A model generated the notes under the pieces. That model did no database searches and had not been told where the DNA came from. It was given only the letters and a program-made list of their open reading frames with translations. From an uncultured Mollicutes bacterium (GTDB lineage: Bacteria > Bacillota_I > Bacilli_A > ML615J-28 > CAG-313), in contig UQBM01000004.1 in the NCBI GenBank assembly GCA_900539265.1, positions 7,982 through 71,981 on the forward strand: a DNA stretch of 64,000 nt. The letters run 5' to 3'. Positions 1 to 64,000 of this stretch are shown in pieces. A program made the translations under genes and the position numbers. Every line of letters begins with the position of its first letter. The first letter of the stretch is position 1.

Positions 1-2
1 TA

Positions 3-1244
3 ATGTATATTAGTAGAGTGATTGAAAATACTATAAAAAATTTTTCAAATGAATTTTCTGTTATTGTTGTTACAGGTGCTAGACAAGTTGGTAAATCTAC
101 ATTGCTTCAAATGATTAAAGAAGATGATATGAATTATGTTACTTTAGATGATTTAGATGCAAGAACACTGGCAAAAGCAGATCCAAAATATTTTTTAGAA
201 CAATATGGATATCCTTTAATTATTGATGAAATACAATATGCTTCAAATTTATTACCATATATAAAAATAATAGTAGATGAATATCGTTTAAAATCTTTAA
301 AAAATAATACTAAACAAAAAGCTTTGTTCTGGTTAACTGGTTCTCAACAATTTAGATTAATGAAAGATGTAAGTGAATCATTAGCGGGTAGAATTGGGGT
401 TTTAAATTTATACTCATTATCTAATAGTGAAATAAATAAAAGCAATGTTGGTCTATTTAGTCCTAAATTAGATGTTCTTAAAGAAAAACAAAAAAATAGT
501 ATTGAAAAGAAAGGTAATGTATTTGAAAGAATATTTAATGGTGGTATGCCAACTGTTGTAAGTAATATAGCAGAAAGAAATAATTATTTTTCTTCTTATG
601 TTAATACATATATTGAACGAGATGTAAGAGAATTATTAAATGTTGGAAAAACATTAGAGTTTTATAATTTTATGCAATATATAGCTGTTAGAACTGCCCA
701 AGAATTAAATTATGCTAATATCGCAAAAGAAATAGGAGTAGATTCGAAAACAATTAAAAGTTGGATTAGTATATTAGAAGCATCTGGTATAATATATTTA
801 TTACAACCATATTATTCTAATGTTTCAAATAGAATCATTAAAGCTCCTAAATTATATTTTATGGATACTGGATTATGTAGTTATTTAGCAAAATATCCAA
901 ATCCTGAAACCTTAGAAGTTGGAGCATTATCTGGAGCAATTTTTGAAACATTTGTTGTGAGTGAAATTATCAAAAACTTTTCAAATTATGGAATAGATCC
1001 AAAAATTAATTTGTATTACTATCGTGACAAAGATCAAAAAGAAGTTGATTTAGTTTATGTAGAAGGAAATACTTTATATCCAATAGAAATAAAAAAAGGT
1101 ATAAGTCCAAATAATCCAGATAAAAACTTTAGTGTCTTAAAGAAATACAGTGATGATGTTAGACCAGGTATTGTTATTTGTTTAACGCAAAAACTACAAC
1201 CAATAAACAAAGATTGTTGGTTATGCCCAGTTAATTTAATATAA
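3..1244 (+). CDS. AAA+ ATPase of the AAA_14/DUF4143 (COG1373) family
   Basis: 413-aa ORF. Walker A-like motif GARQVGKST near the N-terminus and a DUF4143-like C-terminal region; typical size for this family. Confidence 0.7.
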   Translation: MYISRVIENTIKNFSNEFSVIVVTGARQVGKSTLLQMIKEDDMNYVTLDDLDARTLAKADPKYFLEQYGYPLIIDEIQYASNLLPYIKIIVDEYRLKSLKNNTKQKALFWLTGSQQFRLMKDVSESLAGRIGVLNLYSLSNSEINKSNVGLFSPKLDVLKEKQKNSIEKKGNVFERIFNGGMPTVVSNIAERNNYFSSYVNTYIERDVRELLNVGKTLEFYNFMQYIAVRTAQELNYANIAKEIGVDSKTIKSWISILEASGIIYLLQPYYSNVSNRIIKAPKLYFMDTGLCSYLAKYPNPETLEVGALSGAIFETFVVSEIIKNFSNYGIDPKINLYYYRDKDQKEVDLVYVEGNTLYPIEIKKGISPNNPDKNFSVLKKYSDDVRPGIVICLTQKLQPINKDCWLCPVNLI

Positions 1245-1367
1245 TATATTGTTTATTAAATGCTAAATTGAAGGTAGAATAGTTTAAAGATTTATTGTTG
1301 AATCATCAAATTATAATTGCAGGTAAATATAAAGTTTGATTGTAACCGGTCGATATTGAATGATAAA

Positions 1368-1397
1368 GTGTAGTAATCATGGTTACTGCACTTTTTT
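1368..1397 (+). terminator. Rho-independent terminator after the ATPase gene
   Basis: GTGTAGTAA-tcatgg-TTACTGCAC hairpin (9 bp with one G.U) followed by TTTTTT. Confidence 0.5.
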
Positions 1398-1857
1398 ATA
1401 TGTGTTTTTGTTATATATCTAACGTTGAATTTGTCCATTTAAATTTTGAAAAAAACAGGTCAATTTAATGAAAAAAGGGGCATATTGTACTGTATTTGTG
1501 TTAAAAAACGATATTTTGCACCATTAGTAGATGTCTATAAGTCTTCTGAAAAAGAAGGCTTTTTTCACTTTTTAGGCCTAAATTATCAAAAATCTTAAGA
1601 AAATATCCAAAAATGATGGTAAAAAGTGCTCAAAAAAAGACTTTTTGTCATACACAACCTAGTGCGATTATGCAAGGATTCGAACCTTTAGGTAAAAATG
1701 GCCTATTTTTGTGTAAATTGTTAAGTGACTTTTTATACTAACGATACCCTTTGAATAACGGGGTTCGAACCTATTGATTGAAAAATTACTACAAATAGTG
1801 TATAATGAAATATATAAAACATAGAAACGAGATAGTTTATGATAGAGTATAGAAAAG

Positions 1858-2325
1858 TTGATATTTCAGAAAAAGAACAAAATATATACAGTTCAAGAAG
1901 CAATAGACAGAAAAGAGTTTTTTGTTCCTTTTAGAGATGAAGATATTGATACAATGTTTGATAAAGACAAAGCTGTTACATATGGAGCATATGATAATGG
2001 TAAACTTATTGGAACAGCACAGTTTTATTTAGGTGATGAATTTGTTGATGATATAAAGAAAGTTATAGGTATTAGTGAAACAATTGCAGGAGAGTTTGGA
2101 GGAGTACTAATTTTACCTGAATATAGAGGTAAAGGTATCATGAAACAATTTTCAGCTATAATAATAGAAGAAGCAAGATTAAGAAATTATGATTATATAG
2201 TATCAGTAGCACATCCAGAAAATATAGCATCTAATAGATCTATATTATTTACTGGAGCAAAATTAATTAAAACTGATTATTTAGGTAAATATTATAGAAA
2301 TATGTATTTGTTAGATTTAAAATAA
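1858..2325 (+). CDS. GNAT family N-acetyltransferase (TTG start as in ORF track)
   Basis: 155 aa. Motif LPEYRGKGI matches the GNAT acetyl-CoA-binding motif A (R/Q-x-x-G-x-G/A). No in-frame ATG near the 5' end, so the start is uncertain. Confidence 0.55.
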   Translation: MIFQKKNKIYTVQEAIDRKEFFVPFRDEDIDTMFDKDKAVTYGAYDNGKLIGTAQFYLGDEFVDDIKKVIGISETIAGEFGGVLILPEYRGKGIMKQFSAIIIEEARLRNYDYIVSVAHPENIASNRSILFTGAKLIKTDYLGKYYRNMYLLDLK

Positions 2326-2653
2326 AATTATAGTTATAAAGAATAAAACCACTTAAAGGATTAATATTCCAATGGGTGGTTTTTATGCTTTGTGGACCGA
2401 TTGTAGAGCCTGTAGCAGTTCTTTAAAATTATATCGAACAACAAACTAGAGTAAAAAGGAAACGAGGGTGTTGGCAATTTTATAAGGTTTTAATCTATAT
2501 AAAATAATATATTAATTGTTAGACTCATATGTTTTGTTTATATGAAAATAGAAAGTCCAAAGTTTATATAATTTAAGTAATATAAAATTTTCTAAAATAT
2601 GACAAAAAACCCATGTTATTTTTACTTCGTGACAATTTTTTTCTCAAAAAGCT

Positions 2654-2681
2654 TGCAATTGTGTTTTTTATGTGTTATAAT
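2654..2681 (+). promoter_or_regulatory. Sigma-A-type promoter for the hsd operon (TTGCAA, 16 nt, TGtTATAAT extended -10)
   Basis: TTGCAA at 2654-2659 and TGtTATAAT at 2673-2681, 33 nt upstream of the first ATG (2714). CGTGACAA motifs flank it at 2628-2635 and 2687-2694. Confidence 0.4.
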
Positions 2682-2713
2682 TTACTCGTGACAAATACAT
2701 AGGAGGTATTGCT

Positions 2714-3292
2714 ATGGTAGTAAAAGATATAGCGATTGTTGGAAGTGGTCTTGTAGTTTCAAGAAAAAAGGCAATTCACACAAAAGATATCATCAAGTCA
2801 TACAAACAATTAAATCTTAGAGCAATCAATAAAAATGGATATATAGAAGAACAGGAATTAGAAATATTAAATGTAAAAGAAATTATAGATGATTATTATC
2901 TTACACATGAAGGAGATATAATTGTTAGATTAACTGATCCTTTCACTGCTATATATATTAGTAAAGATATGGAAAATATTGTAATCAGCTCAAACTTCTG
3001 TGTAATAAGATGTTCAGAAAATTACTGCCCTGATTTTTTATCTTATTATATAAATAGTGATTCTGCAAGAAAATCATTATTAAGTAATCTGCAAGGATCT
3101 ATAATGAAGAATATAAATATGTCTGCAATTGGAGAAATGGAAATCCCGAATATCCCTTTAAAGAAACAGCATATAATTGGAAATTTGTTTAAAGCACAAA
3201 CACAAAAAATTATTATATTAAATAAAATACAAGAAAAGGAAGATAAATTACAAAAAGCTATTTTAGTAAAAATAGAAAATATGGAGGATTAA
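2714..3292 (+). CDS. hsdS: Half-size Type I R-M specificity subunit (single target-recognition domain HsdS)
   Basis: 192 aa. C-terminal IPNIPLKKQHIIGNLFKAQTQKII resembles the conserved HsdS central/coiled-coil motif (iPlPpl.EQ..Iv). Only one TRD is present. GGAGG RBS; sits directly upstream of hsdR. Confidence 0.6.
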   Translation: MVVKDIAIVGSGLVVSRKKAIHTKDIIKSYKQLNLRAINKNGYIEEQELEILNVKEIIDDYYLTHEGDIIVRLTDPFTAIYISKDMENIVISSNFCVIRCSENYCPDFLSYYINSDSARKSLLSNLQGSIMKNINMSAIGEMEIPNIPLKKQHIIGNLFKAQTQKIIILNKIQEKEDKLQKAILVKIENMED

Positions 3293-3294
3293 TA

Positions 3295-6200
3295 ATGAAT
3301 AGTAGTAAAATGTTAGAAAAAAATATATCCCAATATCCAGCACTAGAATTATTTCAAAAATTAGGTTATAAATATATTTCTCCAGAAGATTGTATTGTAC
3401 AAAGAAAAGGCACATATGGGTGTATTCTTCAAGATATTCTTAAAGAACAATTAAAAAAATTAAATAGTTATGAATATAATGGGAAAGTTTGTAAGTTTTC
3501 AAATTTTAATATTGAAAAAGCAGTTTCAGATTTAGATGTACCAATTCAAGAAGGTTTAATTGTTGCTAGTGAAAAGGTATATAATCTTCTTACTATGGGA
3601 AGAAGTTATGTAGAACAAGTAGATGATAGAAAAGTATCATTTGATTTAAACTATATTGATTGGCACAATTTTGAAAATAATGTATTTCATGTAACTCAAG
3701 AATTTGCTGTAGATAGTCACACAGGCGAACATAATGCAAGAGTTGATATTGTTTTATTTGTGAATGGGATCCCTTTTGCAGCTATCGAGTGTAAATCTGG
3801 TGTAGAATCAGTAGATCAAGCAGTGGAACAAAATATTAGAAATCAAACAGATTTTTATATACCTCAATTATTTAAATATGTTTCACTTGTAGTAGCATGT
3901 AATAAAAATGAAGTCAAATATGGAACAACTAGAACAAAAAAGAAATTTTATTCAGTTTGGAAATTTGAAAATGATGAACCAGTTGAAATTGAAGAAAAGA
4001 TTAATAACTTAAAATTAGGAAGATTGGCGACATATCAAGATAAAATATTCACAGCTATGATGACTCCTGAAAGATTGATTGAAATAGCAAGATATTTTGT
4101 TTTATTCGATGCAAACGTTAAAAAGGTGTGTAGATATCAACAATATTATGCTGTAAAAAATATCATTTCTACAATACAAAAATATGATTCAAATAATAAT
4201 AGACAAAGTGGTATAATTTGGCATACACAGGGTAGTGGTAAGTCACTAACTATGGTTATGATAGCAAATTATATATTAACTAATATTAATCCAGGTAAAA
4301 GTAAAGTTGTAATTGTTACAGATAGAAAAGATTTAGATAAACAAATTGCAAGAACGTTTAGCAATACTAAAATTAAACCTGCAAGAGCTATTAGCGGTAG
4401 AAATTTGGTTGAATTAATTTCAGAAGGAAAAGCAGACGTTATAACATCTATAATTAATAAATTTAATACAGCAGAAAAGTTCAATACGAGAGTTGATGAA
4501 AAAGATATTTTTATTTTAGTAGATGAATCACATCGTAGTAATTATGGTGAGTTAGCTGTTAAAATGAGAAGAGTATTCCCTAATGCTTGTTATTTAGGAT
4601 TTACAGGTACACCACTAATGAAAAACGATAAAACTGCTATGAAATTTGGTGGACACTATATACACAAATATACAATTAAAAATGGTGTTGATGATAAAGC
4701 TATTGTTCCATTAGTTTATGAAGGAAGATTTGTGGAACAAACAGTTGATTCTACAAATATAGATTTATGGTTTAAGAAAACATGTAGCAAACTTAACGAT
4801 AAACAAAAAGATGAACTAAGCAGAAAATGGAGTTCAATCCAAAAACTTAATAGTACTTATGCTAGAATTGAAAGAATAGCCCTTGATATAGATGAGCATT
4901 TTACAAATAATATTAAGGCAACTGGATTTAAAGCTATTTTAGCAACAAATTCAAAATTAGATGCAGTTAGATATTATAATACATTTAAACATTTTAGTGA
5001 ATTAGAAGTAGCAGTTTGTATTTCATCACCAGATATGAGAGAAGGATATGAAGATTTAGATGAAAGCAATCTTCCTGAAGTACAAAAATTTTGGAAAGAA
5101 ATGATGGAAATATATAATGATGCCGATGATTATGAAGAAAGTATCAGAAATAAGTTTGTAGATGGAGACCTAGATATATTAATTGTATGTTCAAAATTAC
5201 TTACAGGATTTGATGCACCAATATGTCAAGTTTTATATATTGATAAGCAATTGAAAGAGCATGGTTTATTACAGGCGATTGCAAGAACTAATCGACTATA
5301 CGAAGGAAAAGATTATGGATTGATTGTTGATTATAGAGGGTTGCTTCCACAGTTAAATGACGCAATGAATGTTTATTCTGGGGACAATGGTTTAGATAAG
5401 TTTGATAAAAAAGATTTAGAAGGGCTTATTACAGATGTATTAACTTCGGTCGCTGGATTAAGACAAGCGTATACAAATCTCGAAAATAATTTTATTTCTA
5501 TTGAAAATAAAAATGATGAAGAAGAATATGAAGTATATCTAGAACAACATGAAGATATTAGAAATAAATTTTATAATGATTTATGTGAATTCGGAAAAAA
5601 ATTATCATTGGTGTTAGGGAGTGAAAATGCCTATACAGCTATTGTAGATAGTGATCCTAAAGAGATAAAACTATATAAAGATAAATTTATCTTTTATTCA
5701 AAATTAAGAGTAATGATTAAGAAAAGATGTGCCGAAACAATAGATAATAAAGACTATGAAAATCAAATGAGAAATTTATTAGATAAACATTTATCAGTTG
5801 TCGGTTTAAAAATTCTTACAAAACCATTAGATATTATGAATAAAGGAGAATTAGAAAAAGAAATTGAGGATTTAGGAAGTAAAGCGTCAAAAGCAGATGC
5901 TATAAGATATAACTTAAGTAAAAATATTTCAGTTAATTATGACACTAATCCTGCTTATTATGATAGTTTTTCAAAAAGAATTAAAGATGTACTGGAACAA
6001 TACAAAGAAAAAGTAATAAGTGATGCAGAATATTTACAAGCTATGAGTAAAATATTGGATGATTTTAGAACAAATAAGAGTGGAATATCTTATCCAAAAT
6101 CAATTCAACAAAGTGTTCATGCTCAAGCGTTTTATGGTGTAATTCTTCCTATAATTAATGAAAACGAAGAATATGATATTAATTTAATTGGAGAAATAGC

Positions 6201-6396
6201 AATTAAAATTGCTGAAATAATTCAAGAACATACAAAAGTTGATTGGAGTAATAACGTTGATATACATAATAATATTGCTCAAGATATTGATGATATGTTT
6301 TATGAATATGAAAAACAAGGGGTCATAAAGTTATCTTTTGATAAGATTGATAAAGTAACAGAAAATGTTACAACAGTTGCATTAAAGAGGTTTTAA
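3295..6396 (+). CDS. hsdR: Type I restriction enzyme R subunit (HsdR)
   Basis: 1033 aa. SF2 helicase motifs: GSGKSLTM (Walker A), DESHRS (DEAH-like motif II), GFTGTPL (motif III). Its position in the hsdR-hsdM-hsdS cluster supports the call. Confidence 0.9.
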   Translation: MNSSKMLEKNISQYPALELFQKLGYKYISPEDCIVQRKGTYGCILQDILKEQLKKLNSYEYNGKVCKFSNFNIEKAVSDLDVPIQEGLIVASEKVYNLLTMGRSYVEQVDDRKVSFDLNYIDWHNFENNVFHVTQEFAVDSHTGEHNARVDIVLFVNGIPFAAIECKSGVESVDQAVEQNIRNQTDFYIPQLFKYVSLVVACNKNEVKYGTTRTKKKFYSVWKFENDEPVEIEEKINNLKLGRLATYQDKIFTAMMTPERLIEIARYFVLFDANVKKVCRYQQYYAVKNIISTIQKYDSNNNRQSGIIWHTQGSGKSLTMVMIANYILTNINPGKSKVVIVTDRKDLDKQIARTFSNTKIKPARAISGRNLVELISEGKADVITSIINKFNTAEKFNTRVDEKDIFILVDESHRSNYGELAVKMRRVFPNACYLGFTGTPLMKNDKTAMKFGGHYIHKYTIKNGVDDKAIVPLVYEGRFVEQTVDSTNIDLWFKKTCSKLNDKQKDELSRKWSSIQKLNSTYARIERIALDIDEHFTNNIKATGFKAILATNSKLDAVRYYNTFKHFSELEVAVCISSPDMREGYEDLDESNLPEVQKFWKEMMEIYNDADDYEESIRNKFVDGDLDILIVCSKLLTGFDAPICQVLYIDKQLKEHGLLQAIARTNRLYEGKDYGLIVDYRGLLPQLNDAMNVYSGDNGLDKFDKKDLEGLITDVLTSVAGLRQAYTNLENNFISIENKNDEEEYEVYLEQHEDIRNKFYNDLCEFGKKLSLVLGSENAYTAIVDSDPKEIKLYKDKFIFYSKLRVMIKKRCAETIDNKDYENQMRNLLDKHLSVVGLKILTKPLDIMNKGELEKEIEDLGSKASKADAIRYNLSKNISVNYDTNPAYYDSFSKRIKDVLEQYKEKVISDAEYLQAMSKILDDFRTNKSGISYPKSIQQSVHAQAFYGVILPIINENEEYDINLIGEIAIKIAEIIQEHTKVDWSNNVDIHNNIAQDIDDMFYEYEKQGVIKLSFDKIDKVTENVTTVALKRF

Positions 6397-6398
6397 AA

Positions 6399-7121
6399 AT
6401 GAAGTATGAATTTTCTTATAACGGAAAAACAATAGCTTATGAAATAATTTATAAGAAAGTAAAAAATATCAATATAAGAGTTAAACCAAGTGGAGAAGTT
6501 GTTGTTTCTTGTAATGAATCAATTGATAATAAAACTATTGAGTTAGAAATGATTAAACGAGCAAACTGGTTATTGGATACTATTGATAAATATAAAACAA
6601 ATTTAATTGAATTCGTTGATTCAAATCTTAGTTTGGTTGATGGAGAAGCTTTCTTAATATTAGGAAAAGTATTAAGAATTAAAAATATTGAATCAAATCA
6701 GTTTAAAATTGACTATGATAATAACTATTTATACATTTATAGACCAAATCAAAGAGGTATAAAGATGAAATTCAATCAATGGTATTTAAATTTTGTTACT
6801 TCCCAATTTAATGATATGGTAAATAAAGCATATAAAAAGTTTGAAAAATATGGTATTGTAAAACCAGAAGTTATTTATAAAAATATGAAAACTAGATGGG
6901 GAACTTGCAATATTGAAAAAGCTTTAATAACATTAAATATTCAGTTAATTAAAGTAGACCCATTTTTAACTGAGTATGTAATATGTCATGAATTGACACA
7001 TTTAAAATATAGAAATCATAATAAAGATTTTTATACATTCTTAACAGCAATGATTCCAGATTGGAAACAAAGAGAACAAATTTTAAACAATATTTTTATA
7101 AATAATTTAGGAGGTATTTAA
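6399..7121 (+). CDS. YgjP-like (DUF45/M48-type) zinc metallohydrolase embedded in the R-M operon
   Basis: 240 aa. WGTCN...ICHELTHLKYRNHNKDFY matches the WGSC and HExxH motifs of the YgjP/SprT-like family. Translationally coupled between hsdR and hsdM. Confidence 0.75.
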   Translation: MKYEFSYNGKTIAYEIIYKKVKNINIRVKPSGEVVVSCNESIDNKTIELEMIKRANWLLDTIDKYKTNLIEFVDSNLSLVDGEAFLILGKVLRIKNIESNQFKIDYDNNYLYIYRPNQRGIKMKFNQWYLNFVTSQFNDMVNKAYKKFEKYGIVKPEVIYKNMKTRWGTCNIEKALITLNIQLIKVDPFLTEYVICHELTHLKYRNHNKDFYTFLTAMIPDWKQREQILNNIFINNLGGI

Positions 7122-7122
7122 A

Positions 7123-8634
7123 ATGACAACTAAAGAAGATATTCAAAAAGTCTTATGGAACGCTGCAGGAAGTTTTAGAGGAAAAATTGATAGTGGTAAG
7201 TATAAAGATTATATTTTATCAATGCTTTTCGTAAAATATTTAAGTGATGCGATTAAAGAAACGAAAGAAGAACTTATTAAAAAATATAATGGTGATGAAG
7301 AAAGAATTCAAAGAGCTTTACAAAGAGGAAGATTCTTTGTTCCTGATGAAGCAACATTTGATTACTTATATGATAATAAAAAGGCAACAGATATTGGAAG
7401 TAAAATTAATATTGCTTTAAAGGCAATTGAAAATGCAAATGGCGGTAAATTAAGAAATATCTTTGGCCAAATTGATTTTAATTCTCAAGAACTTGGAGAT
7501 GGAAGAGAGAAGGTTGCATTATTAAGTAACTTCCTTGAAGATTTCAGTTCTATTGATTTAAGACCAAGCCAATTAGAAGGTGTTGATGAAATTGGTAATG
7601 CTTATATGTATATGCTTGCAGTTTTTGCTAGTGATGCAGGTAAAAAAGGTGGCGAATTTTATACACCTGAACAAGTATCAGAAATCCTTGCGAGAGTCGT
7701 AGAACCTAAAGAAAATGATCGTATTTATGATGGTGCTTGTGGTTCTGGTTCTTTATTAATTAAAGCATTCAATCAAGTGTCTAATAGAAAAGCACAAATT
7801 TATGGACAAGAGAGAAACTTCCAAACTTGGGGTTTATGTAGAATGAATATGTTTATTCATAACATCGATGATGCTATTATTTATCAAGGTGATACTATTT
7901 CAAACCCTCAAAATATTGAAGATGGAAAGTTAATGCAATTTCAATGTATAGTTGCAAATCCACCATTCTCATTAGATAAATGGGCAAATGGTTATGCAGC
8001 AGATAGTAATGACAAAGATTTCAAAATGTCAAAAGAACTAGACCCATATAAACGTTTTGATTGGGGTGTTCCACCAAAAAGTAAAGGTGACTATGCTTTC
8101 ATACTTCATATGTTGCATTGTCTTGATGGTAATAATGGTAGAATGGCAATAATTATGCCTCATGGTGTTTTATTCAGAGGAGCAAGTGAAGGCGAAATTA
8201 GAAAGAAACTTATTGATCTTAACTTATTAGATGCTGTAATTGGATTGCCTGCTAACCTTTTCTACGGAACAAGTATTCCTGCTTGTATTCTTGTATTTAA
8301 GAAAAATAGAGCAAATAAAGATGTTGTTTTTATTGATGCATCAAAGGACTTTGAACAAGGTAAAAATCAAAACAAATTAAGACCTGAAGATATTGATAAG
8401 ATTGTATCAACATATAAAGCAAGACAAGAAGTTGAAAAATATTGTCACATAGCAAAAATAGATGAAATTAAGGAAAATGATTATAATTTAAATATTCCTC
8501 GTTATGTAGACACATTTGAAGAAGAAGAACAAATTGACATTCATGCAGTAATGGCAGAAATTAAAGAATTAGAAAAACAAAGAACAGAACTTGATAAAGA
8601 AATAGAGGGTTATCTTAAGGAATTAGGATTATAA
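7123..8634 (+). CDS. hsdM: Type I R-M N6-adenine DNA methyltransferase (HsdM)
   Basis: 503 aa. NPPF catalytic motif (VANPPFS) and an AdoMet-binding-like DGACGSGS motif; HsdM N-terminal domain. Confidence 0.9.
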   Translation: MTTKEDIQKVLWNAAGSFRGKIDSGKYKDYILSMLFVKYLSDAIKETKEELIKKYNGDEERIQRALQRGRFFVPDEATFDYLYDNKKATDIGSKINIALKAIENANGGKLRNIFGQIDFNSQELGDGREKVALLSNFLEDFSSIDLRPSQLEGVDEIGNAYMYMLAVFASDAGKKGGEFYTPEQVSEILARVVEPKENDRIYDGACGSGSLLIKAFNQVSNRKAQIYGQERNFQTWGLCRMNMFIHNIDDAIIYQGDTISNPQNIEDGKLMQFQCIVANPPFSLDKWANGYAADSNDKDFKMSKELDPYKRFDWGVPPKSKGDYAFILHMLHCLDGNNGRMAIIMPHGVLFRGASEGEIRKKLIDLNLLDAVIGLPANLFYGTSIPACILVFKKNRANKDVVFIDASKDFEQGKNQNKLRPEDIDKIVSTYKARQEVEKYCHIAKIDEIKENDYNLNIPRYVDTFEEEEQIDIHAVMAEIKELEKQRTELDKEIEGYLKELGL

Positions 8635-8648
8635 AGAGGTCATGACTA

Positions 8649-9806
8649 ATGAGTGAAAAAACAATCAATAAAGTCCCTAATGTTCCCAATTTAAGATTCT
8701 TCAATGATGACAACACTTGGTCAAATTCATCTCTTGAAAAAAAGTGTAAATTTGTTGGTGGTGGGACACCATCAACATTGAATCAAGATTATTGGAATGG
8801 AGATATTGCATGGATATCATCAGCTGATTTACTTGAAGAAAATGTTCATAAATACAATGTAAGTCGATTCATAACAAAAGAGGCCATAATGAATAGTGCC
8901 ACAAAAATATGTCCTATTAATACGATAATGATAGTGTCGAGAGTTGGTGTGGGAAAAATAGCAATTAGTAATTCTGAAATATGTACTAGTCAAGATTTTA
9001 CAAATCTCACAGAATATCAATTTGATAAAAACTTTTTAGTTTATTCACTTAAAAACACTATAGAAAAACTTAAAAATTCATCTCAAGGAACATCAATAAA
9101 AGGAATTACATCAAAAGAGATAAAGCAAATAAATATCTTCTATCCAGAAATAATCGAACAATGTAAAATAGGATTGTTTTTCAAAAAAATAGATGAACGA
9201 ATAGAGTTTCAAAGCAAAATCATTAACAAACTTGAATCCTTAATATGTACTTTAAGGTCTACAATTTTTAATAGTTATAACTGGGAATGGAATAGATTAG
9301 ATACTTATATTAAATCTGGTATTATTACATTAAAGCGTGGAAACGTTATTCCTAAACATGATGAGGACAGTGAATTTAAATTTCCAGTATATTCGTCATC
9401 AATACATAATAATGGTTTAATGGGTTATAACAATTCATACATGTTTGATAAAGAATTAATTACATGGTCTGTTGATGGTGGTGGAAACTTCTTTTATAGA
9501 CCTAAGCATAAATTTAATGTTACAAATGTCTGTGGAATTATGGAAATAACAGACAATTCATATAATTATAGATTTTTATCAGAAATTCTTTTAGCACAAC
9601 ATTCAAGACTTATATTCGATTATCAAACAAAAGCACACCCTAGTGTTATTGAGAAATTATATAAAATACCCAATGTGGATATAAAAATTCAAGAAAAAAT
9701 AGCTTATATATTTGAGCTTTATTACACAAAGTTACAAAAAGAAAAAGATATACTTTCACTTTATAAAAAGCAAAAAGCATATCTTCTCCAAAATATGTTT
9801 ATATAA
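8649..9806 (+). CDS. hsdS: Type I R-M specificity subunit (HsdS), expressed copy with two TRDs
   Basis: 385 aa. N-terminal KVPNVPNLRF conserved motif; central IDERIEFQSKIINKLESL and C-terminal conserved repeats typical of HsdS. Confidence 0.85.
   Translation: MSEKTINKVPNVPNLRFFNDDNTWSNSSLEKKCKFVGGGTPSTLNQDYWNGDIAWISSADLLEENVHKYNVSRFITKEAIMNSATKICPINTIMIVSRVGVGKIAISNSEICTSQDFTNLTEYQFDKNFLVYSLKNTIEKLKNSSQGTSIKGITSKEIKQINIFYPEIIEQCKIGLFFKKIDERIEFQSKIINKLESLICTLRSTIFNSYNWEWNRLDTYIKSGIITLKRGNVIPKHDEDSEFKFPVYSSSIHNNGLMGYNNSYMFDKELITWSVDGGGNFFYRPKHKFNVTNVCGIMEITDNSYNYRFLSEILLAQHSRLIFDYQTKAHPSVIEKLYKIPNVDIKIQEKIAYIFELYYTKLQKEKDILSLYKKQKAYLLQNMFI
8674..8698. repeat. Inverted repeat IR1, left copy (5' end of expressed hsdS)
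   Basis: TCCCtAATGTTCCCAATTTAAGATT. It is the reverse complement of 10925-10949, with 20 contiguous identical nt plus 4 more after one mismatch, and it encodes the shared PNVPNLRF segment. Confidence 0.8.
9210..9226. repeat. Inverted repeat IR2, left copy (central conserved region of expressed hsdS)
   Basis: CAAAGCAAAATCATTAA. A 17/17 reverse-complement match to 10358-10374, lying between TRD1 and TRD2. Confidence 0.6.
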
Positions 9807-9813
9807 ACATATT
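9792..9813. repeat. Perfect 22-bp palindrome at the tail-to-tail junction of the two hsdS genes
   Basis: AATATGTTTATATAAACATATT is its own reverse complement. It contains the stop codons of both convergent hsdS ORFs, and both end in ...NMFI. Confidence 0.85.
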
Positions 9814-11019
9814 AGCTAATAAATATTTCTTTTGTAAAAGATAGTCATTAAGAATTTGTTCTTCAATGGCTATTTTTTTGTCAAGTGATGTTACGATTAA
9901 AGTAATTTTAGAAATTAATTCCTTATTAGGGATCTTAACTTTAATACCAGTAAGAGTAGATAAGACTATATAAGGCATTGCTCCTACATTTTTTTCACGA
10001 TGTAGTTTTTTAGGAAGTTCAATTTCTAAAGCGAATTTTATATACAATGGATTTTTTATAAAATTTTGCAAAACATATGTTCTCTGATATGCATCAAACT
10101 TACCATTAAAATATTTAATTAATCCAACTTCACCATTTCCAGAAATTATTAACGATTCTCCTTCAAATGAGTATTTGTCTATATAATAATCTTCTTTAGC
10201 ACAAGTGAAGAATTTATATTTACCGTTAGGATTCATAGCATTTGCATCTAATTTTCCAGTTGTAATACTACATAGTTGATTTAAGGATATGTAATCAAAA
10301 TCATTTAAATCATTATAAATAGTATGTAGAATTCTATTTCTATAAGATTTATATTCCTTAATGATTTTGCTTTGGGTTAAAATTCTTTCATCAATCATTG
10401 ATAAGAATTTTCCAATTTTATTTTGTTCTTCTATTGTTGGAGTATAAAGTTTTAAGTTCTTTAGCTCTGGAATTCCAATTCTTTGACGTGTTGATCCGGC
10501 AGTTTTTGAGGCTATTATTTTTCTAATATTTTTTGTGTTAATTTGTTCTCTCATAAAAAGTTTATTACATTTTTTAATATCTAAATTAACTCGTATAGCA
10601 TCGGAACCTAACACATATCTTTTATAAAAATCATGAGCAATACAGCAACGACCTGCAGGCATCATTTTAGCAATAATTAAATCACCTGGATATGCGTTGT
10701 TTGCAATTAAACTATCAGCTTTTTTTACACTTGTGAATATTAATCTTTCAGTAAAATTTAAATAATCTTCTGTTATATTACTTAATTGAATGATAGGAAC
10801 ACCATCCAGCGTATAATCATTTGTCTTTAAATCTGACCCAAAAGGTCCGCCAGCAAAAGATTTTTTTTCATTTGTCGTAAGTAATTCTAGGCTTGTTGTT
10901 GTCCACTCATATATAAATTCAGGAAATCTTAAATTGGGAACATTGGGGATTTTATTCCTTATAATATTTAAAAATTTATTAAATTGACTTATGTATAGGA
11001 GGTAATTAATATGACTCAA
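9799..11019 (-). CDS. hsdS: Inverted silent hsdS cassette, convergent with and overlapping the expressed hsdS
   Basis: 406-aa ORF on the minus strand. It has the IPNVPNLRFP motif, the central IDERILTQSKII motif and the same C-terminal NMFI ending as the expressed hsdS. Its first about 23 codons (upstream of the inverted repeat) are probably not native, and it has no obvious promoter of its own. Confidence 0.75.
   Translation of the reverse strand: MSHINYLLYISQFNKFLNIIRNKIPNVPNLRFPEFIYEWTTTSLELLTTNEKKSFAGGPFGSDLKTNDYTLDGVPIIQLSNITEDYLNFTERLIFTSVKKADSLIANNAYPGDLIIAKMMPAGRCCIAHDFYKRYVLGSDAIRVNLDIKKCNKLFMREQINTKNIRKIIASKTAGSTRQRIGIPELKNLKLYTPTIEEQNKIGKFLSMIDERILTQSKIIKEYKSYRNRILHTIYNDLNDFDYISLNQLCSITTGKLDANAMNPNGKYKFFTCAKEDYYIDKYSFEGESLIISGNGEVGLIKYFNGKFDAYQRTYVLQNFIKNPLYIKFALEIELPKKLHREKNVGAMPYIVLSTLTGIKVKIPNKELISKITLIVTSLDKKIAIEEQILNDYLLQKKYLLANMFI
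10358..10374. repeat. Inverted repeat IR2, right copy (central region of silent hsdS)
   Basis: TTAATGATTTTGCTTTG, the reverse complement of 9210-9226. Confidence 0.6.
10925..10949. repeat. Inverted repeat IR1, right copy (5' end of silent hsdS)
   Basis: AATCTTAAATTGGGAACATTgGGGA, the reverse complement of 8674-8698. Confidence 0.8.
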
Positions 11020-11934
11020 ATTAAATTAAGTCAGATAATTGACTTATGGAAGAAAGACAAAAAGCAATATGTTAAAAAATCAACATATTCTGCATATGTG
11101 CTTTTAGTTAAAAATCATTTATTACCATATTTTGGTGATAAATACGAAGTTGAGGAGTCAGATGTTCAAAAGTTTGTATTTGAAAAATTGGAACAAGGAC
11201 TTAGTCAAAAAACTATTATGGACATTTTGATTGTATTAAAGATGATACTTAAGTTTGGAGTAAAACATAGGTATTTGTCTTGTCGTGAAATTGAAATTAA
11301 ATTCCCCACACAAAGAGAAAATGAGGGACTTGAGGTATTAAGCCGTTCAAATCAAAGAAAAATAATGGATTATATTGAAAAAAATTTTACTTTTAAAAAC
11401 TTAGGCATTTATATTTGTTTGAGTACAGGATTAAGAATAGGAGAATTATGTGCGTTAACATGGGATGATATAGATGAAGATAATGGTGTTATTTTAGTTA
11501 GGAAAACTATTCAAAGAATATATGTTATTGATGATGTTAAAAAAAGAACTGAATTAATTATAGATACACCAAAGACTAAAAATTCGATCAGAGATATTCC
11601 TATGACATCGAATTTAATTAAGATAATTAAACCTATTAAGAAAATTGTAAATAATGAATATTATGTTTTGACTAATGATATTAAACCAACAGAACCTAGA
11701 ACATATAGGAATTATTATAAAAGGTTTATGAAAAAATTTGATATTCCGGATTTAAAGTTTCATGGATTAAGACATAGTTTTGCAACTAGGTGTATTGAAG
11801 GAAAATGTGATTATAAAACTGTTAGCGTTATTTTAGGTCATTCAAATATAAGCACAACATTAAATTTATATGTCCACCCAAATCTTGAACAAAAGAAAAA
11901 ATGTATTAATCAGATGAATAGGTCATTAAGATAA
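11011..11934 (+). CDS. Tyrosine site-specific recombinase (phage-integrase family), putative hsdS invertase
   Basis: 307 aa. C-terminal catalytic signature HGLRHSFAT...LGHSNISTTLNLYVH (R-H-R-Y family). Its start overlaps the 5' end of the inverted hsdS by 9 nt. Confidence 0.85.
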   Translation: MTQIKLSQIIDLWKKDKKQYVKKSTYSAYVLLVKNHLLPYFGDKYEVEESDVQKFVFEKLEQGLSQKTIMDILIVLKMILKFGVKHRYLSCREIEIKFPTQRENEGLEVLSRSNQRKIMDYIEKNFTFKNLGIYICLSTGLRIGELCALTWDDIDEDNGVILVRKTIQRIYVIDDVKKRTELIIDTPKTKNSIRDIPMTSNLIKIIKPIKKIVNNEYYVLTNDIKPTEPRTYRNYYKRFMKKFDIPDLKFHGLRHSFATRCIEGKCDYKTVSVILGHSNISTTLNLYVHPNLEQKKKCINQMNRSLR

Positions 11935-11969
11935 AATATAATTATTCTTCAACTACTGTATTTACTTAT

Positions 11970-11998
11970 TTGAAAAAATAACAAAAAAAGTGTATAAT
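11970..11998 (+). promoter_or_regulatory. Putative sigma-A promoter (TTGAAA, 17 nt, TATAAT) for the DUF262 gene
   Basis: TTGAAA at 11970-11975 and TATAAT at 11993-11998 with 17-nt spacing, 25 nt upstream of the ATG at 12024. Confidence 0.35.
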
Positions 11999-12023
11999 AA
12001 ATATGTGATTGGAGTTGATTAAT

Positions 12024-15000
12024 ATGAAAGATATGTTGTCATTATCAGAATTATTTAATAAGAAGTTATTTAGAATACCAGACTATCAAAGAGGTTATGC
12101 TTGGGAAAAACAACAAGTAGAAGATTTTTGGAATGATTTAATGCTGCTTCATAAAGATAAAGAACATTATACAGGTATGTTATCATTACAAGAAATTAGA
12201 CCTAAATTAGATGATGTTAATTATTATGATTGTATTGATTTAAGAGATACTCATAAAATTTTTCATATTGTTGATGGACAACAAAGATTAACAACTTCAA
12301 TGCTATTAATTAATCAAATTATTAAAATTGATTATAGTAAATATGAACCAAGTATTTTTAATAATGAATTTATAAGTAGCATTAAAGGTAAATATATTTG
12401 TAATAACAAATGTTATGTGTTTGGCTATGAAGTAGATAATCCTAGTTTTGTTTATCTTAAAAATATATTTGGCGAATCAGATCCTACACTAATTAAGGAA
12501 TCAAGATATACAAGAAACTTATCAGTTGCAAGTCATATCTTTGAAGAGAACTTAAAGAAGCTAATAAAAGATAAAGGTGTAAAGGCCGTTGAAGATTTAT
12601 TCTATAAGTTAACAGAAAAGTTACAATTTAATATTCATTATATTAAACATAATTTTGATGTTCACGTTGCTTTTGAAACAATGAATAATCGTGGTAAGAA
12701 ATTGTCCAACTTAGAGATATTAAAGAATAGATTAATATATCTTTCAACTTTATATCCAGATTCAAAAAAAATGAAAGCAAAGAAATTAAATCTACAAAAA
12801 GAAATAAATGATGCTTGGAAAGAAATATATTATAATTTAGGTAAAGATTTAAATAATGAACTAGACGATGATATGTTCTTAAAAGCTCATTGGGCATTAT
12901 ATTTTAAGTTTAGTAAGACTGATTCAGATACATATGTTAATGAATTGTTAAATAAATATTTTATTCCTGCAGCTGTTAATGATTTTATAAGGGAATATAA
13001 TGATAGTGAACTTGATGAAGATGATATAGATTGGAGTGATGATGCACTAACGATTGAAGAAATATCATCATATGTAAAAAGTTTAAGAGAAACATCAAAA
13101 TATTATTATGATACTTTTGTTCCTAATCCTAAACTATCAGAAGAAGAACAAAACTATATTCGTAAACTTAATAGAATAGGTATTGGATATAGTGCATTAC
13201 GAAATTTAGTTGTTGCATCATATTTGGTAAGTAAAGATAAAGATGCAAGTTTTGCTGAAAAACGTATTGAACTATTTAAAGCAATTGAAAGATTTATTTT
13301 CTTATGTTTTAGAACAGCAGGTTTTCAATCATCATATAAAAGTGGAGTATATTATAGATATGCAGGCCAAATGTTACAACCAGAAGGTAACTTATCTATT
13401 GATGCAGTAATTGAAGATATTAATAAAACAGTTGATGATGATATGCCACAAATCATTCAATCGTTTATAACACAATCAAATGGATGGTTTAGTGAAAATA
13501 ATCATTATGGATTCTATGCATGGACCGGATTAAAATACTTTTTATTTGAATATGAAGAATCACTTTTAAATGCATCAACAGGAACAAAGATATCAGGAGA
13601 TAATTACTTTAAGAAAAGTGAAAAAGATAAAGTATCAATTGAACATATTTTTCCACAAACACCTTCAAAATATTATTGGGCTAACCTTTATAGATCATAT
13701 GATAAAGATAATGAAGTTTGGAAACTAGCAGGAACAATAGGTAACTTATTACCTCTTTCAAGTTCTATTAATTCAAGTTTGCAAAATGATTCATTTGAAG
13801 CTAAGGTTAATGGAAGAAAAGGTGCTGTTGGATATGAAATGAATTCATATTCAGCTATTGAAGTATCAAAACACCATAAATGGTTAGAAGAAGATTATCC
13901 ATCATTTAATAAATATTATTTTAGAAATATTGATGAAACTGAATTTGACTGGACACCAGAAAAGATAGAGAGAAGAGGAATACATTTACTTAAATTCTTA
14001 TCTAAAAGATATAATTGTCCTTTAACAGATGAAGATATAATTAGTTTATTGCATATTGATTTTATTCATGATGAAATTAGACAAGCATTACCACCATTAG
14101 AAAAGTATGATGATGATGTCTTTGAAATCACTTCACAAAAAGGATACAATGTTGATAGAGTAAAATACTGGACTGCCTTTGAAGAATATTGTGAAGGTTT
14201 AGGATACGGATTTATGACAACATATGATGATCCTTCTGAAAGAAACTATTTTGACTTGAGATATCAAGAAGATTTTAACTATGTATTTAAAGTAAATCGT
14301 AATGGAATTGAATTCTGTTTATATTGCTATACTCCAACAGTTTACTCAAAAATGGCTTCAATTAAAAATGAGCTAGAAGAAGCTTTAGGATGTGAATTTG
14401 TTTGGGATTTAAGCAAGGCTAATTCACTTGCTAAAAGAATTTCATTATTTAAGGATATTGATTATTCTAAATCAAATAACTGGGATGAATGTTTCGAATG
14501 GTATATTGAATGTTTTAATAGTATAAAGGACATATTGTTATTACATTTTCCTGTTAAAAAACAAAGCGGTACAATGAGTGTTGATGAACATTTATTAACT
14601 AAACCAGAAAAAATGAGTAAAATCTATAAAGAGATTTATGGAAAAGTAAAAGACAAAATTAGTGATTTTTATGAAGTTGCTACAAATCCATACATTGCGT
14701 TTAGAACAAACAAGAATGATAACTTTGCTGAAATATGGATTCAACGTTCACAAATTAAAGTGATGTTACGTTCAAACGAAGTAGGATATCCTGTAGGTTC
14801 TAAAGTTGGAGATTCATATAGATGGACACACAACTGGAGAATTGCTTTAGTCAGTGAGAAACAAATAGACGAAGTTGTAGCATGTATTTTAATCAGTTAT
14901 TATTCAATTGATAATAATGTAGAAATGATGAATAAAATTAAGGACAATATAAATCATATAACTGATTTTGATTTACAACAGTCAAATACATTTGAAAGAG

Positions 15001-15245
15001 GGGAAGTATTTTCTTTTGTGAAATGTGGAATACCAGCTGGAGCAGAACTAGAATACATTTATGATCCTTCTATAAAATGTACAGTTTATGATGAAAGAAA
15101 GATTAATTATAATGGTGAAATAATGTATATGACTACATTAGTAAAACAAATAACAAAAATACCATCACCAAATGGACCATCATATTTTAGTTATAATGGA
15201 AAAAATCTTTCTGAATATTATATTGAATATCAATCAAAGAAATAA
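12024..15245 (+). CDS. GmrSD-like Type IV (modification-dependent) restriction protein: DUF262 + DUF1524 with a long C-terminal extension
   Basis: 1073 aa from the ATG at 12024 (the ORF track's TTG at 12009 lacks an RBS; GGAG lies 9 nt upstream of the ATG). The N-terminus has IPDYQRGYAW and DGQQRLTT (DUF262/ParB-like NTPase hallmarks). Mid-protein SIEHIFPQTP matches the DUF1524 His-Me finger motif. About 450 aa of additional C-terminal sequence has unknown function. Confidence 0.8.
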   Translation: MKDMLSLSELFNKKLFRIPDYQRGYAWEKQQVEDFWNDLMLLHKDKEHYTGMLSLQEIRPKLDDVNYYDCIDLRDTHKIFHIVDGQQRLTTSMLLINQIIKIDYSKYEPSIFNNEFISSIKGKYICNNKCYVFGYEVDNPSFVYLKNIFGESDPTLIKESRYTRNLSVASHIFEENLKKLIKDKGVKAVEDLFYKLTEKLQFNIHYIKHNFDVHVAFETMNNRGKKLSNLEILKNRLIYLSTLYPDSKKMKAKKLNLQKEINDAWKEIYYNLGKDLNNELDDDMFLKAHWALYFKFSKTDSDTYVNELLNKYFIPAAVNDFIREYNDSELDEDDIDWSDDALTIEEISSYVKSLRETSKYYYDTFVPNPKLSEEEQNYIRKLNRIGIGYSALRNLVVASYLVSKDKDASFAEKRIELFKAIERFIFLCFRTAGFQSSYKSGVYYRYAGQMLQPEGNLSIDAVIEDINKTVDDDMPQIIQSFITQSNGWFSENNHYGFYAWTGLKYFLFEYEESLLNASTGTKISGDNYFKKSEKDKVSIEHIFPQTPSKYYWANLYRSYDKDNEVWKLAGTIGNLLPLSSSINSSLQNDSFEAKVNGRKGAVGYEMNSYSAIEVSKHHKWLEEDYPSFNKYYFRNIDETEFDWTPEKIERRGIHLLKFLSKRYNCPLTDEDIISLLHIDFIHDEIRQALPPLEKYDDDVFEITSQKGYNVDRVKYWTAFEEYCEGLGYGFMTTYDDPSERNYFDLRYQEDFNYVFKVNRNGIEFCLYCYTPTVYSKMASIKNELEEALGCEFVWDLSKANSLAKRISLFKDIDYSKSNNWDECFEWYIECFNSIKDILLLHFPVKKQSGTMSVDEHLLTKPEKMSKIYKEIYGKVKDKISDFYEVATNPYIAFRTNKNDNFAEIWIQRSQIKVMLRSNEVGYPVGSKVGDSYRWTHNWRIALVSEKQIDEVVACILISYYSIDNNVEMMNKIKDNINHITDFDLQQSNTFERGEVFSFVKCGIPAGAELEYIYDPSIKCTVYDERKINYNGEIMYMTTLVKQITKIPSPNGPSYFSYNGKNLSEYYIEYQSKK

Positions 15246-15508
15246 AGTGAGAGGTGGTCTAAGTGACTGCCTTTTTTAAATATTAAAAAGAAACTAAAAA
15301 GGAAATTTTCCAATTTAAATTATTTAAGATTATTATATATAACCATATATATACTAAGGTGACAGATAAATATATAAATAGTATAAAGAGGTATAGTATA
15401 TATAAAAGTATGGAAAACATGTGTCACCATTCGTCACCACTAGCTGAAAGAAAAAGTTGTGGCCTCGTTCATTAATAAAATTTATGTTAACGAAAGGAAC
15501 CACCTTAC

Positions 15509-16858
15509 ATGCTTAGTCAAAAAGAAATAGAAAAATTAAGAAGATTATTTTATGAAAATCATTATACAGTAGCTGAAATAACAAGGATAATGAATGTATC
15601 TCGTAATACTTGTTATAAATATCTTAAGTTTGTTGATTTTAATGCTTATGTTAAAGAAAACATTATTTAGATGATTATAAAGAAATAATGTTAGACATAA
15701 TAAAAAAGAATAGCCTTCATCATCATAAACAACGATATACTGGTAGTCGAGCTTATGAATATTTAAGAGAAAATTATCCAGATTTTGATTATGCTAAAAT
15801 ATCAACAATTAAATACTTCACTAAACTTAAAAAAGAATTTTATTATTCACATGATGGATTTCTTCCTTTAGAACATAAACTTTGGAGTTGCTAAAGTTGA
15901 TTTTGGAGATTGTAGTTTTATAGAAAAAGGTATTAAAATATATGGTAAATACTGTGTATTATCATTTACTCATTCTAATGCATCATACATGCAAATAATG
16001 AGAAATAAGAATGCTGAAAGCATAACATTAGCTTTAAGACACATCTTTGAATACTTAAATGGAGTACCACATACAATATGGTTTGATAATGATACAGCTT
16101 TAGTTAAAATAGAAATAGAAGAATACCATGTCAAGAAAAGAACTATATGTGATACTTTTCAAAGATTTAAATTACATTATGATTTTCAAGAAGTATTCTT
16201 AAATACTGGTAGGGGATACGAAAAAGGAACTGTAGAGCAAGGTGTAAGATTTATGAGAAGAAACCTACTTGTTCCACTTCCTTCATTTGATGACTTTGAT
16301 GCATTTAATAAAGAACTACTAGAAGAATCAAAGAATCTTCTTAAAAGAGAACATTATGCCTTAAAACAACCAATTATTGATTTACATTATGAAGACATAA
16401 CTGAACTTAATCCACTTCCTCTAACAGCTTTTGAACCATCATCAATATCAACAAAAAAACTAGATAATTATGGAAGACTTACAACTGAAGGAAGACTGTA
16501 TTATTACTTATCACCATCATATGCATATAAAAAAATACAAATAAAATTCCTATCTGATGCTTTAGAGATATATGATGAAGATGGAAGACACATCATGAAT
16601 GTTCCAAGACTTTCAGCAGCAAAAGGTGCAAGATATATTAACTGGAGTCCTTATATTAGACTTCTTGCAGTAAAACCAGCTGCAATGTATAACTTTTCAT
16701 TTCTAGATCTATTTACTGATAAAGATATAGTTGAAAGAATAACAAAGTTAAATTCATATGATTTAAAAATATTCTTAGAAAAGTTTGCTGATATGATTGA
16801 TAGTGCTGGACTTAATGAAGCTATTAATAAAGTAACTACACTACTTAAAGATGATTAA
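15509..16858 (+). mobile_element. istA: IS21-family istA transposase remnant, broken into at least three reading frames, with no istB
   Basis: 15509-15670 encodes a 53-aa HTH N-terminus (RNTCYKYL). 15688-15894 and 15989-16858 continue in other frames; KVDFGDCSF...HTIWFDNDTALV resembles the IstA DDE core (qvDwGe...vyDN). Upstream IR/DR motifs GGTGACA (15358) / TGTCACC (15422) and GTCACCA x2 look like IS-end transposase-binding repeats. Confidence 0.6.
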
Positions 16859-16944
16859 TCAAATACCTTTACTTATGTATAAGACCTATGATATACTATT
16901 ATTAGTAGAAAAACTAAAAACTAAATAATAATAGATAAATTTGA

Positions 16945-16977
16945 TGGTCAAATCTCGAGTAGTATTTGACCATTTTT
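16945..16977 (+). terminator. Hairpin plus T-run downstream of the istA remnant
   Basis: TGGTCAAAT-ctcgagtagt-ATTTGACCA (9-bp stem) followed by TTTTT. Confidence 0.4.
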
Positions 16978-17459
16978 GACTCTTATAATCAAAATGTGTT
17001 CAAAAGTAAATTTAATAACTTTTCTTAAAAATCATCTTAAAATTAATAAAATAATCATAAAATCATGCAAATACATATGATTTTAGTAAAAACTCTTTAT
17101 CCTCCACTACCCCTAGGGGGCATCTAATCTCTACAGATTTTTGACTATAGAGCGGGGCCGCACTCTCGTATGAAAAAACTCGCAAAATCAAAAATCAGTG
17201 ATGTGTATTTTGTGTAAAAAAGACTGTTTTAGAATAGAGTATAGATACATTTGAAAAATATGATGATGCCAAAGGAAATAAGGAAGTAGAAAAAATTAAG
17301 AAAATTTCTTTAGACAATATTCAATCATTAGATGATTTTATTGTAATATTATCTGATAAAATTATAGAGATAAAAGATACAATTGTGAAGTTTTATGATT
17401 TTGGAAGCAAAATGAATTAACAAATGTATAAAATATGATATATTAAAAAAGGTGATAAT

Positions 17460-18305
17460 ATGAATAATATAAATAATTTAATTTTAGATGAAGAAAGAGC
17501 TTTGTATCATATTACAGATAGCAATATTGTAAATTGTAGATTTGATGGACCAAAAGATGGGGAATCAGCAATAAAAGAATGTCGCAATATTCATATTGTA
17601 GAATGTTATTTTAATTTAAGATACCCTATATGGCATACTTATCCAGTGACAATGACAAGATCAACAATGACAGAGTTTTGTCGAGCTGCTTTGTGGTATT
17701 GTCATAATGTAAAAATTGAACAATCGAAATTATATGGTATTAAAGCGTTAAGAGAATGTCAAAACATTGAGATTAGTCAATGCGATATCATTTCTAAAGA
17801 GTTTGGTTGGAAAAATGATGATTTAAAAATAGTTGATTCAACACTAGAAGGAGAATATGCTTTTTTTGATAGTAAAAATCTGGTTATTAAAAATTTAAAA
17901 TTTGTGGGAAAATATTCGTTTCAATATTGTAAAAATTTAACAATTGAAAGTAGTTATTTAGATACAAAAGATGCTTTTTGGCATAGTGAAAATGTAGTAA
18001 TCAAAGACTCCTATGTGAAAGGGGAATATCTTGCATGGTATGCTAAAAATGTTACTTTTATCAATTGCACAATTGAAGGAACTCAACCTCTATGTTATTG
18101 TAAGAATCTAGTTTTAAAAAATTGTAAGATGATCAAAACGGATTTATCATTTGAAAATAGTGAAGTGAATGCTTCCATTATTGGTCATATTGAAAGTATC
18201 AAAAATCCTTTATTAGGATGCATTATTGCCGATACAATAGGCGATACCATTAGAGATGATCAAATCTATGGATGTAAAGCAGAAATAATGTTAAGAAAAA
18301 AATGA
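17460..18305 (+). CDS. DUF3737-like right-handed beta-helix protein
   Basis: 281 aa. Periodic repeats of N/C/S-containing beta-strand rungs (NVKIEQS, NLVIKN, NVVIKDS, NVTFINC, NLVLKNC), typical of a parallel beta-helix. A-rich RBS (AAAAAAGGTGA). Confidence 0.5.
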   Translation: MNNINNLILDEERALYHITDSNIVNCRFDGPKDGESAIKECRNIHIVECYFNLRYPIWHTYPVTMTRSTMTEFCRAALWYCHNVKIEQSKLYGIKALRECQNIEISQCDIISKEFGWKNDDLKIVDSTLEGEYAFFDSKNLVIKNLKFVGKYSFQYCKNLTIESSYLDTKDAFWHSENVVIKDSYVKGEYLAWYAKNVTFINCTIEGTQPLCYCKNLVLKNCKMIKTDLSFENSEVNASIIGHIESIKNPLLGCIIADTIGDTIRDDQIYGCKAEIMLRKK

Positions 18306-18353
18306 ATTAGAAAGATTGTTAATTAGATTGGATATATAAATAAATTTAAAAAT

Positions 18354-18384
18354 AATTACTCAAATAATGAGTAGTTATTTTTTT
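18354..18384 (+). terminator. Rho-independent terminator after the beta-helix gene
   Basis: AATTACTCA-aataa-TGAGTAGTT stem (one G.U) followed by ATTTTTTTATTT. Confidence 0.5.
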
Positions 18385-18438
18385 ATTTGTAAATCAAATG
18401 AATAATTTCAAAAATAAAATGTTTTCATAATGTATATT

Positions 18439-18467
18439 TTGACAAAAAATAAATTAATATGTATAAT
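18439..18467 (+). promoter_or_regulatory. Sigma-A promoter (TTGACA, 17 nt, TATAAT) for the large lipoprotein gene
   Basis: Perfect consensus TTGACA at 18439-18444 and TATAAT at 18462-18467 with 17-nt spacing. Confidence 0.55.
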
Positions 18468-18522
18468 ATTTACGAGATTTGTTCTCCCCCCATAAATTTG
18501 AAGAAAAGGAAAAGGAAAAAAA

Positions 18523-21333
18523 ATGAAAAAATTATTTGTCTTTTTAACTTTAGCTTTAGTATCATTTTTTATCACAGGTTGTATTGATGAAAATACGGAT
18601 CCTAAAGCATCTGTTGAAAATGCTATTAGTCAATGTTTTAAAAATGTTGATTTGAATCATGTTGAATCAAATCTAGTTTTTGAAACTACAATTGGTGAAG
18701 TAACTTTAAGTTATGAGTCTTCTAATAAAGATGTTGTTTCTAATGAGGGAATTGTTAGAAGGCAACAAGTTGATGTAACTCTTCAAATTACAGTTACTTT
18801 TAGCGTTGGTTCATATAAAAAAGCAAAAGTATATGACGTTACAGTATTAAAGCAAGAACTTCAAACAATAAGTCAAATAAAAAAACTTCCAACCGAAGGA
18901 TTTGTAATTACAACAGGAATTGTGGCATTTATTGTTTATGGAACGGAAAAGAATGTTCCCGTTGGTTTCTATTTATTTGATGAGACAGATGCAATTTATG
19001 TTCATAGTTCAGAATATGCTGAAACCCTAAAAGTTGGCAATAAAGTAGAAGTAAGTGGCGAATATACAAAATATATTGATCAAAATTCTCTTACATCTGC
19101 TGAAATGGCGGGATATACAGGAGCAAAACAAATTGTCCCAACGAGTGTAAAAACGGATGGTGAAATTTATGAAGTTCCTACCTCATTTATAGAGGATCAT
19201 TCCATTGCTAATTTATGTAGTATTCCTGTATCAGAAAATATTACATCAAATGTTTATAAAGTGGTGGCAAAGGTTCGTAAATCAGTTGGCAATGGTTTTG
19301 TTAATTATTATTTTGATGATTTAAATGGTGTGAATAGTTATTATGCCTATACGACAGCAAACGGAAAAGATTTAGCATGGCTTGAAGAGTATGATGGTAG
19401 TATTAGAGAATGTTATATTGCAATTCATAATTGTAAGCTTTCCGCAAGCGGTAATTTTTGGCGAATTGTTCCAATTCAAATTTTAGATGAAGTTGAAGTA
19501 ACAGATGAAGAATATATGGAATATAGTCTAGATCGTCTAGCTAACCAATTCATTGATCATTATGATAGTCCTTGTAGTTTTGATTTGGTAAATACTGATG
19601 AAAAATTAGCAGGTTCATCAGTTTGTTATTCCTCTAATTTTGAAGGTGTAACTTTTACTAATAATGGTTATACAATTCATCTTGAATTTGGTGAAGAAAA
19701 AGTGACTATGGCAGTTACCATTTCGCTTACTTATAATGGGAAAACTTTAACTAGAGTTGTTGAGTTTGAGGCAGCAATGATAAAGCCAACTATTGAGACA
19801 ATTACAATTGAAGAAGCAAGAAAAGTTGCAAAAGGTGAAAAGGTAACAATTGAGGGTTATATTGTTGGTTTCTTATATTTAGTAGGTACTTCTAAACCTG
19901 CAGGTTTTGAATTAATTGATGATACTAGTTCAATTGCAGTATTTGTATCAACTGCTGTTGACACGAACACTGATATTACTAAATTAAGTATTGGTGAGTT
20001 TGTTTATGTTGAAGGATATGGTGATTTATATCAACCACGAGAAGATCATAATCATACTGGTTCTATTAGATTAAATAATGCAGAAGTACTATATCATGAT
20101 TGGCAAGAACATGAACTTCCAACTCACGCAATAGAAGAAGTGGTTTTTAAAGATTTGGTAAATAATCCATCTGATAACAATATTACTAATATGGTTTTTA
20201 AAACACAAATCTATGTTGAAAGAAGTTCGGGAAGTTATGTAAATTATTACATTCATGATATTCATGATCCATCATTAAGTACAATTGTATATTCACAAAA
20301 TTCTGGTAAAAATGGTCCTGCTGAATATGAATGGTTAAAACCATATGCTGGAAAATGTGTTGAAGCGTATGTCACTCTTCGTATTGGTGCTGTTTCTAGT
20401 GGTAAATTTATTTGGAAAGCTGGAGTGTTACAAGTTTTAGGTGAAGTTGAAACCCCTGAGGCTTTAGTAGGATATTTTGAAAAAACAAAAATTGAGGGAT
20501 TATTTGATAATGAATATGCTGATAGTGCAGTAATTGAATATGAAGTATTAGAAGGCAGTAATATTGTTCTTTCCCATTCTTCTAGTGATGCGGTAACTGC
20601 AGTACAAGAAGGAAATTTATTTCAGATTCATATTGCAACTCCAACTCAAACAGAAGATGTTTCAATCAGTCTAGTCTTAACGTATGGCAGTACTGAGACA
20701 ACGATTGATATTTTCTTTAAAATTGTTAAAGCTGAAATATTAACAATTGAACAATTTAGAGAAAAAGCTACAAAAAATGGAGAAACTGTTATTGTAGAAG
20801 GAATCGTATCCTCAATTGTTAAATCAAGTGGTGCTACGAAATGGAACTTCTATATAACTGATGAAACGGGTACAATTTATTGTAAAACCCAAGCAGCAGT
20901 TGAAGTTGGCGATAAAGTTTTGATTAAAGGTAATATGGATTTATATTATGGATTACCTCAGTTTGCTGATGGCTCAACAATTACTATATTATCTCAAGGC
21001 AATGCAGTACCAACATCTTCTTTCTTAAAAGACAAAACGTTAGAAGATGTAGCAGTTGATAGTAAAGCAGGTGAAAATGCTTTACTTGGTGGAATTGTTT
21101 ATATGGATGTTGAGGCAACTGTTCATGTTAGTGCCTCAGGTGAAAGAGCATATTTATCTTTAGGTTCGGTAGAAATTGATTTATATAATTATACTAATGC
21201 AAAATATTATGCCGAAAACTATCAAGAGTTAGAGGCTTTAAATGGAAAAACAATTGTGGTTACTCTAGTTTCTTTTAACTGGTATAAGACGCAATATACA
21301 TATGTTATTGCTAATTATATAGTAGTTGAATAA
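18523..21333 (+). CDS. Large surface lipoprotein (936 aa) with three OB-fold-like modules
   Basis: N-terminal signal peptide with lipobox FFITGC. Three repeated modules fit an OB-fold/tRNA_anti-like pattern (GxVxxIVxxxxGFxLxDxTGxIxVxxxxxxxxKVGDxVxVxGxxxxYxG): KLPTEGFVITTGIVAFIVYG..., TIEEARKVAKGEKVTIEGYIVGF..., TIEQFREKATKNGETVIVEGIVSSIVK... No catalytic motif recognised. Confidence 0.75.
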   Translation: MKKLFVFLTLALVSFFITGCIDENTDPKASVENAISQCFKNVDLNHVESNLVFETTIGEVTLSYESSNKDVVSNEGIVRRQQVDVTLQITVTFSVGSYKKAKVYDVTVLKQELQTISQIKKLPTEGFVITTGIVAFIVYGTEKNVPVGFYLFDETDAIYVHSSEYAETLKVGNKVEVSGEYTKYIDQNSLTSAEMAGYTGAKQIVPTSVKTDGEIYEVPTSFIEDHSIANLCSIPVSENITSNVYKVVAKVRKSVGNGFVNYYFDDLNGVNSYYAYTTANGKDLAWLEEYDGSIRECYIAIHNCKLSASGNFWRIVPIQILDEVEVTDEEYMEYSLDRLANQFIDHYDSPCSFDLVNTDEKLAGSSVCYSSNFEGVTFTNNGYTIHLEFGEEKVTMAVTISLTYNGKTLTRVVEFEAAMIKPTIETITIEEARKVAKGEKVTIEGYIVGFLYLVGTSKPAGFELIDDTSSIAVFVSTAVDTNTDITKLSIGEFVYVEGYGDLYQPREDHNHTGSIRLNNAEVLYHDWQEHELPTHAIEEVVFKDLVNNPSDNNITNMVFKTQIYVERSSGSYVNYYIHDIHDPSLSTIVYSQNSGKNGPAEYEWLKPYAGKCVEAYVTLRIGAVSSGKFIWKAGVLQVLGEVETPEALVGYFEKTKIEGLFDNEYADSAVIEYEVLEGSNIVLSHSSSDAVTAVQEGNLFQIHIATPTQTEDVSISLVLTYGSTETTIDIFFKIVKAEILTIEQFREKATKNGETVIVEGIVSSIVKSSGATKWNFYITDETGTIYCKTQAAVEVGDKVLIKGNMDLYYGLPQFADGSTITILSQGNAVPTSSFLKDKTLEDVAVDSKAGENALLGGIVYMDVEATVHVSASGERAYLSLGSVEIDLYNYTNAKYYAENYQELEALNGKTIVVTLVSFNWYKTQYTYVIANYIVVE

Positions 21334-21462
21334 TAAAAATTAAAAATGAAGTGGATAAATTTTGAAAAGATATAGAAATGGTCTATTTGTAAAGTATCTT
21401 ATCAAAGTATCCACTTTTTTATTTATAAATAAAAAATATTATAAAATATGAATTAAACCTAT

Positions 21463-21489
21463 TGACAAATAACCAAAAAGTGGTATAAT
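21463..21489 (+). promoter_or_regulatory. htpG promoter (TTGACA, 15 nt, TGgTATAAT extended -10)
   Basis: TTGACA at 21463-21468, and TGG immediately preceding TATAAT at 21484-21489. Sits immediately upstream of the CIRCE element. Confidence 0.5.
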
Positions 21490-21493
21490 AGTA

Positions 21494-21520
21494 TTAGCAC
21501 TCATATATAAAGAGTGCTAA
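21494..21520 (+). promoter_or_regulatory. CIRCE element (HrcA operator) upstream of htpG
   Basis: TTAGCACTC-atatataaa-GAGTGCTAA: a perfect match to the CIRCE consensus TTAGCACTC-N9-GAGTGCTAA, between the promoter and the htpG RBS. Confidence 0.85.
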
Positions 21521-21533
21521 AGGAGTGAAAAAT

Positions 21534-23477
21534 ATGAGCGAAATTAAAGAATTTAAAACAGAATCCAAACGATTATTAGATTTAATGATCAATTCTATTT
21601 ATACAAATCAAGAAATTTTCTTAAGGGAGTTATTATCAAATGCATCAGATGCAATTGATAAATACCATTATTTATCATTATCAGATGATAAATTGGCAAA
21701 AAGGAATGATTATGAAATTCATCTTGAGTTAAATAAAGAAGCACGAACATTAACAATATCGGATAATGGTATTGGTATGACATATGATGAAATAAATGAT
21801 AATTTAGGAACAATCGCAAAATCAGGGACTCTTGCCTTTGTTAAAAATTTAGAAAATTCTAAGGAAGAAGGAAAGGATGCCCTAGAAACAATTGGGCAAT
21901 TTGGGGTTGGATTTTATTCAGCTTTTATGGTTAGTAAAAAGGTGGTTGTTGATACGAAATCACCATATAGTGATAAGGGATATGTATTTACTTCAACGGG
22001 TGAGGATACATATGAGATTGCTACATCTGATAAAGTAACCGATGGTACTACAATTACCTTATATTTAAAAGATAATATTAAGGGTGAAGATGATAAGGTA
22101 GAGGTTGATTTTGATCAATATTTAGATGAATATACAATTCAATATTTAGTTAAAAAATATTCTGACTATATTAGATATCCAATTACAATGTATATGACAA
22201 AAGAAGAACCCAAACTTGATGACAATGGCAAAGAAGTTGAGGGTGAATATGATGAGATTAGAACACTTACAACTCTAAATTCGATGATTCCGCTTTGGAA
22301 GAAAAATAAAAATGATGTGACAGATGAGGCTTTAGATGATTTTTATATGCAAAAATTTTATGATTTTGAAAAGCCAATGCTTCATCTTATGTTTAATGTT
22401 GAAGGTAGTGTCAATTATAATACACTTTTGTTTATCCCTAATTTACCACCTAGAAATTTACATTCTGTTGATTATGAAAAGGGCTTGCAACTTTACTCTA
22501 AAGGGGTTTTCATTATGGATAAATGTAAAGAATTAATACCTGATTATTTGAGGTTTGTCAAGGGGGTTGTTGATTCTAGTGATTTATCGCTTAATATTAG
22601 TAGAGAAATGTTGCAACAAAATAAGGTTTTAAATTTGATGCAAAAGAATATTGAAAAGAAGATTATCAATCGACTTGCCTTACTTCAAAAAGAAGATTTT
22701 GATAAATATCTTACATTCTTTAAAAATTATGGAATCAATTTAAAATTTGGTGCTTATGAAAATTATGGAGCTAAAAAAGAATTGTTACAAGATTTATTGA
22801 TTTATAGTAGTGTGAATTCTGATAAAATGATCACTTTTAAAGAATATGTAGAACAAATGAAAGAGAATCAAAAGGATATCTATTATGCCTCAGGAAAATC
22901 AAAAGAAGAAATTTTATCAATGCCTCAAATGGATATTGTTAAAAAATATGGCTATGATGTTTTGATTTTAACTGATGATGTGGATGAATTTCTATTAAAA
23001 ATTTTAAATAAATATAATGATCACGAATTTAAATCAATTAATCAATCGGCTTTAGATGATCTTACAACTGAGGAAGAAAAAGAAAAATTAGAAGAGCAAC
23101 AAAAAGACCATCAAGATTTATTAAAAGCGTTAAAAGAAGCCTTAAAGGATGAGGTAAAAGATGTTATTTTATCGAAAAGACTTGTTGATTCACCAGTTTG
23201 TTTGGTAAGTGGTGATGGGGTTTCCTTTGAAATGGAAAAAGTAATTGAAGCAATGCCTACAAATGATAAGATCAAAGCGGAAAGAATTTTAGAAATCAAT
23301 CCTAATCATGAATTATTTCATGCTTTAAATCAATTATATGAGCAAAATCCTGATGATATTAAAGATTATGCTACTTTGTTATACAATCAGGCACTTTTAA
23401 TGGAAGGTTTTAAACTGAACAATAGTGTTGCATTTTCTAATTTAATGTGTAAATTAATGATCAAGAGTATCAAATAA
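21534..23477 (+). CDS. htpG: Molecular chaperone HtpG (Hsp90)
   Basis: N-terminus MSEIKEFKTESKRLLDLMINSIYTNQEIFLRELLSNASDAIDK (Hsp90 GHKL N-box), DNGIGM, GQFGVGFYS. ATG at 21534 is preferred over the upstream GTG; AGGAG RBS at 21521-21525. Confidence 0.9.
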   Translation: MSEIKEFKTESKRLLDLMINSIYTNQEIFLRELLSNASDAIDKYHYLSLSDDKLAKRNDYEIHLELNKEARTLTISDNGIGMTYDEINDNLGTIAKSGTLAFVKNLENSKEEGKDALETIGQFGVGFYSAFMVSKKVVVDTKSPYSDKGYVFTSTGEDTYEIATSDKVTDGTTITLYLKDNIKGEDDKVEVDFDQYLDEYTIQYLVKKYSDYIRYPITMYMTKEEPKLDDNGKEVEGEYDEIRTLTTLNSMIPLWKKNKNDVTDEALDDFYMQKFYDFEKPMLHLMFNVEGSVNYNTLLFIPNLPPRNLHSVDYEKGLQLYSKGVFIMDKCKELIPDYLRFVKGVVDSSDLSLNISREMLQQNKVLNLMQKNIEKKIINRLALLQKEDFDKYLTFFKNYGINLKFGAYENYGAKKELLQDLLIYSSVNSDKMITFKEYVEQMKENQKDIYYASGKSKEEILSMPQMDIVKKYGYDVLILTDDVDEFLLKILNKYNDHEFKSINQSALDDLTTEEEKEKLEEQQKDHQDLLKALKEALKDEVKDVILSKRLVDSPVCLVSGDGVSFEMEKVIEAMPTNDKIKAERILEINPNHELFHALNQLYEQNPDDIKDYATLLYNQALLMEGFKLNNSVAFSNLMCKLMIKSIK

Positions 23478-23546
23478 AAATAATTTAAAAATTTATGTAT
23501 AAAAAGGTAAATTCTTCTAAAAATAATTATAAAGGAGGATTTATTT

Positions 23547-23741
23547 ATGACTGGAAAAGAATTATTATATGTTGAAGATGCTCTTGGGCATATTAAACAT
23601 ATGAAAACGATTTGTGAAACTTATTCAAGAAATTTACAAGATCCTAATTTAAAGGCTTTTGTAGAAACTCTTAGACAAAGAAATCAGGAGTTAGAAACAA
23701 AATTTTTAAATGTTTTAGGAGGTGCTACAAATGGACGATAG
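23547..23741 (+). CDS. Small CotF-like (spore coat protein F family) protein
   Basis: 64 aa with AAGGAGGA RBS. Helical, ferritin-like pattern; overlaps the next CotF-like ORF by 20 nt. Confidence 0.45.
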   Translation: MTGKELLYVEDALGHIKHMKTICETYSRNLQDPNLKAFVETLRQRNQELETKFLNVLGGATNGR

Positions 23742-23979
23742 AGCGTTAATGGAAGATTTACTATTAGTTACCAAAGGCGTTTGTGATTTGTATATGCATG
23801 GAACAATTGAATCATCAACTCCTCATATTTTAACAACCTTTAGCGATAGTTTAAATGATTCACTTGCGATGCAATCAGAAATTTACAAAACGATGGAACA
23901 AAAGGGTTGGTATCAAACAGATCCTGCTGATATCACAAAAATTAAAAAAGCTTACAATAAATTTACAACTCAAGCGTAG
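23722..23979 (+). CDS. CotF-like (Coat_F domain) protein
   Basis: 85 aa. DRALMEDLLLVTKGVCDLYMHGTIESSTPHIL...EIYKTMEQKGWYQ resembles the Coat_F consensus (dlL..eK.l...Y..a..E...p.lr......h...i...m...GWY). Confidence 0.5.
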   Translation: MLQMDDRALMEDLLLVTKGVCDLYMHGTIESSTPHILTTFSDSLNDSLAMQSEIYKTMEQKGWYQTDPADITKIKKAYNKFTTQA

Positions 23980-23991
23980 TCAAAGAAGAAT

Positions 23992-24015
23992 TCTCAACTA
24001 AAGTTGAGAGTTTTT
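23992..24015 (+). terminator. Terminator after the CotF-like pair
   Basis: CTCAAC-taaa-GTTGAG hairpin followed by AGTTTTTCTTTT. Confidence 0.4.
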
Positions 24016-24142
24016 CTTTTGTCTTTAACAAAATGTTCGTTGTAAAATTTGTTTTTAAAAATTATTGTTGTATATTAGTAAATAAAATTTATAATAAATG
24101 TTAGAATAGTAATAGTGAAAATTCAATTTATAAGGAGGAACT

Positions 24143-25810
24143 ATGTTAACTGATATTGAAATTGCGCAATCAATTCAACCTAAGAATATCAAAGAAATTG
24201 CTAGAAATGCAGGAATTGATGAAAAGTATTTAGAACAATATGGCAATTATAAGGCTAAGGTTGATCTTTCTATTATGAAAGATTTAAAAAAGGATCATTC
24301 TAAATTGATTCTTGTTACCGCAATCACACCAACTCCTGCTGGTGAAGGAAAGACTACTACGACAATTGGACTTGCTGATGGTCTAAAACAAATAGGTAAA
24401 AATGTAATGGTGGCATTAAGAGAACCATCGCTTGGACCAGTTTTTGGAATTAAAGGTGGAGCAGCAGGTGGTGGATATGCGCAAGTTGTGCCAATGGAAG
24501 ATATTAATCTGCATTTTACTGGTGATTTTCATGCAATAGGTGCGGCTAATAACTTACTTGCTGCAATGCTTGATAATCATATTTATCAAGGTAATGAATT
24601 AGGAATTGATTTAAATAAAATTACGTGGCACAGATGTGTTGATATGAATGATCGTCAACTGCGTTTTATTACCGATGGACAAGGTGGTAAATTTAATGGG
24701 GTTGAAAGACAAGATAGTTATGATATAACTGTTGCTTCTGAAATTATGGCCGTTTTATGTTTAGCAAGTTCTATTAGTGATTTGAAAAAACGTCTTGGTC
24801 AGATAATTGTTGGATATACTAGCGATGATAAGCCTATTACTGCTCACGATTTAAAAGCAGAAGGGGCTATGGCTGCACTTTTAAAAGATGCTTTAAAGCC
24901 AAATTTAGTTCAGACTTTAGAACATACACCAGCACTTGTGCATGGTGGACCATTTGCTAATATTGCTCATGGTTGTAATTCGGTAGTAGCAACGAAACTT
25001 GCTTTAAAATTAGGTGATTATGTTGTTACAGAGGCTGGTTTTGGTGCTGATCTTGGAGCTGAGAAATTTTTAGATATTAAGTGTCGAGTAGCGGGATTAA
25101 AGCCAGATGCAGTGGTAATTGTTGCGACAATTAGAGCTTTAAAGATGCATGGTGGTATGCCTAAGGAACTTTTAGCAAATGAGGATTTAACTGCTTTAGA
25201 AAAAGGTCTCCCTAATCTTTTAAGACATGTTTCCAATATTACAAATGTTTATAAATTACCATCAGTAGTTGCCATTAACCGCTTTCCTACCGACACTGAT
25301 CAAGAAATTGCCTTAATTATACAAAAATGTCAAGAACTTGGTGTTCATGTGGTTTTATCGACTGTTTGGGAAAATGGTGGACAAGGTGGTATTGAATTAG
25401 CAAAAGAGGTTGTCAAACTTTGTGAAGAAAAAAATGATTTTACCTTTAGTTATGAAACAAATCTATCTATTGAAGAAAAAATTGAGGCTGTTGTGACTAA
25501 AATATATGGTGGCAGCAAAATTAAAATCTTAAATAGTGCTAAAGAACAAATTAAAAGACTTGAAGAATTAGGGTTTGGTAACTTACCTATTTGTATAGCT
25601 AAAACTCAATATAGTTTTTCCGATGATGCAACGAAACTTGGTGCCCCTTGTGATTTTATCGTTACGGTAAGAAATGTTAAGATTAGTGCAGGAGCAGGAT
25701 TTATCGTAGTTTTGACGGGTAAAATCATGACAATGCCAGGTCTTCCAAAGGTTCCTGCTGCTGAGGGAATTGATGTTGATGATGATGGGAAAATTTATGG
25801 TTTATTTTAA
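24143..25810 (+). CDS. fhs: Formate--tetrahydrofolate ligase
   Basis: 555 aa. Canonical FTHFS N-terminus (MLTDIEIAQ...), [17 protein letters not shown]-loop, and a C-terminus ending ...DGKIYGLF. Confidence 0.95.
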
Positions 25811-25852
25811 ATAAAAAATATTTGCAAATTATGTGCTAAATAGAAATAATTT

Positions 25853-25861
25853 TGGTATAAT
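25853..25861 (+). promoter_or_regulatory. Extended -10 promoter (TGgTATAAT) for the pyr leader transcript
   Basis: TGGTATAAT at 25853-25861. No well-spaced -35 (TTGCAA lies 28 nt upstream). About 35 nt upstream of the leader ORF. Confidence 0.4.
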
Positions 25862-25896
25862 ATCCAAAAGTATAAAATAATTGAAGAGGTAGTGCT

Positions 25897-25995
25897 ATGA
25901 ATAAAAAGGGAACAACTAAATTTTCATTCAATAATGGATATGAAAAGTTAGCCTTCTTTTTCTCATTTTTTAGCATTAAGATGATTGTAAAATAA
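25897..25995 (+). CDS. Putative pyr operon leader peptide (32 codons)
   Basis: ATG at 25897 preceded by a GAAGAGG RBS. Encodes MNKKGTTKFSFNNGYEKLAFFFSFFSIKMIVK. The FFFSFF codons form a U-rich tract (TTCTTTTTCTCATTTTTT), and the TAA stop lies inside the 5' arm of the downstream terminator hairpin. Confidence 0.45.
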   Translation: MNKKGTTKFSFNNGYEKLAFFFSFFSIKMIVK

Positions 25996-26024
25996 CTTGA
26001 TTTTTTCAAGTTATTTTTTATTTT
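25989..26024 (+). terminator. Attenuator/terminator hairpin between the leader ORF and pyrB
   Basis: AAAATAACTTGA-ttttt-TCAAGTTATTTT (perfect 12-bp stem) followed by a U-rich tail, 18 nt upstream of the pyrB GTG. Confidence 0.55.
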
Positions 26025-26041
26025 AATTAGGAGGTAATAAA

Positions 26042-26917
26042 GTGAAAAATTTATTTAGTTTACGTGAATTATCAAACGAAGAAATTAAACGTATTTTAGA
26101 TGATGCAATGGCTTTTGAAAATGGTCTACAATATGATTTATCCAATAAAATGATTGCTAATCTTTTTTTTGAACCATCAACAAGAACTCAATATTCCTTT
26201 CAAGTTGCACAGGCTAAATTAAAGATGAAAAGCATAAATTTTAATCCAGTTGGTTCTTCTTTAACGAAAGGAGAAAGTTTTTATGATACAGTTAAAACTT
26301 TTGCTTCCTTTGGAATTGATGCCCTTGTTATTCGCCATGTTCAAAATCGCTATTATGATGAACTTAAAAATCTTAATATTCCGATTATTAATGCTGGGGA
26401 TGGAACAGGTGATCATCCAACTCAAACTCTTTTAGATTTATATACGATTTATAAAGAATTTAAACATTTTACAAATCTTAATATTTTAATTGTAGGAGAT
26501 ATTTTACATTCCAGAGTTGCTCATGGAGGACTTGACATTATGAGACGCCTTGGAATGAATTGTTATATTGCGAGTCCTAATGAATATAAAGATGAAACAT
26601 TAGGTTATCAATATGTTAATCTTAATGATAGCATTAAAGATATGGATGTTATTATGCTTTTAAGGGTCCAAAATGAAAGGCATCATGAAAAAAGCAAGAT
26701 TACAAATGAGGAATATAATAGACTATATGGTCTAAATATAGAAAAGGTAGCTCTTATGAAAAAACAGGCAATTATTATGCATCCAGCTCCTTTTAATAGG
26801 GGTGTAGAAATTACTGATGAGGTTGTCGAATGTGAAAAATCAAGAATTTTTGCGCAAATGACTAATGGTGTTTTTGTTAGACAAAGTATTTTGAAAAGGA
26901 CTTTTACCGATGAATAA
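26042..26917 (+). CDS. pyrB: Aspartate carbamoyltransferase catalytic subunit
   Basis: 291 aa with GTG start and GGAGG RBS. STRTQ (EPSTRTQYSF) and HPTQ motifs. Confidence 0.9.
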   Translation: MKNLFSLRELSNEEIKRILDDAMAFENGLQYDLSNKMIANLFFEPSTRTQYSFQVAQAKLKMKSINFNPVGSSLTKGESFYDTVKTFASFGIDALVIRHVQNRYYDELKNLNIPIINAGDGTGDHPTQTLLDLYTIYKEFKHFTNLNILIVGDILHSRVAHGGLDIMRRLGMNCYIASPNEYKDETLGYQYVNLNDSIKDMDVIMLLRVQNERHHEKSKITNEEYNRLYGLNIEKVALMKKQAIIMHPAPFNRGVEITDEVVECEKSRIFAQMTNGVFVRQSILKRTFTDE

Positions 26918-28169
26918 AACAACGTTAAAAAATGGTTTAGTTTATTATCAATCATCGTTAGTAAAAGTAAATATTGTAATTGAAGGAAGTAAAATAATAA
27001 AGATTGGTTCAAATTTAGAAGAAGGAAAAATAATTGATTGTACAAATCAATTAATAGCTCCAGCTTTTATAGAAGCACATGCACATTTTAGAGAACCAGG
27101 TTTTGAATATAAAGAAACAATTAAAACTGGTAGTATGGCCGCTGCTAAAGGTGGTTATACCAAAGTAATGATGATGCCTAATTTAAATCCTGCTCCTGAT
27201 ACTTTAAATAAAATTAAAAAAATGAAAGCAATTTGTCAAAAAGATAGTCTAATTGAATGTTATCCGCTTGCAACTATCACTAAAAAGCGTTTAGGTAAAG
27301 AGTTAGTCAATTTTGCTACTTTAAAAGATGAAGTAATTGGTTTTAGTGATGATGGAAGTGGAATTCAAAATAGTAAAGTTATATATGATGGTCTTTCTAA
27401 GTTAAAAGATGCTAAAAGTGTAATGATATGTCATTGTGAAGATGTGAATTTAGTGGAAGGAGGCGTTATTAGGGAATCAGATTATGCGAAACTTCATCAT
27501 TATCGTGGAATTAATCCTTTAAGTGAAACGCTTGAGGCTATTAGAAATATGGAAATCGCATATGTCTTAAATACTAGAATTCATCTATGCCATATTTCTA
27601 GTAGATACACAGTTTGGGCAATCAAACAATTTAAAAAGATGGGATGTAAAGTTAGTGCTGAGGTAACTCCTCACAATTTAATATTTACAATTAATGATAT
27701 AGAAGATGATGGTCGATTTAAAATGAATCCTCCTCTTGGAGATGAAGAAGATCAAAAAGTTTTATTAGAAGGATTACTTGATGGGACAATTGATTTTATC
27801 GCTACTGATCATGCTCCTCATAGTGTTTTAGAAAAAAGTGGTGGCCTTAATAATAGTTTATTTGGTATTGTTGGTTTAGAAACAGCTTTTTCATCAATGT
27901 ATACATATTTTGTTAAAACAAAGAAGATGCCACTAGAATTATTACTAGACTTAATGAGCAAGAAAATTAGTGATAGTTTTAATATCAATGATAATCAAAT
28001 AAAAGTTGGCAATGATGCCTCAATTGTGATTATTGATTTAAAACAAAAATTTATAGTAGATTCAAATAAATTTCTTAGTAAAGGAAAATCATCCATTTTT
28101 GAGGGGAAAACATTATATGGAGTTATTGAAAAAACCATATCAAAAGGAGAAATAGTATATGAAAAATAA
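26910..28169 (+). CDS. pyrC: Dihydroorotase
   Basis: 419 aa. HAHFREPG and DHAPH metal-binding motifs; overlaps pyrB by 8 nt. Confidence 0.9.
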   Translation: MNKTTLKNGLVYYQSSLVKVNIVIEGSKIIKIGSNLEEGKIIDCTNQLIAPAFIEAHAHFREPGFEYKETIKTGSMAAAKGGYTKVMMMPNLNPAPDTLNKIKKMKAICQKDSLIECYPLATITKKRLGKELVNFATLKDEVIGFSDDGSGIQNSKVIYDGLSKLKDAKSVMICHCEDVNLVEGGVIRESDYAKLHHYRGINPLSETLEAIRNMEIAYVLNTRIHLCHISSRYTVWAIKQFKKMGCKVSAEVTPHNLIFTINDIEDDGRFKMNPPLGDEEDQKVLLEGLLDGTIDFIATDHAPHSVLEKSGGLNNSLFGIVGLETAFSSMYTYFVKTKKMPLELLLDLMSKKISDSFNINDNQIKVGNDASIVIIDLKQKFIVDSNKFLSKGKSSIFEGKTLYGVIEKTISKGEIVYEK

Positions 28170-29253
28170 GAAATTAGTATTAGCAAGTGGTGAAATTTTT
28201 TATGGAATTGGTTATGCTAGTGATGTTGAGACCATAGCTGAAATTGTTTTTAATACTTCAATGGTTGGCTATCAAGAGATAGTAACTGATCCATCATATT
28301 ATGGTCAAATTGTAGTTATGAGTTATCCTTTAATCGGAAATTATGGGGTCAATCAAGATGATATTGAATCTCGTCAAATTTTTTTAAGTGGTCTTGTTAT
28401 TAAAGATTATAATGATTTTCCATCTAATTTTAGATGCCAAAAAGAATTACAAAAATTGCTTGAAGAAAACAATGTTCCTCTTATTAGCGATGTTGATACT
28501 AGAAAAATTGTTAGAATAATTCGAGAAAAAGGATCAATGCCTGCCATTATTACAGATGCGTTAACTCCTAATGACAAATGTTTGGAAAAACTTCAAAATT
28601 ATAGTTATAAAAAAAATCAAGTTAGTAATGTTTCCCTTACAAAGGTTGCCACATATGATGTTTTAGATTATAGATATGTAGTTGTTTGTATAGATTTTGG
28701 TTGTAAATATAACATTATTCGAAAATTGAATGCTTTTAAATGTAAGGTCATAGTTGTGCCTTATGATACATCATATCAAGAAATAGTAAAGTATCAACCA
28801 GATGGTTTATTCTTATCAAATGGGCCAGGAGATCCTACAGATAATAAAGTGGCAATTGAAGTGGTTAAAAACTTAAAAGGAAAATTGCCAATCTTTGGTA
28901 TATGTTTAGGTCATCAAATTATTAGTCTTGCTAGTGGAGCAACTACTTATAAATTAAGATTTGGTCATCGTGGTGCTAATCATCCAGTTAAAAATTTAGA
29001 AACTCAAAAAATCGAAATTACTCCACAAAATCATTCTTTTGCTGTCGAAAAGCAATCACTTGAAAAAACAGATTTAAGCATATCGCATATAAATTTGCTT
29101 GATGATACAATAGAAGGACTTGAAAATAAGGATCAAATGATTTTTAGTGTGCAGTATCATCCAGAAGCTAGTTCTGGACCTGAAGATAGTGAGTATTTAT
29201 TTTCTAAATTTATTAATTATATGGAGAAATTCAAAGGAGAAAAAAATGCCTAA
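28159..29253 (+). CDS. carA: Carbamoyl-phosphate synthase small (glutaminase) subunit
   Basis: 364 aa. GICLGHQ catalytic Cys motif of the class I glutamine amidotransferases. Confidence 0.9.
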   Translation: MKNKKLVLASGEIFYGIGYASDVETIAEIVFNTSMVGYQEIVTDPSYYGQIVVMSYPLIGNYGVNQDDIESRQIFLSGLVIKDYNDFPSNFRCQKELQKLLEENNVPLISDVDTRKIVRIIREKGSMPAIITDALTPNDKCLEKLQNYSYKKNQVSNVSLTKVATYDVLDYRYVVVCIDFGCKYNIIRKLNAFKCKVIVVPYDTSYQEIVKYQPDGLFLSNGPGDPTDNKVAIEVVKNLKGKLPIFGICLGHQIISLASGATTYKLRFGHRGANHPVKNLETQKIEITPQNHSFAVEKQSLEKTDLSISHINLLDDTIEGLENKDQMIFSVQYHPEASSGPEDSEYLFSKFINYMEKFKGEKNA

Positions 29254-32200
29254 AAGAAAAGATATCAAAAAAATTTTAGTTATTGGGTCGGGACCAATTG
29301 TTATTGGTCAAGCAGCGGAATTTGATTATGCTGGAACACAGGCTTGTCTTGCTATTAAAGAAGAAGGATATGAGGTAGTCTTAATTAATTCAAATCCTGC
29401 AACAATTATGACTGATTATGCCATAGCTGATAAGGTATATATGGAACCCTTAAATTTAGAATTTGTTTCAAGAGTAATTAGAATGGAAAGACCTGATGGT
29501 ATTGTTTGTACACTTGGAGGACAAACAGCCTTGAATTTAGCAGTTCAATTGGCCGAAAAGGGGATTTTAGAAGAATGTCAAACTGAGATTTTAGGAACAG
29601 ATTTTACTTCAATTAAGCAAGCAGAAGATCGAGAGTTGTTTAAAGAATTATGTCAACGAATTAAAGAGCCGATTTTAGAAAGTAAAACAGTTTTTACACT
29701 TGATGATGTTTTAGATGTTGCAAATGATATTGGCTATCCCATCATTGTAAGACCAGCTTTTACGTTAGGTGGTACTGGTGGTGGTTTTGCAAGTTCAGAT
29801 GAAGAGCTATTACCATTAGCCAAACATGCTTTAGAATTATCACCAGTTAATCAAATTCTAATTGAAAAATCAATCAAGGGTTATAAAGAAATTGAATATG
29901 AGGTGATGAGGGATGCTAATGATACCGCAATTGCTATATGTAATATGGAAAATATTGATCCTGTAGGAATTCATACTGGTGATTCAATGGTAGTTTGTCC
30001 AACACAAACTCTAACAAATAAGGAATGTCAAATGTTAAGAAATGCAGCTTTAAAAATTGTTAGAGCTCTTAAAATTAAGGGAGGTTGCAATGTTCAGTTT
30101 GCGCTTGACCCTAATTCTTTTACTTATTATGTAATTGAGGTTAATCCTAGGGTATCTAGATCATCAGCTCTTGCATCTAAGGCATCGGGATATCCAATTG
30201 CAAGAGTTAGTGCTAAAATTGCTATTGGATTAAATTTAGATGAAATTAGAATTGCTAATACAATCGCAGCTTTTGAACCAGCCCTTGATTATGTTGTTAC
30301 TAAGATTGCAAGATTTCCTTTTGATAAATTTGTGACTGCCAATAAAACTTTATCAACCCAAATGAAAGCAACCGGAGAAGTGATGAGCATTGGAAGAACT
30401 TTTGAAGAAAGTTTTTTGAAAGCAATTCGATCACTTGAAATAGGGGTTGATCATATTTATCTTGAAAAGTTTGATAATCTTGATGCTAATTTTCTCAAAA
30501 ATTATATTGTAGAAGCAACCGATGAAAGAATTTTTGCCATTGCTGAATTATTACGAAGAAATATAACAATTAGTGAAATATATGAATTGACAAAAATTGA
30601 TAAATACTTTTTATATCGAATTAAAAGTATTATTGAATTAGAAAATCAACTTAAAAAAAATTGTCACTTGAATAATATAAAAAAGGCTAAAAAGAAAGGC
30701 TTTAGTGATAGCTATTTGGGTAAACTTTTGGGTATTAGTGAATGTGAATTTTATAAATATCGCTTGAAACATAATCTTTTTCCTGTTTATAAAATGATAG
30801 ATACTTGTGCTGGTGAATTTGCTAGTTACATTCCTTACTTTTATTCAAGTTATGAAGATGAAAATGAATCAATTGTTAGTAATAAGCCAAAAATTATTGT
30901 TTTAGGTTCTGGTCCAATCCGAATTGGACAAGGAGTTGAATTTGATTATTCAACTGTTCATGCTATTTGGGCCATAAAGGAGATGGGTTATGAAGCAATT
31001 GTGATTAATAATAATCCTGAAACGGTATCAACAGACTATTTAGTTACGGATAAGTTATATTTTGAACCTTTAACAATTGAAGATGTAATGAATATTGTAC
31101 ATCTTGAAAAACCTGCTGGTGTTATTGTTGAATTAGGTGGTCAAACAGCTATTAATCTTTGCGAAAGATTAGATAATCTAGAAGTACCCATTATTGGAAC
31201 TGGAAGGGATGCGATTGCAAAAGCTGAAAATCGTGAACTATTTGAGGAACTTTTAAAAAAATTAAATATTTTGCGTCCGGCTGGCAAGACTGTGCTTTCT
31301 TTAACTGAAGGGTTAGAGGTTGCTAGAACGCTTGGTTATCCTGTTTTAGTTAGACCCTCATATGTTTTAGGAGGAAGAGCTATGCAAGTAGTTTATAATG
31401 ATAAAGGTCTTAAAAAATATCTTCATAATGCCTTTTTAGCATCATATAAACAGCCAGTTTTAATCGATAAATATATTATAGGTAAGGAATGTGAAATTGA
31501 TGCTATCTGTGATGGTAATGATGTGGTGATTCCTGGTGTAATGGAATTAGTAGAAGGAACTGGCATTCATTCTGGTGATTCTATTAGTGTTTATCCACCT
31601 ATGACTTTGAGTTCAAAAGTAATTGATAAAATGGTTGATTATACAATTCAATTAGGAAAAGCAATTGGCATTATCGGTTTGTACAATATTCAATTTATTG
31701 TTGATAATAAAGAAGATGTTTATATTATTGAGGTTAATCCAAGAAGTAGTAGAACAATTCCTTTCATTTCTAAAGCTACTAAAGTCAATCTTGCCAATCT
31801 TGCTACAAAGGTAATCCTTGGTAAATCACTAAAAGATTTAGGTTATCAAACGGGGTTACTACCAAAGCAAAATAAATATTATGTAAAAGCTCCAGCTTTT
31901 AGTTTTAGTAAACTTTCTGGAATGGATTTAGTATTGTCACCTGAAATGAAATCAACAGGGGAAGCCATAGGATATGATAGTTCTTTAAATAAGGCTTTAT
32001 ATAAAGCTTTGATTGCATCAAATATGAGAGTTGTTAATTATGGTACAATTTTTGTAACTTTATCTGATATGACTAAAGAAGAGGCACTACCTTTAATTAA
32101 AAGATTTTATGATTTAGGATTTAATATAGAGGCTACAAGTGGAACTGGTAAATTTTTAAAAGAACATGGAATTAGAACTAGAATTAAGAAAAAATTAAAT

Positions 32201-32412
32201 CAAGGTAGTACTGAAATTCTTGATTCTCTTCGCAAAGGTCATATTGCTTATGTTATTAATACTCCTGGTACTGATGAAACAATTAATACTGATGGATATT
32301 TGATTAGAAGGGTTGCAATTGAAAATAATGTTCCGTTGTTTACTTCTTTGTATACTGTTGGAGCTTTGCTTAATGTTTTAGATGAGATTACAATGAAAGT
32401 AGGAATGATCTA

Positions 32413-32413
<1 letters not shown>
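29246..32413 (+). CDS. carB: Carbamoyl-phosphate synthase large subunit
   Basis: 1055 aa from the ATG at 29246 (MPKRKDIKKILVIGSGPIVIGQAAEFDYAG). The ORF-track start at 29147 is an in-frame upstream extension overlapping carA. Two ATP-grasp halves and a C-terminal MGS-like domain. Confidence 0.9.
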
Positions 32414-34054
<1,641 letters not shown>

Positions 34055-34063
34055 GGAGGAAAT

Positions 34064-34768
34064 ATGGTAATTGTAGCATTAGATTTTGAAAATTATCAAA
34101 AAGTGGAAGAATTTTTAAATCACTTTAAAACTCCTATCTATGTTAAGGTAGGTATGGAGTTATTTTATCAAGAAGGTATAGAAGCAATTAAAAAAATTAA
34201 AGCCAGGGGTCATAAAATTTTTCTTGATTTAAAACTTCACGATATTCCCCATACGGTATATAATGCATCAAAACGTCTTGCTAATCTCGATGTAGATATA
34301 ATTAATTGTCATGCGGCAGGGGGAATTAAAATGATGAAAGCATGTTTAGAAGGAGTTATGGAAGTTTCCTCTCAAAAAAAACTTCCTAAAAGACCACTTG
34401 TAATTGCCGTTACGCAACTTACTTCAACAAGTAAACAGGTGATGAATCAAGAATTAGGAATGAATGGTGAAGTAGTTGATATGGTTATCAAATATGCTCA
34501 GAATGCCAAATTAGCAGGACTTGATGGTGTTGTTTGTAGTCCTTTAGAAGCACAAAAAGTTAAGGAAGTTTGTGGTAAAAATTTCATTACTATAACTCCT
34601 GGTATTAGACCAACCACAGCAGAGATAGATGATCAAGTACGGATTACAACGCCTCAAATGGCTAAAGAAATGTGCTGTGATTTTATTGTTGTCGGAAGAC
34701 CTATTACAAAAGCTCAAAATCCTAAAGAAGCATATTTTAATATTAAGAAAGAATTTTTAGGTGAATAG
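34064..34768 (+). CDS. pyrF: Orotidine-5'-phosphate decarboxylase
   Basis: 234 aa. VALD...DLKLHDIP motif (catalytic D-x-K-x-x-D). Confidence 0.9.
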   Translation: MVIVALDFENYQKVEEFLNHFKTPIYVKVGMELFYQEGIEAIKKIKARGHKIFLDLKLHDIPHTVYNASKRLANLDVDIINCHAAGGIKMMKACLEGVMEVSSQKKLPKRPLVIAVTQLTSTSKQVMNQELGMNGEVVDMVIKYAQNAKLAGLDGVVCSPLEAQKVKEVCGKNFITITPGIRPTTAEIDDQVRITTPQMAKEMCCDFIVVGRPITKAQNPKEAYFNIKKEFLGE

Positions 34769-35399
34769 AATGAAAGAAATTGCAAAAGACTTATTAGATA
34801 TTAAAGCGGTCTTTTTATCTCCTTTAAAGCCTTTTACTTGGGCAAGCGGAATTAAATCGCCAATTTATTGTGATAATCGTTTAACCCTTTCTTATCCAGT
34901 TATTAGAAAAAAAATTGAACAAGAAATGTCCAAGATTATTAAAGAGAAATATTCTCAAGTTGAAATCTTAATGGGAACCGCAACTGCAGGAATTCCTCAT
35001 GCTGCATATATTAGTGATCTTTTGGATTTACCAATGGGTTATGTACGCAGTAGTGCTAAAGCTCATGGCAGACAAAATCAAATTGAGGGTAAATATGAGA
35101 AAGGCCAAAAAGTTGTTGTTATTGAAGATTTAATTTCAACTGGTGGTAGTAGTATTGAGGTTGTAAAAACTTTAGAAGAAGCGGGATTAATTGTTATAGG
35201 TGTTGTTGCTATTTTTAGTTATAATTTACAGGTAGCAAAAGATAATTTTGAAAAAATAAAATGTCCTGTTTCTGTGGTGACTAATTATGATGAACTTTTA
35301 GAAGTAGCATTATCACTAAATTATATTGATTATCTTACAAAAGAGAAATTACTTAAATGGAAATTAAATCCCCATGATGAAAGTTGGATGAATAAGTAA
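34761..35399 (+). CDS. pyrE: Orotate phosphoribosyltransferase
   Basis: 212 aa. PRPP-binding motif VVVIEDLISTGGS. Confidence 0.9.
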   Translation: MNRMKEIAKDLLDIKAVFLSPLKPFTWASGIKSPIYCDNRLTLSYPVIRKKIEQEMSKIIKEKYSQVEILMGTATAGIPHAAYISDLLDLPMGYVRSSAKAHGRQNQIEGKYEKGQKVVVIEDLISTGGSSIEVVKTLEEAGLIVIGVVAIFSYNLQVAKDNFEKIKCPVSVVTNYDELLEVALSLNYIDYLTKEKLLKWKLNPHDESWMNK

Positions 35400-35424
35400 A
35401 ATGATATTATAATTTAGAAATAAA

Positions 35425-35460
35425 AAAAAGCATTTTTAAATTTTAATAAAAATGCTTTTT
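35425..35460. terminator. Bidirectional terminator between convergent pyrE and the phosphatase gene
   Basis: AAAAAGCATTTTT-aaattttaat-AAAAATGCTTTTT: a perfect 13-bp inverted repeat with A/T runs on both sides. Confidence 0.6.
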
Positions 35461-35494
35461 TTATTTTTTAATAGGAATAAATTGTTTGTTAAAA

Positions 35495-36064
35495 TCACTG
35501 ATTAAATTTAAAATTAATAATTTTTCCGTTATCTATCTCGACAAAATTTAAAGATCCGTTTGCCAAAGAAGATTTAAAGGTCAAACTTTGATCTAATTGG
35601 GTAAAGAGAGCTTTAATAAAATGAGAATGCGTAACTACTAAAATTTTTTTATTAGGATATATTTGATCAAGAGCTAAAATTTCATTATATGCTCTTTTTC
35701 TAATTGTAGTAGATTTCTCCATTTTATAATAACCATCATTTAAAATTTTTTCATAAACATTATCAGTAATTTTAATACCATCAGCTTCACCAAATTCTCT
35801 TTCAATTAAATTATCACGAATAATGATTTCCTCTTTTTGATAACCTAGATGATCTTTAATTATTTGACATGTTTCTTTTGCTCGTAAAAGGGGGCTACTT
35901 AAAAAAAGATCCCAATGAATATGATAAGTATTTAAACGACAAATTGTTTGATTAATTTGCCTTTTTCCTTCATTATTGAGAGGAATATCAAAACGACCTT
36001 GAATTAATAACTGTTGATTCCAATCAGTTTGCCCATGGCGAATTAGACAAATTAGCGTACTCAT
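35495..36064 (-). CDS. Histidine phosphatase family protein (phosphoglycerate-mutase-like)
   Basis: 189 aa. N-terminal LIRHGQTDWN is the RHG catalytic signature of the histidine phosphatase superfamily. Confidence 0.75.
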   Translation of the reverse strand: MSTLICLIRHGQTDWNQQLLIQGRFDIPLNNEGKRQINQTICRLNTYHIHWDLFLSSPLLRAKETCQIIKDHLGYQKEEIIIRDNLIEREFGEADGIKITDNVYEKILNDGYYKMEKSTTIRKRAYNEILALDQIYPNKKILVVTHSHFIKALFTQLDQSLTFKSSLANGSLNFVEIDNGKIINFKFNQ

Positions 36065-36194
36065 TTTAACTCCTTAAAAATTTATAATTTAATATTTAAT
36101 TTTATTATAACATAACTTTTTATATTATTTGCAAAAGATGATGAAATTTGTTATACTAAATAAGCAAAGATATGTAAAATGTGAGGTAAAAGTT

Positions 36195-37970
36195 ATGAAA
36201 TTCAATTTTAAAAATCGAGTGAGAAATTTTAAACTATCAACAACTGATTCTTTTGTTCCTTTGTTTGAGGCAATTACAAATTCTATTCAAGCGATTGAAG
36301 AAAGAGGATATTTTAATAATCAATTTATCAAAATTAAAATTGAAAGAGATAGTTATCGCATAACTGATTTTACTTCTGGCATTTTTGCAATAGAAATTAC
36401 AGATAATGGTATTGGATTTGTGGAACATAACTATGAATCTTTTATAACAAGCGATTCTGATTACAAAGTAGAAATTGGGGGAAAAGGGGTAGGTAGAATT
36501 AATTGGTTAAAAGCCTTTGAAATGATTTTTGTTAAAAGTGTCTTTGAGGAAAATGGTAAGAAATATTTAAGAAGTTTTCAATTTAATATTGATGATGAAA
36601 TTCATAATGAAATCTTAGAAGAAGTATCAAGCGATGTAGAAATTGCAACAACAATTACCTTGCGTAACTTAAATCAAGAATATCGACCAGTTACAGAGAT
36701 TTCCCTTAAAGAAATAGCTAATAAAATTATTGAACATTTCGCTACTTATTTTGTAATCGGTTCAATGCCAAAGATGGAAATAGAAGATGAAATTGACTTG
36801 ATTGATTTAAATGAATTTTTTGAAAAAGAAAAATTTATTAAAACTCAAAGTCAAAGCATCACATCTAATAATTCATTATTTAATATTAGACATGTTTTTT
36901 TAAATGCTTCGACTGCTTCAAAACATAAAATATATATATGTGCTCAAAATAGAGTAGTTTGTAGTTATGATATTGCTAATATTGAGGATTTACCAACGGT
37001 TTTTAATCTTAATGGTCAAAAAGCTATTTATCAATGTTATGTTAGTGGTGCTTTTTTAGATAAAGATGTGAATAGCGAAAGAACTTATTTTAGTAATGTT
37101 ATTTTTGAAGATGAAAAAGATTTAGATAGACCACATTTTGAATTAGCCATTAATTTATATGAACTTGTTTACAATGAAATTAATCTTTTTTTGAAGGACT
37201 ACTTGCAACCAATGATTATTTTAAGGGATAATCAAGTAATTGACTATATTGATTCTTATTGCCCTCAATATAAATATCTAACTAAATATGCCTCTGATGA
37301 ACTTAAAAATATTTCTTATTCAGTGGCTTCTAATAAAGATAAGTTGTCAATAGAGTTAAGTCGTTTAAATTTAAAGTTTAACCAAAAAAACCATGATAAA
37401 ATTAACAAAACTCTTCAAGATGCAACCCTTAATGCAAAAGATAAACTTTTAAATTTAGTAGTTCCTCTTTGTGAAAATCTGCATAGTGAATTTGCTAATT
37501 TTGTTTTAAAAAGAGCGGTTGCGGGAGAGATTTTAGAAAGACTTTTGACCTTTGATTTAAGTTTAGATGAACTTATCGATAAATACTTTGTCCCTTATAA
37601 AGAGGCTACTTCTGATGTTAGTAATTTGTGGATTATTGATGAAAATTTAGCATATCCTTACCAAAGAATAAGTTTATTACAAGATAACTATTTTTATGTT
37701 TATCAAGATGATAACACTAAATCTTATATTGCAATTTCTTTTGAGGATCCTTTTGAAATTCAGTTCAATCAAACCAATAATCCAGTTAAAAGACTTAATG
37801 ATAATTTAAATAAAATGATGATTAATAAAAATTATAAACTTACTAAATATTTAATTGTTAGTGATTCTTTTGGTATTATAGCAGAAGGTTTAGCAGATGA
37901 GCAAGTCATCTTATTATCGTATCAAGATTTGATTAAGTATTTAAAATTAAGAAAAAATAGTTTTCAGTAG
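36195..37970 (+). CDS. Orphan GHKL/Bergerat-fold ATPase (HATPase_c_3/MORC-like N-domain) with an uncharacterised C-terminal 400 aa
   Basis: 591 aa from the ATG at 36195 (GAGGTAAAAG RBS; the ORF-track start at 36129 is an upstream extension). Ordered GHKL boxes: N-box FEAITNSIQAIEE, G1 box ITDNGIGF, G2 box GGKGVGRINWLKAFE. No kinase HisKA domain and no partner genes in an operon. Confidence 0.7.
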   Translation: MKFNFKNRVRNFKLSTTDSFVPLFEAITNSIQAIEERGYFNNQFIKIKIERDSYRITDFTSGIFAIEITDNGIGFVEHNYESFITSDSDYKVEIGGKGVGRINWLKAFEMIFVKSVFEENGKKYLRSFQFNIDDEIHNEILEEVSSDVEIATTITLRNLNQEYRPVTEISLKEIANKIIEHFATYFVIGSMPKMEIEDEIDLIDLNEFFEKEKFIKTQSQSITSNNSLFNIRHVFLNASTASKHKIYICAQNRVVCSYDIANIEDLPTVFNLNGQKAIYQCYVSGAFLDKDVNSERTYFSNVIFEDEKDLDRPHFELAINLYELVYNEINLFLKDYLQPMIILRDNQVIDYIDSYCPQYKYLTKYASDELKNISYSVASNKDKLSIELSRLNLKFNQKNHDKINKTLQDATLNAKDKLLNLVVPLCENLHSEFANFVLKRAVAGEILERLLTFDLSLDELIDKYFVPYKEATSDVSNLWIIDENLAYPYQRISLLQDNYFYVYQDDNTKSYIAISFEDPFEIQFNQTNNPVKRLNDNLNKMMINKNYKLTKYLIVSDSFGIIAEGLADEQVILLSYQDLIKYLKLRKNSFQ

Positions 37971-38083
37971 CATTGAAACTTTTTAGAAAGATAGCATATT
38001 ACCTAGTAATTTTATTGTTTAATTATTGTAAATTTGTTATAATATAAATTGGTTTTACAAAATAAATATTTGATGGTGATAAG

Positions 38084-39373
38084 ATGATTGAAAGATATGC
38101 AAGAAAAAAATTACTTAATCTTTGGAGTGATAAAACAAGGTTTAAACATATGCTTGATGTTGAACTTGCCACAACCTTTGCTTTTTCACAAATGGGCATC
38201 GTTCCTAAAGAAGATTATGAAAAAATGTTAAAGAATGCTAAATTTGAAGTTGATAGAATCTTAGAAATTGAAAAAGAAACGCATCACGATGTTATTGCTT
38301 TTACAAAGGCGGTTACTGAAAATCTTCAAGCAGAAGGGAAATGGTTACATTATGGTTTAACTAGTACTGATGTTGTAGATACCGCTTTAGCACTTACATT
38401 GAAGAACGTGAATGAAGTTATTGAAAATGATTTAGAAACTTTTATTTTGGTTTTAAAAAAGCAAGCTATAAATTATAAAATGGTGCCTTGTATGGGAAGA
38501 ACGCATGGAATGCATGCTGAGGTAACTTCGTTTGGATTAAAATGGGCCCTTTGGTATGATGAGATGATGCGCAATTATTTACGGTTTAAAGCTGCAAGAA
38601 AAGTGATTGAAGTAGGCAAAATTAGTGGAGCAGTTGGTAATTTTGCTAATATACCTTGTACGGTTGAGGAAATGGTTTGTGCGAAGTTAGGGTTAGATTT
38701 TGCCAAAATATCAACACAAGTTTTATCTAGAGATAGGCATTGTGAGTATATGTATTGTCTTGCTCAAATCGCCTCAACATTGGAAAAAATTGCAATTGAA
38801 ATTCGTCATCTATCAAGAACAGAGGTAAAAGAGGTTGAAGAATATTTTTCTAAGGGTCAAAAAGGTTCGAGTGCAATGCCACACAAAAGAAACCCTATTG
38901 CCTCTGAAAATATTTGTGGTTGTGCAAGAGTTGTAAAAAGTAATTTAATGGTTGCTTTTGATAATAATATCTTATGGCATGAAAGAGATATTAGTCACTC
39001 TTCAGCAGAAAGAATTATTCTAGCAGATACGACTACTTTAATTGATTATATGTTAAATAGATATCAGGGAATATTAGAAAATCTGACTATTTTTCCGGAT
39101 AAGATGCTTAAGAATATAAATATAACTCATGGTGCTGTTTTTTCTGGACATATCGTCAATTTATTAGTTGAAAAAGGAATGAGTAGAATTGAAGCCTATG
39201 ATATTGTTCAAGAACAGGCAATGATTGCGTTAAATACAGATGAGAATTTATTAACTTTGTTGAAAAAGACAAAGGTAGGATCCATTCTAAATGAGGATTT
39301 AGAGAAATGTTTTGATGTAAAATTTTATTTAAAAGGCGTAGATAGTATTTATAAACGCCTTGGATTGGAGTAA
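38084..39373 (+). CDS. purB: Adenylosuccinate lyase
   Basis: 429 aa. Fumarate-lyase signature GSSAMPHKRNP. Confidence 0.9.
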   Translation: MIERYARKKLLNLWSDKTRFKHMLDVELATTFAFSQMGIVPKEDYEKMLKNAKFEVDRILEIEKETHHDVIAFTKAVTENLQAEGKWLHYGLTSTDVVDTALALTLKNVNEVIENDLETFILVLKKQAINYKMVPCMGRTHGMHAEVTSFGLKWALWYDEMMRNYLRFKAARKVIEVGKISGAVGNFANIPCTVEEMVCAKLGLDFAKISTQVLSRDRHCEYMYCLAQIASTLEKIAIEIRHLSRTEVKEVEEYFSKGQKGSSAMPHKRNPIASENICGCARVVKSNLMVAFDNNILWHERDISHSSAERIILADTTTLIDYMLNRYQGILENLTIFPDKMLKNINITHGAVFSGHIVNLLVEKGMSRIEAYDIVQEQAMIALNTDENLLTLLKKTKVGSILNEDLEKCFDVKFYLKGVDSIYKRLGLE

Positions 39374-39376
39374 AAA

Positions 39377-40657
39377 ATGAAAAATGCAGTAGTCGTAATT
39401 GGATCACAATGGGGAGATGAAGGTAAAGGAAAAATTACTAACTATTTAAGCCAAAAGGCAGATGTTGTTGTAAGATATCAAGGTGGTGATAATGCAGGAC
39501 ATACGATTAAATTTTTAGGTAATACTTATGCTCTTCATGTCATTCCATCAGGGGTTTTTAGTAGTAAGACGAAAAATGTTTTAGGAAATGGAGTAGTTTT
39601 AAATCCCAAAACTTTTTTAGAAGAGGTTAGAAATTTAAAAGCTAAAGGATTTGCTTGTAATAATCTTTATATTAGTGATCGTGCTCATGTTATTTTTGAC
39701 TATCATAAGGAATTAGATGGTTTAAGTGAAGAATCTTTAGGGGCAAATAAAATAGGTACGACTAAAAAGGGAATTGGTCCTTGTTATACTGATAAAATAG
39801 CTCGCCAAGGCATTAGAGTTAGTGACTTTATAAGTAACGATTTTGAGAAAATTTATAAAGCAACTTTAAAAATAAAAAATGAACAAATTAAAAAATATGG
39901 TGGTAAAATTTTTGACGTTGAAAAAAGTTATGAGGAATATCAAAAACTTGCTGATGAAATAAAACCATATGTAACAGATACAATTACGCTTTTAAATGAT
40001 GAAGTAAAAAAGGGTAAAAAAATCTTATTTGAAGGAGCTCAGGGAGCTTTATTGGATATTGATTTTGGTACTTATCCTTTTGTAACATCATCTAATCCTT
40101 CTGGCGGTGGTGTCTGTATTGGTAGTGGAGTTGGTCCAACTAATATTAAAGATATTATAGGTGTAGCAAAAGCTTATTCAACAAGAGTTGGTAGTGGGGC
40201 TTTTCCGACTGAATTTGAAGATGAGATTGCTAGTTATATTAGAGAAACTGCTCATGAATATGGAACTACAACTAAAAGACCAAGGCGTATTGGATGGCTT
40301 GATGGAGTAGTTTTGAAGTATAGTGCTAACATTAATGGATTAACTGGAATAGCTTTAATGCTACTTGATGTTTTATCAGGAATAGATTATCTTAATGTTT
40401 GTACTTCATATAAGTTAGATGGTAAAATAATTCATACTGTTCCGGCACGAATTAGTGATTTTAAAAGATGCGAACCAATCTATGAAAAACTACCTGGTTG
40501 GAAGGAAGATTTAACAAATATTAAAAGTTATGAAGATTTGCCAAAAAATGCTAAAAACTATATTGAATTTATTGAAAACATCACTGGTATAAGCGTTGTC
40601 ATAATTTCAGTTGGTCCAGATATCAATCAAACAATTATTAGAAGTGAAATTATGTAG
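39377..40657 (+). CDS. purA: Adenylosuccinate synthetase
   Basis: 426 aa. GSQWGDEGKGK P-loop, GGDNAGHT, and the TTKRPRR...GW motif. Confidence 0.9.
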   Translation: MKNAVVVIGSQWGDEGKGKITNYLSQKADVVVRYQGGDNAGHTIKFLGNTYALHVIPSGVFSSKTKNVLGNGVVLNPKTFLEEVRNLKAKGFACNNLYISDRAHVIFDYHKELDGLSEESLGANKIGTTKKGIGPCYTDKIARQGIRVSDFISNDFEKIYKATLKIKNEQIKKYGGKIFDVEKSYEEYQKLADEIKPYVTDTITLLNDEVKKGKKILFEGAQGALLDIDFGTYPFVTSSNPSGGGVCIGSGVGPTNIKDIIGVAKAYSTRVGSGAFPTEFEDEIASYIRETAHEYGTTTKRPRRIGWLDGVVLKYSANINGLTGIALMLLDVLSGIDYLNVCTSYKLDGKIIHTVPARISDFKRCEPIYEKLPGWKEDLTNIKSYEDLPKNAKNYIEFIENITGISVVIISVGPDINQTIIRSEIM

Positions 40658-40665
40658 GTGAGTTT

Positions 40666-42081
40666 ATGGAAAAAAATTATGACGTAATTTTAGTTGGAGC
40701 TGGTCCTGCTGGGATTTTTTGTGCCTATGAATTAATAACCAAAAATAAGGATTTAAAAGTTTTATTAGTTGAAAAAGGCAATGATATTTATTCTAGAAAA
40801 TGTCCTATTTTAGAAAAAAAGGCGACTAAATGTCCAAATACGAAAACTGGAACTTGCTATCCAAGTTGTGCAATGACATCTGGTTTTGGTGGTTGTGGAG
40901 CTTATTCTGATGGAAAGTTTAATATTACTAGTGAATTTGGCGGTTGGATGGGTGAATATTTAGATGAAGATGAGGTTTTAGATTTAATTAAATATGTAGA
41001 TAAAATTAATTTAGACCATGGTGCACCCAAAGAACTTACGAATCCTTATACAAAAGAAGTTTTAGATATTGAAAAAAGAGGGATAGCAAGAGGATTAAAA
41101 CTTTTAAGAAGTGAAGTAAGACATCTTGGCACAGAAATTAATCTCCAAGTTTTGAAAAATATTTATGAAGATATGAAACCTAATCTTGATTATTTATTTG
41201 CGACAACTGTAGATGAAATTATTGTAGAAGATGGTACGATTAAAGGTATTATTTTAGAAAATGGTGAAAAACTAAAGGCTAAATATGTAGTACTTTGTAT
41301 AGGTAGGGCGGGTTCTAACTGGCTTACAAGGGTATTATCAAAGCATAAGGTATCGTTTAAAAACAATAAGGTTGATATTGGTGTTCGAGTAGAAACAAAT
41401 GATATTATTATGGAAGAAATTAACCGCTATCTTTATGAAGGCAAATTTATATTTACAACAAGTGTAGGGACAACCGTTAGAACTTTTTGTTCAAACCCTA
41501 GTGGGCATGTAGTTGTTGAAAATCATCATGGAGTAAAGGTTTGTAATGGTCATGCTTTTAATGATATTAGACTAGGTTCTAAAAATACTAATTTTGCTCT
41601 CCTTGTATCTCTCGAATTTGATGAACCTTTTAATGATCCTAATGGGTTTGCGGAAGAAATTAGTAGACTTGCTAATCAGTTGAGTAATGGTGGTGTAATA
41701 GTACAAAAGTTTGGTGATATTAAAAAAGGTAGAAGATCAACTAAAAAAAGAATTGATGAGGGATTTGTCAAACCTACTCTTAAAGAAGCAGTCCCTGGTG
41801 ATTTAGGTTTAGTTCTTCCTTATAATGTAATGAAATCACTAATTGAAATGATTGAGGCTTTAGATTACATTACTCCTGGTATTGCTAGTGATCATACTCT
41901 CTTTTATGGGGTAGAAGCTAAATTTTATAGTGATCGACCAATTGTGAATTCTCATTTTGAAACAGAAATTAAAAATTTATATGTTGGTGGTGATGGAGCT
42001 GGTATTACTAGAGGACTTGCTCAAGCTGGAGCAAATGGTGTAAAAATTGCAAGAAGTATTATTGAAAGGGAAGGAAAATAA
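40666..42081 (+). CDS. FAD-dependent oxidoreductase-like protein (COG2509-type)
   Basis: 471 aa. N-terminal DVILVGAGPAGIFCA dinucleotide-binding motif and Cys-rich stretch CPNTKTGTCYPSCAMTSGFGGCG. Confidence 0.65.
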   Translation: MEKNYDVILVGAGPAGIFCAYELITKNKDLKVLLVEKGNDIYSRKCPILEKKATKCPNTKTGTCYPSCAMTSGFGGCGAYSDGKFNITSEFGGWMGEYLDEDEVLDLIKYVDKINLDHGAPKELTNPYTKEVLDIEKRGIARGLKLLRSEVRHLGTEINLQVLKNIYEDMKPNLDYLFATTVDEIIVEDGTIKGIILENGEKLKAKYVVLCIGRAGSNWLTRVLSKHKVSFKNNKVDIGVRVETNDIIMEEINRYLYEGKFIFTTSVGTTVRTFCSNPSGHVVVENHHGVKVCNGHAFNDIRLGSKNTNFALLVSLEFDEPFNDPNGFAEEISRLANQLSNGGVIVQKFGDIKKGRRSTKKRIDEGFVKPTLKEAVPGDLGLVLPYNVMKSLIEMIEALDYITPGIASDHTLFYGVEAKFYSDRPIVNSHFETEIKNLYVGGDGAGITRGLAQAGANGVKIARSIIEREGK

Positions 42082-42086
42082 TAAAT

Positions 42087-42629
42087 ATGAATATTAACAA
42101 TAATATTAAAAAGACTTTAATTACAAAAGAAATGTTAGATGAGCGTATTTTAGAAATCGCTAAAAAGATTAGTATAGATTATTTAGATAAAAATCCTGTA
42201 ATGATTTGTCTTTTAAAGGGCAGTGTATCATATTTTTCTCACTTATGCGAAAATATTAATATTCCGCTTGAGTATGAATTTTTACGCGCATCTAGTTATC
42301 ATGGTGCGACTACTACAGGTGAAGTAAAATTATTACACGTACCAACGATTCCTCTAAAAAATCGTCATGTAATTATTGTTGAAGATATTATTGATACAGG
42401 TCTTACGCTTGCAGCAATCAAAAAGGTAATTCAAGATATGGAACCATCATCTTTAGAAATCACTACCCTTCTTGATAAACCATCAAGAAGATTAGAACAT
42501 AGCATTGTTCCTAAATATGTTGGATTTACGATTCCTGATGAATTTGTTGTTGGTTTTGGCCTTGATTATAATGAACAATATCGTAATCTTCCTTATATTG
42601 GTGTTTTAAAAGAAGAAATTTATAAATGA
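42087..42629 (+). CDS. hpt: Hypoxanthine(-guanine) phosphoribosyltransferase
   Basis: 180 aa. PRPP-binding motif VIIVEDIIDTGLTL. Confidence 0.85.
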   Translation: MNINNNIKKTLITKEMLDERILEIAKKISIDYLDKNPVMICLLKGSVSYFSHLCENINIPLEYEFLRASSYHGATTTGEVKLLHVPTIPLKNRHVIIVEDIIDTGLTLAAIKKVIQDMEPSSLEITTLLDKPSRRLEHSIVPKYVGFTIPDEFVVGFGLDYNEQYRNLPYIGVLKEEIYK

Positions 42630-42637
42630 GTTTTATT

Positions 42638-42665
42638 AAAAAACCTAGTTTTTTACTAGGTTTTT
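42638..42665 (+). terminator. Rho-independent terminator after hpt
   Basis: AAAAACCTAGT-tttttt-ACTAGGTTTTT hairpin. Confidence 0.6.
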
Positions 42666-42705
42666 ATCACCCTTTTGATAATTTGCGAATAAATTATTTT
42701 AAGAG

Positions 42706-43140
42706 GTGATGAAAATGATGATAAATATTTGTTTAATTTTTTATATTATTTTTATCATTGTGCTGATAATTATTTTGGCAAGGAACTCATTTATAAATGA
42801 ACAAAGAAAAAGAAGGGTTTTGATGTTATCAAAGGTCTGTTATGATTTATCACCATATTATGTTATTCAAATTTGTCCTTCTCAAGAAATATTAAATATT
42901 CCTGTTTTAGATGTTTGTTGTTATCTAGATTTTACTAATCTTGAAAAAGGAATTATGATAATTGAAAAAGCTTTAATATTAGGAATTCCTGTTATTACAA
43001 CTAATATTTATGCACATAAAATAGAAAAAAAGTTAAATCAATTAGCCAAAGAAAATAAAACGTATTTTATTTATAATGACACCCTTGTAATTGATAAAAT
43101 AATTGGTTTAATTAACCAGATAAATTTTTACGCAAAATAA
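42706..43140 (+). CDS. Hypothetical small membrane protein (possible glycosyltransferase C-terminal remnant)
   Basis: 144 aa. Hydrophobic N-terminal helix; the C-terminal ALILGIPVITTNIYAH stretch is reminiscent of a GT1-family C-terminus. Weak. Confidence 0.35.
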   Translation: MMKMMINICLIFYIIFIIVLIIILARNSFINEQRKRRVLMLSKVCYDLSPYYVIQICPSQEILNIPVLDVCCYLDFTNLEKGIMIIEKALILGIPVITTNIYAHKIEKKLNQLAKENKTYFIYNDTLVIDKIIGLINQINFYAK

Positions 43141-43199
43141 GACAAAAAAATAAAATTATGATATAATATCAAAGGAAGCAAAAGAAAGGAGCAATCGGT

Positions 43200-43817
43200 A
43201 TGACCTCTGTCGCAAGATTAATTAAAGCTAAAACAATTTCGTTTACAGAAGAAATTATTACGCATTATAAAGAATTAAACTTAACAGAAACAGAAGCTAT
43301 TGTTTTAATCTTTCTTTTTCGAAAATTAGATGATCAAGATAATATTTTATCAACAAGTTCTTTGACAAAAAAAATGACTTTAAGTGAAGATGAATTATCT
43401 AATTTGGTCGTTGGACTTGTTCAAAAAGGTTTTATTGAAATAAGTATGGAAGATGGAGTTGAATCATTTGAACTTGATGGTGTATATGAGGCCCTAGCCA
43501 CCGTTTTAAATCAAGAGGATAGAACTTCATTTATAAATCGACAGGATATGTTAAGTCAGATAGTTCTATATGTTGAGACCACTTATGCTAAGCCTTGTGC
43601 ACCTGCTGATTTAATGATTATTAATTCATGGTTAGATTTAGGTTATTCATATAATGAAATAAAAACTGCTGTTTTGGATAGTCTTAAAGCTAAGAAGTTA
43701 CATCTAAAATATGCAGATGCTATTTTAGCCAATCGTAAAACGCAAAGCAAGCGAACAACTGTTGAATATGACGAAGATATTAAAAAAATGTTGGATGCAA
43801 TGTATGTCAAAAGATGA
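43200..43817 (+). CDS. dnaD: DnaD-domain replication initiation/membrane attachment protein
   Basis: 205 aa. The DnaD-like C-terminal region (YNEIKTAVLDSLKAKKLHLKYADAILANRK) and conserved dnaD-nth synteny of Bacilli support the call. Confidence 0.65.
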   Translation: MTSVARLIKAKTISFTEEIITHYKELNLTETEAIVLIFLFRKLDDQDNILSTSSLTKKMTLSEDELSNLVVGLVQKGFIEISMEDGVESFELDGVYEALATVLNQEDRTSFINRQDMLSQIVLYVETTYAKPCAPADLMIINSWLDLGYSYNEIKTAVLDSLKAKKLHLKYADAILANRKTQSKRTTVEYDEDIKKMLDAMYVKR

Positions 43818-44442
43818 AGTAAGTATAATTTTACAAAATTTAGAAATTTTATTTCCAAACGCATCTTGTGAGTTAATATATCATAATTTATTTGAATTAT
43901 TGATTGCAGTAAGTCTATCGGCACAAACAACTGATAAAGCGGTAAATAAAGTAACTCCTGCTCTTTTTAGTGCTTACCCCGATGCATTCAGTCTTTCTCA
44001 AGCATCGCAAACAGATGTTCAAAGGATTATTAAAACGATTGGTTTAAGCCATAATAAAAGTAAGAATATTATTGCTCTTAGTAAGATTTTAATTGAAAAG
44101 TATCAAGGAGAAGTGCCTAAGGAACAAGAAAAGTTAGAAAGTTTACCAGGAGTGGGACGTAAAACAGCCAATGTTATTTTAACCGAAGGTTATCACATTC
44201 CAAGATTACCTGTTGATACTCATGTGGAAAGAGTATCAAAAAGGATGGGAATAGTTGATCAAAATGCTTCCGTTTTACAAGTTGAATTAAAATTAATGGA
44301 ATTAATCGATGAAAGTAAATGGCATCAAGCGCATCATTTGTTTTTATTTATGGGACGTTATAAGTGTTTAGCTAAAAATCCTAAATGTAGTGATTGTTTT
44401 TATAAAAATAAATGTAAATATGACAAAAAACCCCTTGAATAA
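43804..44442 (+). CDS. nth: Endonuclease III
   Basis: 212 aa from the ATG at 43804 (MSKDEVSIIL...). HhH-GPD motif LPGVGRKTANV and C-terminal 4Fe-4S cluster C-x6-C-x2-C-x5-C (CLAKNPKCSDCFYKNKC). Overlaps the dnaD stop. Confidence 0.85.
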   Translation: MSKDEVSIILQNLEILFPNASCELIYHNLFELLIAVSLSAQTTDKAVNKVTPALFSAYPDAFSLSQASQTDVQRIIKTIGLSHNKSKNIIALSKILIEKYQGEVPKEQEKLESLPGVGRKTANVILTEGYHIPRLPVDTHVERVSKRMGIVDQNASVLQVELKLMELIDESKWHQAHHLFLFMGRYKCLAKNPKCSDCFYKNKCKYDKKPLE

Positions 44443-44481
44443 ATGATATATTAATAATATATCAGTATTTAGGGGGTTTTT

Positions 44482-44658
44482 ATGTTTATTAAAGTATTTG
44501 ATGAAGAACACGAATTAGATTTAGAAAAAAAAGTTAATGAATTTTTAAGTAATTTTCAAACAGATGATATTATTGATATTAAATATAGTGTTGCGACTTT
44601 ATATGATGGTAGAAGTCAAATATATTGCTATTCTTGCCTTATAATGATTAAAAATTAA
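44482..44658 (+). CDS. Cse60-like small sporulation protein (not in ORF track, 58 aa)
   Basis: ATG at 44482 with AGGGGG RBS. MFIKVFDEEHELDLEKKVNEFL...DIKYSVATLYDGRSQIYCYSCLIMIKN resembles the Cse60/YteV family (v.lfDdEHE.DLe..vN.FL...diKY.v......ge.iYCfsa.I.y). Confidence 0.5.
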   Translation: MFIKVFDEEHELDLEKKVNEFLSNFQTDDIIDIKYSVATLYDGRSQIYCYSCLIMIKN

Positions 44659-44662
44659 TACA

Positions 44663-46279
44663 TTATTCTTTAATAGAAGGATCAATGTATATAGTTTTAT
44701 TGTTGTTAAAAGTAACATTTGATCCTTTCATTCCAGGAATTTTCTTTAGATATTTCACCAAAACATAATCAACAGGAACACTAGAGGAATGAGAAAATTT
44801 AGAAAAACTTGCGGCAAGATTCGCACAAAAGCGAATATCTTGTTCCGTTAAAATATAGGATGGGGTAGGAACTTTAAAAATAACATGAGAACCTGGTGCA
44901 TCCTTAACATGAAACCACCAATCATAACTTTTGGCAAGTTTATGTGTTATATATTCATTTTGGATATTATTTTTACCAACTAGTATTTCGTTATTATTTA
45001 AGATATATTTAGTAATATTAATTTTTTTGTTTTTTGGCTTAGATTCTTTTTTATCTTTAAGATATTTATTTTTGATTAATTCCATTTTAATTTCTTCAAG
45101 ATCTATATTATTTGCAAAATCAATTTGATTAGATATTTCATCCAAATATTTAATCTCATTACTAGTAATTTTTAATTGTAAATCAATCATACTAAGGGCA
45201 TTTTTGGCTTTTTTACTTTTTGCAAAAAGCTTTTTTAAATTGTTACTTGGATCAAGCATAGGATCTAATTGGATTTCAAGAGGTTGATGATGAAAAAAAT
45301 CATCGACAATAATTTTATCCATTCCTTTTTGAACTTTATAAAGATTGGCTTGCAGTAAAATACCAATTTCATTATATTTTAAATTTTCATTAGCAACCTC
45401 TAAATCGTTTTGTAAATGATCTATTTTATTTTGTAAATGAATAATTTTATTTTTTATTATTTTTTTTAATGCTTTTGCTTTATCGTTATAAATTGTCCTA
45501 TAATCTTTATAATAAACATCAAGCATCATATTTATAGAATCGAAGCCATCTTTGATAATTTGATAATTAAATAGGGGTAAAATATAAAAATCATATTTTT
45601 TATCAATTTGATATATTGCATAGTTTAATGGATGTTGTAAATAATTTTTAAGACTTTGATGTGAATTCTTAATCGCATCTTTGGCAAGTTTTGATACCCC
45701 TTGTAACATATCTATATCATATTGATTAGATTCATCTATTAAAAAAGGATTAATGGTCGTATTAGATGGTGGATAAGAGTAGGTAGCTTTTGGTAAAATT
45801 AGTCTCTTACTATCTTCTGATGGAGGAAGTTTTCGAATAGCATCAATAATAATATTTTGCGAATTTATTAAAATAATATTGCTATTTCTACCCATCAATT
45901 CAACAATTAAACGATAGTTAATATTATCACCAAGTTCACTTATAGAACTAATATGAAAGACGATAATCCTATCATTGTCAATTTGTTCAATTTTGGTAAT
46001 AATTCCACTTTCTAGATATTTGCGCAAAACCATACAAAAATTTTTAGGAGACTCAAATGATGAAATTTTCCTATCAGTTAAATAAATTCTAGGCATATCT
46101 AAAGAAGAAGATATAAAAAGTTGATAATTTTTGATTTTATTATCAGTTTGATTCTTCGATCTAATTTGCAAACACAAATCTAGACTGCTTGGTTCAATTA
46201 TTTTATTAATTTTACCACCAACTAATTTTTCGCTTAATTCAGATATCAAAAAATGAATAAGAATTCCATCATAGGGCAT
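44663..46279 (-). CDS. rqcH: RqcH/FbpA (NFACT family) ribosome quality-control protein
   Basis: 539 aa from the ATG at 46279 (MPYDGILIHFLISEL...). NFACT-N domain, coiled-coil middle, and C-terminal DUF814 (WFHVKDAPGSHVI). The upstream 28 codons of the ORF-track call are hydrophobic junk. Confidence 0.85.
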   Translation of the reverse strand: MPYDGILIHFLISELSEKLVGGKINKIIEPSSLDLCLQIRSKNQTDNKIKNYQLFISSSLDMPRIYLTDRKISSFESPKNFCMVLRKYLESGIITKIEQIDNDRIIVFHISSISELGDNINYRLIVELMGRNSNIILINSQNIIIDAIRKLPPSEDSKRLILPKATYSYPPSNTTINPFLIDESNQYDIDMLQGVSKLAKDAIKNSHQSLKNYLQHPLNYAIYQIDKKYDFYILPLFNYQIIKDGFDSINMMLDVYYKDYRTIYNDKAKALKKIIKNKIIHLQNKIDHLQNDLEVANENLKYNEIGILLQANLYKVQKGMDKIIVDDFFHHQPLEIQLDPMLDPSNNLKKLFAKSKKAKNALSMIDLQLKITSNEIKYLDEISNQIDFANNIDLEEIKMELIKNKYLKDKKESKPKNKKINITKYILNNNEILVGKNNIQNEYITHKLAKSYDWWFHVKDAPGSHVIFKVPTPSYILTEQDIRFCANLAASFSKFSHSSSVPVDYVLVKYLKKIPGMKGSNVTFNNNKTIYIDPSIKE

Positions 46280-46408
46280 ATTGTTTAACCTTCTTTTTAT
46301 AAATTTATACTTTATTATACAACAAAAAATTAAAAATAACAAAACTATTGAAAAAAAAAACAAATAGTGGTAAAATAAACCAAATAGATATCATTTTGAG
46401 GTTAACAT

Positions 46409-47026
46409 ATGAAACTTAATGAAAAAGGATTATTAATTGTTATTTCGGGACCATCTGGAGTTGGGAAAGGAACGATTCGTAAAGCGCTATTTCAAAGAAC
46501 TGGCCATAATTTAGATTTTTCTGTTTCAATGACTACTAGAATACCAAGAGAAGGAGAAATTAATGGTAAAGATTATTTCTTTGTAACCAAAGAAGAATTT
46601 GAACAGGAAATAAAAAATGATAATTTATTAGAACATGCAAAATTTGTCAATAACTACTATGGAACTCCTAAAAATAAGGTATTAGAAAAATTAGAAGAAG
46701 GAAAAGAAGTAGTATTAGAAATAGAGGTTCAAGGTGCTCTTCAAGTGAAAGCGAAAATGTCAGATGCTGTGTTTATTTTTATTGCTCCACCATCTTGGAA
46801 AGCTTTAGAACATCGATTAACTAACAGGGGAACAGAGACAAGTGATATCATCATTGAGCGGTTAACTAAGGCAAAAAATGAAATAATGTTTGCTTCATCT
46901 TATGATTATATTGTTATCAATGATGAAGTAGAAAATGCAGTTGATAAAATCATTGCAATTATTAGAGCAGAACATGCCAAGTGTGAAAGAGCACTAGAAG
47001 GATATTATAAATTAATGGAGGAATAA
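46409..47026 (+). CDS. gmk: Guanylate kinase
   Basis: 205 aa. GPSGVGKGT P-loop. Confidence 0.9.
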   Translation: MKLNEKGLLIVISGPSGVGKGTIRKALFQRTGHNLDFSVSMTTRIPREGEINGKDYFFVTKEEFEQEIKNDNLLEHAKFVNNYYGTPKNKVLEKLEEGKEVVLEIEVQGALQVKAKMSDAVFIFIAPPSWKALEHRLTNRGTETSDIIIERLTKAKNEIMFASSYDYIVINDEVENAVDKIIAIIRAEHAKCERALEGYYKLMEE

Positions 47027-47028
47027 TT

Positions 47029-47259
47029 ATGAGTCAAATGGAAAATATTAATCAAGAAAGAGATGGGCTTCGTTACCCATCAATCGATGAATTAACAGAT
47101 AAATCTTCATCTAAATATAAATTAGTGATTGCAGCTGCCAAACGTGCTAAAGAAATTGATGCATCAAAAAAGAGCTTTCTTCCGGAAACAAAGAATATTA
47201 AAAGTATTGGAATTGCCTTAGAAGAAATTATTGCTAACAAAGTAGAGGTAATTGATTGA
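47029..47259 (+). CDS. rpoZ: DNA-directed RNA polymerase subunit omega
   Basis: 76 aa. Conserved gmk-rpoZ synteny, and NKYKLVIAAAKRAKEI matches the RpoZ core. Confidence 0.85.
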   Translation: MSQMENINQERDGLRYPSIDELTDKSSSKYKLVIAAAKRAKEIDASKKSFLPETKNIKSIGIALEEIIANKVEVID

Positions 47260-48770
47260 TGGAAAAAGCTTTAGAAGTCTATCAAAAGACCAGAAAAAAA
47301 CTTAATGCATTTAACTATGCCATGTATATGATTAGTTGGGATTCTGAAACTGAGGCTCCTGTGGGATGCTTAGAAGAAAGGTCTAAACAAATTGGTGAAC
47401 TTGTTTCAATGATGTTAGAAATATCTCATTGTAAAGATTATATTGAGGCAGTAAAAACTTTATATAGTAAAAAAGAAGAGTTAGAAACAGATTTAAAATT
47501 AGAAATTATTAAAGTTTGGGAAGAATTAGAAAAAGAATTAAAAATTCCTGAAGCAGAACTCATCGAATATGAAATGTTGTTAGCGAAAGCCAATAACATT
47601 TGGTGTGAGGCTAAACTTAATAATAATTATGAATCATTTGCTCCTATTTTGGCCAAAATCATAAATTGGCAAAAAAAATATATTAAATATTTGGAAACAG
47701 ATAATTTAAAAGGTTATGACGTTTTGTTAAATGACTATGAAAAAGGTTTTACAAGAAAAGAATATGATGAATTTTTTGATGTTTTAAAAAAAGAATTAGT
47801 TCCTTTTGTCAAAAAGATTACCTCATTAAAACCTTTTGATGATTCTTTTGTATATAAAAAATATGATATTGACAAGCAAAAAGAGTTTGCCCATTATTTG
47901 ATGGATGTTATGTGTTTTGATAAAAAGTTTGGTTTGACTAAGGAATCAGAGCATCCGTTTACTTCTGGATATGGTACTACCGATGTGAGAGTTACTTGTC
48001 ATTATTATGAAAATCTTTTGACATCAAGTATTTTTTCAATGATTCATGAATTAGGGCATGCTACTTATGAAAGACAATGTGATAGCAAATATGATGATAC
48101 AGCTTTAAGTGGTGGTACAACAATGGCTATGCATGAATCACAATCTCGTTTCTATGAAAATATTGTTGGTAGAAGTTATCCATTTTGGTGTAAACATTAT
48201 CCTGTTTTACAAAAGCTATTTACTGAAAATTTGCATAATGTAACAGTTGATGATTTTTATTATGCTATAAATAAAATTGAAAATACGCTTATTAGAACAG
48301 AGGCTGATGAACTTACTTATCCTCTTCATATTATGGTTAGATATGATATGGAGAAAGCAATAATTGAATCAAATATTGATGTAAACGAATTACCAAAACT
48401 TTGGAATAAATTATATAAAGATTATTTAGGAATTGAGGTGCCCAATGATGCTAAAGGTATTTTACAAGATGTTCATTGGGCTGGTGGTTCATTTGGATAT
48501 TTTCCTACTTATGCTTTAGGAAGTGCTTATGCGGCCCAACTTTATCATCAAATGAAAAAAGAACTTAATATTGATGAAGTTTTTGGAGCAAATGATTTGT
48601 CTAAAGTGAATGAATGGTTAAAAGAAAAAGTTCATCAATATGCAGGTTCAAAAAGTCCAAAAGAAATATTATTAATGGTAACTCATGAAGAATTTAATCC
48701 AAAATACTATCTTGAATATCTAAAAGAAAAATATTCAAAAATATATCAATTAACTAATGAAAAAAAATAA
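47256..48770 (+). CDS. M32 family carboxypeptidase (carboxypeptidase Taq-like)
   Basis: 504 aa. HELGHATYE zinc motif plus the M32-specific IRTEADELTYPLHI and GYFPTYALG motifs. Confidence 0.85.
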   Translation: MMEKALEVYQKTRKKLNAFNYAMYMISWDSETEAPVGCLEERSKQIGELVSMMLEISHCKDYIEAVKTLYSKKEELETDLKLEIIKVWEELEKELKIPEAELIEYEMLLAKANNIWCEAKLNNNYESFAPILAKIINWQKKYIKYLETDNLKGYDVLLNDYEKGFTRKEYDEFFDVLKKELVPFVKKITSLKPFDDSFVYKKYDIDKQKEFAHYLMDVMCFDKKFGLTKESEHPFTSGYGTTDVRVTCHYYENLLTSSIFSMIHELGHATYERQCDSKYDDTALSGGTTMAMHESQSRFYENIVGRSYPFWCKHYPVLQKLFTENLHNVTVDDFYYAINKIENTLIRTEADELTYPLHIMVRYDMEKAIIESNIDVNELPKLWNKLYKDYLGIEVPNDAKGILQDVHWAGGSFGYFPTYALGSAYAAQLYHQMKKELNIDEVFGANDLSKVNEWLKEKVHQYAGSKSPKEILLMVTHEEFNPKYYLEYLKEKYSKIYQLTNEKK

Positions 48771-48778
48771 GGAGGTTA

Positions 48779-49576
48779 TTGATGGCAAAAATAGTCTTAA
48801 AAAGAAAAAAATCAGATAAGGATACATATTTAGTTCGCAATGTAAAAAGTGCATATGGTGAATTAAAATATGATGATACTTTATTAGAAGAAGATCAAAT
48901 AGTTGAGCCAGTAGGAAAAATTCATGAGGAAGCATTAAAACAAGAATTAATTCTTAATGAGGCGCATAAACAAAAAATAGAAGAAGAAAAACGCCTTGTT
49001 GAAGAAAAAGCAAAAAAAGAAGAAGAGAAACGCCTTGCTGAAGAAAAAGCAAAAAAAGAAGAAGAAGAGAAACGTCTTGCTGAAGAAAAAGCAAAAAAAG
49101 AAGAAGAGAAACGCCTTGCTGAAGAAAAAGCAAAAAAAGAAGAAGAGAAACGCCTTGTTGAAGAAAAAGCAAAAAAAGAAGAAGAAGAAAAACGCCTTGC
49201 TGAAGAAAAAGCCCATATGGAAGAACTTCGAAGACAACAAGTTAGTGTAGCAGAAGTTAAAGAGATTATATCTGATGAGACTGCTAGCATTTTAATTGAA
49301 AAAGAGTTTGATGAAGAGAAGATTTTTGGGAACAAAAAGGGAATTATTAATATTGATATAATATCACGTAACTTTAAAGCTGGTGATATTGTTACAGTAA
49401 ATACTTTAAAAGATAAAAAATTAATTGACAAAAATATTTGTTTTGTTAAAGTTCTTGCAAGAGGAGTTATTGATAAACCATTAGTTGTAAAAGCACAAGA
49501 TTTTTCCTTAGATGCAGTTAAAATGATTCAACTTACAGGTGGTAAGGTCGTATTATTAGATAAAAAGAAATATTAA
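48779..49576 (+). CDS. uL15 (ribosomal protein L15)-like C-terminal domain protein with Glu/Lys-rich tandem repeats
   Basis: 265 aa. The C-terminus GIINIDIISRNFKAGDIVTVNTLKDKKLI...VKVLARGVIDKPLVVKAQDFSLDAVKMIQLTGGKVVLL aligns with the uL15 C-terminus (..vNLdkL....eG.evt.e.L...gli.......vKiLGnG.l.kkltVkA.kfS.sA.e.ie.aGG..evi). The middle carries about 6 copies of EE(E)KRLAEEKAKKE. Confidence 0.55.
   Translation: MMAKIVLKRKKSDKDTYLVRNVKSAYGELKYDDTLLEEDQIVEPVGKIHEEALKQELILNEAHKQKIEEEKRLVEEKAKKEEEKRLAEEKAKKEEEEKRLAEEKAKKEEEKRLAEEKAKKEEEKRLVEEKAKKEEEEKRLAEEKAHMEELRRQQVSVAEVKEIISDETASILIEKEFDEEKIFGNKKGIINIDIISRNFKAGDIVTVNTLKDKKLIDKNICFVKVLARGVIDKPLVVKAQDFSLDAVKMIQLTGGKVVLLDKKKY
48980..49212 (+). 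repeat. Near-perfect 39/42-bp tandem repeat (about 6 copies) inside the uL15-like CDS
   Basis: Unit GAAGAAGAGAAACGCCTTGCTGAAGAAAAAGCAAAAAAA. Copies at 48980, 49019, 49058 (42 nt), 49100, 49139 and 49178 (partial), with only 1-3 substitutions per copy. Confidence 0.9.
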
Positions 49577-49580
49577 AATT

Positions 49581-49613
49581 AGAAACCTTCTGTGTCTTAT
49601 AGAAGGTTTTTTT
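49581..49613 (+). terminator. Rho-independent terminator after the uL15-like gene
   Basis: AGAAACCTTCT-gtgtcttat-AGAAGGTTT hairpin followed by TTTT. Confidence 0.65.
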
Positions 49614-49696
49614 AAAATTTAATCATTTTTATTGGTATATTATTTAGATTCTTTGTAATAATAATATTGCAAAATATTAATAAGTGAGTATCTAAC

Positions 49697-49725
49697 TTGA
49701 CTTTGAAGGCTAAAATGAGTATAAT
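49697..49725 (+). promoter_or_regulatory. Sigma-A promoter of the str operon (TTGACT, 17 nt, TATAAT)
   Basis: TTGACT at 49697-49702 and TATAAT at 49720-49725, about 110 nt upstream of rpsL. Confidence 0.5.
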
Positions 49726-49835
49726 ATTAGAGGTTATGTTTTGACTATTGTCAAGACTATATTTTTTGAAGTATTGAAACACGTGGAAATGTGGAATATA
49801 CATCAAATAACTAATAAATGAAAGGAGAAAAAAAG

Positions 49836-50258
49836 ATGCCTACAATTAATCAATTAGTACGCAATTCACGCGAAGATAAGGTTAGAAAATCAAAATCACC
49901 ACATCTTGGAATTGGTTTTAATTCTTTAAAGAAAGTTGCAACAACTATTAATTGTCCTCAGAAGAAAGGTGTTTGTACTCGTGTTACAACAATGACACCT
50001 AAAAAACCAAATTCTGCTATTCGTAAGATGGCCCGTGTTCGTTTAAGTAATGGTATTGAAGTAACTGCTTATATTCCAGGTATTGGTCATAAGTTACAAG
50101 AACACAATACTGTATTAATTCGTGGAGGTCGTGTTAGAGACTTACCAGGTGTTCGTTATCATATAATTCGTGGGACACTTGATACTACAGGTGTTGAAAG
50201 TCGTAAACAAGCCCGTTCTAAATATGGTGCAAAACGCCCAAAAGCTGGAAAAAAATAA
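49836..50258 (+). CDS. rpsL: 30S ribosomal protein S12
   Basis: 140 aa from MPTINQLVR (AAAGGAG RBS). The ORF-track start at 49818 is a 6-codon upstream extension. Confidence 0.95.
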
Positions 50259-50297
50259 GATAAAATAAATTTATAAATGTAGAAAGGAGGAACCTTC

Positions 50298-50768
50298 ATG
50301 CCTCGTAAAGGACATGTTGCTCAAAGAAAAGTATTACCAGATCCAATATATAATTCAACACTTGTTACAAGACTAATCAATAGTGTAATGTTGGATGGTA
50401 AAAAAGGAGTGGCACAACAAATAATTTATGGTGCTTTTGATCGTGTATCTAAAACTACAGGTCGTGACCCACTAGAAGTATATAAACAAGCATTAGAAAA
50501 TATTATGCCACAATTAGAGGTTAGATCACGCCGTGTAGGTGGTGCTAACTATCAAGTACCAGTTGAAGTTAGAGAAGCAAGACGCTATACTCTAGGTTTA
50601 AGATGGTTAACAAACTATGCTCGTCTTCGTAATGAAAAAACAATGGAAGAAAGATTAGCAAAAGAAATAATGGATGCCGCTAATGGTATAGGTGGTGCTG
50701 TTAAAAAACGTGAAGATACTCATCGTATGGCTGAAGCAAATAAAGCATTTGCTCATTATCAATGGTAA
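50298..50768 (+). CDS. rpsG: 30S ribosomal protein S7
   Basis: 156 aa with a conserved S7 sequence (MPRKG...). Confidence 0.95.
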
Positions 50769-50785
50769 TAGGAGATTAAAATAAA

Positions 50786-52861
50786 ATGGCTCGTGAATAT
50801 TCATTACTCAATACACGTAATATTGGTATAATGGCTCACATAGATGCTGGTAAAACCACATTTACTGAAAGAGTGCTATATCATACAGGAAAAATCCACA
50901 AAATTGGTGAAACCCATGATGGTGCTGCACAAATGGACTGGATGGAACAAGAACAAGAAAGAGGGATTACAATTACCTCAGCGGCAACGACTGCTTTTTG
51001 GAAGGGACATCGAATCAACGTCATTGATACTCCAGGACATGTTGACTTTACAGTTGAAGTAAGTCGTTCACTTAGAGTACTTGATGGTGCGGTTACAGTT
51101 CTTGATGCTCAAGCAGGAGTTGAGCCTCAAACTGAAACGGTTTGGCGTCAAGCAACGGATTATTTAGTACCAAGAATTGTTTTTATCAATAAAATGGATA
51201 AGACTGGTGCCGATTTCAAGTATAGTTGCCAATCATTAGATCATCGCCTTGGTGCTAATGCTCATCCAATTCAATATCCAATTGGTGCGGAAAATAATTT
51301 TAGAGGTATTATTGACCTTGTAACAATGAAAGCCTTTATTTATAATGAAGGTAGTGTTGATGAAGATGGACAAGAAGTAGAAATACCAGCAGAATTAAAA
51401 GATGAAGCGGAACTTTACCGTGATGAATTAATAAATGCGGTAGCAGAATTTGATGATGAATTAATGATGAATTATCTTGAGGGTGAAGAAATAACAACAG
51501 AAATACTAAAGTCTGCTATTCGTAAGGGTACTCTTGCGGTAAAATTTTTCCCAATTCTTTGTGGAACAGCTTTTAAAAATAAAGGTGTAAAAAAAGTTTT
51601 GGATGCTATTATCGATTATCTTCCATCACCAATTGAAGTAGCTCAAATTAAAGGGCATGATGAAGATGGCAATGAGGTTATTGTTAATTCAAATGATGAT
51701 GCTCCATTTTCAGCATTAGCATTTAAAGTTATGACAGACCCTTATGTTGGTAAACTTACTTTCTTTAGAGTTTATTCAGGTCATCTAGAATCAGGTTCAT
51801 ATGTGCTTAATTCTACGAAAGATAAACGTGAAAGAATTGGTCGTATTCTTTTAATGCATGCGAACAATCGTACAGAAATTAAAGAAGTTTTTTCCGGAGA
51901 TATTGCAGCAGCAGTTGGTCTAAAAGATACAACAACAGGTGATACAATGTGTGATCCAGATCATCCTGTTATTTTGGAAAAAATGGTTTTTCCAGAACCT
52001 GTAATATCAGTTGCAATAGAGCCTAAAACAAAAGGTGATCAAGATAAGATGTCAGTGGCACTTTCAAAACTTGCCGAAGAAGATCCAACCTTTAGAACTT
52101 ATACCGATGCTGAAACTGGTCAAACTATTATTTCTGGTATGGGAGAATTACATTTAGATATCATTGTTGATAGAATGAGAAGGGAATTTCATGTTGAATG
52201 TAATGTAGGACAGCCTCAAGTATCATATCGTGAAACAATTAAAAAGAGTGCTGAAATTGAAGGTAAGTTTGTTCGTCAATCTGGTGGTCGTGGACAATAT
52301 GGTCATTGCGTAGTCGTATTTGAGCCAAACCCTGGTAAAGGATATGAATTTGTAGATGAGATTGTAGGGGGTGTTATTCCTCGTGAATATATCCCAGCTG
52401 TCAATAAAGGAATTGAAAATGCACTTGCTAATGGTAACCTCGCTGGATTCCCAACTATTGATATAAAAGCAAGATTAGTTTTTGGTTCATATCATGATGT
52501 TGACTCTAGCCAAATTGCCTTTGAAGTAGCAGGTGGTATGGCTTTTAAAGCATCAGCAGATAAATGCCAACCAGTTTTATTAGAACCAATAGAATCAGTT
52601 GAAGTAATTGTCCCAGATGAATATGTTGGTACTGTAATTGGCGATTTATCAACACGTCGTGGACGTATTGACGGACAAGAAGCAAGAGGAAAAACACAAT
52701 CTATTAAAGCTTTTGTTCCACTTGCTGAAATGTTTGGATATGCAACAGCTCTTCGTTCAAATACGCAAGGTCGTGGTAATTATACTATGCAATTTGATCA
52801 CTATGAAGAGTGCCCTAAAAATGTTGCAGAAGCAGTTGTAAAAAAACGTAATGCTCAATAA
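50786..52861 (+). CDS. fusA: Elongation factor G
   Basis: 691 aa. [10 protein letters not shown]1 motif, [12 protein letters not shown]. Confidence 0.95.
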
Positions 52862-52944
52862 TAAAAACTTACGTTTTACTTGCAAAAAAAAAGAATTTAT
52901 AATAAAATATTAATGAAATAAAAAATAAAAAGGAGATTTTTATA

Positions 52945-54129
52945 ATGGCAAAGGAAAAATTTGTACGTACAAAACCCCATGTAAACATTGGTACGATTGG
53001 ACATGTTGATCATGGGAAAACAACTTTAACATCTGCTATCACTACTGTATTAGCAGAAAAAGGATTATCTCAAAAAATGGCTTATGATCAAATTGATGGA
53101 GCACCTGAAGAAAAAGCTCGTGGTATAACTATCAATACTTGTCACGTAGAATATGAAACAGAAAAACGTCATTATGCACACGTTGACTGCCCAGGACATG
53201 CTGACTATGTAAAAAATATGATTACAGGTGCAGCACAAATGGATGGAGCAATCTTAGTTATTGCGGCAACTGATGGACCTATGGCTCAAACTCGTGAACA
53301 CATTTTATTAAGTCGTCAAGTAGGTGTTCCTAAATTAATTGTATTCTTAAATAAATGCGATATGGTTGATGATGAAGAATTACTTGAACTTGTTGAAATG
53401 GAAGTTCGTGAATTATTAAATGAATATGGATTCCCTGGTGATGATACTCCAATTATTCGTGGTTCAGCTTTAAAAGCTCTTGAAGGCGATCCAAAGGCTA
53501 AAGAAGCTATTATCAAATTAATGAATACTGTTGATGAATATATTCCTGATCCAGTTCGTGAAACTGATAAACCTTTCTTAATGCCAGTAGAAGATGTATT
53601 CTCTATTACTGGTCGTGGAACTGTTGCTACAGGACGTGTTGAACGTGGAACAGTTAAAGTTGGCGATACAGTAGAAATTGTGGGTATTAAAGACACTCGT
53701 TCAGCAGTTATTACTGGTGTTGAAATGTTTAGAAAATTATTAGATCAAGCAGAAGCTGGTGATAATATTGGTGTATTACTTCGTGGTATCGCTCGTGAAG
53801 AAATTGTTCGTGGACAAGTACTTGCAAAACCAAAATCAGTTACACCTCATTCTGAATTCAAAGCTGAGGTTTATGTATTAACTAAAGAAGAAGGTGGACG
53901 TCATACAGCATTCTTCTCAAACTATCGTCCTCAATTCTATTTTAGAACAACTGACGTTACAGGTGTTATTGAATTACCAGAAGGAACTGAAATGGTAATG
54001 CCTGGTGATAATACTCAAATGACAGTTAAATTAATTCACCCAATTGCAGTAGAAAAAGGAACTAAATTCTCTATTCGTGAGGGTGGAAGAACAGTTGGTG
54101 CTGGTTCAGTTTCTGAATTAGAAAACTAA
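52945..54129 (+). CDS. tuf: Elongation factor Tu
   Basis: 394 aa. [22 protein letters not shown]. Confidence 0.95.
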
Positions 54130-54150
54130 TGATTTAATTTAAATTAAAAT

Positions 54151-54179
54151 AGTCTCTATGAAAAATAGAGACTTTTTTG
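54151..54179 (+). terminator. Rho-independent terminator after tuf
   Basis: AGTCTCTA-tgaaaaa-TAGAGACT followed by TTTTTT. Confidence 0.7.
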
Positions 54180-54486
54180 TTTTTTAATTTTCATCAATCT
54201 ATATAAATTGTTAATTTTAATTGTATAATTTATATAAATAAATATATTTTGATTTTAGAAAAGACAAAAAAAAACAAAATTCGATATATAAATGATGTAT
54301 AATTTTTTGAAGAATTATATGATAAAAATAATAAACTATAATTTATTTAATAATCGATGAAAAGTAAAGATGTATATATGCTAAATCTAACAAATATCAT
54401 ATTTAAATATTATAAAATTCTTTTGGTTTAGACTTGTCATTTTAAAAATTTATAAAATATGTCAATTTTAGGAGGTAAATTATATA

Positions 54487-55002
54487 ATGACAAAAAAAAG
54501 TATAAGTTTAATAGTAATTTTTGTTTTCTTTTTTAGCATATGCGGTTGTAATAAACAAAATAAAATAGATTATAATTTAAGTTATAATCAAAATGAGGCA
54601 TTTGGTTACAAAAAACTAGAAAAAGGTACACAACTTTATAGTAATGGTTTAATAAAATCATTAGAAGAATTAAAAAAGGAATGTACTGAATGGAACAATG
54701 ATGCTTATAATGAAAGTTCGGATGGGTATTCTAGTGATTTGAATCAAAAACTAAGAGATTATGATGAGAACTATTTTAAAGAAAATGCTCTCATTATAGT
54801 TACATATGAAACGGCCAATTACCTTAAAACAAAACTTAAACACATTATTGTTGATGGATCTACCTTAATCGTAAATATCAAACAAACAACTAAAATAGGA
54901 AATTATAGTACGGAGGCCTATTTTTGGTCAATGTTAATTGAGATTAAAAAGAATGACATAATCAATGTCGATGAACTAAAGGTTAATTGTAATAAAAGGT
55001 GA
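54487..55002 (+). CDS. Small lipoprotein, unknown function
   Basis: 171 aa. Signal peptide with lipobox SICGC. GGAGG RBS. Confidence 0.55.
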   Translation: MTKKSISLIVIFVFFFSICGCNKQNKIDYNLSYNQNEAFGYKKLEKGTQLYSNGLIKSLEELKKECTEWNNDAYNESSDGYSSDLNQKLRDYDENYFKENALIIVTYETANYLKTKLKHIIVDGSTLIVNIKQTTKIGNYSTEAYFWSMLIEIKKNDIINVDELKVNCNKR

Positions 55003-55007
55003 TAAAT

Positions 55008-56226
55008 ATGAAGAAAAGAATTTTAACTATAGTATTATTTTTATTTTTTTCAATAGTTTTAAGTTAAAATACTGTAAAACTATTTGCATATGAAGATTCT
55101 AGCAATTTAAGTATAAATCAAGTATATTTATCAAATTTATCTCAAAGCATGAAAATATACTCTCAAATTATACTTGAATTTCAAGTTAGAACAGATTTTC
55201 ATAATAATAAAGAATATATGATTTATAACGAAAATTATGCTGGAGCATATATAGATGATACTGGAATGTTAAATATAGCAGTGGTAAATAATAATTCAGT
55301 TAATTATATGTCAAGTAATCATAGTCAAGTTATTTATCAAGAGTTTACCTATTCGTACAATTTTCTTCAAAAAGTATTAAATTCAATTGAAGATATTATG
55401 CTAGAAAGTAGTGTTTATATTGTAGGTATTGATGATGAATTAAATCATGTTTTTGTTGAATTAAATGATGAAACAGATGTAGAGGTTGTTATTCAACATC
55501 TACAAAATGAAGAGTTGTATGAACCTAATGCATTATATTTTGAAGTAGATTCTGATGGTGGATTGTCAGAAACATCAAATATAACTTATGGTGGTGAATC
55601 AATTTTTCATAGATATACAACGGGAATTATATCTAGAGGTACATTTGTGGTTAACGCTGTTTGTAATGATACGGGAAGACTTGGAGTCTTAACTAATGCA
55701 CATGTGGCACCATATGATACAACAATGAGTTATGGTGGGTATTGGGATGAATCAATAAGTAGTTTTACTGAAGAAATCTTCTTAGGGACGGCTTCAAAAT
55801 CGAGACAACGATTCAATGTGTATATAAAGAAGATCCTTCAATTATAGCTACATTAGATATAAAGGTCGTTGAAGATACAAGTACAATAAAAGTTAGATTA
55901 AAATATGGATTTGATATTCGAGAAGATGGTACAATTAGTGGAACAGAAGTTACTAGTGGTTTAGGTAATGTAATTGAGGTAGCACAATTTCCAGATGTAA
56001 CGATACATAAAGGTTATACTAGACTTATTTGTTTAGGTGATGATAGCCCAAATTCGAGTATTCAAGCATTTACATGGACTGCATATCAAGAAGAAGGAGA
56101 TAACGGCATGGTTACTGTAAGTTCATTTGACACCATTCAAGGTACTGTTTCTGGATGGGTTACAGTGAAGGGTGTATATCAATATAATAGTAACTATGAA
56201 GTATATATTAAAATTTATGTAGAATA
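55008..56226 (+). pseudogene. Secreted trypsin-like (S1B/glutamyl-endopeptidase-like) serine protease pseudogene: signal peptide, in-frame TAA, body, then frameshift
   Basis: ATG at 55008 encodes the signal peptide MKKRILTIVLFLFFSIVLS and is followed by an in-frame TAA (55065-55067). The same frame stays open to 55847 and contains GTFVVNAVCNDTGRLGVLTNAHV (the S1B His-motif context). A second frame, open from 55772 to 56226, overlaps by about 75 nt and continues the protein (...LICLGDDSPNSS...) with no start codon. Confidence 0.45.
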
Positions 56227-56242
56227 AAAATATTTCATTGAA

Positions 56243-56277
56243 AGGATTAGTAAATTATGAAAATACTAATCCTTTTT
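56243..56277 (+). terminator. Rho-independent terminator after the protease pseudogene
   Basis: AGGATTAGTA-aattatgaaaa-TACTAATCCT followed by TTTTT. Confidence 0.6.
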
Positions 56278-56495
56278 ATATTATTTTTTAATCATTTTAT
56301 TAGTAGAATATATTACTAAAAAATATAAAATATGACGAATTTAATTAAATATTTTAAAAAATTTTAAAATCAAAAAAAGTAAAAAAATGCAATGTAAGCG
56401 ATTTCCTTATTATATTTAATAAAAAAATAAAAAAATATTATATACTATTATCATCATTTAAAAAATGATAATATGTATGGACAAGGAGGATTACA

Positions 56496-58103
56496 GTGAA
56501 AAGAAGAGTTATGTTTATTCTTTTAAGTTTTGGATTATTGATGATGTTAACTTCATGTTTTATGGCAACAGAAATAGTAAGCGTGAAATTATCATCAACT
56601 GATGTTCCGAAACTATTTGAAGTAAATGAATCATTTGATATTAAAGATCTTCAATTAGAAGTAACATATAATGATGGTAAAGTCTTTAATGTAATGGTAG
56701 ATGAATCAATGATAACTAACTTTGATTTAACAACTATTGGATTTAAAAAGGCTATAATCAACTACAAAGATTTTACATTAACATATGATTACCAAGTAGT
56801 GGAAACCAAATATCTAGTTGTAAAATTTAATACAGATGAAGAATTACCTGAAATTGAGGATCAATTAGTTTATTATGGTGATATGGTAAAAAAACCTAAT
56901 GATCCTAAAAAAGAAGGCTTTGAGTTTTTAGGTTGGTATATTGGCGATGTTATCTATGATTTTAATAGTAAAGTTAATACAAATTTAGAACTTGTAGCAA
57001 AATTTAGAAAAACCTTAAATGTTTATCAGACAGAGGTAGTATTGGCATTAGAAGAATTTGCAAATAAATTTGACTCAAGATTATATCGCGAGGATGAATT
57101 TGTAGAAATTCTTACAATAATTGAAGATGGAAAAAGAGCAATTGCTGAAGCAACTACGAATGAAGAGGTAGATTTAGCCTATAATCAAACGGTTGAAAAA
57201 GTAAAGGCAATAAAAAACTTCTGTAGTTTATTTTTAGATGTATTTGCAACTTACAATATTGATGATTATTATAGTGAAGAGTGGGAAAAAATACTTGCAA
57301 TAAGAGATTTAACTGTTGATACACTTAATAATTATAAGGGTGGAGCACCATTACCAATTGCAACTTATTTAAAAGGTCTTGATGATTTAACAAAAGTTGT
57401 AACTAAAGATCAAGATCATGAACTTGCAACTTATTTAAAAACAAATAAAATAATGGAACTAAATAAGTATTTCACAAATATGAATAAAGAATATTATACA
57501 GATGATGCTCTTGAGTTAATGAATACTATATTAGAAGAGGGTATTGATACAATAAATTTAGCACTTAGTAGAAAAGATGTTGTTGATGCTTACTTAGTAG
57601 TTATTGAAACATTAGATAGTGTTGAAAAATGCCCTAAATATAATGATATTTTAGAACTTTTAGCATATATTGATGTTTTAAACTTGAATAATTATTATGC
57701 CGTTCAACAAGAAGAGTTAAAAGATATATATTTTGAATATGCAAATATTTTAAGAAATATGCCATTAAATGAGGATACAACTACTTTGTTAGAAGAAGCA
57801 AAGATGAAAATGGATGAAGTTATAACAATAGAAGAAGATAAGGTTATAGCTGATATTCTTTTGGAAAAATGTTTAGCAGATTTTAATAATTTGTATGAAA
57901 CTCTTCTTGCTACGTATGCAGAAGAAATTAATGCTTTAGAGATGGCAGAGTATGCACTTGAAGAAATTGAAATGACTTATCAAAATTATGTTGACAAAAT
58001 TAGCACAGCTTTGGGATCTGCTGCTATTCAAGTAGCTTATGATGAGGCAGTAGCATATTTGGAAGAAGATATTTTAATGATTATTGAAATGTATAGTTGG
58101 TAA
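56496..58103 (+). CDS. Lipoprotein with a Listeria-Bacteroides (Flg_new/InlB B-repeat) domain
   Basis: 535 aa. Lipobox MMLTSC. GDMVKKPNDPKKEGFEFLGWYIGDVIYDFNSKVNTNLELVAKF matches the Listeria-Bacteroides repeat (P..P.+.Gy.F.GWy.......fdf...i.....L.AkW). Confidence 0.65.
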   Translation: MKRRVMFILLSFGLLMMLTSCFMATEIVSVKLSSTDVPKLFEVNESFDIKDLQLEVTYNDGKVFNVMVDESMITNFDLTTIGFKKAIINYKDFTLTYDYQVVETKYLVVKFNTDEELPEIEDQLVYYGDMVKKPNDPKKEGFEFLGWYIGDVIYDFNSKVNTNLELVAKFRKTLNVYQTEVVLALEEFANKFDSRLYREDEFVEILTIIEDGKRAIAEATTNEEVDLAYNQTVEKVKAIKNFCSLFLDVFATYNIDDYYSEEWEKILAIRDLTVDTLNNYKGGAPLPIATYLKGLDDLTKVVTKDQDHELATYLKTNKIMELNKYFTNMNKEYYTDDALELMNTILEEGIDTINLALSRKDVVDAYLVVIETLDSVEKCPKYNDILELLAYIDVLNLNNYYAVQQEELKDIYFEYANILRNMPLNEDTTTLLEEAKMKMDEVITIEEDKVIADILLEKCLADFNNLYETLLATYAEEINALEMAEYALEEIEMTYQNYVDKISTALGSAAIQVAYDEAVAYLEEDILMIIEMYSW

Positions 58104-58117
58104 TGGGAGGAAAAAAG

Positions 58118-61100
58118 ATGAAGATTAAAAAAATAATTAGTTTATCCATTGCAACATTTATATTAGTATTATCAATTTTTGGTTTATGTTCATGTGGTGA
58201 TAATACAAGTAATTCACCAAAAATTGAAAATACGCGCCCTACTTTTTCGCAAATTTCTAATTTTAAGTTAGATAATTTGAAAAAGTATGAAAATAGTGCT
58301 TATCAATTTCATCTCTTTGATGATAATGATGAAGTATGGGTTATTATTGAATTAGAAGGAAAATCTTTAATAGAAGAATATAATGATTGCAAATTTGTTG
58401 GTTCTTTAGCCGAATTTGCTTCGACTAAAGATGGTGAGAATACGATTAATAGATTACTTACTATTCAAAGTAGAGTAAAAGAATTATTAGATGAAAATGA
58501 AATTAAATATGAATTTAAGCATTCATATACAACATTATTAAATGGATTAGGTATTAAGGTTAGATATAAAGATATTAAAACAATATCATCACTTGCAAAA
58601 GTAAAAGAAGTAGCAATTTCAGAGTTATATAATATGCCACAAGAGGAATCATCATATGATGTTGCTTTAAAGGAAACTGGTATTCTTGCTACAAGCAGTA
58701 ATTATAAAGGTGAGGGAATGATAGTGGCTATTCTTGATACAGGTCTTGATACTAATCATCAAGCATTCCAAAAACCATTGACGGATGTTGCTTTAACATA
58801 CCAAAATATTGCCAGTATTAGTGAATACTTATATCCTAATGTTGCAAATGGAGGAAATTATTATCAGGCAGACCAATTATATAAGAGTTCAAAGATTCCT
58901 TATGGTTTTGATTATGCTGATATGGATGAATTTGTTGATCCTGGTTATATGGCAGTTAATTATTATGGTCATGGAGCTCATGGTACTCATGTTGCAGGAA
59001 TAATTGCTGGAGATGATGATCAAATCACTGGCGTTGCGCCAAACGCTCAACTTGCTATAATGAAAGTTTTTTCTGATAATGTGCCAGGAGCTTATACAAC
59101 TGATATTATAGCTGCTTTAGGAGATTGTGCTCTTCTTGGTGTTGATGCGATTAATATGTCACTTGGTTCTGCTAATGGTTTTACCTCAGAAGGAGATGGA
59201 GGAGAATTCATTGATGAAGTCTATGATTTATTAGGTTCAGTAGGTATTAATGTTTGTGTGGCTGTTGGTAATGATGGTGAAGCAGGAGATGGTACGATTT
59301 ATGGTAATGGTGCAAGTTCTAATCCTGATAATGGTTTAGTAGGCTCACCTTCTTCATATGATGCATCATTTGGAGTTGCATCATCAGATGCTATTTTAAA
59401 AGACTATTTTGTATCAGCAAATACTAATATGACTTTTAACTCAGCTGTTTTTGCAGCAACCTCTGAATCATATCCTTTTTATGAAGCATTACCTTTTGAG
59501 AAAGGAAGCAGAACATTATCTTTGCCATATGTTGTTGTTCCTAATTATGGTGATATAGAAGATTATGAGGGATTAGATGTAGAAGGTAAAATTGCGGTAG
59601 TATCAAGGGGTTCAACATCATTTGAATATAAGTCACTTGTGGCTGCATACTATGGAGCTATTGCGTGTATTATTTATAATAATGAACCAGGTGAAATTAG
59701 AGCCTCTATTGAAGGAGAATTGTATATTCCAACATGTACAATAACTGTCGATTCTGGATCGGTTTTAACAAAAGTTAAAGAAGGAATTATTCATTTTAAT
59801 ATGGATAATAAAATTCACGAAATGTCGAGTTTTTCTTCAATTGGACCACTTCCAAATCTTGAACTAAAACCTGAAATTACTGCTCCAGGTGGATATATTT
59901 ATTCTTCAGTTCCAACCATTACTCAAGATGAAAATGGTAACGAAATTTCATATGCATATTTTAGTGGTACTTCAATGGCTTCCCCTAATTTAGCAGGAGC
60001 AGCTTTACTTGTAAGACAAGCATTGAAAGAAAACTATCCTCAAATGACTGAAACTGAACTTCAAGCAAGAGTATATCAAGTTTTAATGTCTACAGCAAAT
60101 ATTATTAAGGATGAAAATGGTATACCATCTACTCCACGTAAACAAGGATCAGGATTAGTTAATATAGATGCGGCCTTAAATACTAGTGCTTACTTAAGTG
60201 TTGCTGGAAGCGATAGAGCAAAACTTGAATTAGGTGATGACCCAAGTCGTGATGGTATTTATTATATGAGTTTTGATGTTGTTAATACGGGAACAACAAA
60301 ATTATCCTATAATTTGGATAGTATTGTAATGACTGATAGTGTTGATGATGCAGGTCGTATTTTAGAAAAAGCATATTTGCTTGAAGCAAGTCAAAGAGAT
60401 TATATGGTAGAAAATGGTACTTATGAAAATGGTGTATTAACAGTTGATGCTAATTCAGTTGCGAAAATTACAGTAAGGATTTTCCTAACTGATGATGATA
60501 AGGCATATTTAGATAACAACTTTGTTAATGGTATGTATGTTGAAGGATATATTACTTTAGATGCTGTTGATCATAATATAGATCTTTCGATTCCATGGTT
60601 AGCCTTTTATGGTGATTGGGATGATGCACCTATTTTCGATTCAACCTATTACGATGAAACGTATGAAATTTATCCAACAATTCCATTAGGACTATATATT
60701 TCTGGAATGTTGGGATATCCGTTCCCACTTGGTAGTTATGAATTGTTCGTATTACCAGATGGATATGAGGCACCACTTGCATCCGCAGATAAGATTGCTT
60801 TAAATTATGATGGTAATAATTTATTATATTCAGTTGCAATTGGTCTTTTAAGAAGTGTTAAGGAATTAAGATATGAAATTGTTGATAAGTATACACGTCA
60901 ATCGTATTTTAATGGCTATGCAATAAATGTAGGTAAAACATATTTAAATGATAGTGGAGAACTTGTTCCTACGCAACATGAGTTAAATATTGAAATTCCA
61001 CAATTTTTAGTGGGTAGTAATCAAGAACTAGAAATTGTAATTACAGGGGTTCTTGATACAATTGATCAAAAAGAGGAATCTTTAGTAATTCCACTTACAC

Positions 61101-64000: not shown

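Follow-up and report, generated by a model that had tools for sequence, protein, structure and literature searches.

A strain-variable tandem repeat joined to a C-terminal uL15-like domain in a probably cytoplasmic protein of RF39-like Bacilli

Within the window, by which we mean the whole 64,000-nucleotide stretch of DNA that was analysed, a gene for a uL15-like protein follows gmk, rpoZ and an M32 peptidase gene on the same strand (Table 1). The ATG at 48782 is the likelier start of this gene, rather than the TTG that opens the corresponding frame in the program-made list, because AGGAGG stands 6 nt upstream of it and homologues open with MAKIVLKR; gene callers also chose the start at MAK on other contigs. 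The exact protein of 264 residues was found on 17 public contigs. Its C-terminal 108 codons, compared with three orthologues, gave dN/dS values of 0.09-0.15, which shows the gene to be genuine and subject to purifying selection.

The operon that ends with the uL15-like gene probably begins at the promoter-like site before gmk. The str operon (rpsL-rpsG-fusA-tuf) begins 241 nt downstream, and, as far as signals in the DNA can tell, the uL15-like gene is the last of the gmk-rpoZ-M32 peptidase operon and would be transcribed apart from the str operon, because a candidate terminator and a promoter lie between the two. The terminator-like hairpin has a folding energy of -14.2 kcal/mol (z = -4.47), and 0 of 200 shuffled sequences folded as well; it is missing from a consensus terminator scan, the criteria of which differ from those of the RNA fold. 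The first-pass annotation had placed the gene outside the ribosomal-protein operons. This stands with respect to transcription, but not with respect to position, as the gene abuts the str operon here and in all of the nine Bacilli-type loci (9/9). Only the Bacilli branch has rpsL next to the gene, an arrangement that could reflect inherited synteny. The gene is flanked by the M32 peptidase gene on its 5' side and by rpsL on its 3' side, and no ribosomal-protein genes of the spc type (the rpmD-rplO-secY setting) surround it; Rfam and tRNA scans of the window returned nothing.

Table 1. Features of the uL15-like gene and its surroundings (positions in the window).
Feature	Position	Strand	Description and basis
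Promoter-like site	46348..46376	+	TTGAAA-17-TAAAAT with extended -10 TG, before gmk; consensus match only
gmk	46409-47026	+	Operon member; 2-nt gap to rpoZ
rpoZ	47029-47259	+	Operon member; overlaps M32 peptidase gene
M32 peptidase gene	47256-48770	+	Operon member; 11-nt junction to uL15-like gene
Shine-Dalgarno sequence	48770..48775	+	AGGAGG, read directly; 6 nt before ATG 48782; overlaps last base of M32 peptidase stop codon
uL15-like gene, coding sequence	48782..49576	+	264 aa plus stop; program-made ORF list starts at TTG 48779
Basic N-terminal peptide	48782..48853	+	Residues 1-24; MAKIVLKRKKSDKDTYLVRNVKSA; net charge +6; consensus MAKIxLKRxxSxxxTYLxR
Non-repetitive acidic segment	48854..48973	+	Residues 25-64; net charge -7; little conservation between lineages (alignment)
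Tandem array	48980..49219	+	Six units (39, 42, 39, 39, 42, 39 nt); 0-3 substitutions each (unit table); encodes EEE(E)KRL(A/V)EEKAKK
Conserved acidic helix segment	49220..49324	+	Residues 147-181; starts EELRRQQVSVAEVKEIISDETASILIEKE; net charge -6; alignments and family consensus
Globular domain like C-terminal half of uL15	49325..49573	+	Residues 182-264; net charge +9; Pfam PF00828 match at nt 49346-49552
Intrinsic-terminator-like hairpin	49581..49611	+	14-bp stem, 3-nt loop, then U-run; RNA fold
Sigma-70-like promoter	49697..49725	+	TTGACT-17-TATAAT, 11/12, best of the region; upstream of rpsL; consensus scan

The protein has no hydrophobic segment, signal peptide or membrane segment, nor do nine Bacilli-type relatives have a hydrophobic segment, and it is probably cytoplasmic, as judged from these sequences. 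In the alignment of the nine Bacilli-type homologues, R8, T15 and R19 of the N-terminal peptide are invariant. Eight such N-termini, searched against Pfam and, as a profile, against the PDB, matched nothing at E<=10 in either; a resemblance to bS21 was dropped on these two empty searches. Species whose proteins have diverged by 10-30% in sequence share three conserved parts, namely N-terminal motif, acidic helix and uL15-like domain.

We found that the C-terminal domain matches Pfam PF00828 (Ribosomal_L27A) over residues 190-258 and profile positions 2-72 of 72 (E 1.2e-11, 45.3 bits), above the gathering threshold of 21.5 bits. When the PDB was searched with a family profile, only uL15 or L18e chains were found, the best being residues 69-143 of Enterococcus faecalis uL15 (E 6.5e-12). 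An AlphaFold model of the domain (pLDDT about 85) has the fold of the uL15/L18e globular domain, and uL15 chains alone were among its top Foldseek matches. Over residues ~69-143, identity to Firmicutes uL15 is 30-40%; the two share the motifs NxD, VT, KVL (KVLxxG), FSxxA and GG, and almost all positions that are conserved in canonical uL15 are kept. Sequence profiles and the predicted model thus mark the domain as a true homologue of the C-terminal half of uL15, and the first-pass proposal of a uL15-like C-terminal domain was borne out by both.

By the same sequence comparisons, the protein does not appear to be canonical uL15 (RplO), because the first 68 residues of uL15, a Gly/Arg/Lys-rich extension, are absent (PDB uL15 chains align from residue 69) and because the whole protein scores 41.1 bits against the rplO equivalog model TIGR01071, and its C-terminal 118 residues taken alone score 44.3 bits, where the curated cut-off is 77.95 bits; the match takes in only positions 69-143 of the 144 in that profile. 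At conserved surface motifs, the family departs from uL15, with ARG instead of GxG and KMIxLTGG instead of IExAGG. The domain carries a net charge of +9 in the window protein and +5 in the family median, compared with +1 in the C-terminal domain of canonical uL15, and 25 positions are invariant among 12 diverse family members. A canonical rplO was not found in the 64-kb window or in 80 genome-scan loci of about 20 kb with an approximate Bacillus subtilis query that did pick up the paralogue domain in the loci; the canonical gene presumably coexists elsewhere in the genome.

Tandem Repeats Finder placed the array at 48971-49212, with a period of 39 nt, 6.0 copies, 90% matches and a score of 379, and also reported a higher-order period of 120 nt with 95% matches. 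The units are near-identical, lie head to tail and have lengths that are multiples of 3, which makes the array a coding VNTR, and the six near-identical DNA copies seen at first pass were thereby recovered. The same annotation had described the repeat as the N-terminal two-thirds of the protein, which overstated its extent; it covers residues 65-146, about 31% of the protein. These 82 residues are 74% Glu, Lys and Arg and 12% hydrophobic, lack Gly and Pro, and contain 43 opposite-charge pairs at i/i+4 and 34 at i/i+3 without a heptad hydrophobic seam; the net charge is slightly acidic. In composition and charge pattern, the spacer matches ER/K single alpha-helix (SAH) linkers. Pfam matches in the repeat (ATAD3_N, Borrelia_P83, TolA and others) are of the low-complexity kind and far below cut-offs.

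We observed 1, 2, 6, 7 or 8 copies of the repeat in contigs or proteins of the same species, always in frame and with flanks 99.7-99.9% identical where checked, as had been predicted from the near-identity of the units. In a sister species, arrays of 1, 2, 3 and at least 7 units were seen. Alleles with one or two copies stem mostly from short-read contigs, including those of Logan. In six scaffolds (L088-L093), the array is interrupted by a gap of 100 N, and L001 and L006 likewise have runs of N within it. If all strains carried a similar long array that short-read or k-mer assemblers had collapsed, these gaps, the short-read origin of the low-copy alleles and the near-identity of units across 240 nt would be accounted for. 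We consider this quite unlikely as an explanation of the polymorphism, as contiguous assemblies also disagree in length, at 264 residues (17 contigs), 265, 292 and 293 residues, with seven units on a contig of 1.89 Mb. Furthermore, the 2-copy allele is no simple collapse of the array in the window, which lacks the first unit of that allele (GAG AAA CGT ... GTT), and the short arrays of the sister species (1-3 x 36 nt), which typical reads are expected to span, occur in about 50 distinct protein clusters, with the 3-copy form (P0035) on 276 contigs. Length polymorphism of the array is thus supported, although short-read assemblies often collapse or gap the array and some low-copy alleles may be assembly collapses.

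The domain recurs in a large family of Bacillota proteins, for which an exhaustive HMMER search gave 3,334 representative clusters when E<=1e-3 was required and 1,427 under E<=1e-10; 216 species genomes carry the family, some with two copies (L014/L039; L051/L055). Among the 150 best matches, the uL15-like domain stops within about 11 residues of the C terminus in every case (150/150), in proteins of 108 to 5,835 residues. Throughout the family, the domain is preceded by the acidic helix motif V-S/T-x-x-E-a-x-x-l-i-S-D-E-x-A, a segment that was modelled as two short helices in a Clostridial relative. Alignments and the family consensus find the same motif, followed by the domain at the C-terminal end, in the window protein, which thus belongs to the family. 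Transmembrane segments were predicted in 105 of 144 representatives; most members have N-terminal membrane helices and acidic repeat linkers before the domain, and in some the module forms the tail of a giant surface protein. We read the Lys-rich loops beside the hydrophobic segments, under the positive-inside rule, as placing the tail of membrane-anchored members in the cytoplasm. The window protein is without the N-terminal anchor of the majority architecture and represents a reduced, soluble form, composed of basic peptide, ER/K spacer, acidic helix and basic uL15-like domain.

The repeat units of the linkers (5, 9, 12, 13/14 and 16-19 residues) are mutually unrelated, and their expansions took place independently, in different lineages, at one and the same position, which argues that length, and not sequence, is what the linker contributes. 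One lineage (L004) has a Pro-rich EEPVV linker that is unable to be helical, and rigidity may therefore not matter. At 71 Clostridial loci, the commonest neighbour was an ABC/FtsX transporter cluster (13/71) and the others were scattered, so that a conserved partner gene in Clostridia was rejected; these loci have no conserved translation-related neighbour, and no co-occurring protein partner was seen in the genomes examined. A phage link was likewise rejected, with no tblastn match in 50,697 phage records and none in PHROGs, as was descent of the N-terminal peptide from the middle domain of the Clostridial proteins (hhalign probability 0.15%, E 0.39). Among defence systems, PADLOC had no match for the window protein, and the Clostridial middle domain alone weakly matched the candidate PDC-S18 (E 5e-6). 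NCBI and JGI pipelines call relatives 'uL15 family ribosomal protein' or 'L15', and in our literature search neither bacterial uL15 paralogues, nor a 'uL15 family ribosomal protein', nor PF00828 domain architecture turned out to be the subject of any paper found. This large group with a uL15-like module at the extreme C terminus is an undescribed family and a new result.

Several readings of the protein can be weighed against these observations. The pipeline names suggest an alternative ribosomal protein, that is, a specialised uL15 paralogue at the uL15 globular-domain site of some 50S subunits, comparable to the paralogues of L31, L33 and S14. The strong likeness to the uL15 C-terminal domain in sequence and fold, down to KVLxxG and FSxxA...GG, would fit, as would the str operon that adjoins the gene in nine loci. 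We nonetheless hold this to be highly improbable, given the missing 68-residue extension and a score of 41 bits where the rplO equivalog cut-off is 78. Relatives of 108-5,835 residues, mostly with transmembrane helices and including giant surface proteins, are hard to reconcile with such a role, some genomes carry two family copies, and a spacer varying from 1 to 8 units is unexpected in a stoichiometric component of the ribosome. There is next to no chance, in our judgement, that the gene is non-functional, the decaying remains of an rplO duplicate that came by chance to be joined to low-complexity sequence. The protein does contain no more than half of uL15, with low complexity elsewhere, but the dN/dS values, the conservation of the N-terminal motif, acidic helix and domain across species, the good ribosome-binding site, tight operon packing and own terminator, and a family of thousands of members all speak against decay.

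Of the two alternatives offered at first pass, a ribosome-associated paralogue or a new use of the uL15 fold, the latter fits better, as the domain ends hundreds of multi-domain, mostly membrane-anchored proteins. In its strongest version, the fold would have been fully repurposed to bind protein, DNA or anionic lipids, with no role at the ribosome or with RNA, as a generic cytoplasmic-tail module for the localisation or signalling of membrane proteins. We see this as possible but unlikely. It agrees with the strictly C-terminal position of the domain behind membrane anchors and on the tails of giant adhesin-like proteins, with the lack of a conserved translation-related neighbour at the 71 Clostridial loci and with the changed surface motifs. 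However, nearly all uL15-conserved positions are kept and the domain has become more basic, which suits a polyanion such as RNA, and the genomes examined hold no co-occurring protein partner.

The best explanation of the whole, which we put at about an even chance of being right, is that the window protein is a cytoplasmic tether or adaptor with a basic uL15-like binding head, a helical spacer and a second attachment point. The head would be the domain derived from uL15, which is more basic than the ribosomal original, and its likeliest partner may be structured RNA, the ribosome or a pre-50S particle, with another polyanion possible. The ER/K repeat is predicted to form a single alpha-helix and could serve as a semi-rigid spacer to which each unit adds about 1.9-2.1 nm, so that a one-copy spacer would measure about 2 nm and an eight-copy spacer about 16 nm. 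The second attachment point might be the basic N-terminal peptide, replacing the Clostridial membrane anchor in the RF39-like Bacilli lineage, although this role is a guess. Spacer length would be altered by replication slippage or by unequal recombination between the near-identical 39/42-nt units; we infer slipped-strand mispairing as the mechanism, and unequal recombination fits equally well. As all units are multiples of 3 nt, the outcome would be variation in length and not on/off switching, and, in a cytoplasmic spacer, changes of copy number may be without effect on fitness. The uL15-like piece is very unlikely to be a normal component of the ribosome. A bolder extension of the tether model, which we think improbable, is that the module mimics the uL15 globular domain and docks onto the 50S subunit, a pre-50S particle or other structured RNA at a defined distance from its anchor. 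This would define a new class of bacterial ribosome or RNA tethers, in which the Clostridial members are membrane anchored, in some cases with the module on the cytoplasmic tail of a giant surface protein, and the form in RF39-like Bacilli is soluble with a strain-variable helical 'ruler'. A counterpoint to ribosome docking is that the canonical uL15 site on the 50S subunit should already be occupied.

Known bacterial paralogues of ribosomal proteins are mostly duplicates of the whole protein; here, just the surface-exposed half of a universal ribosomal protein appears to have been reused. That half is the terminal module of thousands of non-ribosomal proteins, among them giant surface proteins that bear it on their tails, from little-studied gut Clostridia and RF39-like Bacilli. 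The 'L15' labels given by annotation pipelines can mislead counts of ribosomal markers, estimates of genome completeness and phylogeny pipelines. A module that still binds rRNA or ribosomes would make the family a new means of positioning ribosomes in the bacterial cell, whereas one that does not would be a clear case of a ribosomal fold gaining a new partner. The repeat is a natural experiment, in which one species carries the same protein with a spacer of 1 to 8 units.

Compared with uL15 (RplO; TIGR01071, PF00828), the window protein shares the C-terminal alpha/beta globular domain (uL15 residues about 69-143), but lacks the Gly/Arg-rich residues 1-68 and has 181 extra residues of unrelated sequence. 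Its gene lies between an M32 peptidase gene and rpsL, its domain is more basic (+9 against +1), and its relatives are membrane-anchored multi-domain proteins. Among these, the Clostridial relatives (for example P0094, L013, L020 and L078) have the acidic helix and uL15-like module in common with it at 42-57% identity, behind a repetitive acidic linker. Unlike the window protein, they possess between one and three transmembrane helices at the N terminus, or else an entire giant extracellular region, and a middle domain of 150 residues with a fold like those of YjbR, YdhG and the MotA C-terminal domain.

The spacer is similar in composition, in charge pairs and in the absence of Gly and Pro to the ER/K SAH domains of myosin VI and X, INCENP and the KER region of CAF-1. 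SAH linkers stand between two conserved modules, as this spacer does (PMC4183817, PMC5378345, PMC10335832). In contrast to those domains, the spacer is bacterial, is built from tandem units near-identical in DNA and is polymorphic between strains in unit number. As its net charge is slightly acidic, it is not expected to bind DNA as the CAF-1 KER region has been described to do.

Length-variable tandem repeats are found in Mollicutes and Gram-positive bacteria in surface antigens under immune selection, such as the Mycoplasma Vsa and Vlp proteins and the streptococcal alpha C protein. As in those proteins, the in-frame, near-identical repeats of the gene in the window vary between strains, presumably by slippage or unequal recombination, but the product is probably cytoplasmic, with no signal peptide or membrane segment, and has no built-in on/off switching. 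Ribosomes are tethered to membranes by the C-terminal tails of Oxa1 and YidC2 and by Mba1; the tails bind close to the exit tunnel, away from the position of uL15. With these tethers, the family shares no sequence or fold relationship, and they would serve as a functional analogy only if the basic tail of its membrane-anchored members docks ribosomes.

The C-terminal part of the protein is uL15-like. Pfam PF00828 (Ribosomal_L27A) matched residues 190-258 (E 1.2e-11; 45 bits, gathering score 21.5), and NCBIfam TIGR01071 (rplO_bact) scored 41 bits, below its curated cut-off of 78, with only positions 69-143/144 matched. Searched against the PDB, a profile built from 12 diverse family members retrieved no structures other than uL15 and L18e chains, led by the Firmicutes uL15 of Enterococcus, Listeria and Staphylococcus (E 6.5e-12 to 4.7e-11); these always aligned from their residue 69 on. 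In an AlphaFold model of the C-terminal 118 residues, pLDDT was ~85 across the domain, and the 50 best Foldseek matches of this model in the PDB were without exception uL15 chains. The first-pass annotation had aligned this C terminus with uL15 and proposed an HMM search and a structure prediction as checks; the significant HMM, profile and fold matches bear it out. Nearly all conserved positions of canonical uL15 are kept in the family's domain, but the 68-residue N-terminal extension of canonical uL15 is absent, and the whole protein is something other than uL15. The domain's net charge of +9 compares with a family median of +5 and ~+1 in canonical Firmicutes uL15 C-terminal domains.

Reading of the sequence gave two candidate start codons, TTG 48779 and ATG 48782. 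We took the latter, which is likelier and yields 264 aa, because its spacing from the AGGAGG site is a normal 6 nt and MAKIVLKR forms the first residues of every homologue. Purifying selection acts on the gene: dN/dS over the C-terminal 108 codons was 0.09, 0.15 and 0.11 against three orthologues, and we consider a non-functional fragment vanishingly unlikely.

Features of the gene, its surroundings and its product
Feature	Position	Strand	Basis or remark
RqcH/NFACT gene, 566 aa	44663-46363	-	NFACT_N E 3e-97 + NFACT-R_1
Promoter-like site before gmk	46348-46376	+	consensus match
gmk	46409-47026	+	upstream, same strand
rpoZ	47029-47259	+	upstream, same strand
M32 carboxypeptidase gene	47256-48770	+	directly upstream
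AGGAGG site	48770-48775	+	read from sequence
ORF	48779-49576	+	mechanical ORF list
Tandem array	48971-49212		Tandem Repeats Finder: period 39, 6.0 copies, 90% matches
Six repeat units (39, 42, 39, 39, 42, 39 nt)	48980-49219	+	AAACGYCTTG-anchored unit table
14-bp hairpin running into U-run	49581-49611	+	-14.2 kcal/mol, z = -4.5
Best promoter match of region, 11/12, before rpsL	49697-49725	+	consensus scan
Basic N-terminal peptide	residues 1-24		net charge +6
Acidic stretch	residues 25-64		net charge -7
Repeat	residues 65-146		net charge -3
Acidic helix	residues 147-181		net charge -6
uL15-like domain	residues 182-264		net charge +9

From gmk to the gene the cistrons are closely packed, with junctions of 2 nt, a 4-nt overlap and 11 nt, and the ORF list continues with rpsL, rpsG, fusA and tuf. 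Given these junctions, the hairpin and the promoter match before rpsL, the gene is the final one in a housekeeping operon; it adjoins the str operon directly and is probably not co-transcribed with it. The RqcH/NFACT homologue, a ribosome quality-control factor, is divergent from the gmk operon, and the entire order is kept in most of nine related Bacilli-type loci. The 241-nt spacer before rpsL (49577-49817) had no recognised leader. The whole 64-kb window (G+C 28.8%) had no Rfam match that reached the family's gathering score, and scans for tRNA and tmRNA genes found none. A few kilobases past tuf, 56496-58103 (+) encodes a 535-aa protein that carries a Listeria-Bacteroides repeat domain; in a related complete contig its counterpart (L087:19115-20579) precedes a 2,070-aa S8 peptidase/LRR surface protein. 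The ORFs between tuf and the 535-aa protein (54487-55002 and 55149-55847) had no Pfam match. Among named genomes, 'Staphylococcus sp. CAG:324' is nearest, with a domain identity of 89%, and other relatives are labelled uncultured Bacilli, Acholeplasmatales or Anaeroplasma. Read from these labels, the lineage is RF39-like and associated with the gut. Two loci carry Bacteroidota labels that probably reflect mis-binning or mislabelling: L007 ('Prevotella sp.' MAG) has Bacilli-type synteny and L067 ('Bacteroidaceae' MAG) a Clostridia-type family member.

With unit boundaries anchored on the AAACGYCTTG core, the repeat units differ by 0-3 substitutions and encode EEEKRL(V/A)EEKAKK(E), and Tandem Repeats Finder also reported a higher-order period of 120 nt (95% matches). 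Six near-identical copies of 39 or 42 nt had been noted in the first-pass annotation and were recovered; the repeat had also been said to fill two-thirds of the protein, and it covers about a third. The repeat's 82 residues comprise 74% E+K+R, with 43 i/i+4 opposite-charge pairs; each unit holds a single Leu or Val, and Gly and Pro are absent. Such a composition is the hallmark of ER/K single alpha-helices, known semi-rigid spacers that link two functional modules (PMC4183817, PMC5347031, PMC5378345, PMC10335832). If helical, each unit would add ~2 nm at 0.15 nm per residue. Unrelated units have expanded at the same position in different lineages, which suggests that the linker's contribution is distance, not a particular sequence. 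Because all units are multiples of 3 nt, slippage or unequal exchange alters length and keeps the reading frame. Each unit also includes an A7 run, where slippage is possible in principle.

Copy number varies between strains, as the first-pass annotation had expected. The exact 264-aa protein occurs on 17 public contigs, and alleles of the window species, defined by an identical or 99%-identical C-terminal region, carry one unit (197 aa), two (210 and 211 aa), six (264 and 265 aa) or eight (292 and 293 aa); a 1.89-Mb contig (GCA_046989645.1) of this species has seven. A sister species has 9, ~21 and ~19 protein clusters with one, two and three twelve-residue units and one further cluster with at least seven; a third has 186-, 198- and 210-aa forms; in a fourth, an EEPVV unit varies from 2 to 17 copies. 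The array is also a recurrent assembly breakpoint, with N-runs of 100-136 nt inside it in eight public assemblies: six scaffolds (L088-L093, about 1150-1430) have an N-gap of 100 nt (136 in one), and N-runs fall within L001:9605-10357 and L006:9686-10363. Since short-read assemblies gap here, some low-copy alleles could be collapses. That the polymorphism is an assembly artefact only is improbable: contigs with the two-unit allele match the window at 99.7-99.9% identity in both flanks, the missing block being the sole difference, and the allele's first unit has a combination of substitutions absent from the window array, so it is no trivial collapse of that array. In the seven-unit array (L087:9735-10600), one 40-nt unit with A7 shortened to A5 frameshifts the gene; as other genes on this contig are split (an M32 peptidase and a phosphoribosyltransferase), this is likely a sequencing error.

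The family is widespread in Bacillota. In a scan of one genome per species, 216 genomes encoded a relative; 9 of the best 80 were of the Bacilli type and 71 were Clostridia (Christensenellales-like, Borkfalkia, Gallimonas and others). Searched exhaustively with HMMER, 1.84 billion representatives yielded 3,334 matches at E<=1e-3, with 1,427 passing E<=1e-10 and 184 passing E<=1e-30. The 150 best were proteins of 108-5,835 aa, and in all of them the domain ended at most ~11 residues from the C terminus. In Clostridia the module ends proteins of 116 to ~3,400 aa in a recurrent order: either one to three transmembrane helices at the N terminus or a giant extracellular region that has Listeria-Bacteroides repeats and leads into membrane helices; a repetitive Glu/Pro-rich linker; often a middle domain of ~150 residues (RYxKSFTAKLIQ...); a conserved acidic helix (V-S-x-x-E-a-x-x-l-i-S-D-E-x-A); and finally the uL15-like domain. 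A crude hydropathy scan predicted transmembrane segments in 105 of 144 representatives, and Lys-rich loops after the hydrophobic segments would, by the positive-inside rule, place the tail in the cytoplasm. Judged by its sequence, the window protein is a reduced, soluble form of this architecture. All Bacilli-type members keep an N-terminal MAKIxLKRxxSxxxTYLxR motif, for which Pfam and PDB profile searches detected no relative.

No conserved neighbour gene was found among the 71 Clostridial loci. Two separate module genes occur in one MAG in RGIG8733 (L014/L039) and in A15_L4_384384_idba_bin.61 (L051/L055), so the family can be multi-copy per genome. Giant proteins (ORFs of 2,274-3,409 aa) end in the module at L026, L027, L038, L058, L066, L073 and L078, with membrane helices preceding the tail; Listeria-Bacteroides (Flg_new) repeats occur in a related giant located upstream (L018:530-7804) as well as in at least one fused member (L080). 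The middle domain is present twice in L037, L066, L071 and L078. It may also occur without the uL15-like module, as protein clusters P0160 and P0169 (592-593 aa) match a Clostridial query over that region and PF00828 is absent from their record.

We put at about even chances that the protein is an extraribosomal tether, with a uL15-derived head, a second attachment at the N terminus and an ER/K spacer. The basic head would bind a polyanionic partner, the N-terminal peptide would act as the second attachment point in place of the membrane anchor of Clostridial relatives, and the helix would set the distance between them. For such a tether we tentatively name structured RNA or the ribosome as the most plausible partner, because the ancestral domain binds these and nearly all uL15-conserved positions are retained. 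A fully repurposed module, binding protein, DNA or lipid, is possible but on the doubtful side. Database names of relatives ('uL15 family ribosomal protein', 'ribosomal protein L15', 'L18e/L15') would suit a true alternative ribosomal uL15; this reading is very improbable, since the N-terminal extension is missing, the family has a membrane-protein architecture and the spacer varies in length. Demonstrated ribosome binding, if true, would make the family far more interesting. Our literature search found no paper on a bacterial uL15 paralogue or on the present architecture, which joins a known domain to a linker of known kind; the combination is new and widespread.

Follow-up and report, generated by a model that had tools for sequence, protein, structure and literature searches.

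Here we report that a giant gene at the edge of a 64-kb stretch of bacterial DNA (64,000 nucleotides; hereafter, the window) encodes a predicted lipoprotein in which an S8 subtilase with a PA domain and three Fn3-like domains is fused to four BspA-type LRR_5 modules, and that this gene is an ordinary member of a widespread S8-LRR family rather than a one-off. We consider it probable that the protein is a secreted cell-envelope-type subtilase, built to the ScpA/SpyCEP/lactocepin design and carried by a flexible linker on its four LRR_5 modules, and that the resulting peptides feed the cell. The nutritional part of this reading is transferred to the window gene from a sister clade, in which homologous genes adjoin an oligopeptide importer.

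Casein utilisation in lactococci and lactobacilli pairs the proteinase PrtP (lactocepin) with the Opp importer. Among proteases of the same design, ScpA acts on C5a and SpyCEP on IL-8. In gut Bacillota, the degradation of proteins is poorly charted relative to that of polysaccharides, and the S8-LRR family has hundreds of species-level representatives, whose linkage to Opp genes offers a hypothesis for the amino acid supply of uncultured, probably auxotrophic, low-GC gut lineages. The family appears to be unstudied: no description of an S8-LRR_5 fusion was found in the literature searched, the sole paper with both Pfam names placing the two domains in separate proteins, and papers on RF39, auxotrophy, proteases and the uptake of oligopeptides described no more than analogous pairings of a protease with Opp elsewhere among bacteria. 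Databases label the family members merely as 'leucine-rich repeat protein'.

A single giant gene completed by a public contig

The S8-LRR gene occupies 58118..64000 on the plus strand, as do all features described below with their window coordinates. Translation of this interval gives a single open frame of 1961 codons with zero stops, and the ORF list of the window holds no other frame of at least 100 aa that overlaps it on either strand. The earlier note had proposed one giant gene with its stop beyond the window edge, and had set out beforehand that a stop codon or frameshift anywhere in the 58.1-64.0 kb interval would speak against it; the search of this interval revealed none, and 21 full-length homologues are collinear with the complete protein over its entire length (alignment A1). 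The downstream sequence needed to complete the frame was supplied by a public contig (L001), which differs from the window by 2 substitutions in 10,019 overlapping bases (99.98% DNA identity) and extends the gene to a TAA stop followed by a 17-bp terminator-like hairpin. The resulting protein (P0001) has 2070 aa, of which 1961 codons lie inside the window, and the final 109 codons and the stop past its edge.

At the 5' end, the sequence reads as a ribosome-binding site, GGGAGG (58105..58110), placed 7 nt upstream of the ATG at 58118, and the preceding gene ends at 58103, leaving a gap of 14 nt. No terminator-like sites were found on the plus strand between 54173 and 58400, and a promoter scan returned 34 sites, no excess over the 38 expected from shuffled sequence. 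The preceding gene (56496..58103), which encodes a 535-aa lipoprotein with one Flg_new domain detected by Pfam and a long helical region, is probably co-transcribed with the S8-LRR gene.

A protease unit of the cell-envelope proteinase type

The protease unit begins with a predicted I9-like propeptide (residues ~72-172; 58331..58633), which the AF2 model renders at pLDDT 88-95 with the matching secondary structure, a beta-alpha-beta-beta-alpha-beta fold bearing the motif YTTLLNG..V.Y.DI. The Pfam Inhibitor_I9 profile matches the window protein weakly (E 0.056, residues 120-166) and matches 12 of the 21 homologues, with a best E of 1.6e-5. The segment that leads from the propeptide into the catalytic domain (residues 173-190; 58634..58687) includes residues 177-184, disordered in the AF2 model, and is the putative autoprocessing region, where cleavage would be expected from subtilase biology.

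The catalytic domain (residues 198-679; 58709..60154) matches Pfam Peptidase_S8 (PF00082; E 6e-45; 154 bits, cut-off 21.8). It carries the Asp-His-Ser triad in the order characteristic of family S8 together with the oxyanion Asn, namely Asp207 (codon 58736-58738, motif ILDTGLD), His288 (58979-58981, HGTHVAG), Asn385 (59270-59272, VGNDG) and Ser619 (59972-59974, SGTSMASP). These four residues are invariant in the 21 homologues of alignment A1, and this conservation, together with the intact frame, suggests a catalytically competent enzyme. Between His288 and Ser619 sits a PA domain (residues 472-548; 59531..59761; Pfam PA E 3.6e-12; 46.7 bits, cut-off 23.9), which is present in all 21 homologues.

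Directly after the catalytic domain follow three Fn3-like beta-sandwiches (60188..61429; residues ~691-832, 854-963 and 970-1103), modelled by AF2 as all-beta at pLDDT ~85-95. The first of them contains a Pfam fn3_5 match (residues 716-827), and the Fn-2/3 segment has no Pfam match. Foldseek aligned the AF2 model of residues 27-1150 (pLDDT 84.6, pTM 0.81) with ScpB 8bty at E 4e-57 over ~1000 columns, with a TM of 0.64 normalised to the target, as well as with ScpA 3eif and SpyCEP 6vjb, the predicted beta-sandwiches aligning with those of all three proteins. Sequence matches in the PDB pointed to the same relatives, SpyCEP at E 2e-63 and ScpA at E 4e-43, over residues ~192-847. Both the Fn3-like region and the S8 triad with a PA insert of the cell-envelope proteinase type, as the earlier note had read them, are therefore borne out, with SpyCEP, ScpA and ScpB as the best solved relatives.

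These streptococcal-type proteases (ScpA, ScpB and SpyCEP, the last also called ScpC/CepA; structures 3eif, 8bty, 6vjb and 7edd) share with the window protein the S8 domain with its PA insert, the three Fn3-like domains and, in so far as the propeptide of the window protein is predicted, an N-terminal propeptide, but they end in a C-terminal LPXTG/sortase anchor and have no LRR, whereas the window protein carries a lipobox in place of LPXTG and devotes 920 residues to LRR_5. Identity is only ~22%, and their narrow substrate specificity is not transferable to the window protein. PrtP belongs to the same class of CEP-type S8 proteases with a PA insert; it has a C-terminal wall anchor, needs the maturase PrtM and carries A/B/H domains, in place of which the window protein has LRR_5. 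No PrsA/PrtM-like gene was seen beside the S8-LRR gene, its neighbour being the helical Flg_new lipoprotein. The best NCBIfam match, over residues 101-845 at E 5e-73, was NF040553, which comprises the LPXTG-anchored serine peptidases SGO_0316/SGO_0317; membership in this family was rejected because the score of 246.6 bits lies far under the 1400-bit cut-off and an LPXTG motif is lacking.

Four LRR_5 modules on a flexible linker

A Thr/Asn-rich linker of 45 aa (residues 1105-1150; 61430..61567), disordered in the AF2 model (pLDDT 24-30), joins the protease unit to the LRR unit and is the region of lowest identity (71%) to the 88%-identical orthologue P0002. The LRR region (61568..64000) consists of four modules, each of which starts with a 'G(V/T)LY..' cap (residues ~1153, 1432, 1763 and 1940); the fourth module and a conserved C-terminal cap, which runs to residue 2070, extend past the window edge. 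Pfam LRR_5 (PF13306) matches this region in nine stretches at E 3e-97, the AF2 model is a solenoid at pLDDT 92.8, and the top Foldseek matches of the model are 4gt6, PcpA 4cp6, 4fs7, 4h09 and TpLRR 6mlx. Units of ~22-24 residues that match the profile and build a beta-solenoid characterise the LRR_5 family, and the window protein agrees with this, so that the BspA-type array described in the earlier note is real.

The repeat family and fold are shared with Tannerella forsythia BspA, Streptococcus pneumoniae PcpA and Treponema pallidum TpLRR, and with the gut-commensal structural-genomics proteins 4gt6, 4fs7 and 4h09. Those are stand-alone binding proteins, with 200-450 residues per LRR domain, whereas the window protein combines a protease with four modules in one chain. 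No tandem repeats were found in the DNA of the LRR region, which gives no sign of recent repeat amplification. The modules probably serve as protein-binding surfaces.

Distribution of the S8-LRR family and its linkage to oligopeptide importers

The combination of a subtilase with BspA-type LRRs, which the earlier note took to be uncommon, proved to be frequent: in a protein database search, S8 and LRR_5 were both present in all of the best 120 of 3702 matches at E<=1e-10, and at least 569 related loci were found in species-representative GTDB genomes of Clostridia and Bacilli, in which a single genome often encodes several paralogues. The best 80 of these relatives match across both the protease and the LRR wherever the contig is complete, and the closest relative among the species-representative matches listed is 42% identical. 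A phmmer search with the Fn-2/3 segment alone returned 134 clusters at 50% identity, mostly of proteins of 2000-2900 aa.

In 57 of the 81 loci examined, the S8-LRR homologue adjoins an Opp-type oligopeptide ABC importer, which points to nutrition by protein foraging, the window copy itself being without this linkage. The importer genes, which lie on the same strand, encode SBP_bac_5, a pair of permeases, of which one has OppC_N, and ATPases bearing oligo_HPY; two gene orders occur, and genomes of Clostridia as well as of Bacilli have such loci. The main clade of the family thus appears to have a nutritional arrangement functionally comparable with the pairing of PrtP and Opp. The importer is the only functional context that was found for the family.

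A neighbour-joining tree, midpoint-rooted and without support values, placed the Opp-linked proteins in one clade and the window protein among deep-branching Opp-less proteins of ~2000-2140 aa. This shorter subgroup is long-branched and rich in paralogues, with at least five in UMGS692 and at least three in STF1_14. When all window ORFs were compared by BLAST with the neighbour set of the family, no Opp genes were found in the 64-kb window, nor in the 10 kb downstream of it (L001), and no other conserved partner was found in the window.

Predicted membrane anchoring and release

The N-terminal residues 1-26 (58118..58195) form a predicted lipoprotein signal peptide that matches a PROSITE PS51257-type pattern and comprises the n-region MKIKK, a hydrophobic core and the lipobox LVLSIFGLCSC, in which Cys26 is the predicted lipidated residue. 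Cys26 is kept in at least 90% of the 21 full-length homologues, and the orthologue P0002 has the canonical lipobox LSSC. The window protein therefore fits a bacterial lipoprotein and predicted Lgt/Lsp substrate. After Cys26, a disordered tether of ~40 residues (27-66; 58196..58315; AF2 pLDDT below 50) leads to the propeptide. Lipobox and transmembrane calls were made by regular expression and hydropathy heuristics on ORFs started at the first Met.

The completed 2070-aa protein made it possible to look for sortase or S-layer signals at the true C-terminus: it contains no LPXTG-like motif, no SLH and no C-terminal hydrophobic segment or membrane helix. The earlier note had read the protein as anchored by its lipobox instead of an LPXTG motif. 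The presence of the one and the absence of the other stand, but the two modes of anchoring are not equivalent, because the lipid lies N-terminal to the I9-like propeptide, which had been overlooked. With the lipid on the propeptide side and no second anchor, autoprocessing should set the enzyme free unless non-covalent contacts retain it. A lipid before the propeptide and nothing after it raises the question of whether the active enzyme is surface-bound or shed, which bears on its contribution to faecal protease activity and to the degradation of host proteins.

The same layout recurs in the short subgroup. Ten of its 11 full-length proteins have the lipobox pattern, the eleventh (L008, ...LTCVAC) being a near-miss, and ten, all except L011, lack a C-terminal hydrophobic segment; such a segment is present in 40 of the 56 Opp-linked proteins, usually followed by a K/R-rich tail. 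Retention by an N-terminal lipid is a feature of Treponema denticola dentilisin (also named PrtP), a surface lipoprotein subtilase with accessory lipoproteins. The likeness is one of description: dentilisin, the far smaller protein of the two, belongs to a diderm spirochaete and lacks the PA/Fn3/LRR_5 architecture.

Genomic neighbourhood

The S8-LRR gene lies within five consecutive lipoprotein genes, and the neighbouring surface proteins include the Flg_new lipoprotein, an LRR_5 protein encoded downstream and a giant amidase. Full-length homologues of the 535-aa Flg_new lipoprotein adjoin S8-LRR paralogues in two further loci, L016 (E 2e-32) and L006, so that it is a possible accessory partner of the protease. 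With its three loci, it is the only conserved neighbour of the short subgroup besides a small ORF of ~170-190 aa, which lies upstream of the gene in L004 and L007-L011 and is absent from the window locus. We also compared the 535-aa lipoprotein with the 440-aa lipoprotein of the Opp-linked loci and rejected their equation, since the two have nothing in common beyond the Flg_new motif, and that match is not significant. The source organism has a GC content of 28.8%, the nearest named relatives of its EF-G belong to 'Bacilli bacterium' MAGs, and its species is abundant in ENA and Logan assemblies. The window also encodes an intracellular M32 carboxypeptidase.

Proposed function and alternative explanations

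In the proposed mechanism, Sec would export the precursor, Cys26 would receive the lipid, and the propeptide-inhibited zymogen would hang from the membrane on its ~40-residue tether. Autoprocessing near residues 173-190 would then yield a mature enzyme of ~205 kDa, either shed or held only non-covalently through contacts of the propeptide or the LRRs. The LRR modules would dock the enzyme onto protein substrates or surfaces, and the resulting peptides would nourish the cell along the lines of the PrtP/Opp paradigm of lactococci. In the subgroup of the window protein, neither the Opp linkage nor the C-terminal membrane anchor would have been retained, and therefore the substrate range of the window copy may be specialised.

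The main alternative, which we judge rather unlikely, follows the one favoured in the earlier note, a targeted protease acting on a host or partner surface: the enzyme would be of virulence or colonisation type, its LRR adhesin would recognise a molecule of that surface, and its subtilase would cut one or a few surface or immune proteins, as ScpA cuts C5a and SpyCEP IL-8. The best structural and sequence relatives of the window protein, ScpA, ScpB and SpyCEP, are narrow-specificity immune-evasion proteases, which speaks against the nutritional reading, yet nothing in its sequence tells a narrow specificity from a broad one. Adhesins, PcpA and TpLRR, are among its LRR_5 relatives, and the gene stands in a run of surface-lipoprotein genes, but its source is an uncultured MAG lineage of gut commensal type that is not a known pathogen. 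The expansion of an Opp-less, long-branched subgroup would also suit a targeted protease, although peptide uptake is what the sister clade is coupled to. Identity to P0002 is 82-88% in the LRR and Fn-1 regions and 92-94% in the catalytic domain, so that the former evolve somewhat faster, but the difference is modest.

Distinctly less probable is a role in processing or shedding surface proteins, in which the enzyme would mature or trim neighbouring surface proteins or remodel the envelope of its own cell, with the LRRs binding the partners. The row of five lipoprotein genes, the downstream neighbour that also carries LRR_5 and the recurrence of the 535-aa lipoprotein beside paralogues are consistent with it; this partner is nevertheless confined to three loci, most paralogues of the short subgroup have unrelated surroundings that lack a conserved surface-protein neighbour, and, to our knowledge, surface-protein processing as a main role has no precedent in the ScpA/PrtP group. 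A pseudo-protease adhesin, or an assembly or annotation artefact fusing a protease gene with an LRR gene, was considered since a giant multidomain ORF at the edge of a contig is sometimes a chimera or a decayed gene, and, with no point in its support, is refuted by the invariant catalytic Asp, His, Asn and Ser, the frame free of stops and frameshifts, the same gene in an independent assembly at 2 substitutions per 10 kb and at least 80 collinear homologues in independent genomes.

A more speculative proposal concerns the whole family. The window subgroup may consist of release-on-activation proteases, derived from a C-terminally membrane-anchored, Opp-coupled nutritional ancestor by loss of the anchor and of the transporter linkage and then expanded into paralogues, in which the lipid on Cys26 would hold the zymogen only and the soluble enzyme of ~205 kDa would be delivered by its LRRs to a specific protein of the host, the food or another microbe; the Opp-linked clade would represent an undescribed 'protein utilisation locus' widespread in gut Bacillota. 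The parts of such a locus would be the cell-envelope proteinase, an accessory lipoprotein, an unusually large binding protein of 860 aa, and the Opp permeases and ATPases.

Completion and domain architecture of the S8-LRR protease

Here we show that the S8-LRR protease gene at the window edge (58118-64000, + strand) is intact and encodes a CEP-type subtilase, complete in its catalytic residues, that is joined to four LRR_5 modules and has a lipoprotein signal for export. Translation of this interval gave one open frame of 1961 codons with zero stops, an ORF scan of both strands revealed no overlapping competitor of at least 100 aa, and neither a stop nor a frameshift that would split the single giant gene of the earlier note was present between 58.1 and 64.0 kb. 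A GGGAGG motif precedes the ATG by 7 nt, and the ATG itself lies 14 nt downstream of the stop of the preceding gene. The downstream sequence was obtained from the public Logan contig L001, which overlaps the window by 10,019 bases with 2 differences; there the gene reaches a TAA stop, giving a full protein of 2070 aa (P0001), and is followed by a 17-bp terminator-like hairpin with a T-run.

The S8, PA-insert and Fn3-like assignments made previously were supported by Pfam, which placed Peptidase_S8 at residues 198-679, a PA domain at 472-548, as an insert that separates the catalytic His from the Ser, and fn3_5 at 716-827. The catalytic Asp207, His288 and Ser619 and the oxyanion Asn385, assigned from motifs, are invariant in all 21 of the aligned homologues, which are full-length and collinear. 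The AlphaFold2 model of residues 27-1150 (pLDDT 84.6, pTM 0.81) comprises a disordered tether (27-66), a beta-alpha-beta-beta-alpha-beta domain (72-172), a brief disordered junction (177-184), the catalytic unit with PA, three beta-sandwiches ending at residue 1103, and a disordered linker (1105-1150). In Foldseek, approximately 1000 columns of this model aligned with ScpB (8bty, E 4e-57), ScpA and SpyCEP, consistent with a sequence-level PDB search. The domain at residues 72-172 is I9-like; Pfam Inhibitor_I9 matches it weakly in the window protein (E 0.056) and is matched by 12 of the 21 homologues (best E 1.6e-5).

The BspA-type array proposed earlier was likewise recovered, as nine LRR_5 stretches (Pfam, E 3e-97) and as a beta-solenoid in a second AlphaFold2 model (residues 1151-2070, pLDDT 92.8), which Foldseek found similar to gut-bacterial LRR_5 surface proteins (4gt6, 4fs7, 4h09), PcpA and TpLRR. 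Four modules are delimited in it by cap motifs at residues ~1153, 1432, 1763 and 1940; these modules are old, since no tandem repeats were found in the DNA of the LRR region.

Distribution of the S8-LRR family

The combination of a subtilase with an LRR array had been considered uncommon, a view contradicted by the database searches. Each of the 120 best of 3702 matching proteins (E<=1e-10) contains both Peptidase_S8 and LRR_5, nearly all with PA and most with fn3_5; these 120 proteins range from 1460 to 3159 aa (only two do not exceed 2000 aa), were mostly assembled from gut metagenomes, and bear no annotation beyond 'leucine-rich repeat protein'. When one genome per GTDB species was scanned, at least 569 relatives were confirmed, the best 80 of which match from approximately residue 1 to past residue 2000 where the contig permits. 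Hosts among the relatives listed include uncultured Clostridia (Christensenellaceae, Oscillospiraceae, Faecousia, Acutalibacteraceae, Gallimonas), Bacilli and Anaeroplasmataceae MAGs, and the cultured Anaerocaecibacter muris. The Fn-2/3 segment alone (residues 841-1104), which has no Pfam match, retrieved 134 clusters at 50% identity by phmmer, most of them 2000-2900-aa proteins matching at the same position. The window protein is one member of a gut Bacillota family that is very large and uncharacterised.

Several genomes carry multiple copies (at least five in UMGS692, at least three in STF1_14). In UMGS692, paralogue pairs lie within a few kb, in tandem in L007 (7992-14246, 16768-22233) and divergently in L010 (1071-6767 on the - strand and 7791-14075), which indicates local duplication of these giant genes.

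Linkage to Opp-type importers and anchoring

Clustering of the ORFs of all 81 loci examined placed an Opp-type importer beside the S8-LRR homologue, on the same strand, in 57 loci from both Clostridia and Bacilli. By Pfam, the importer comprises an SBP_bac_5 lipoprotein of ~860 aa (unusually long for this component), a BPD_transp_1 permease, an OppC_N and BPD_transp_1 permease, and ATPases with ABC_tran and oligo_HPY; it lies downstream or upstream of the protease, giving two gene orders. In 41 loci there is additionally a ~440-aa lipoprotein, with weak Flg_new and Peptidase_M26_N-like matches, whose gene in the common order is directly 3' of the protease gene. The S8-LRR, lipoprotein and Opp block is conserved in most homologous loci of L012-L081 (e.g., L044:7848-22000, L078:7959-22500) and looks like an undescribed protein or peptide utilisation locus.

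A neighbour-joining tree built on the protease-Fn region unites the Opp-linked proteins (2300-2960 aa) in a single clade, in which the 'unlinked' members are nearly all on truncated contigs or short-flank loci. The window protein pairs with that of L005 amid deep, long-branched proteins of ~2000-2140 aa, for which no Opp neighbours were found even with 7-8 kb of flank on both sides. Anchoring follows the same division. Of 56 Opp-linked proteins, 40 have a hydrophobic segment within 70 residues of the C-terminus, usually with a K/R-rich tail behind it, and a few have LPxT-like signals. Among the 11 full-length proteins of the short subgroup, 10 have the lipobox pattern (L008 is a near-miss) and 10 lack the C-terminal hydrophobic segment (the exception is L011). 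Taken at the level of the family, the coupling to Opp in the main clade and the anchor switch in the subgroup of the window protein outweigh the single gene. Just upstream of short-subgroup paralogues in several genomes is a small ORF of ~170-190 aa (L004:2118-2618, L008:1566-2135, L009:718-1254, L010:6898-7383, L011:3640-4179), absent at the window locus.

Residues 1-26 of the window protein fit a lipoprotein signal peptide with the lipobox GLCSC, whose Cys at least 90% of the 21 homologues share, and neither an LPXTG-like motif nor a C-terminal hydrophobic segment was found in the completed 2070-aa protein. The earlier suggestion of a lipobox and no LPXTG was supported up to the true C-terminus. 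Every domain of the protein falls in a known family; the whole lies outside the LPXTG-anchored ScpA/SGO_0316 group because it is without LPXTG and scores 246.6 bits with NF040553 versus a cut-off of 1400. Full-text literature searches returned no account of a protein that fuses S8 to LRR_5.

Proposed activation and role

The predicted lipid-bearing Cys is N-terminal to the propeptide, a point missed by the earlier note, and the propeptide of subtilases is normally cut off; the activated enzyme would therefore be without a covalent anchor. In the proposed sequence of events, Cys26 would be lipidated and the tethered zymogen then autoprocessed near residues 173-190, so that activation would cost the enzyme its anchor; the LRR modules may dock it to protein substrates or surfaces, and the protease would generate peptides for uptake. 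Opp coupling in the sister clade and the PrtP/Opp precedent suggest this peptide-generating role, the case for which is weaker for the window copy because the Opp linkage is lost there. Targeting at a host or partner, favoured by the earlier note, seems rather improbable to us; it would fit the kinship with ScpA and SpyCEP, the multiplication of paralogues, and the LRR and Fn-1 regions, which diverge slightly faster than the catalytic domain (82-88% versus 92-94% identity to the 88%-identical orthologue P0002).

Genomic context of the window gene

Lipoprotein genes on the + strand form a run in which the window gene comes third among those identified; they start at 54487, 56496 and 58118 and, downstream, at L001:10548 and L001:13113 (signal ends FSICGC, MLTSC, GLCSC, FISC, LVSC). 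The stretch 54487-58118 together with L001:10548-12860 and L001:13113-19226 is a surface-protein island. The upstream 535-aa lipoprotein has Flg_new and a helical region, and its full-length homologues adjoin paralogues in L016 (E 2e-32) and L006. Downstream, both on the + strand, are a 770-aa FMN_bind/Flg_new/LRR_5 protein (L001:10548-12860) and a 2037-aa protein (L001:13113-19226) that combines Big_2 and a peptidoglycan amidase domain (Amidase_2) with six Flg_new repeats.

The run of five is broken only by a possible decayed gene at 55149. This region (55149-56495, +), identical in L001, contains a 232-aa ORF without a Pfam match, in which 'GVLTNAHV' is like the His region of S1 (streptogrisin/V8-type) proteases; 3' of it are ~650 bp without a long ORF, and '...CLGDDSPNS...' continues in another frame. 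The region may represent a second protease gene that has decayed or been frameshifted.

No Opp genes were found within the 64-kb window, whose remaining genes are ordinary chromosome (type I restriction-modification, GmrSD, HtpG, FTHFS, CarB, M32 carboxypeptidase, rpsL-rpsG-fusA-tuf). GC content is 28.8% for the window and 30.4% for the window gene, and the nearest named relatives of the window EF-G are from 'Bacilli bacterium' MAGs (83-85% identity). A 613-aa ORF (36129-37970, +) had no Pfam match at E<=1e-5. A defence-gene cluster (3295-15245) includes type I restriction-modification HsdR (3295-6396) and HsdM (7123-8634), together with a GmrSD-type endonuclease of 1078 aa (12009-15245) that carries a DUF4268 domain. 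Just upstream of rpsL-rpsG-fusA-tuf, a 265-aa ORF (48779-49576, +) has near-perfect KE-rich tandem repeats (EEKRLAEEKAKKEEE) and, at the C-terminus, a domain of the Ribosomal_L27A/uL15 type (Pfam E 1.2e-11), which is a strange combination for a ribosomal-protein fold.
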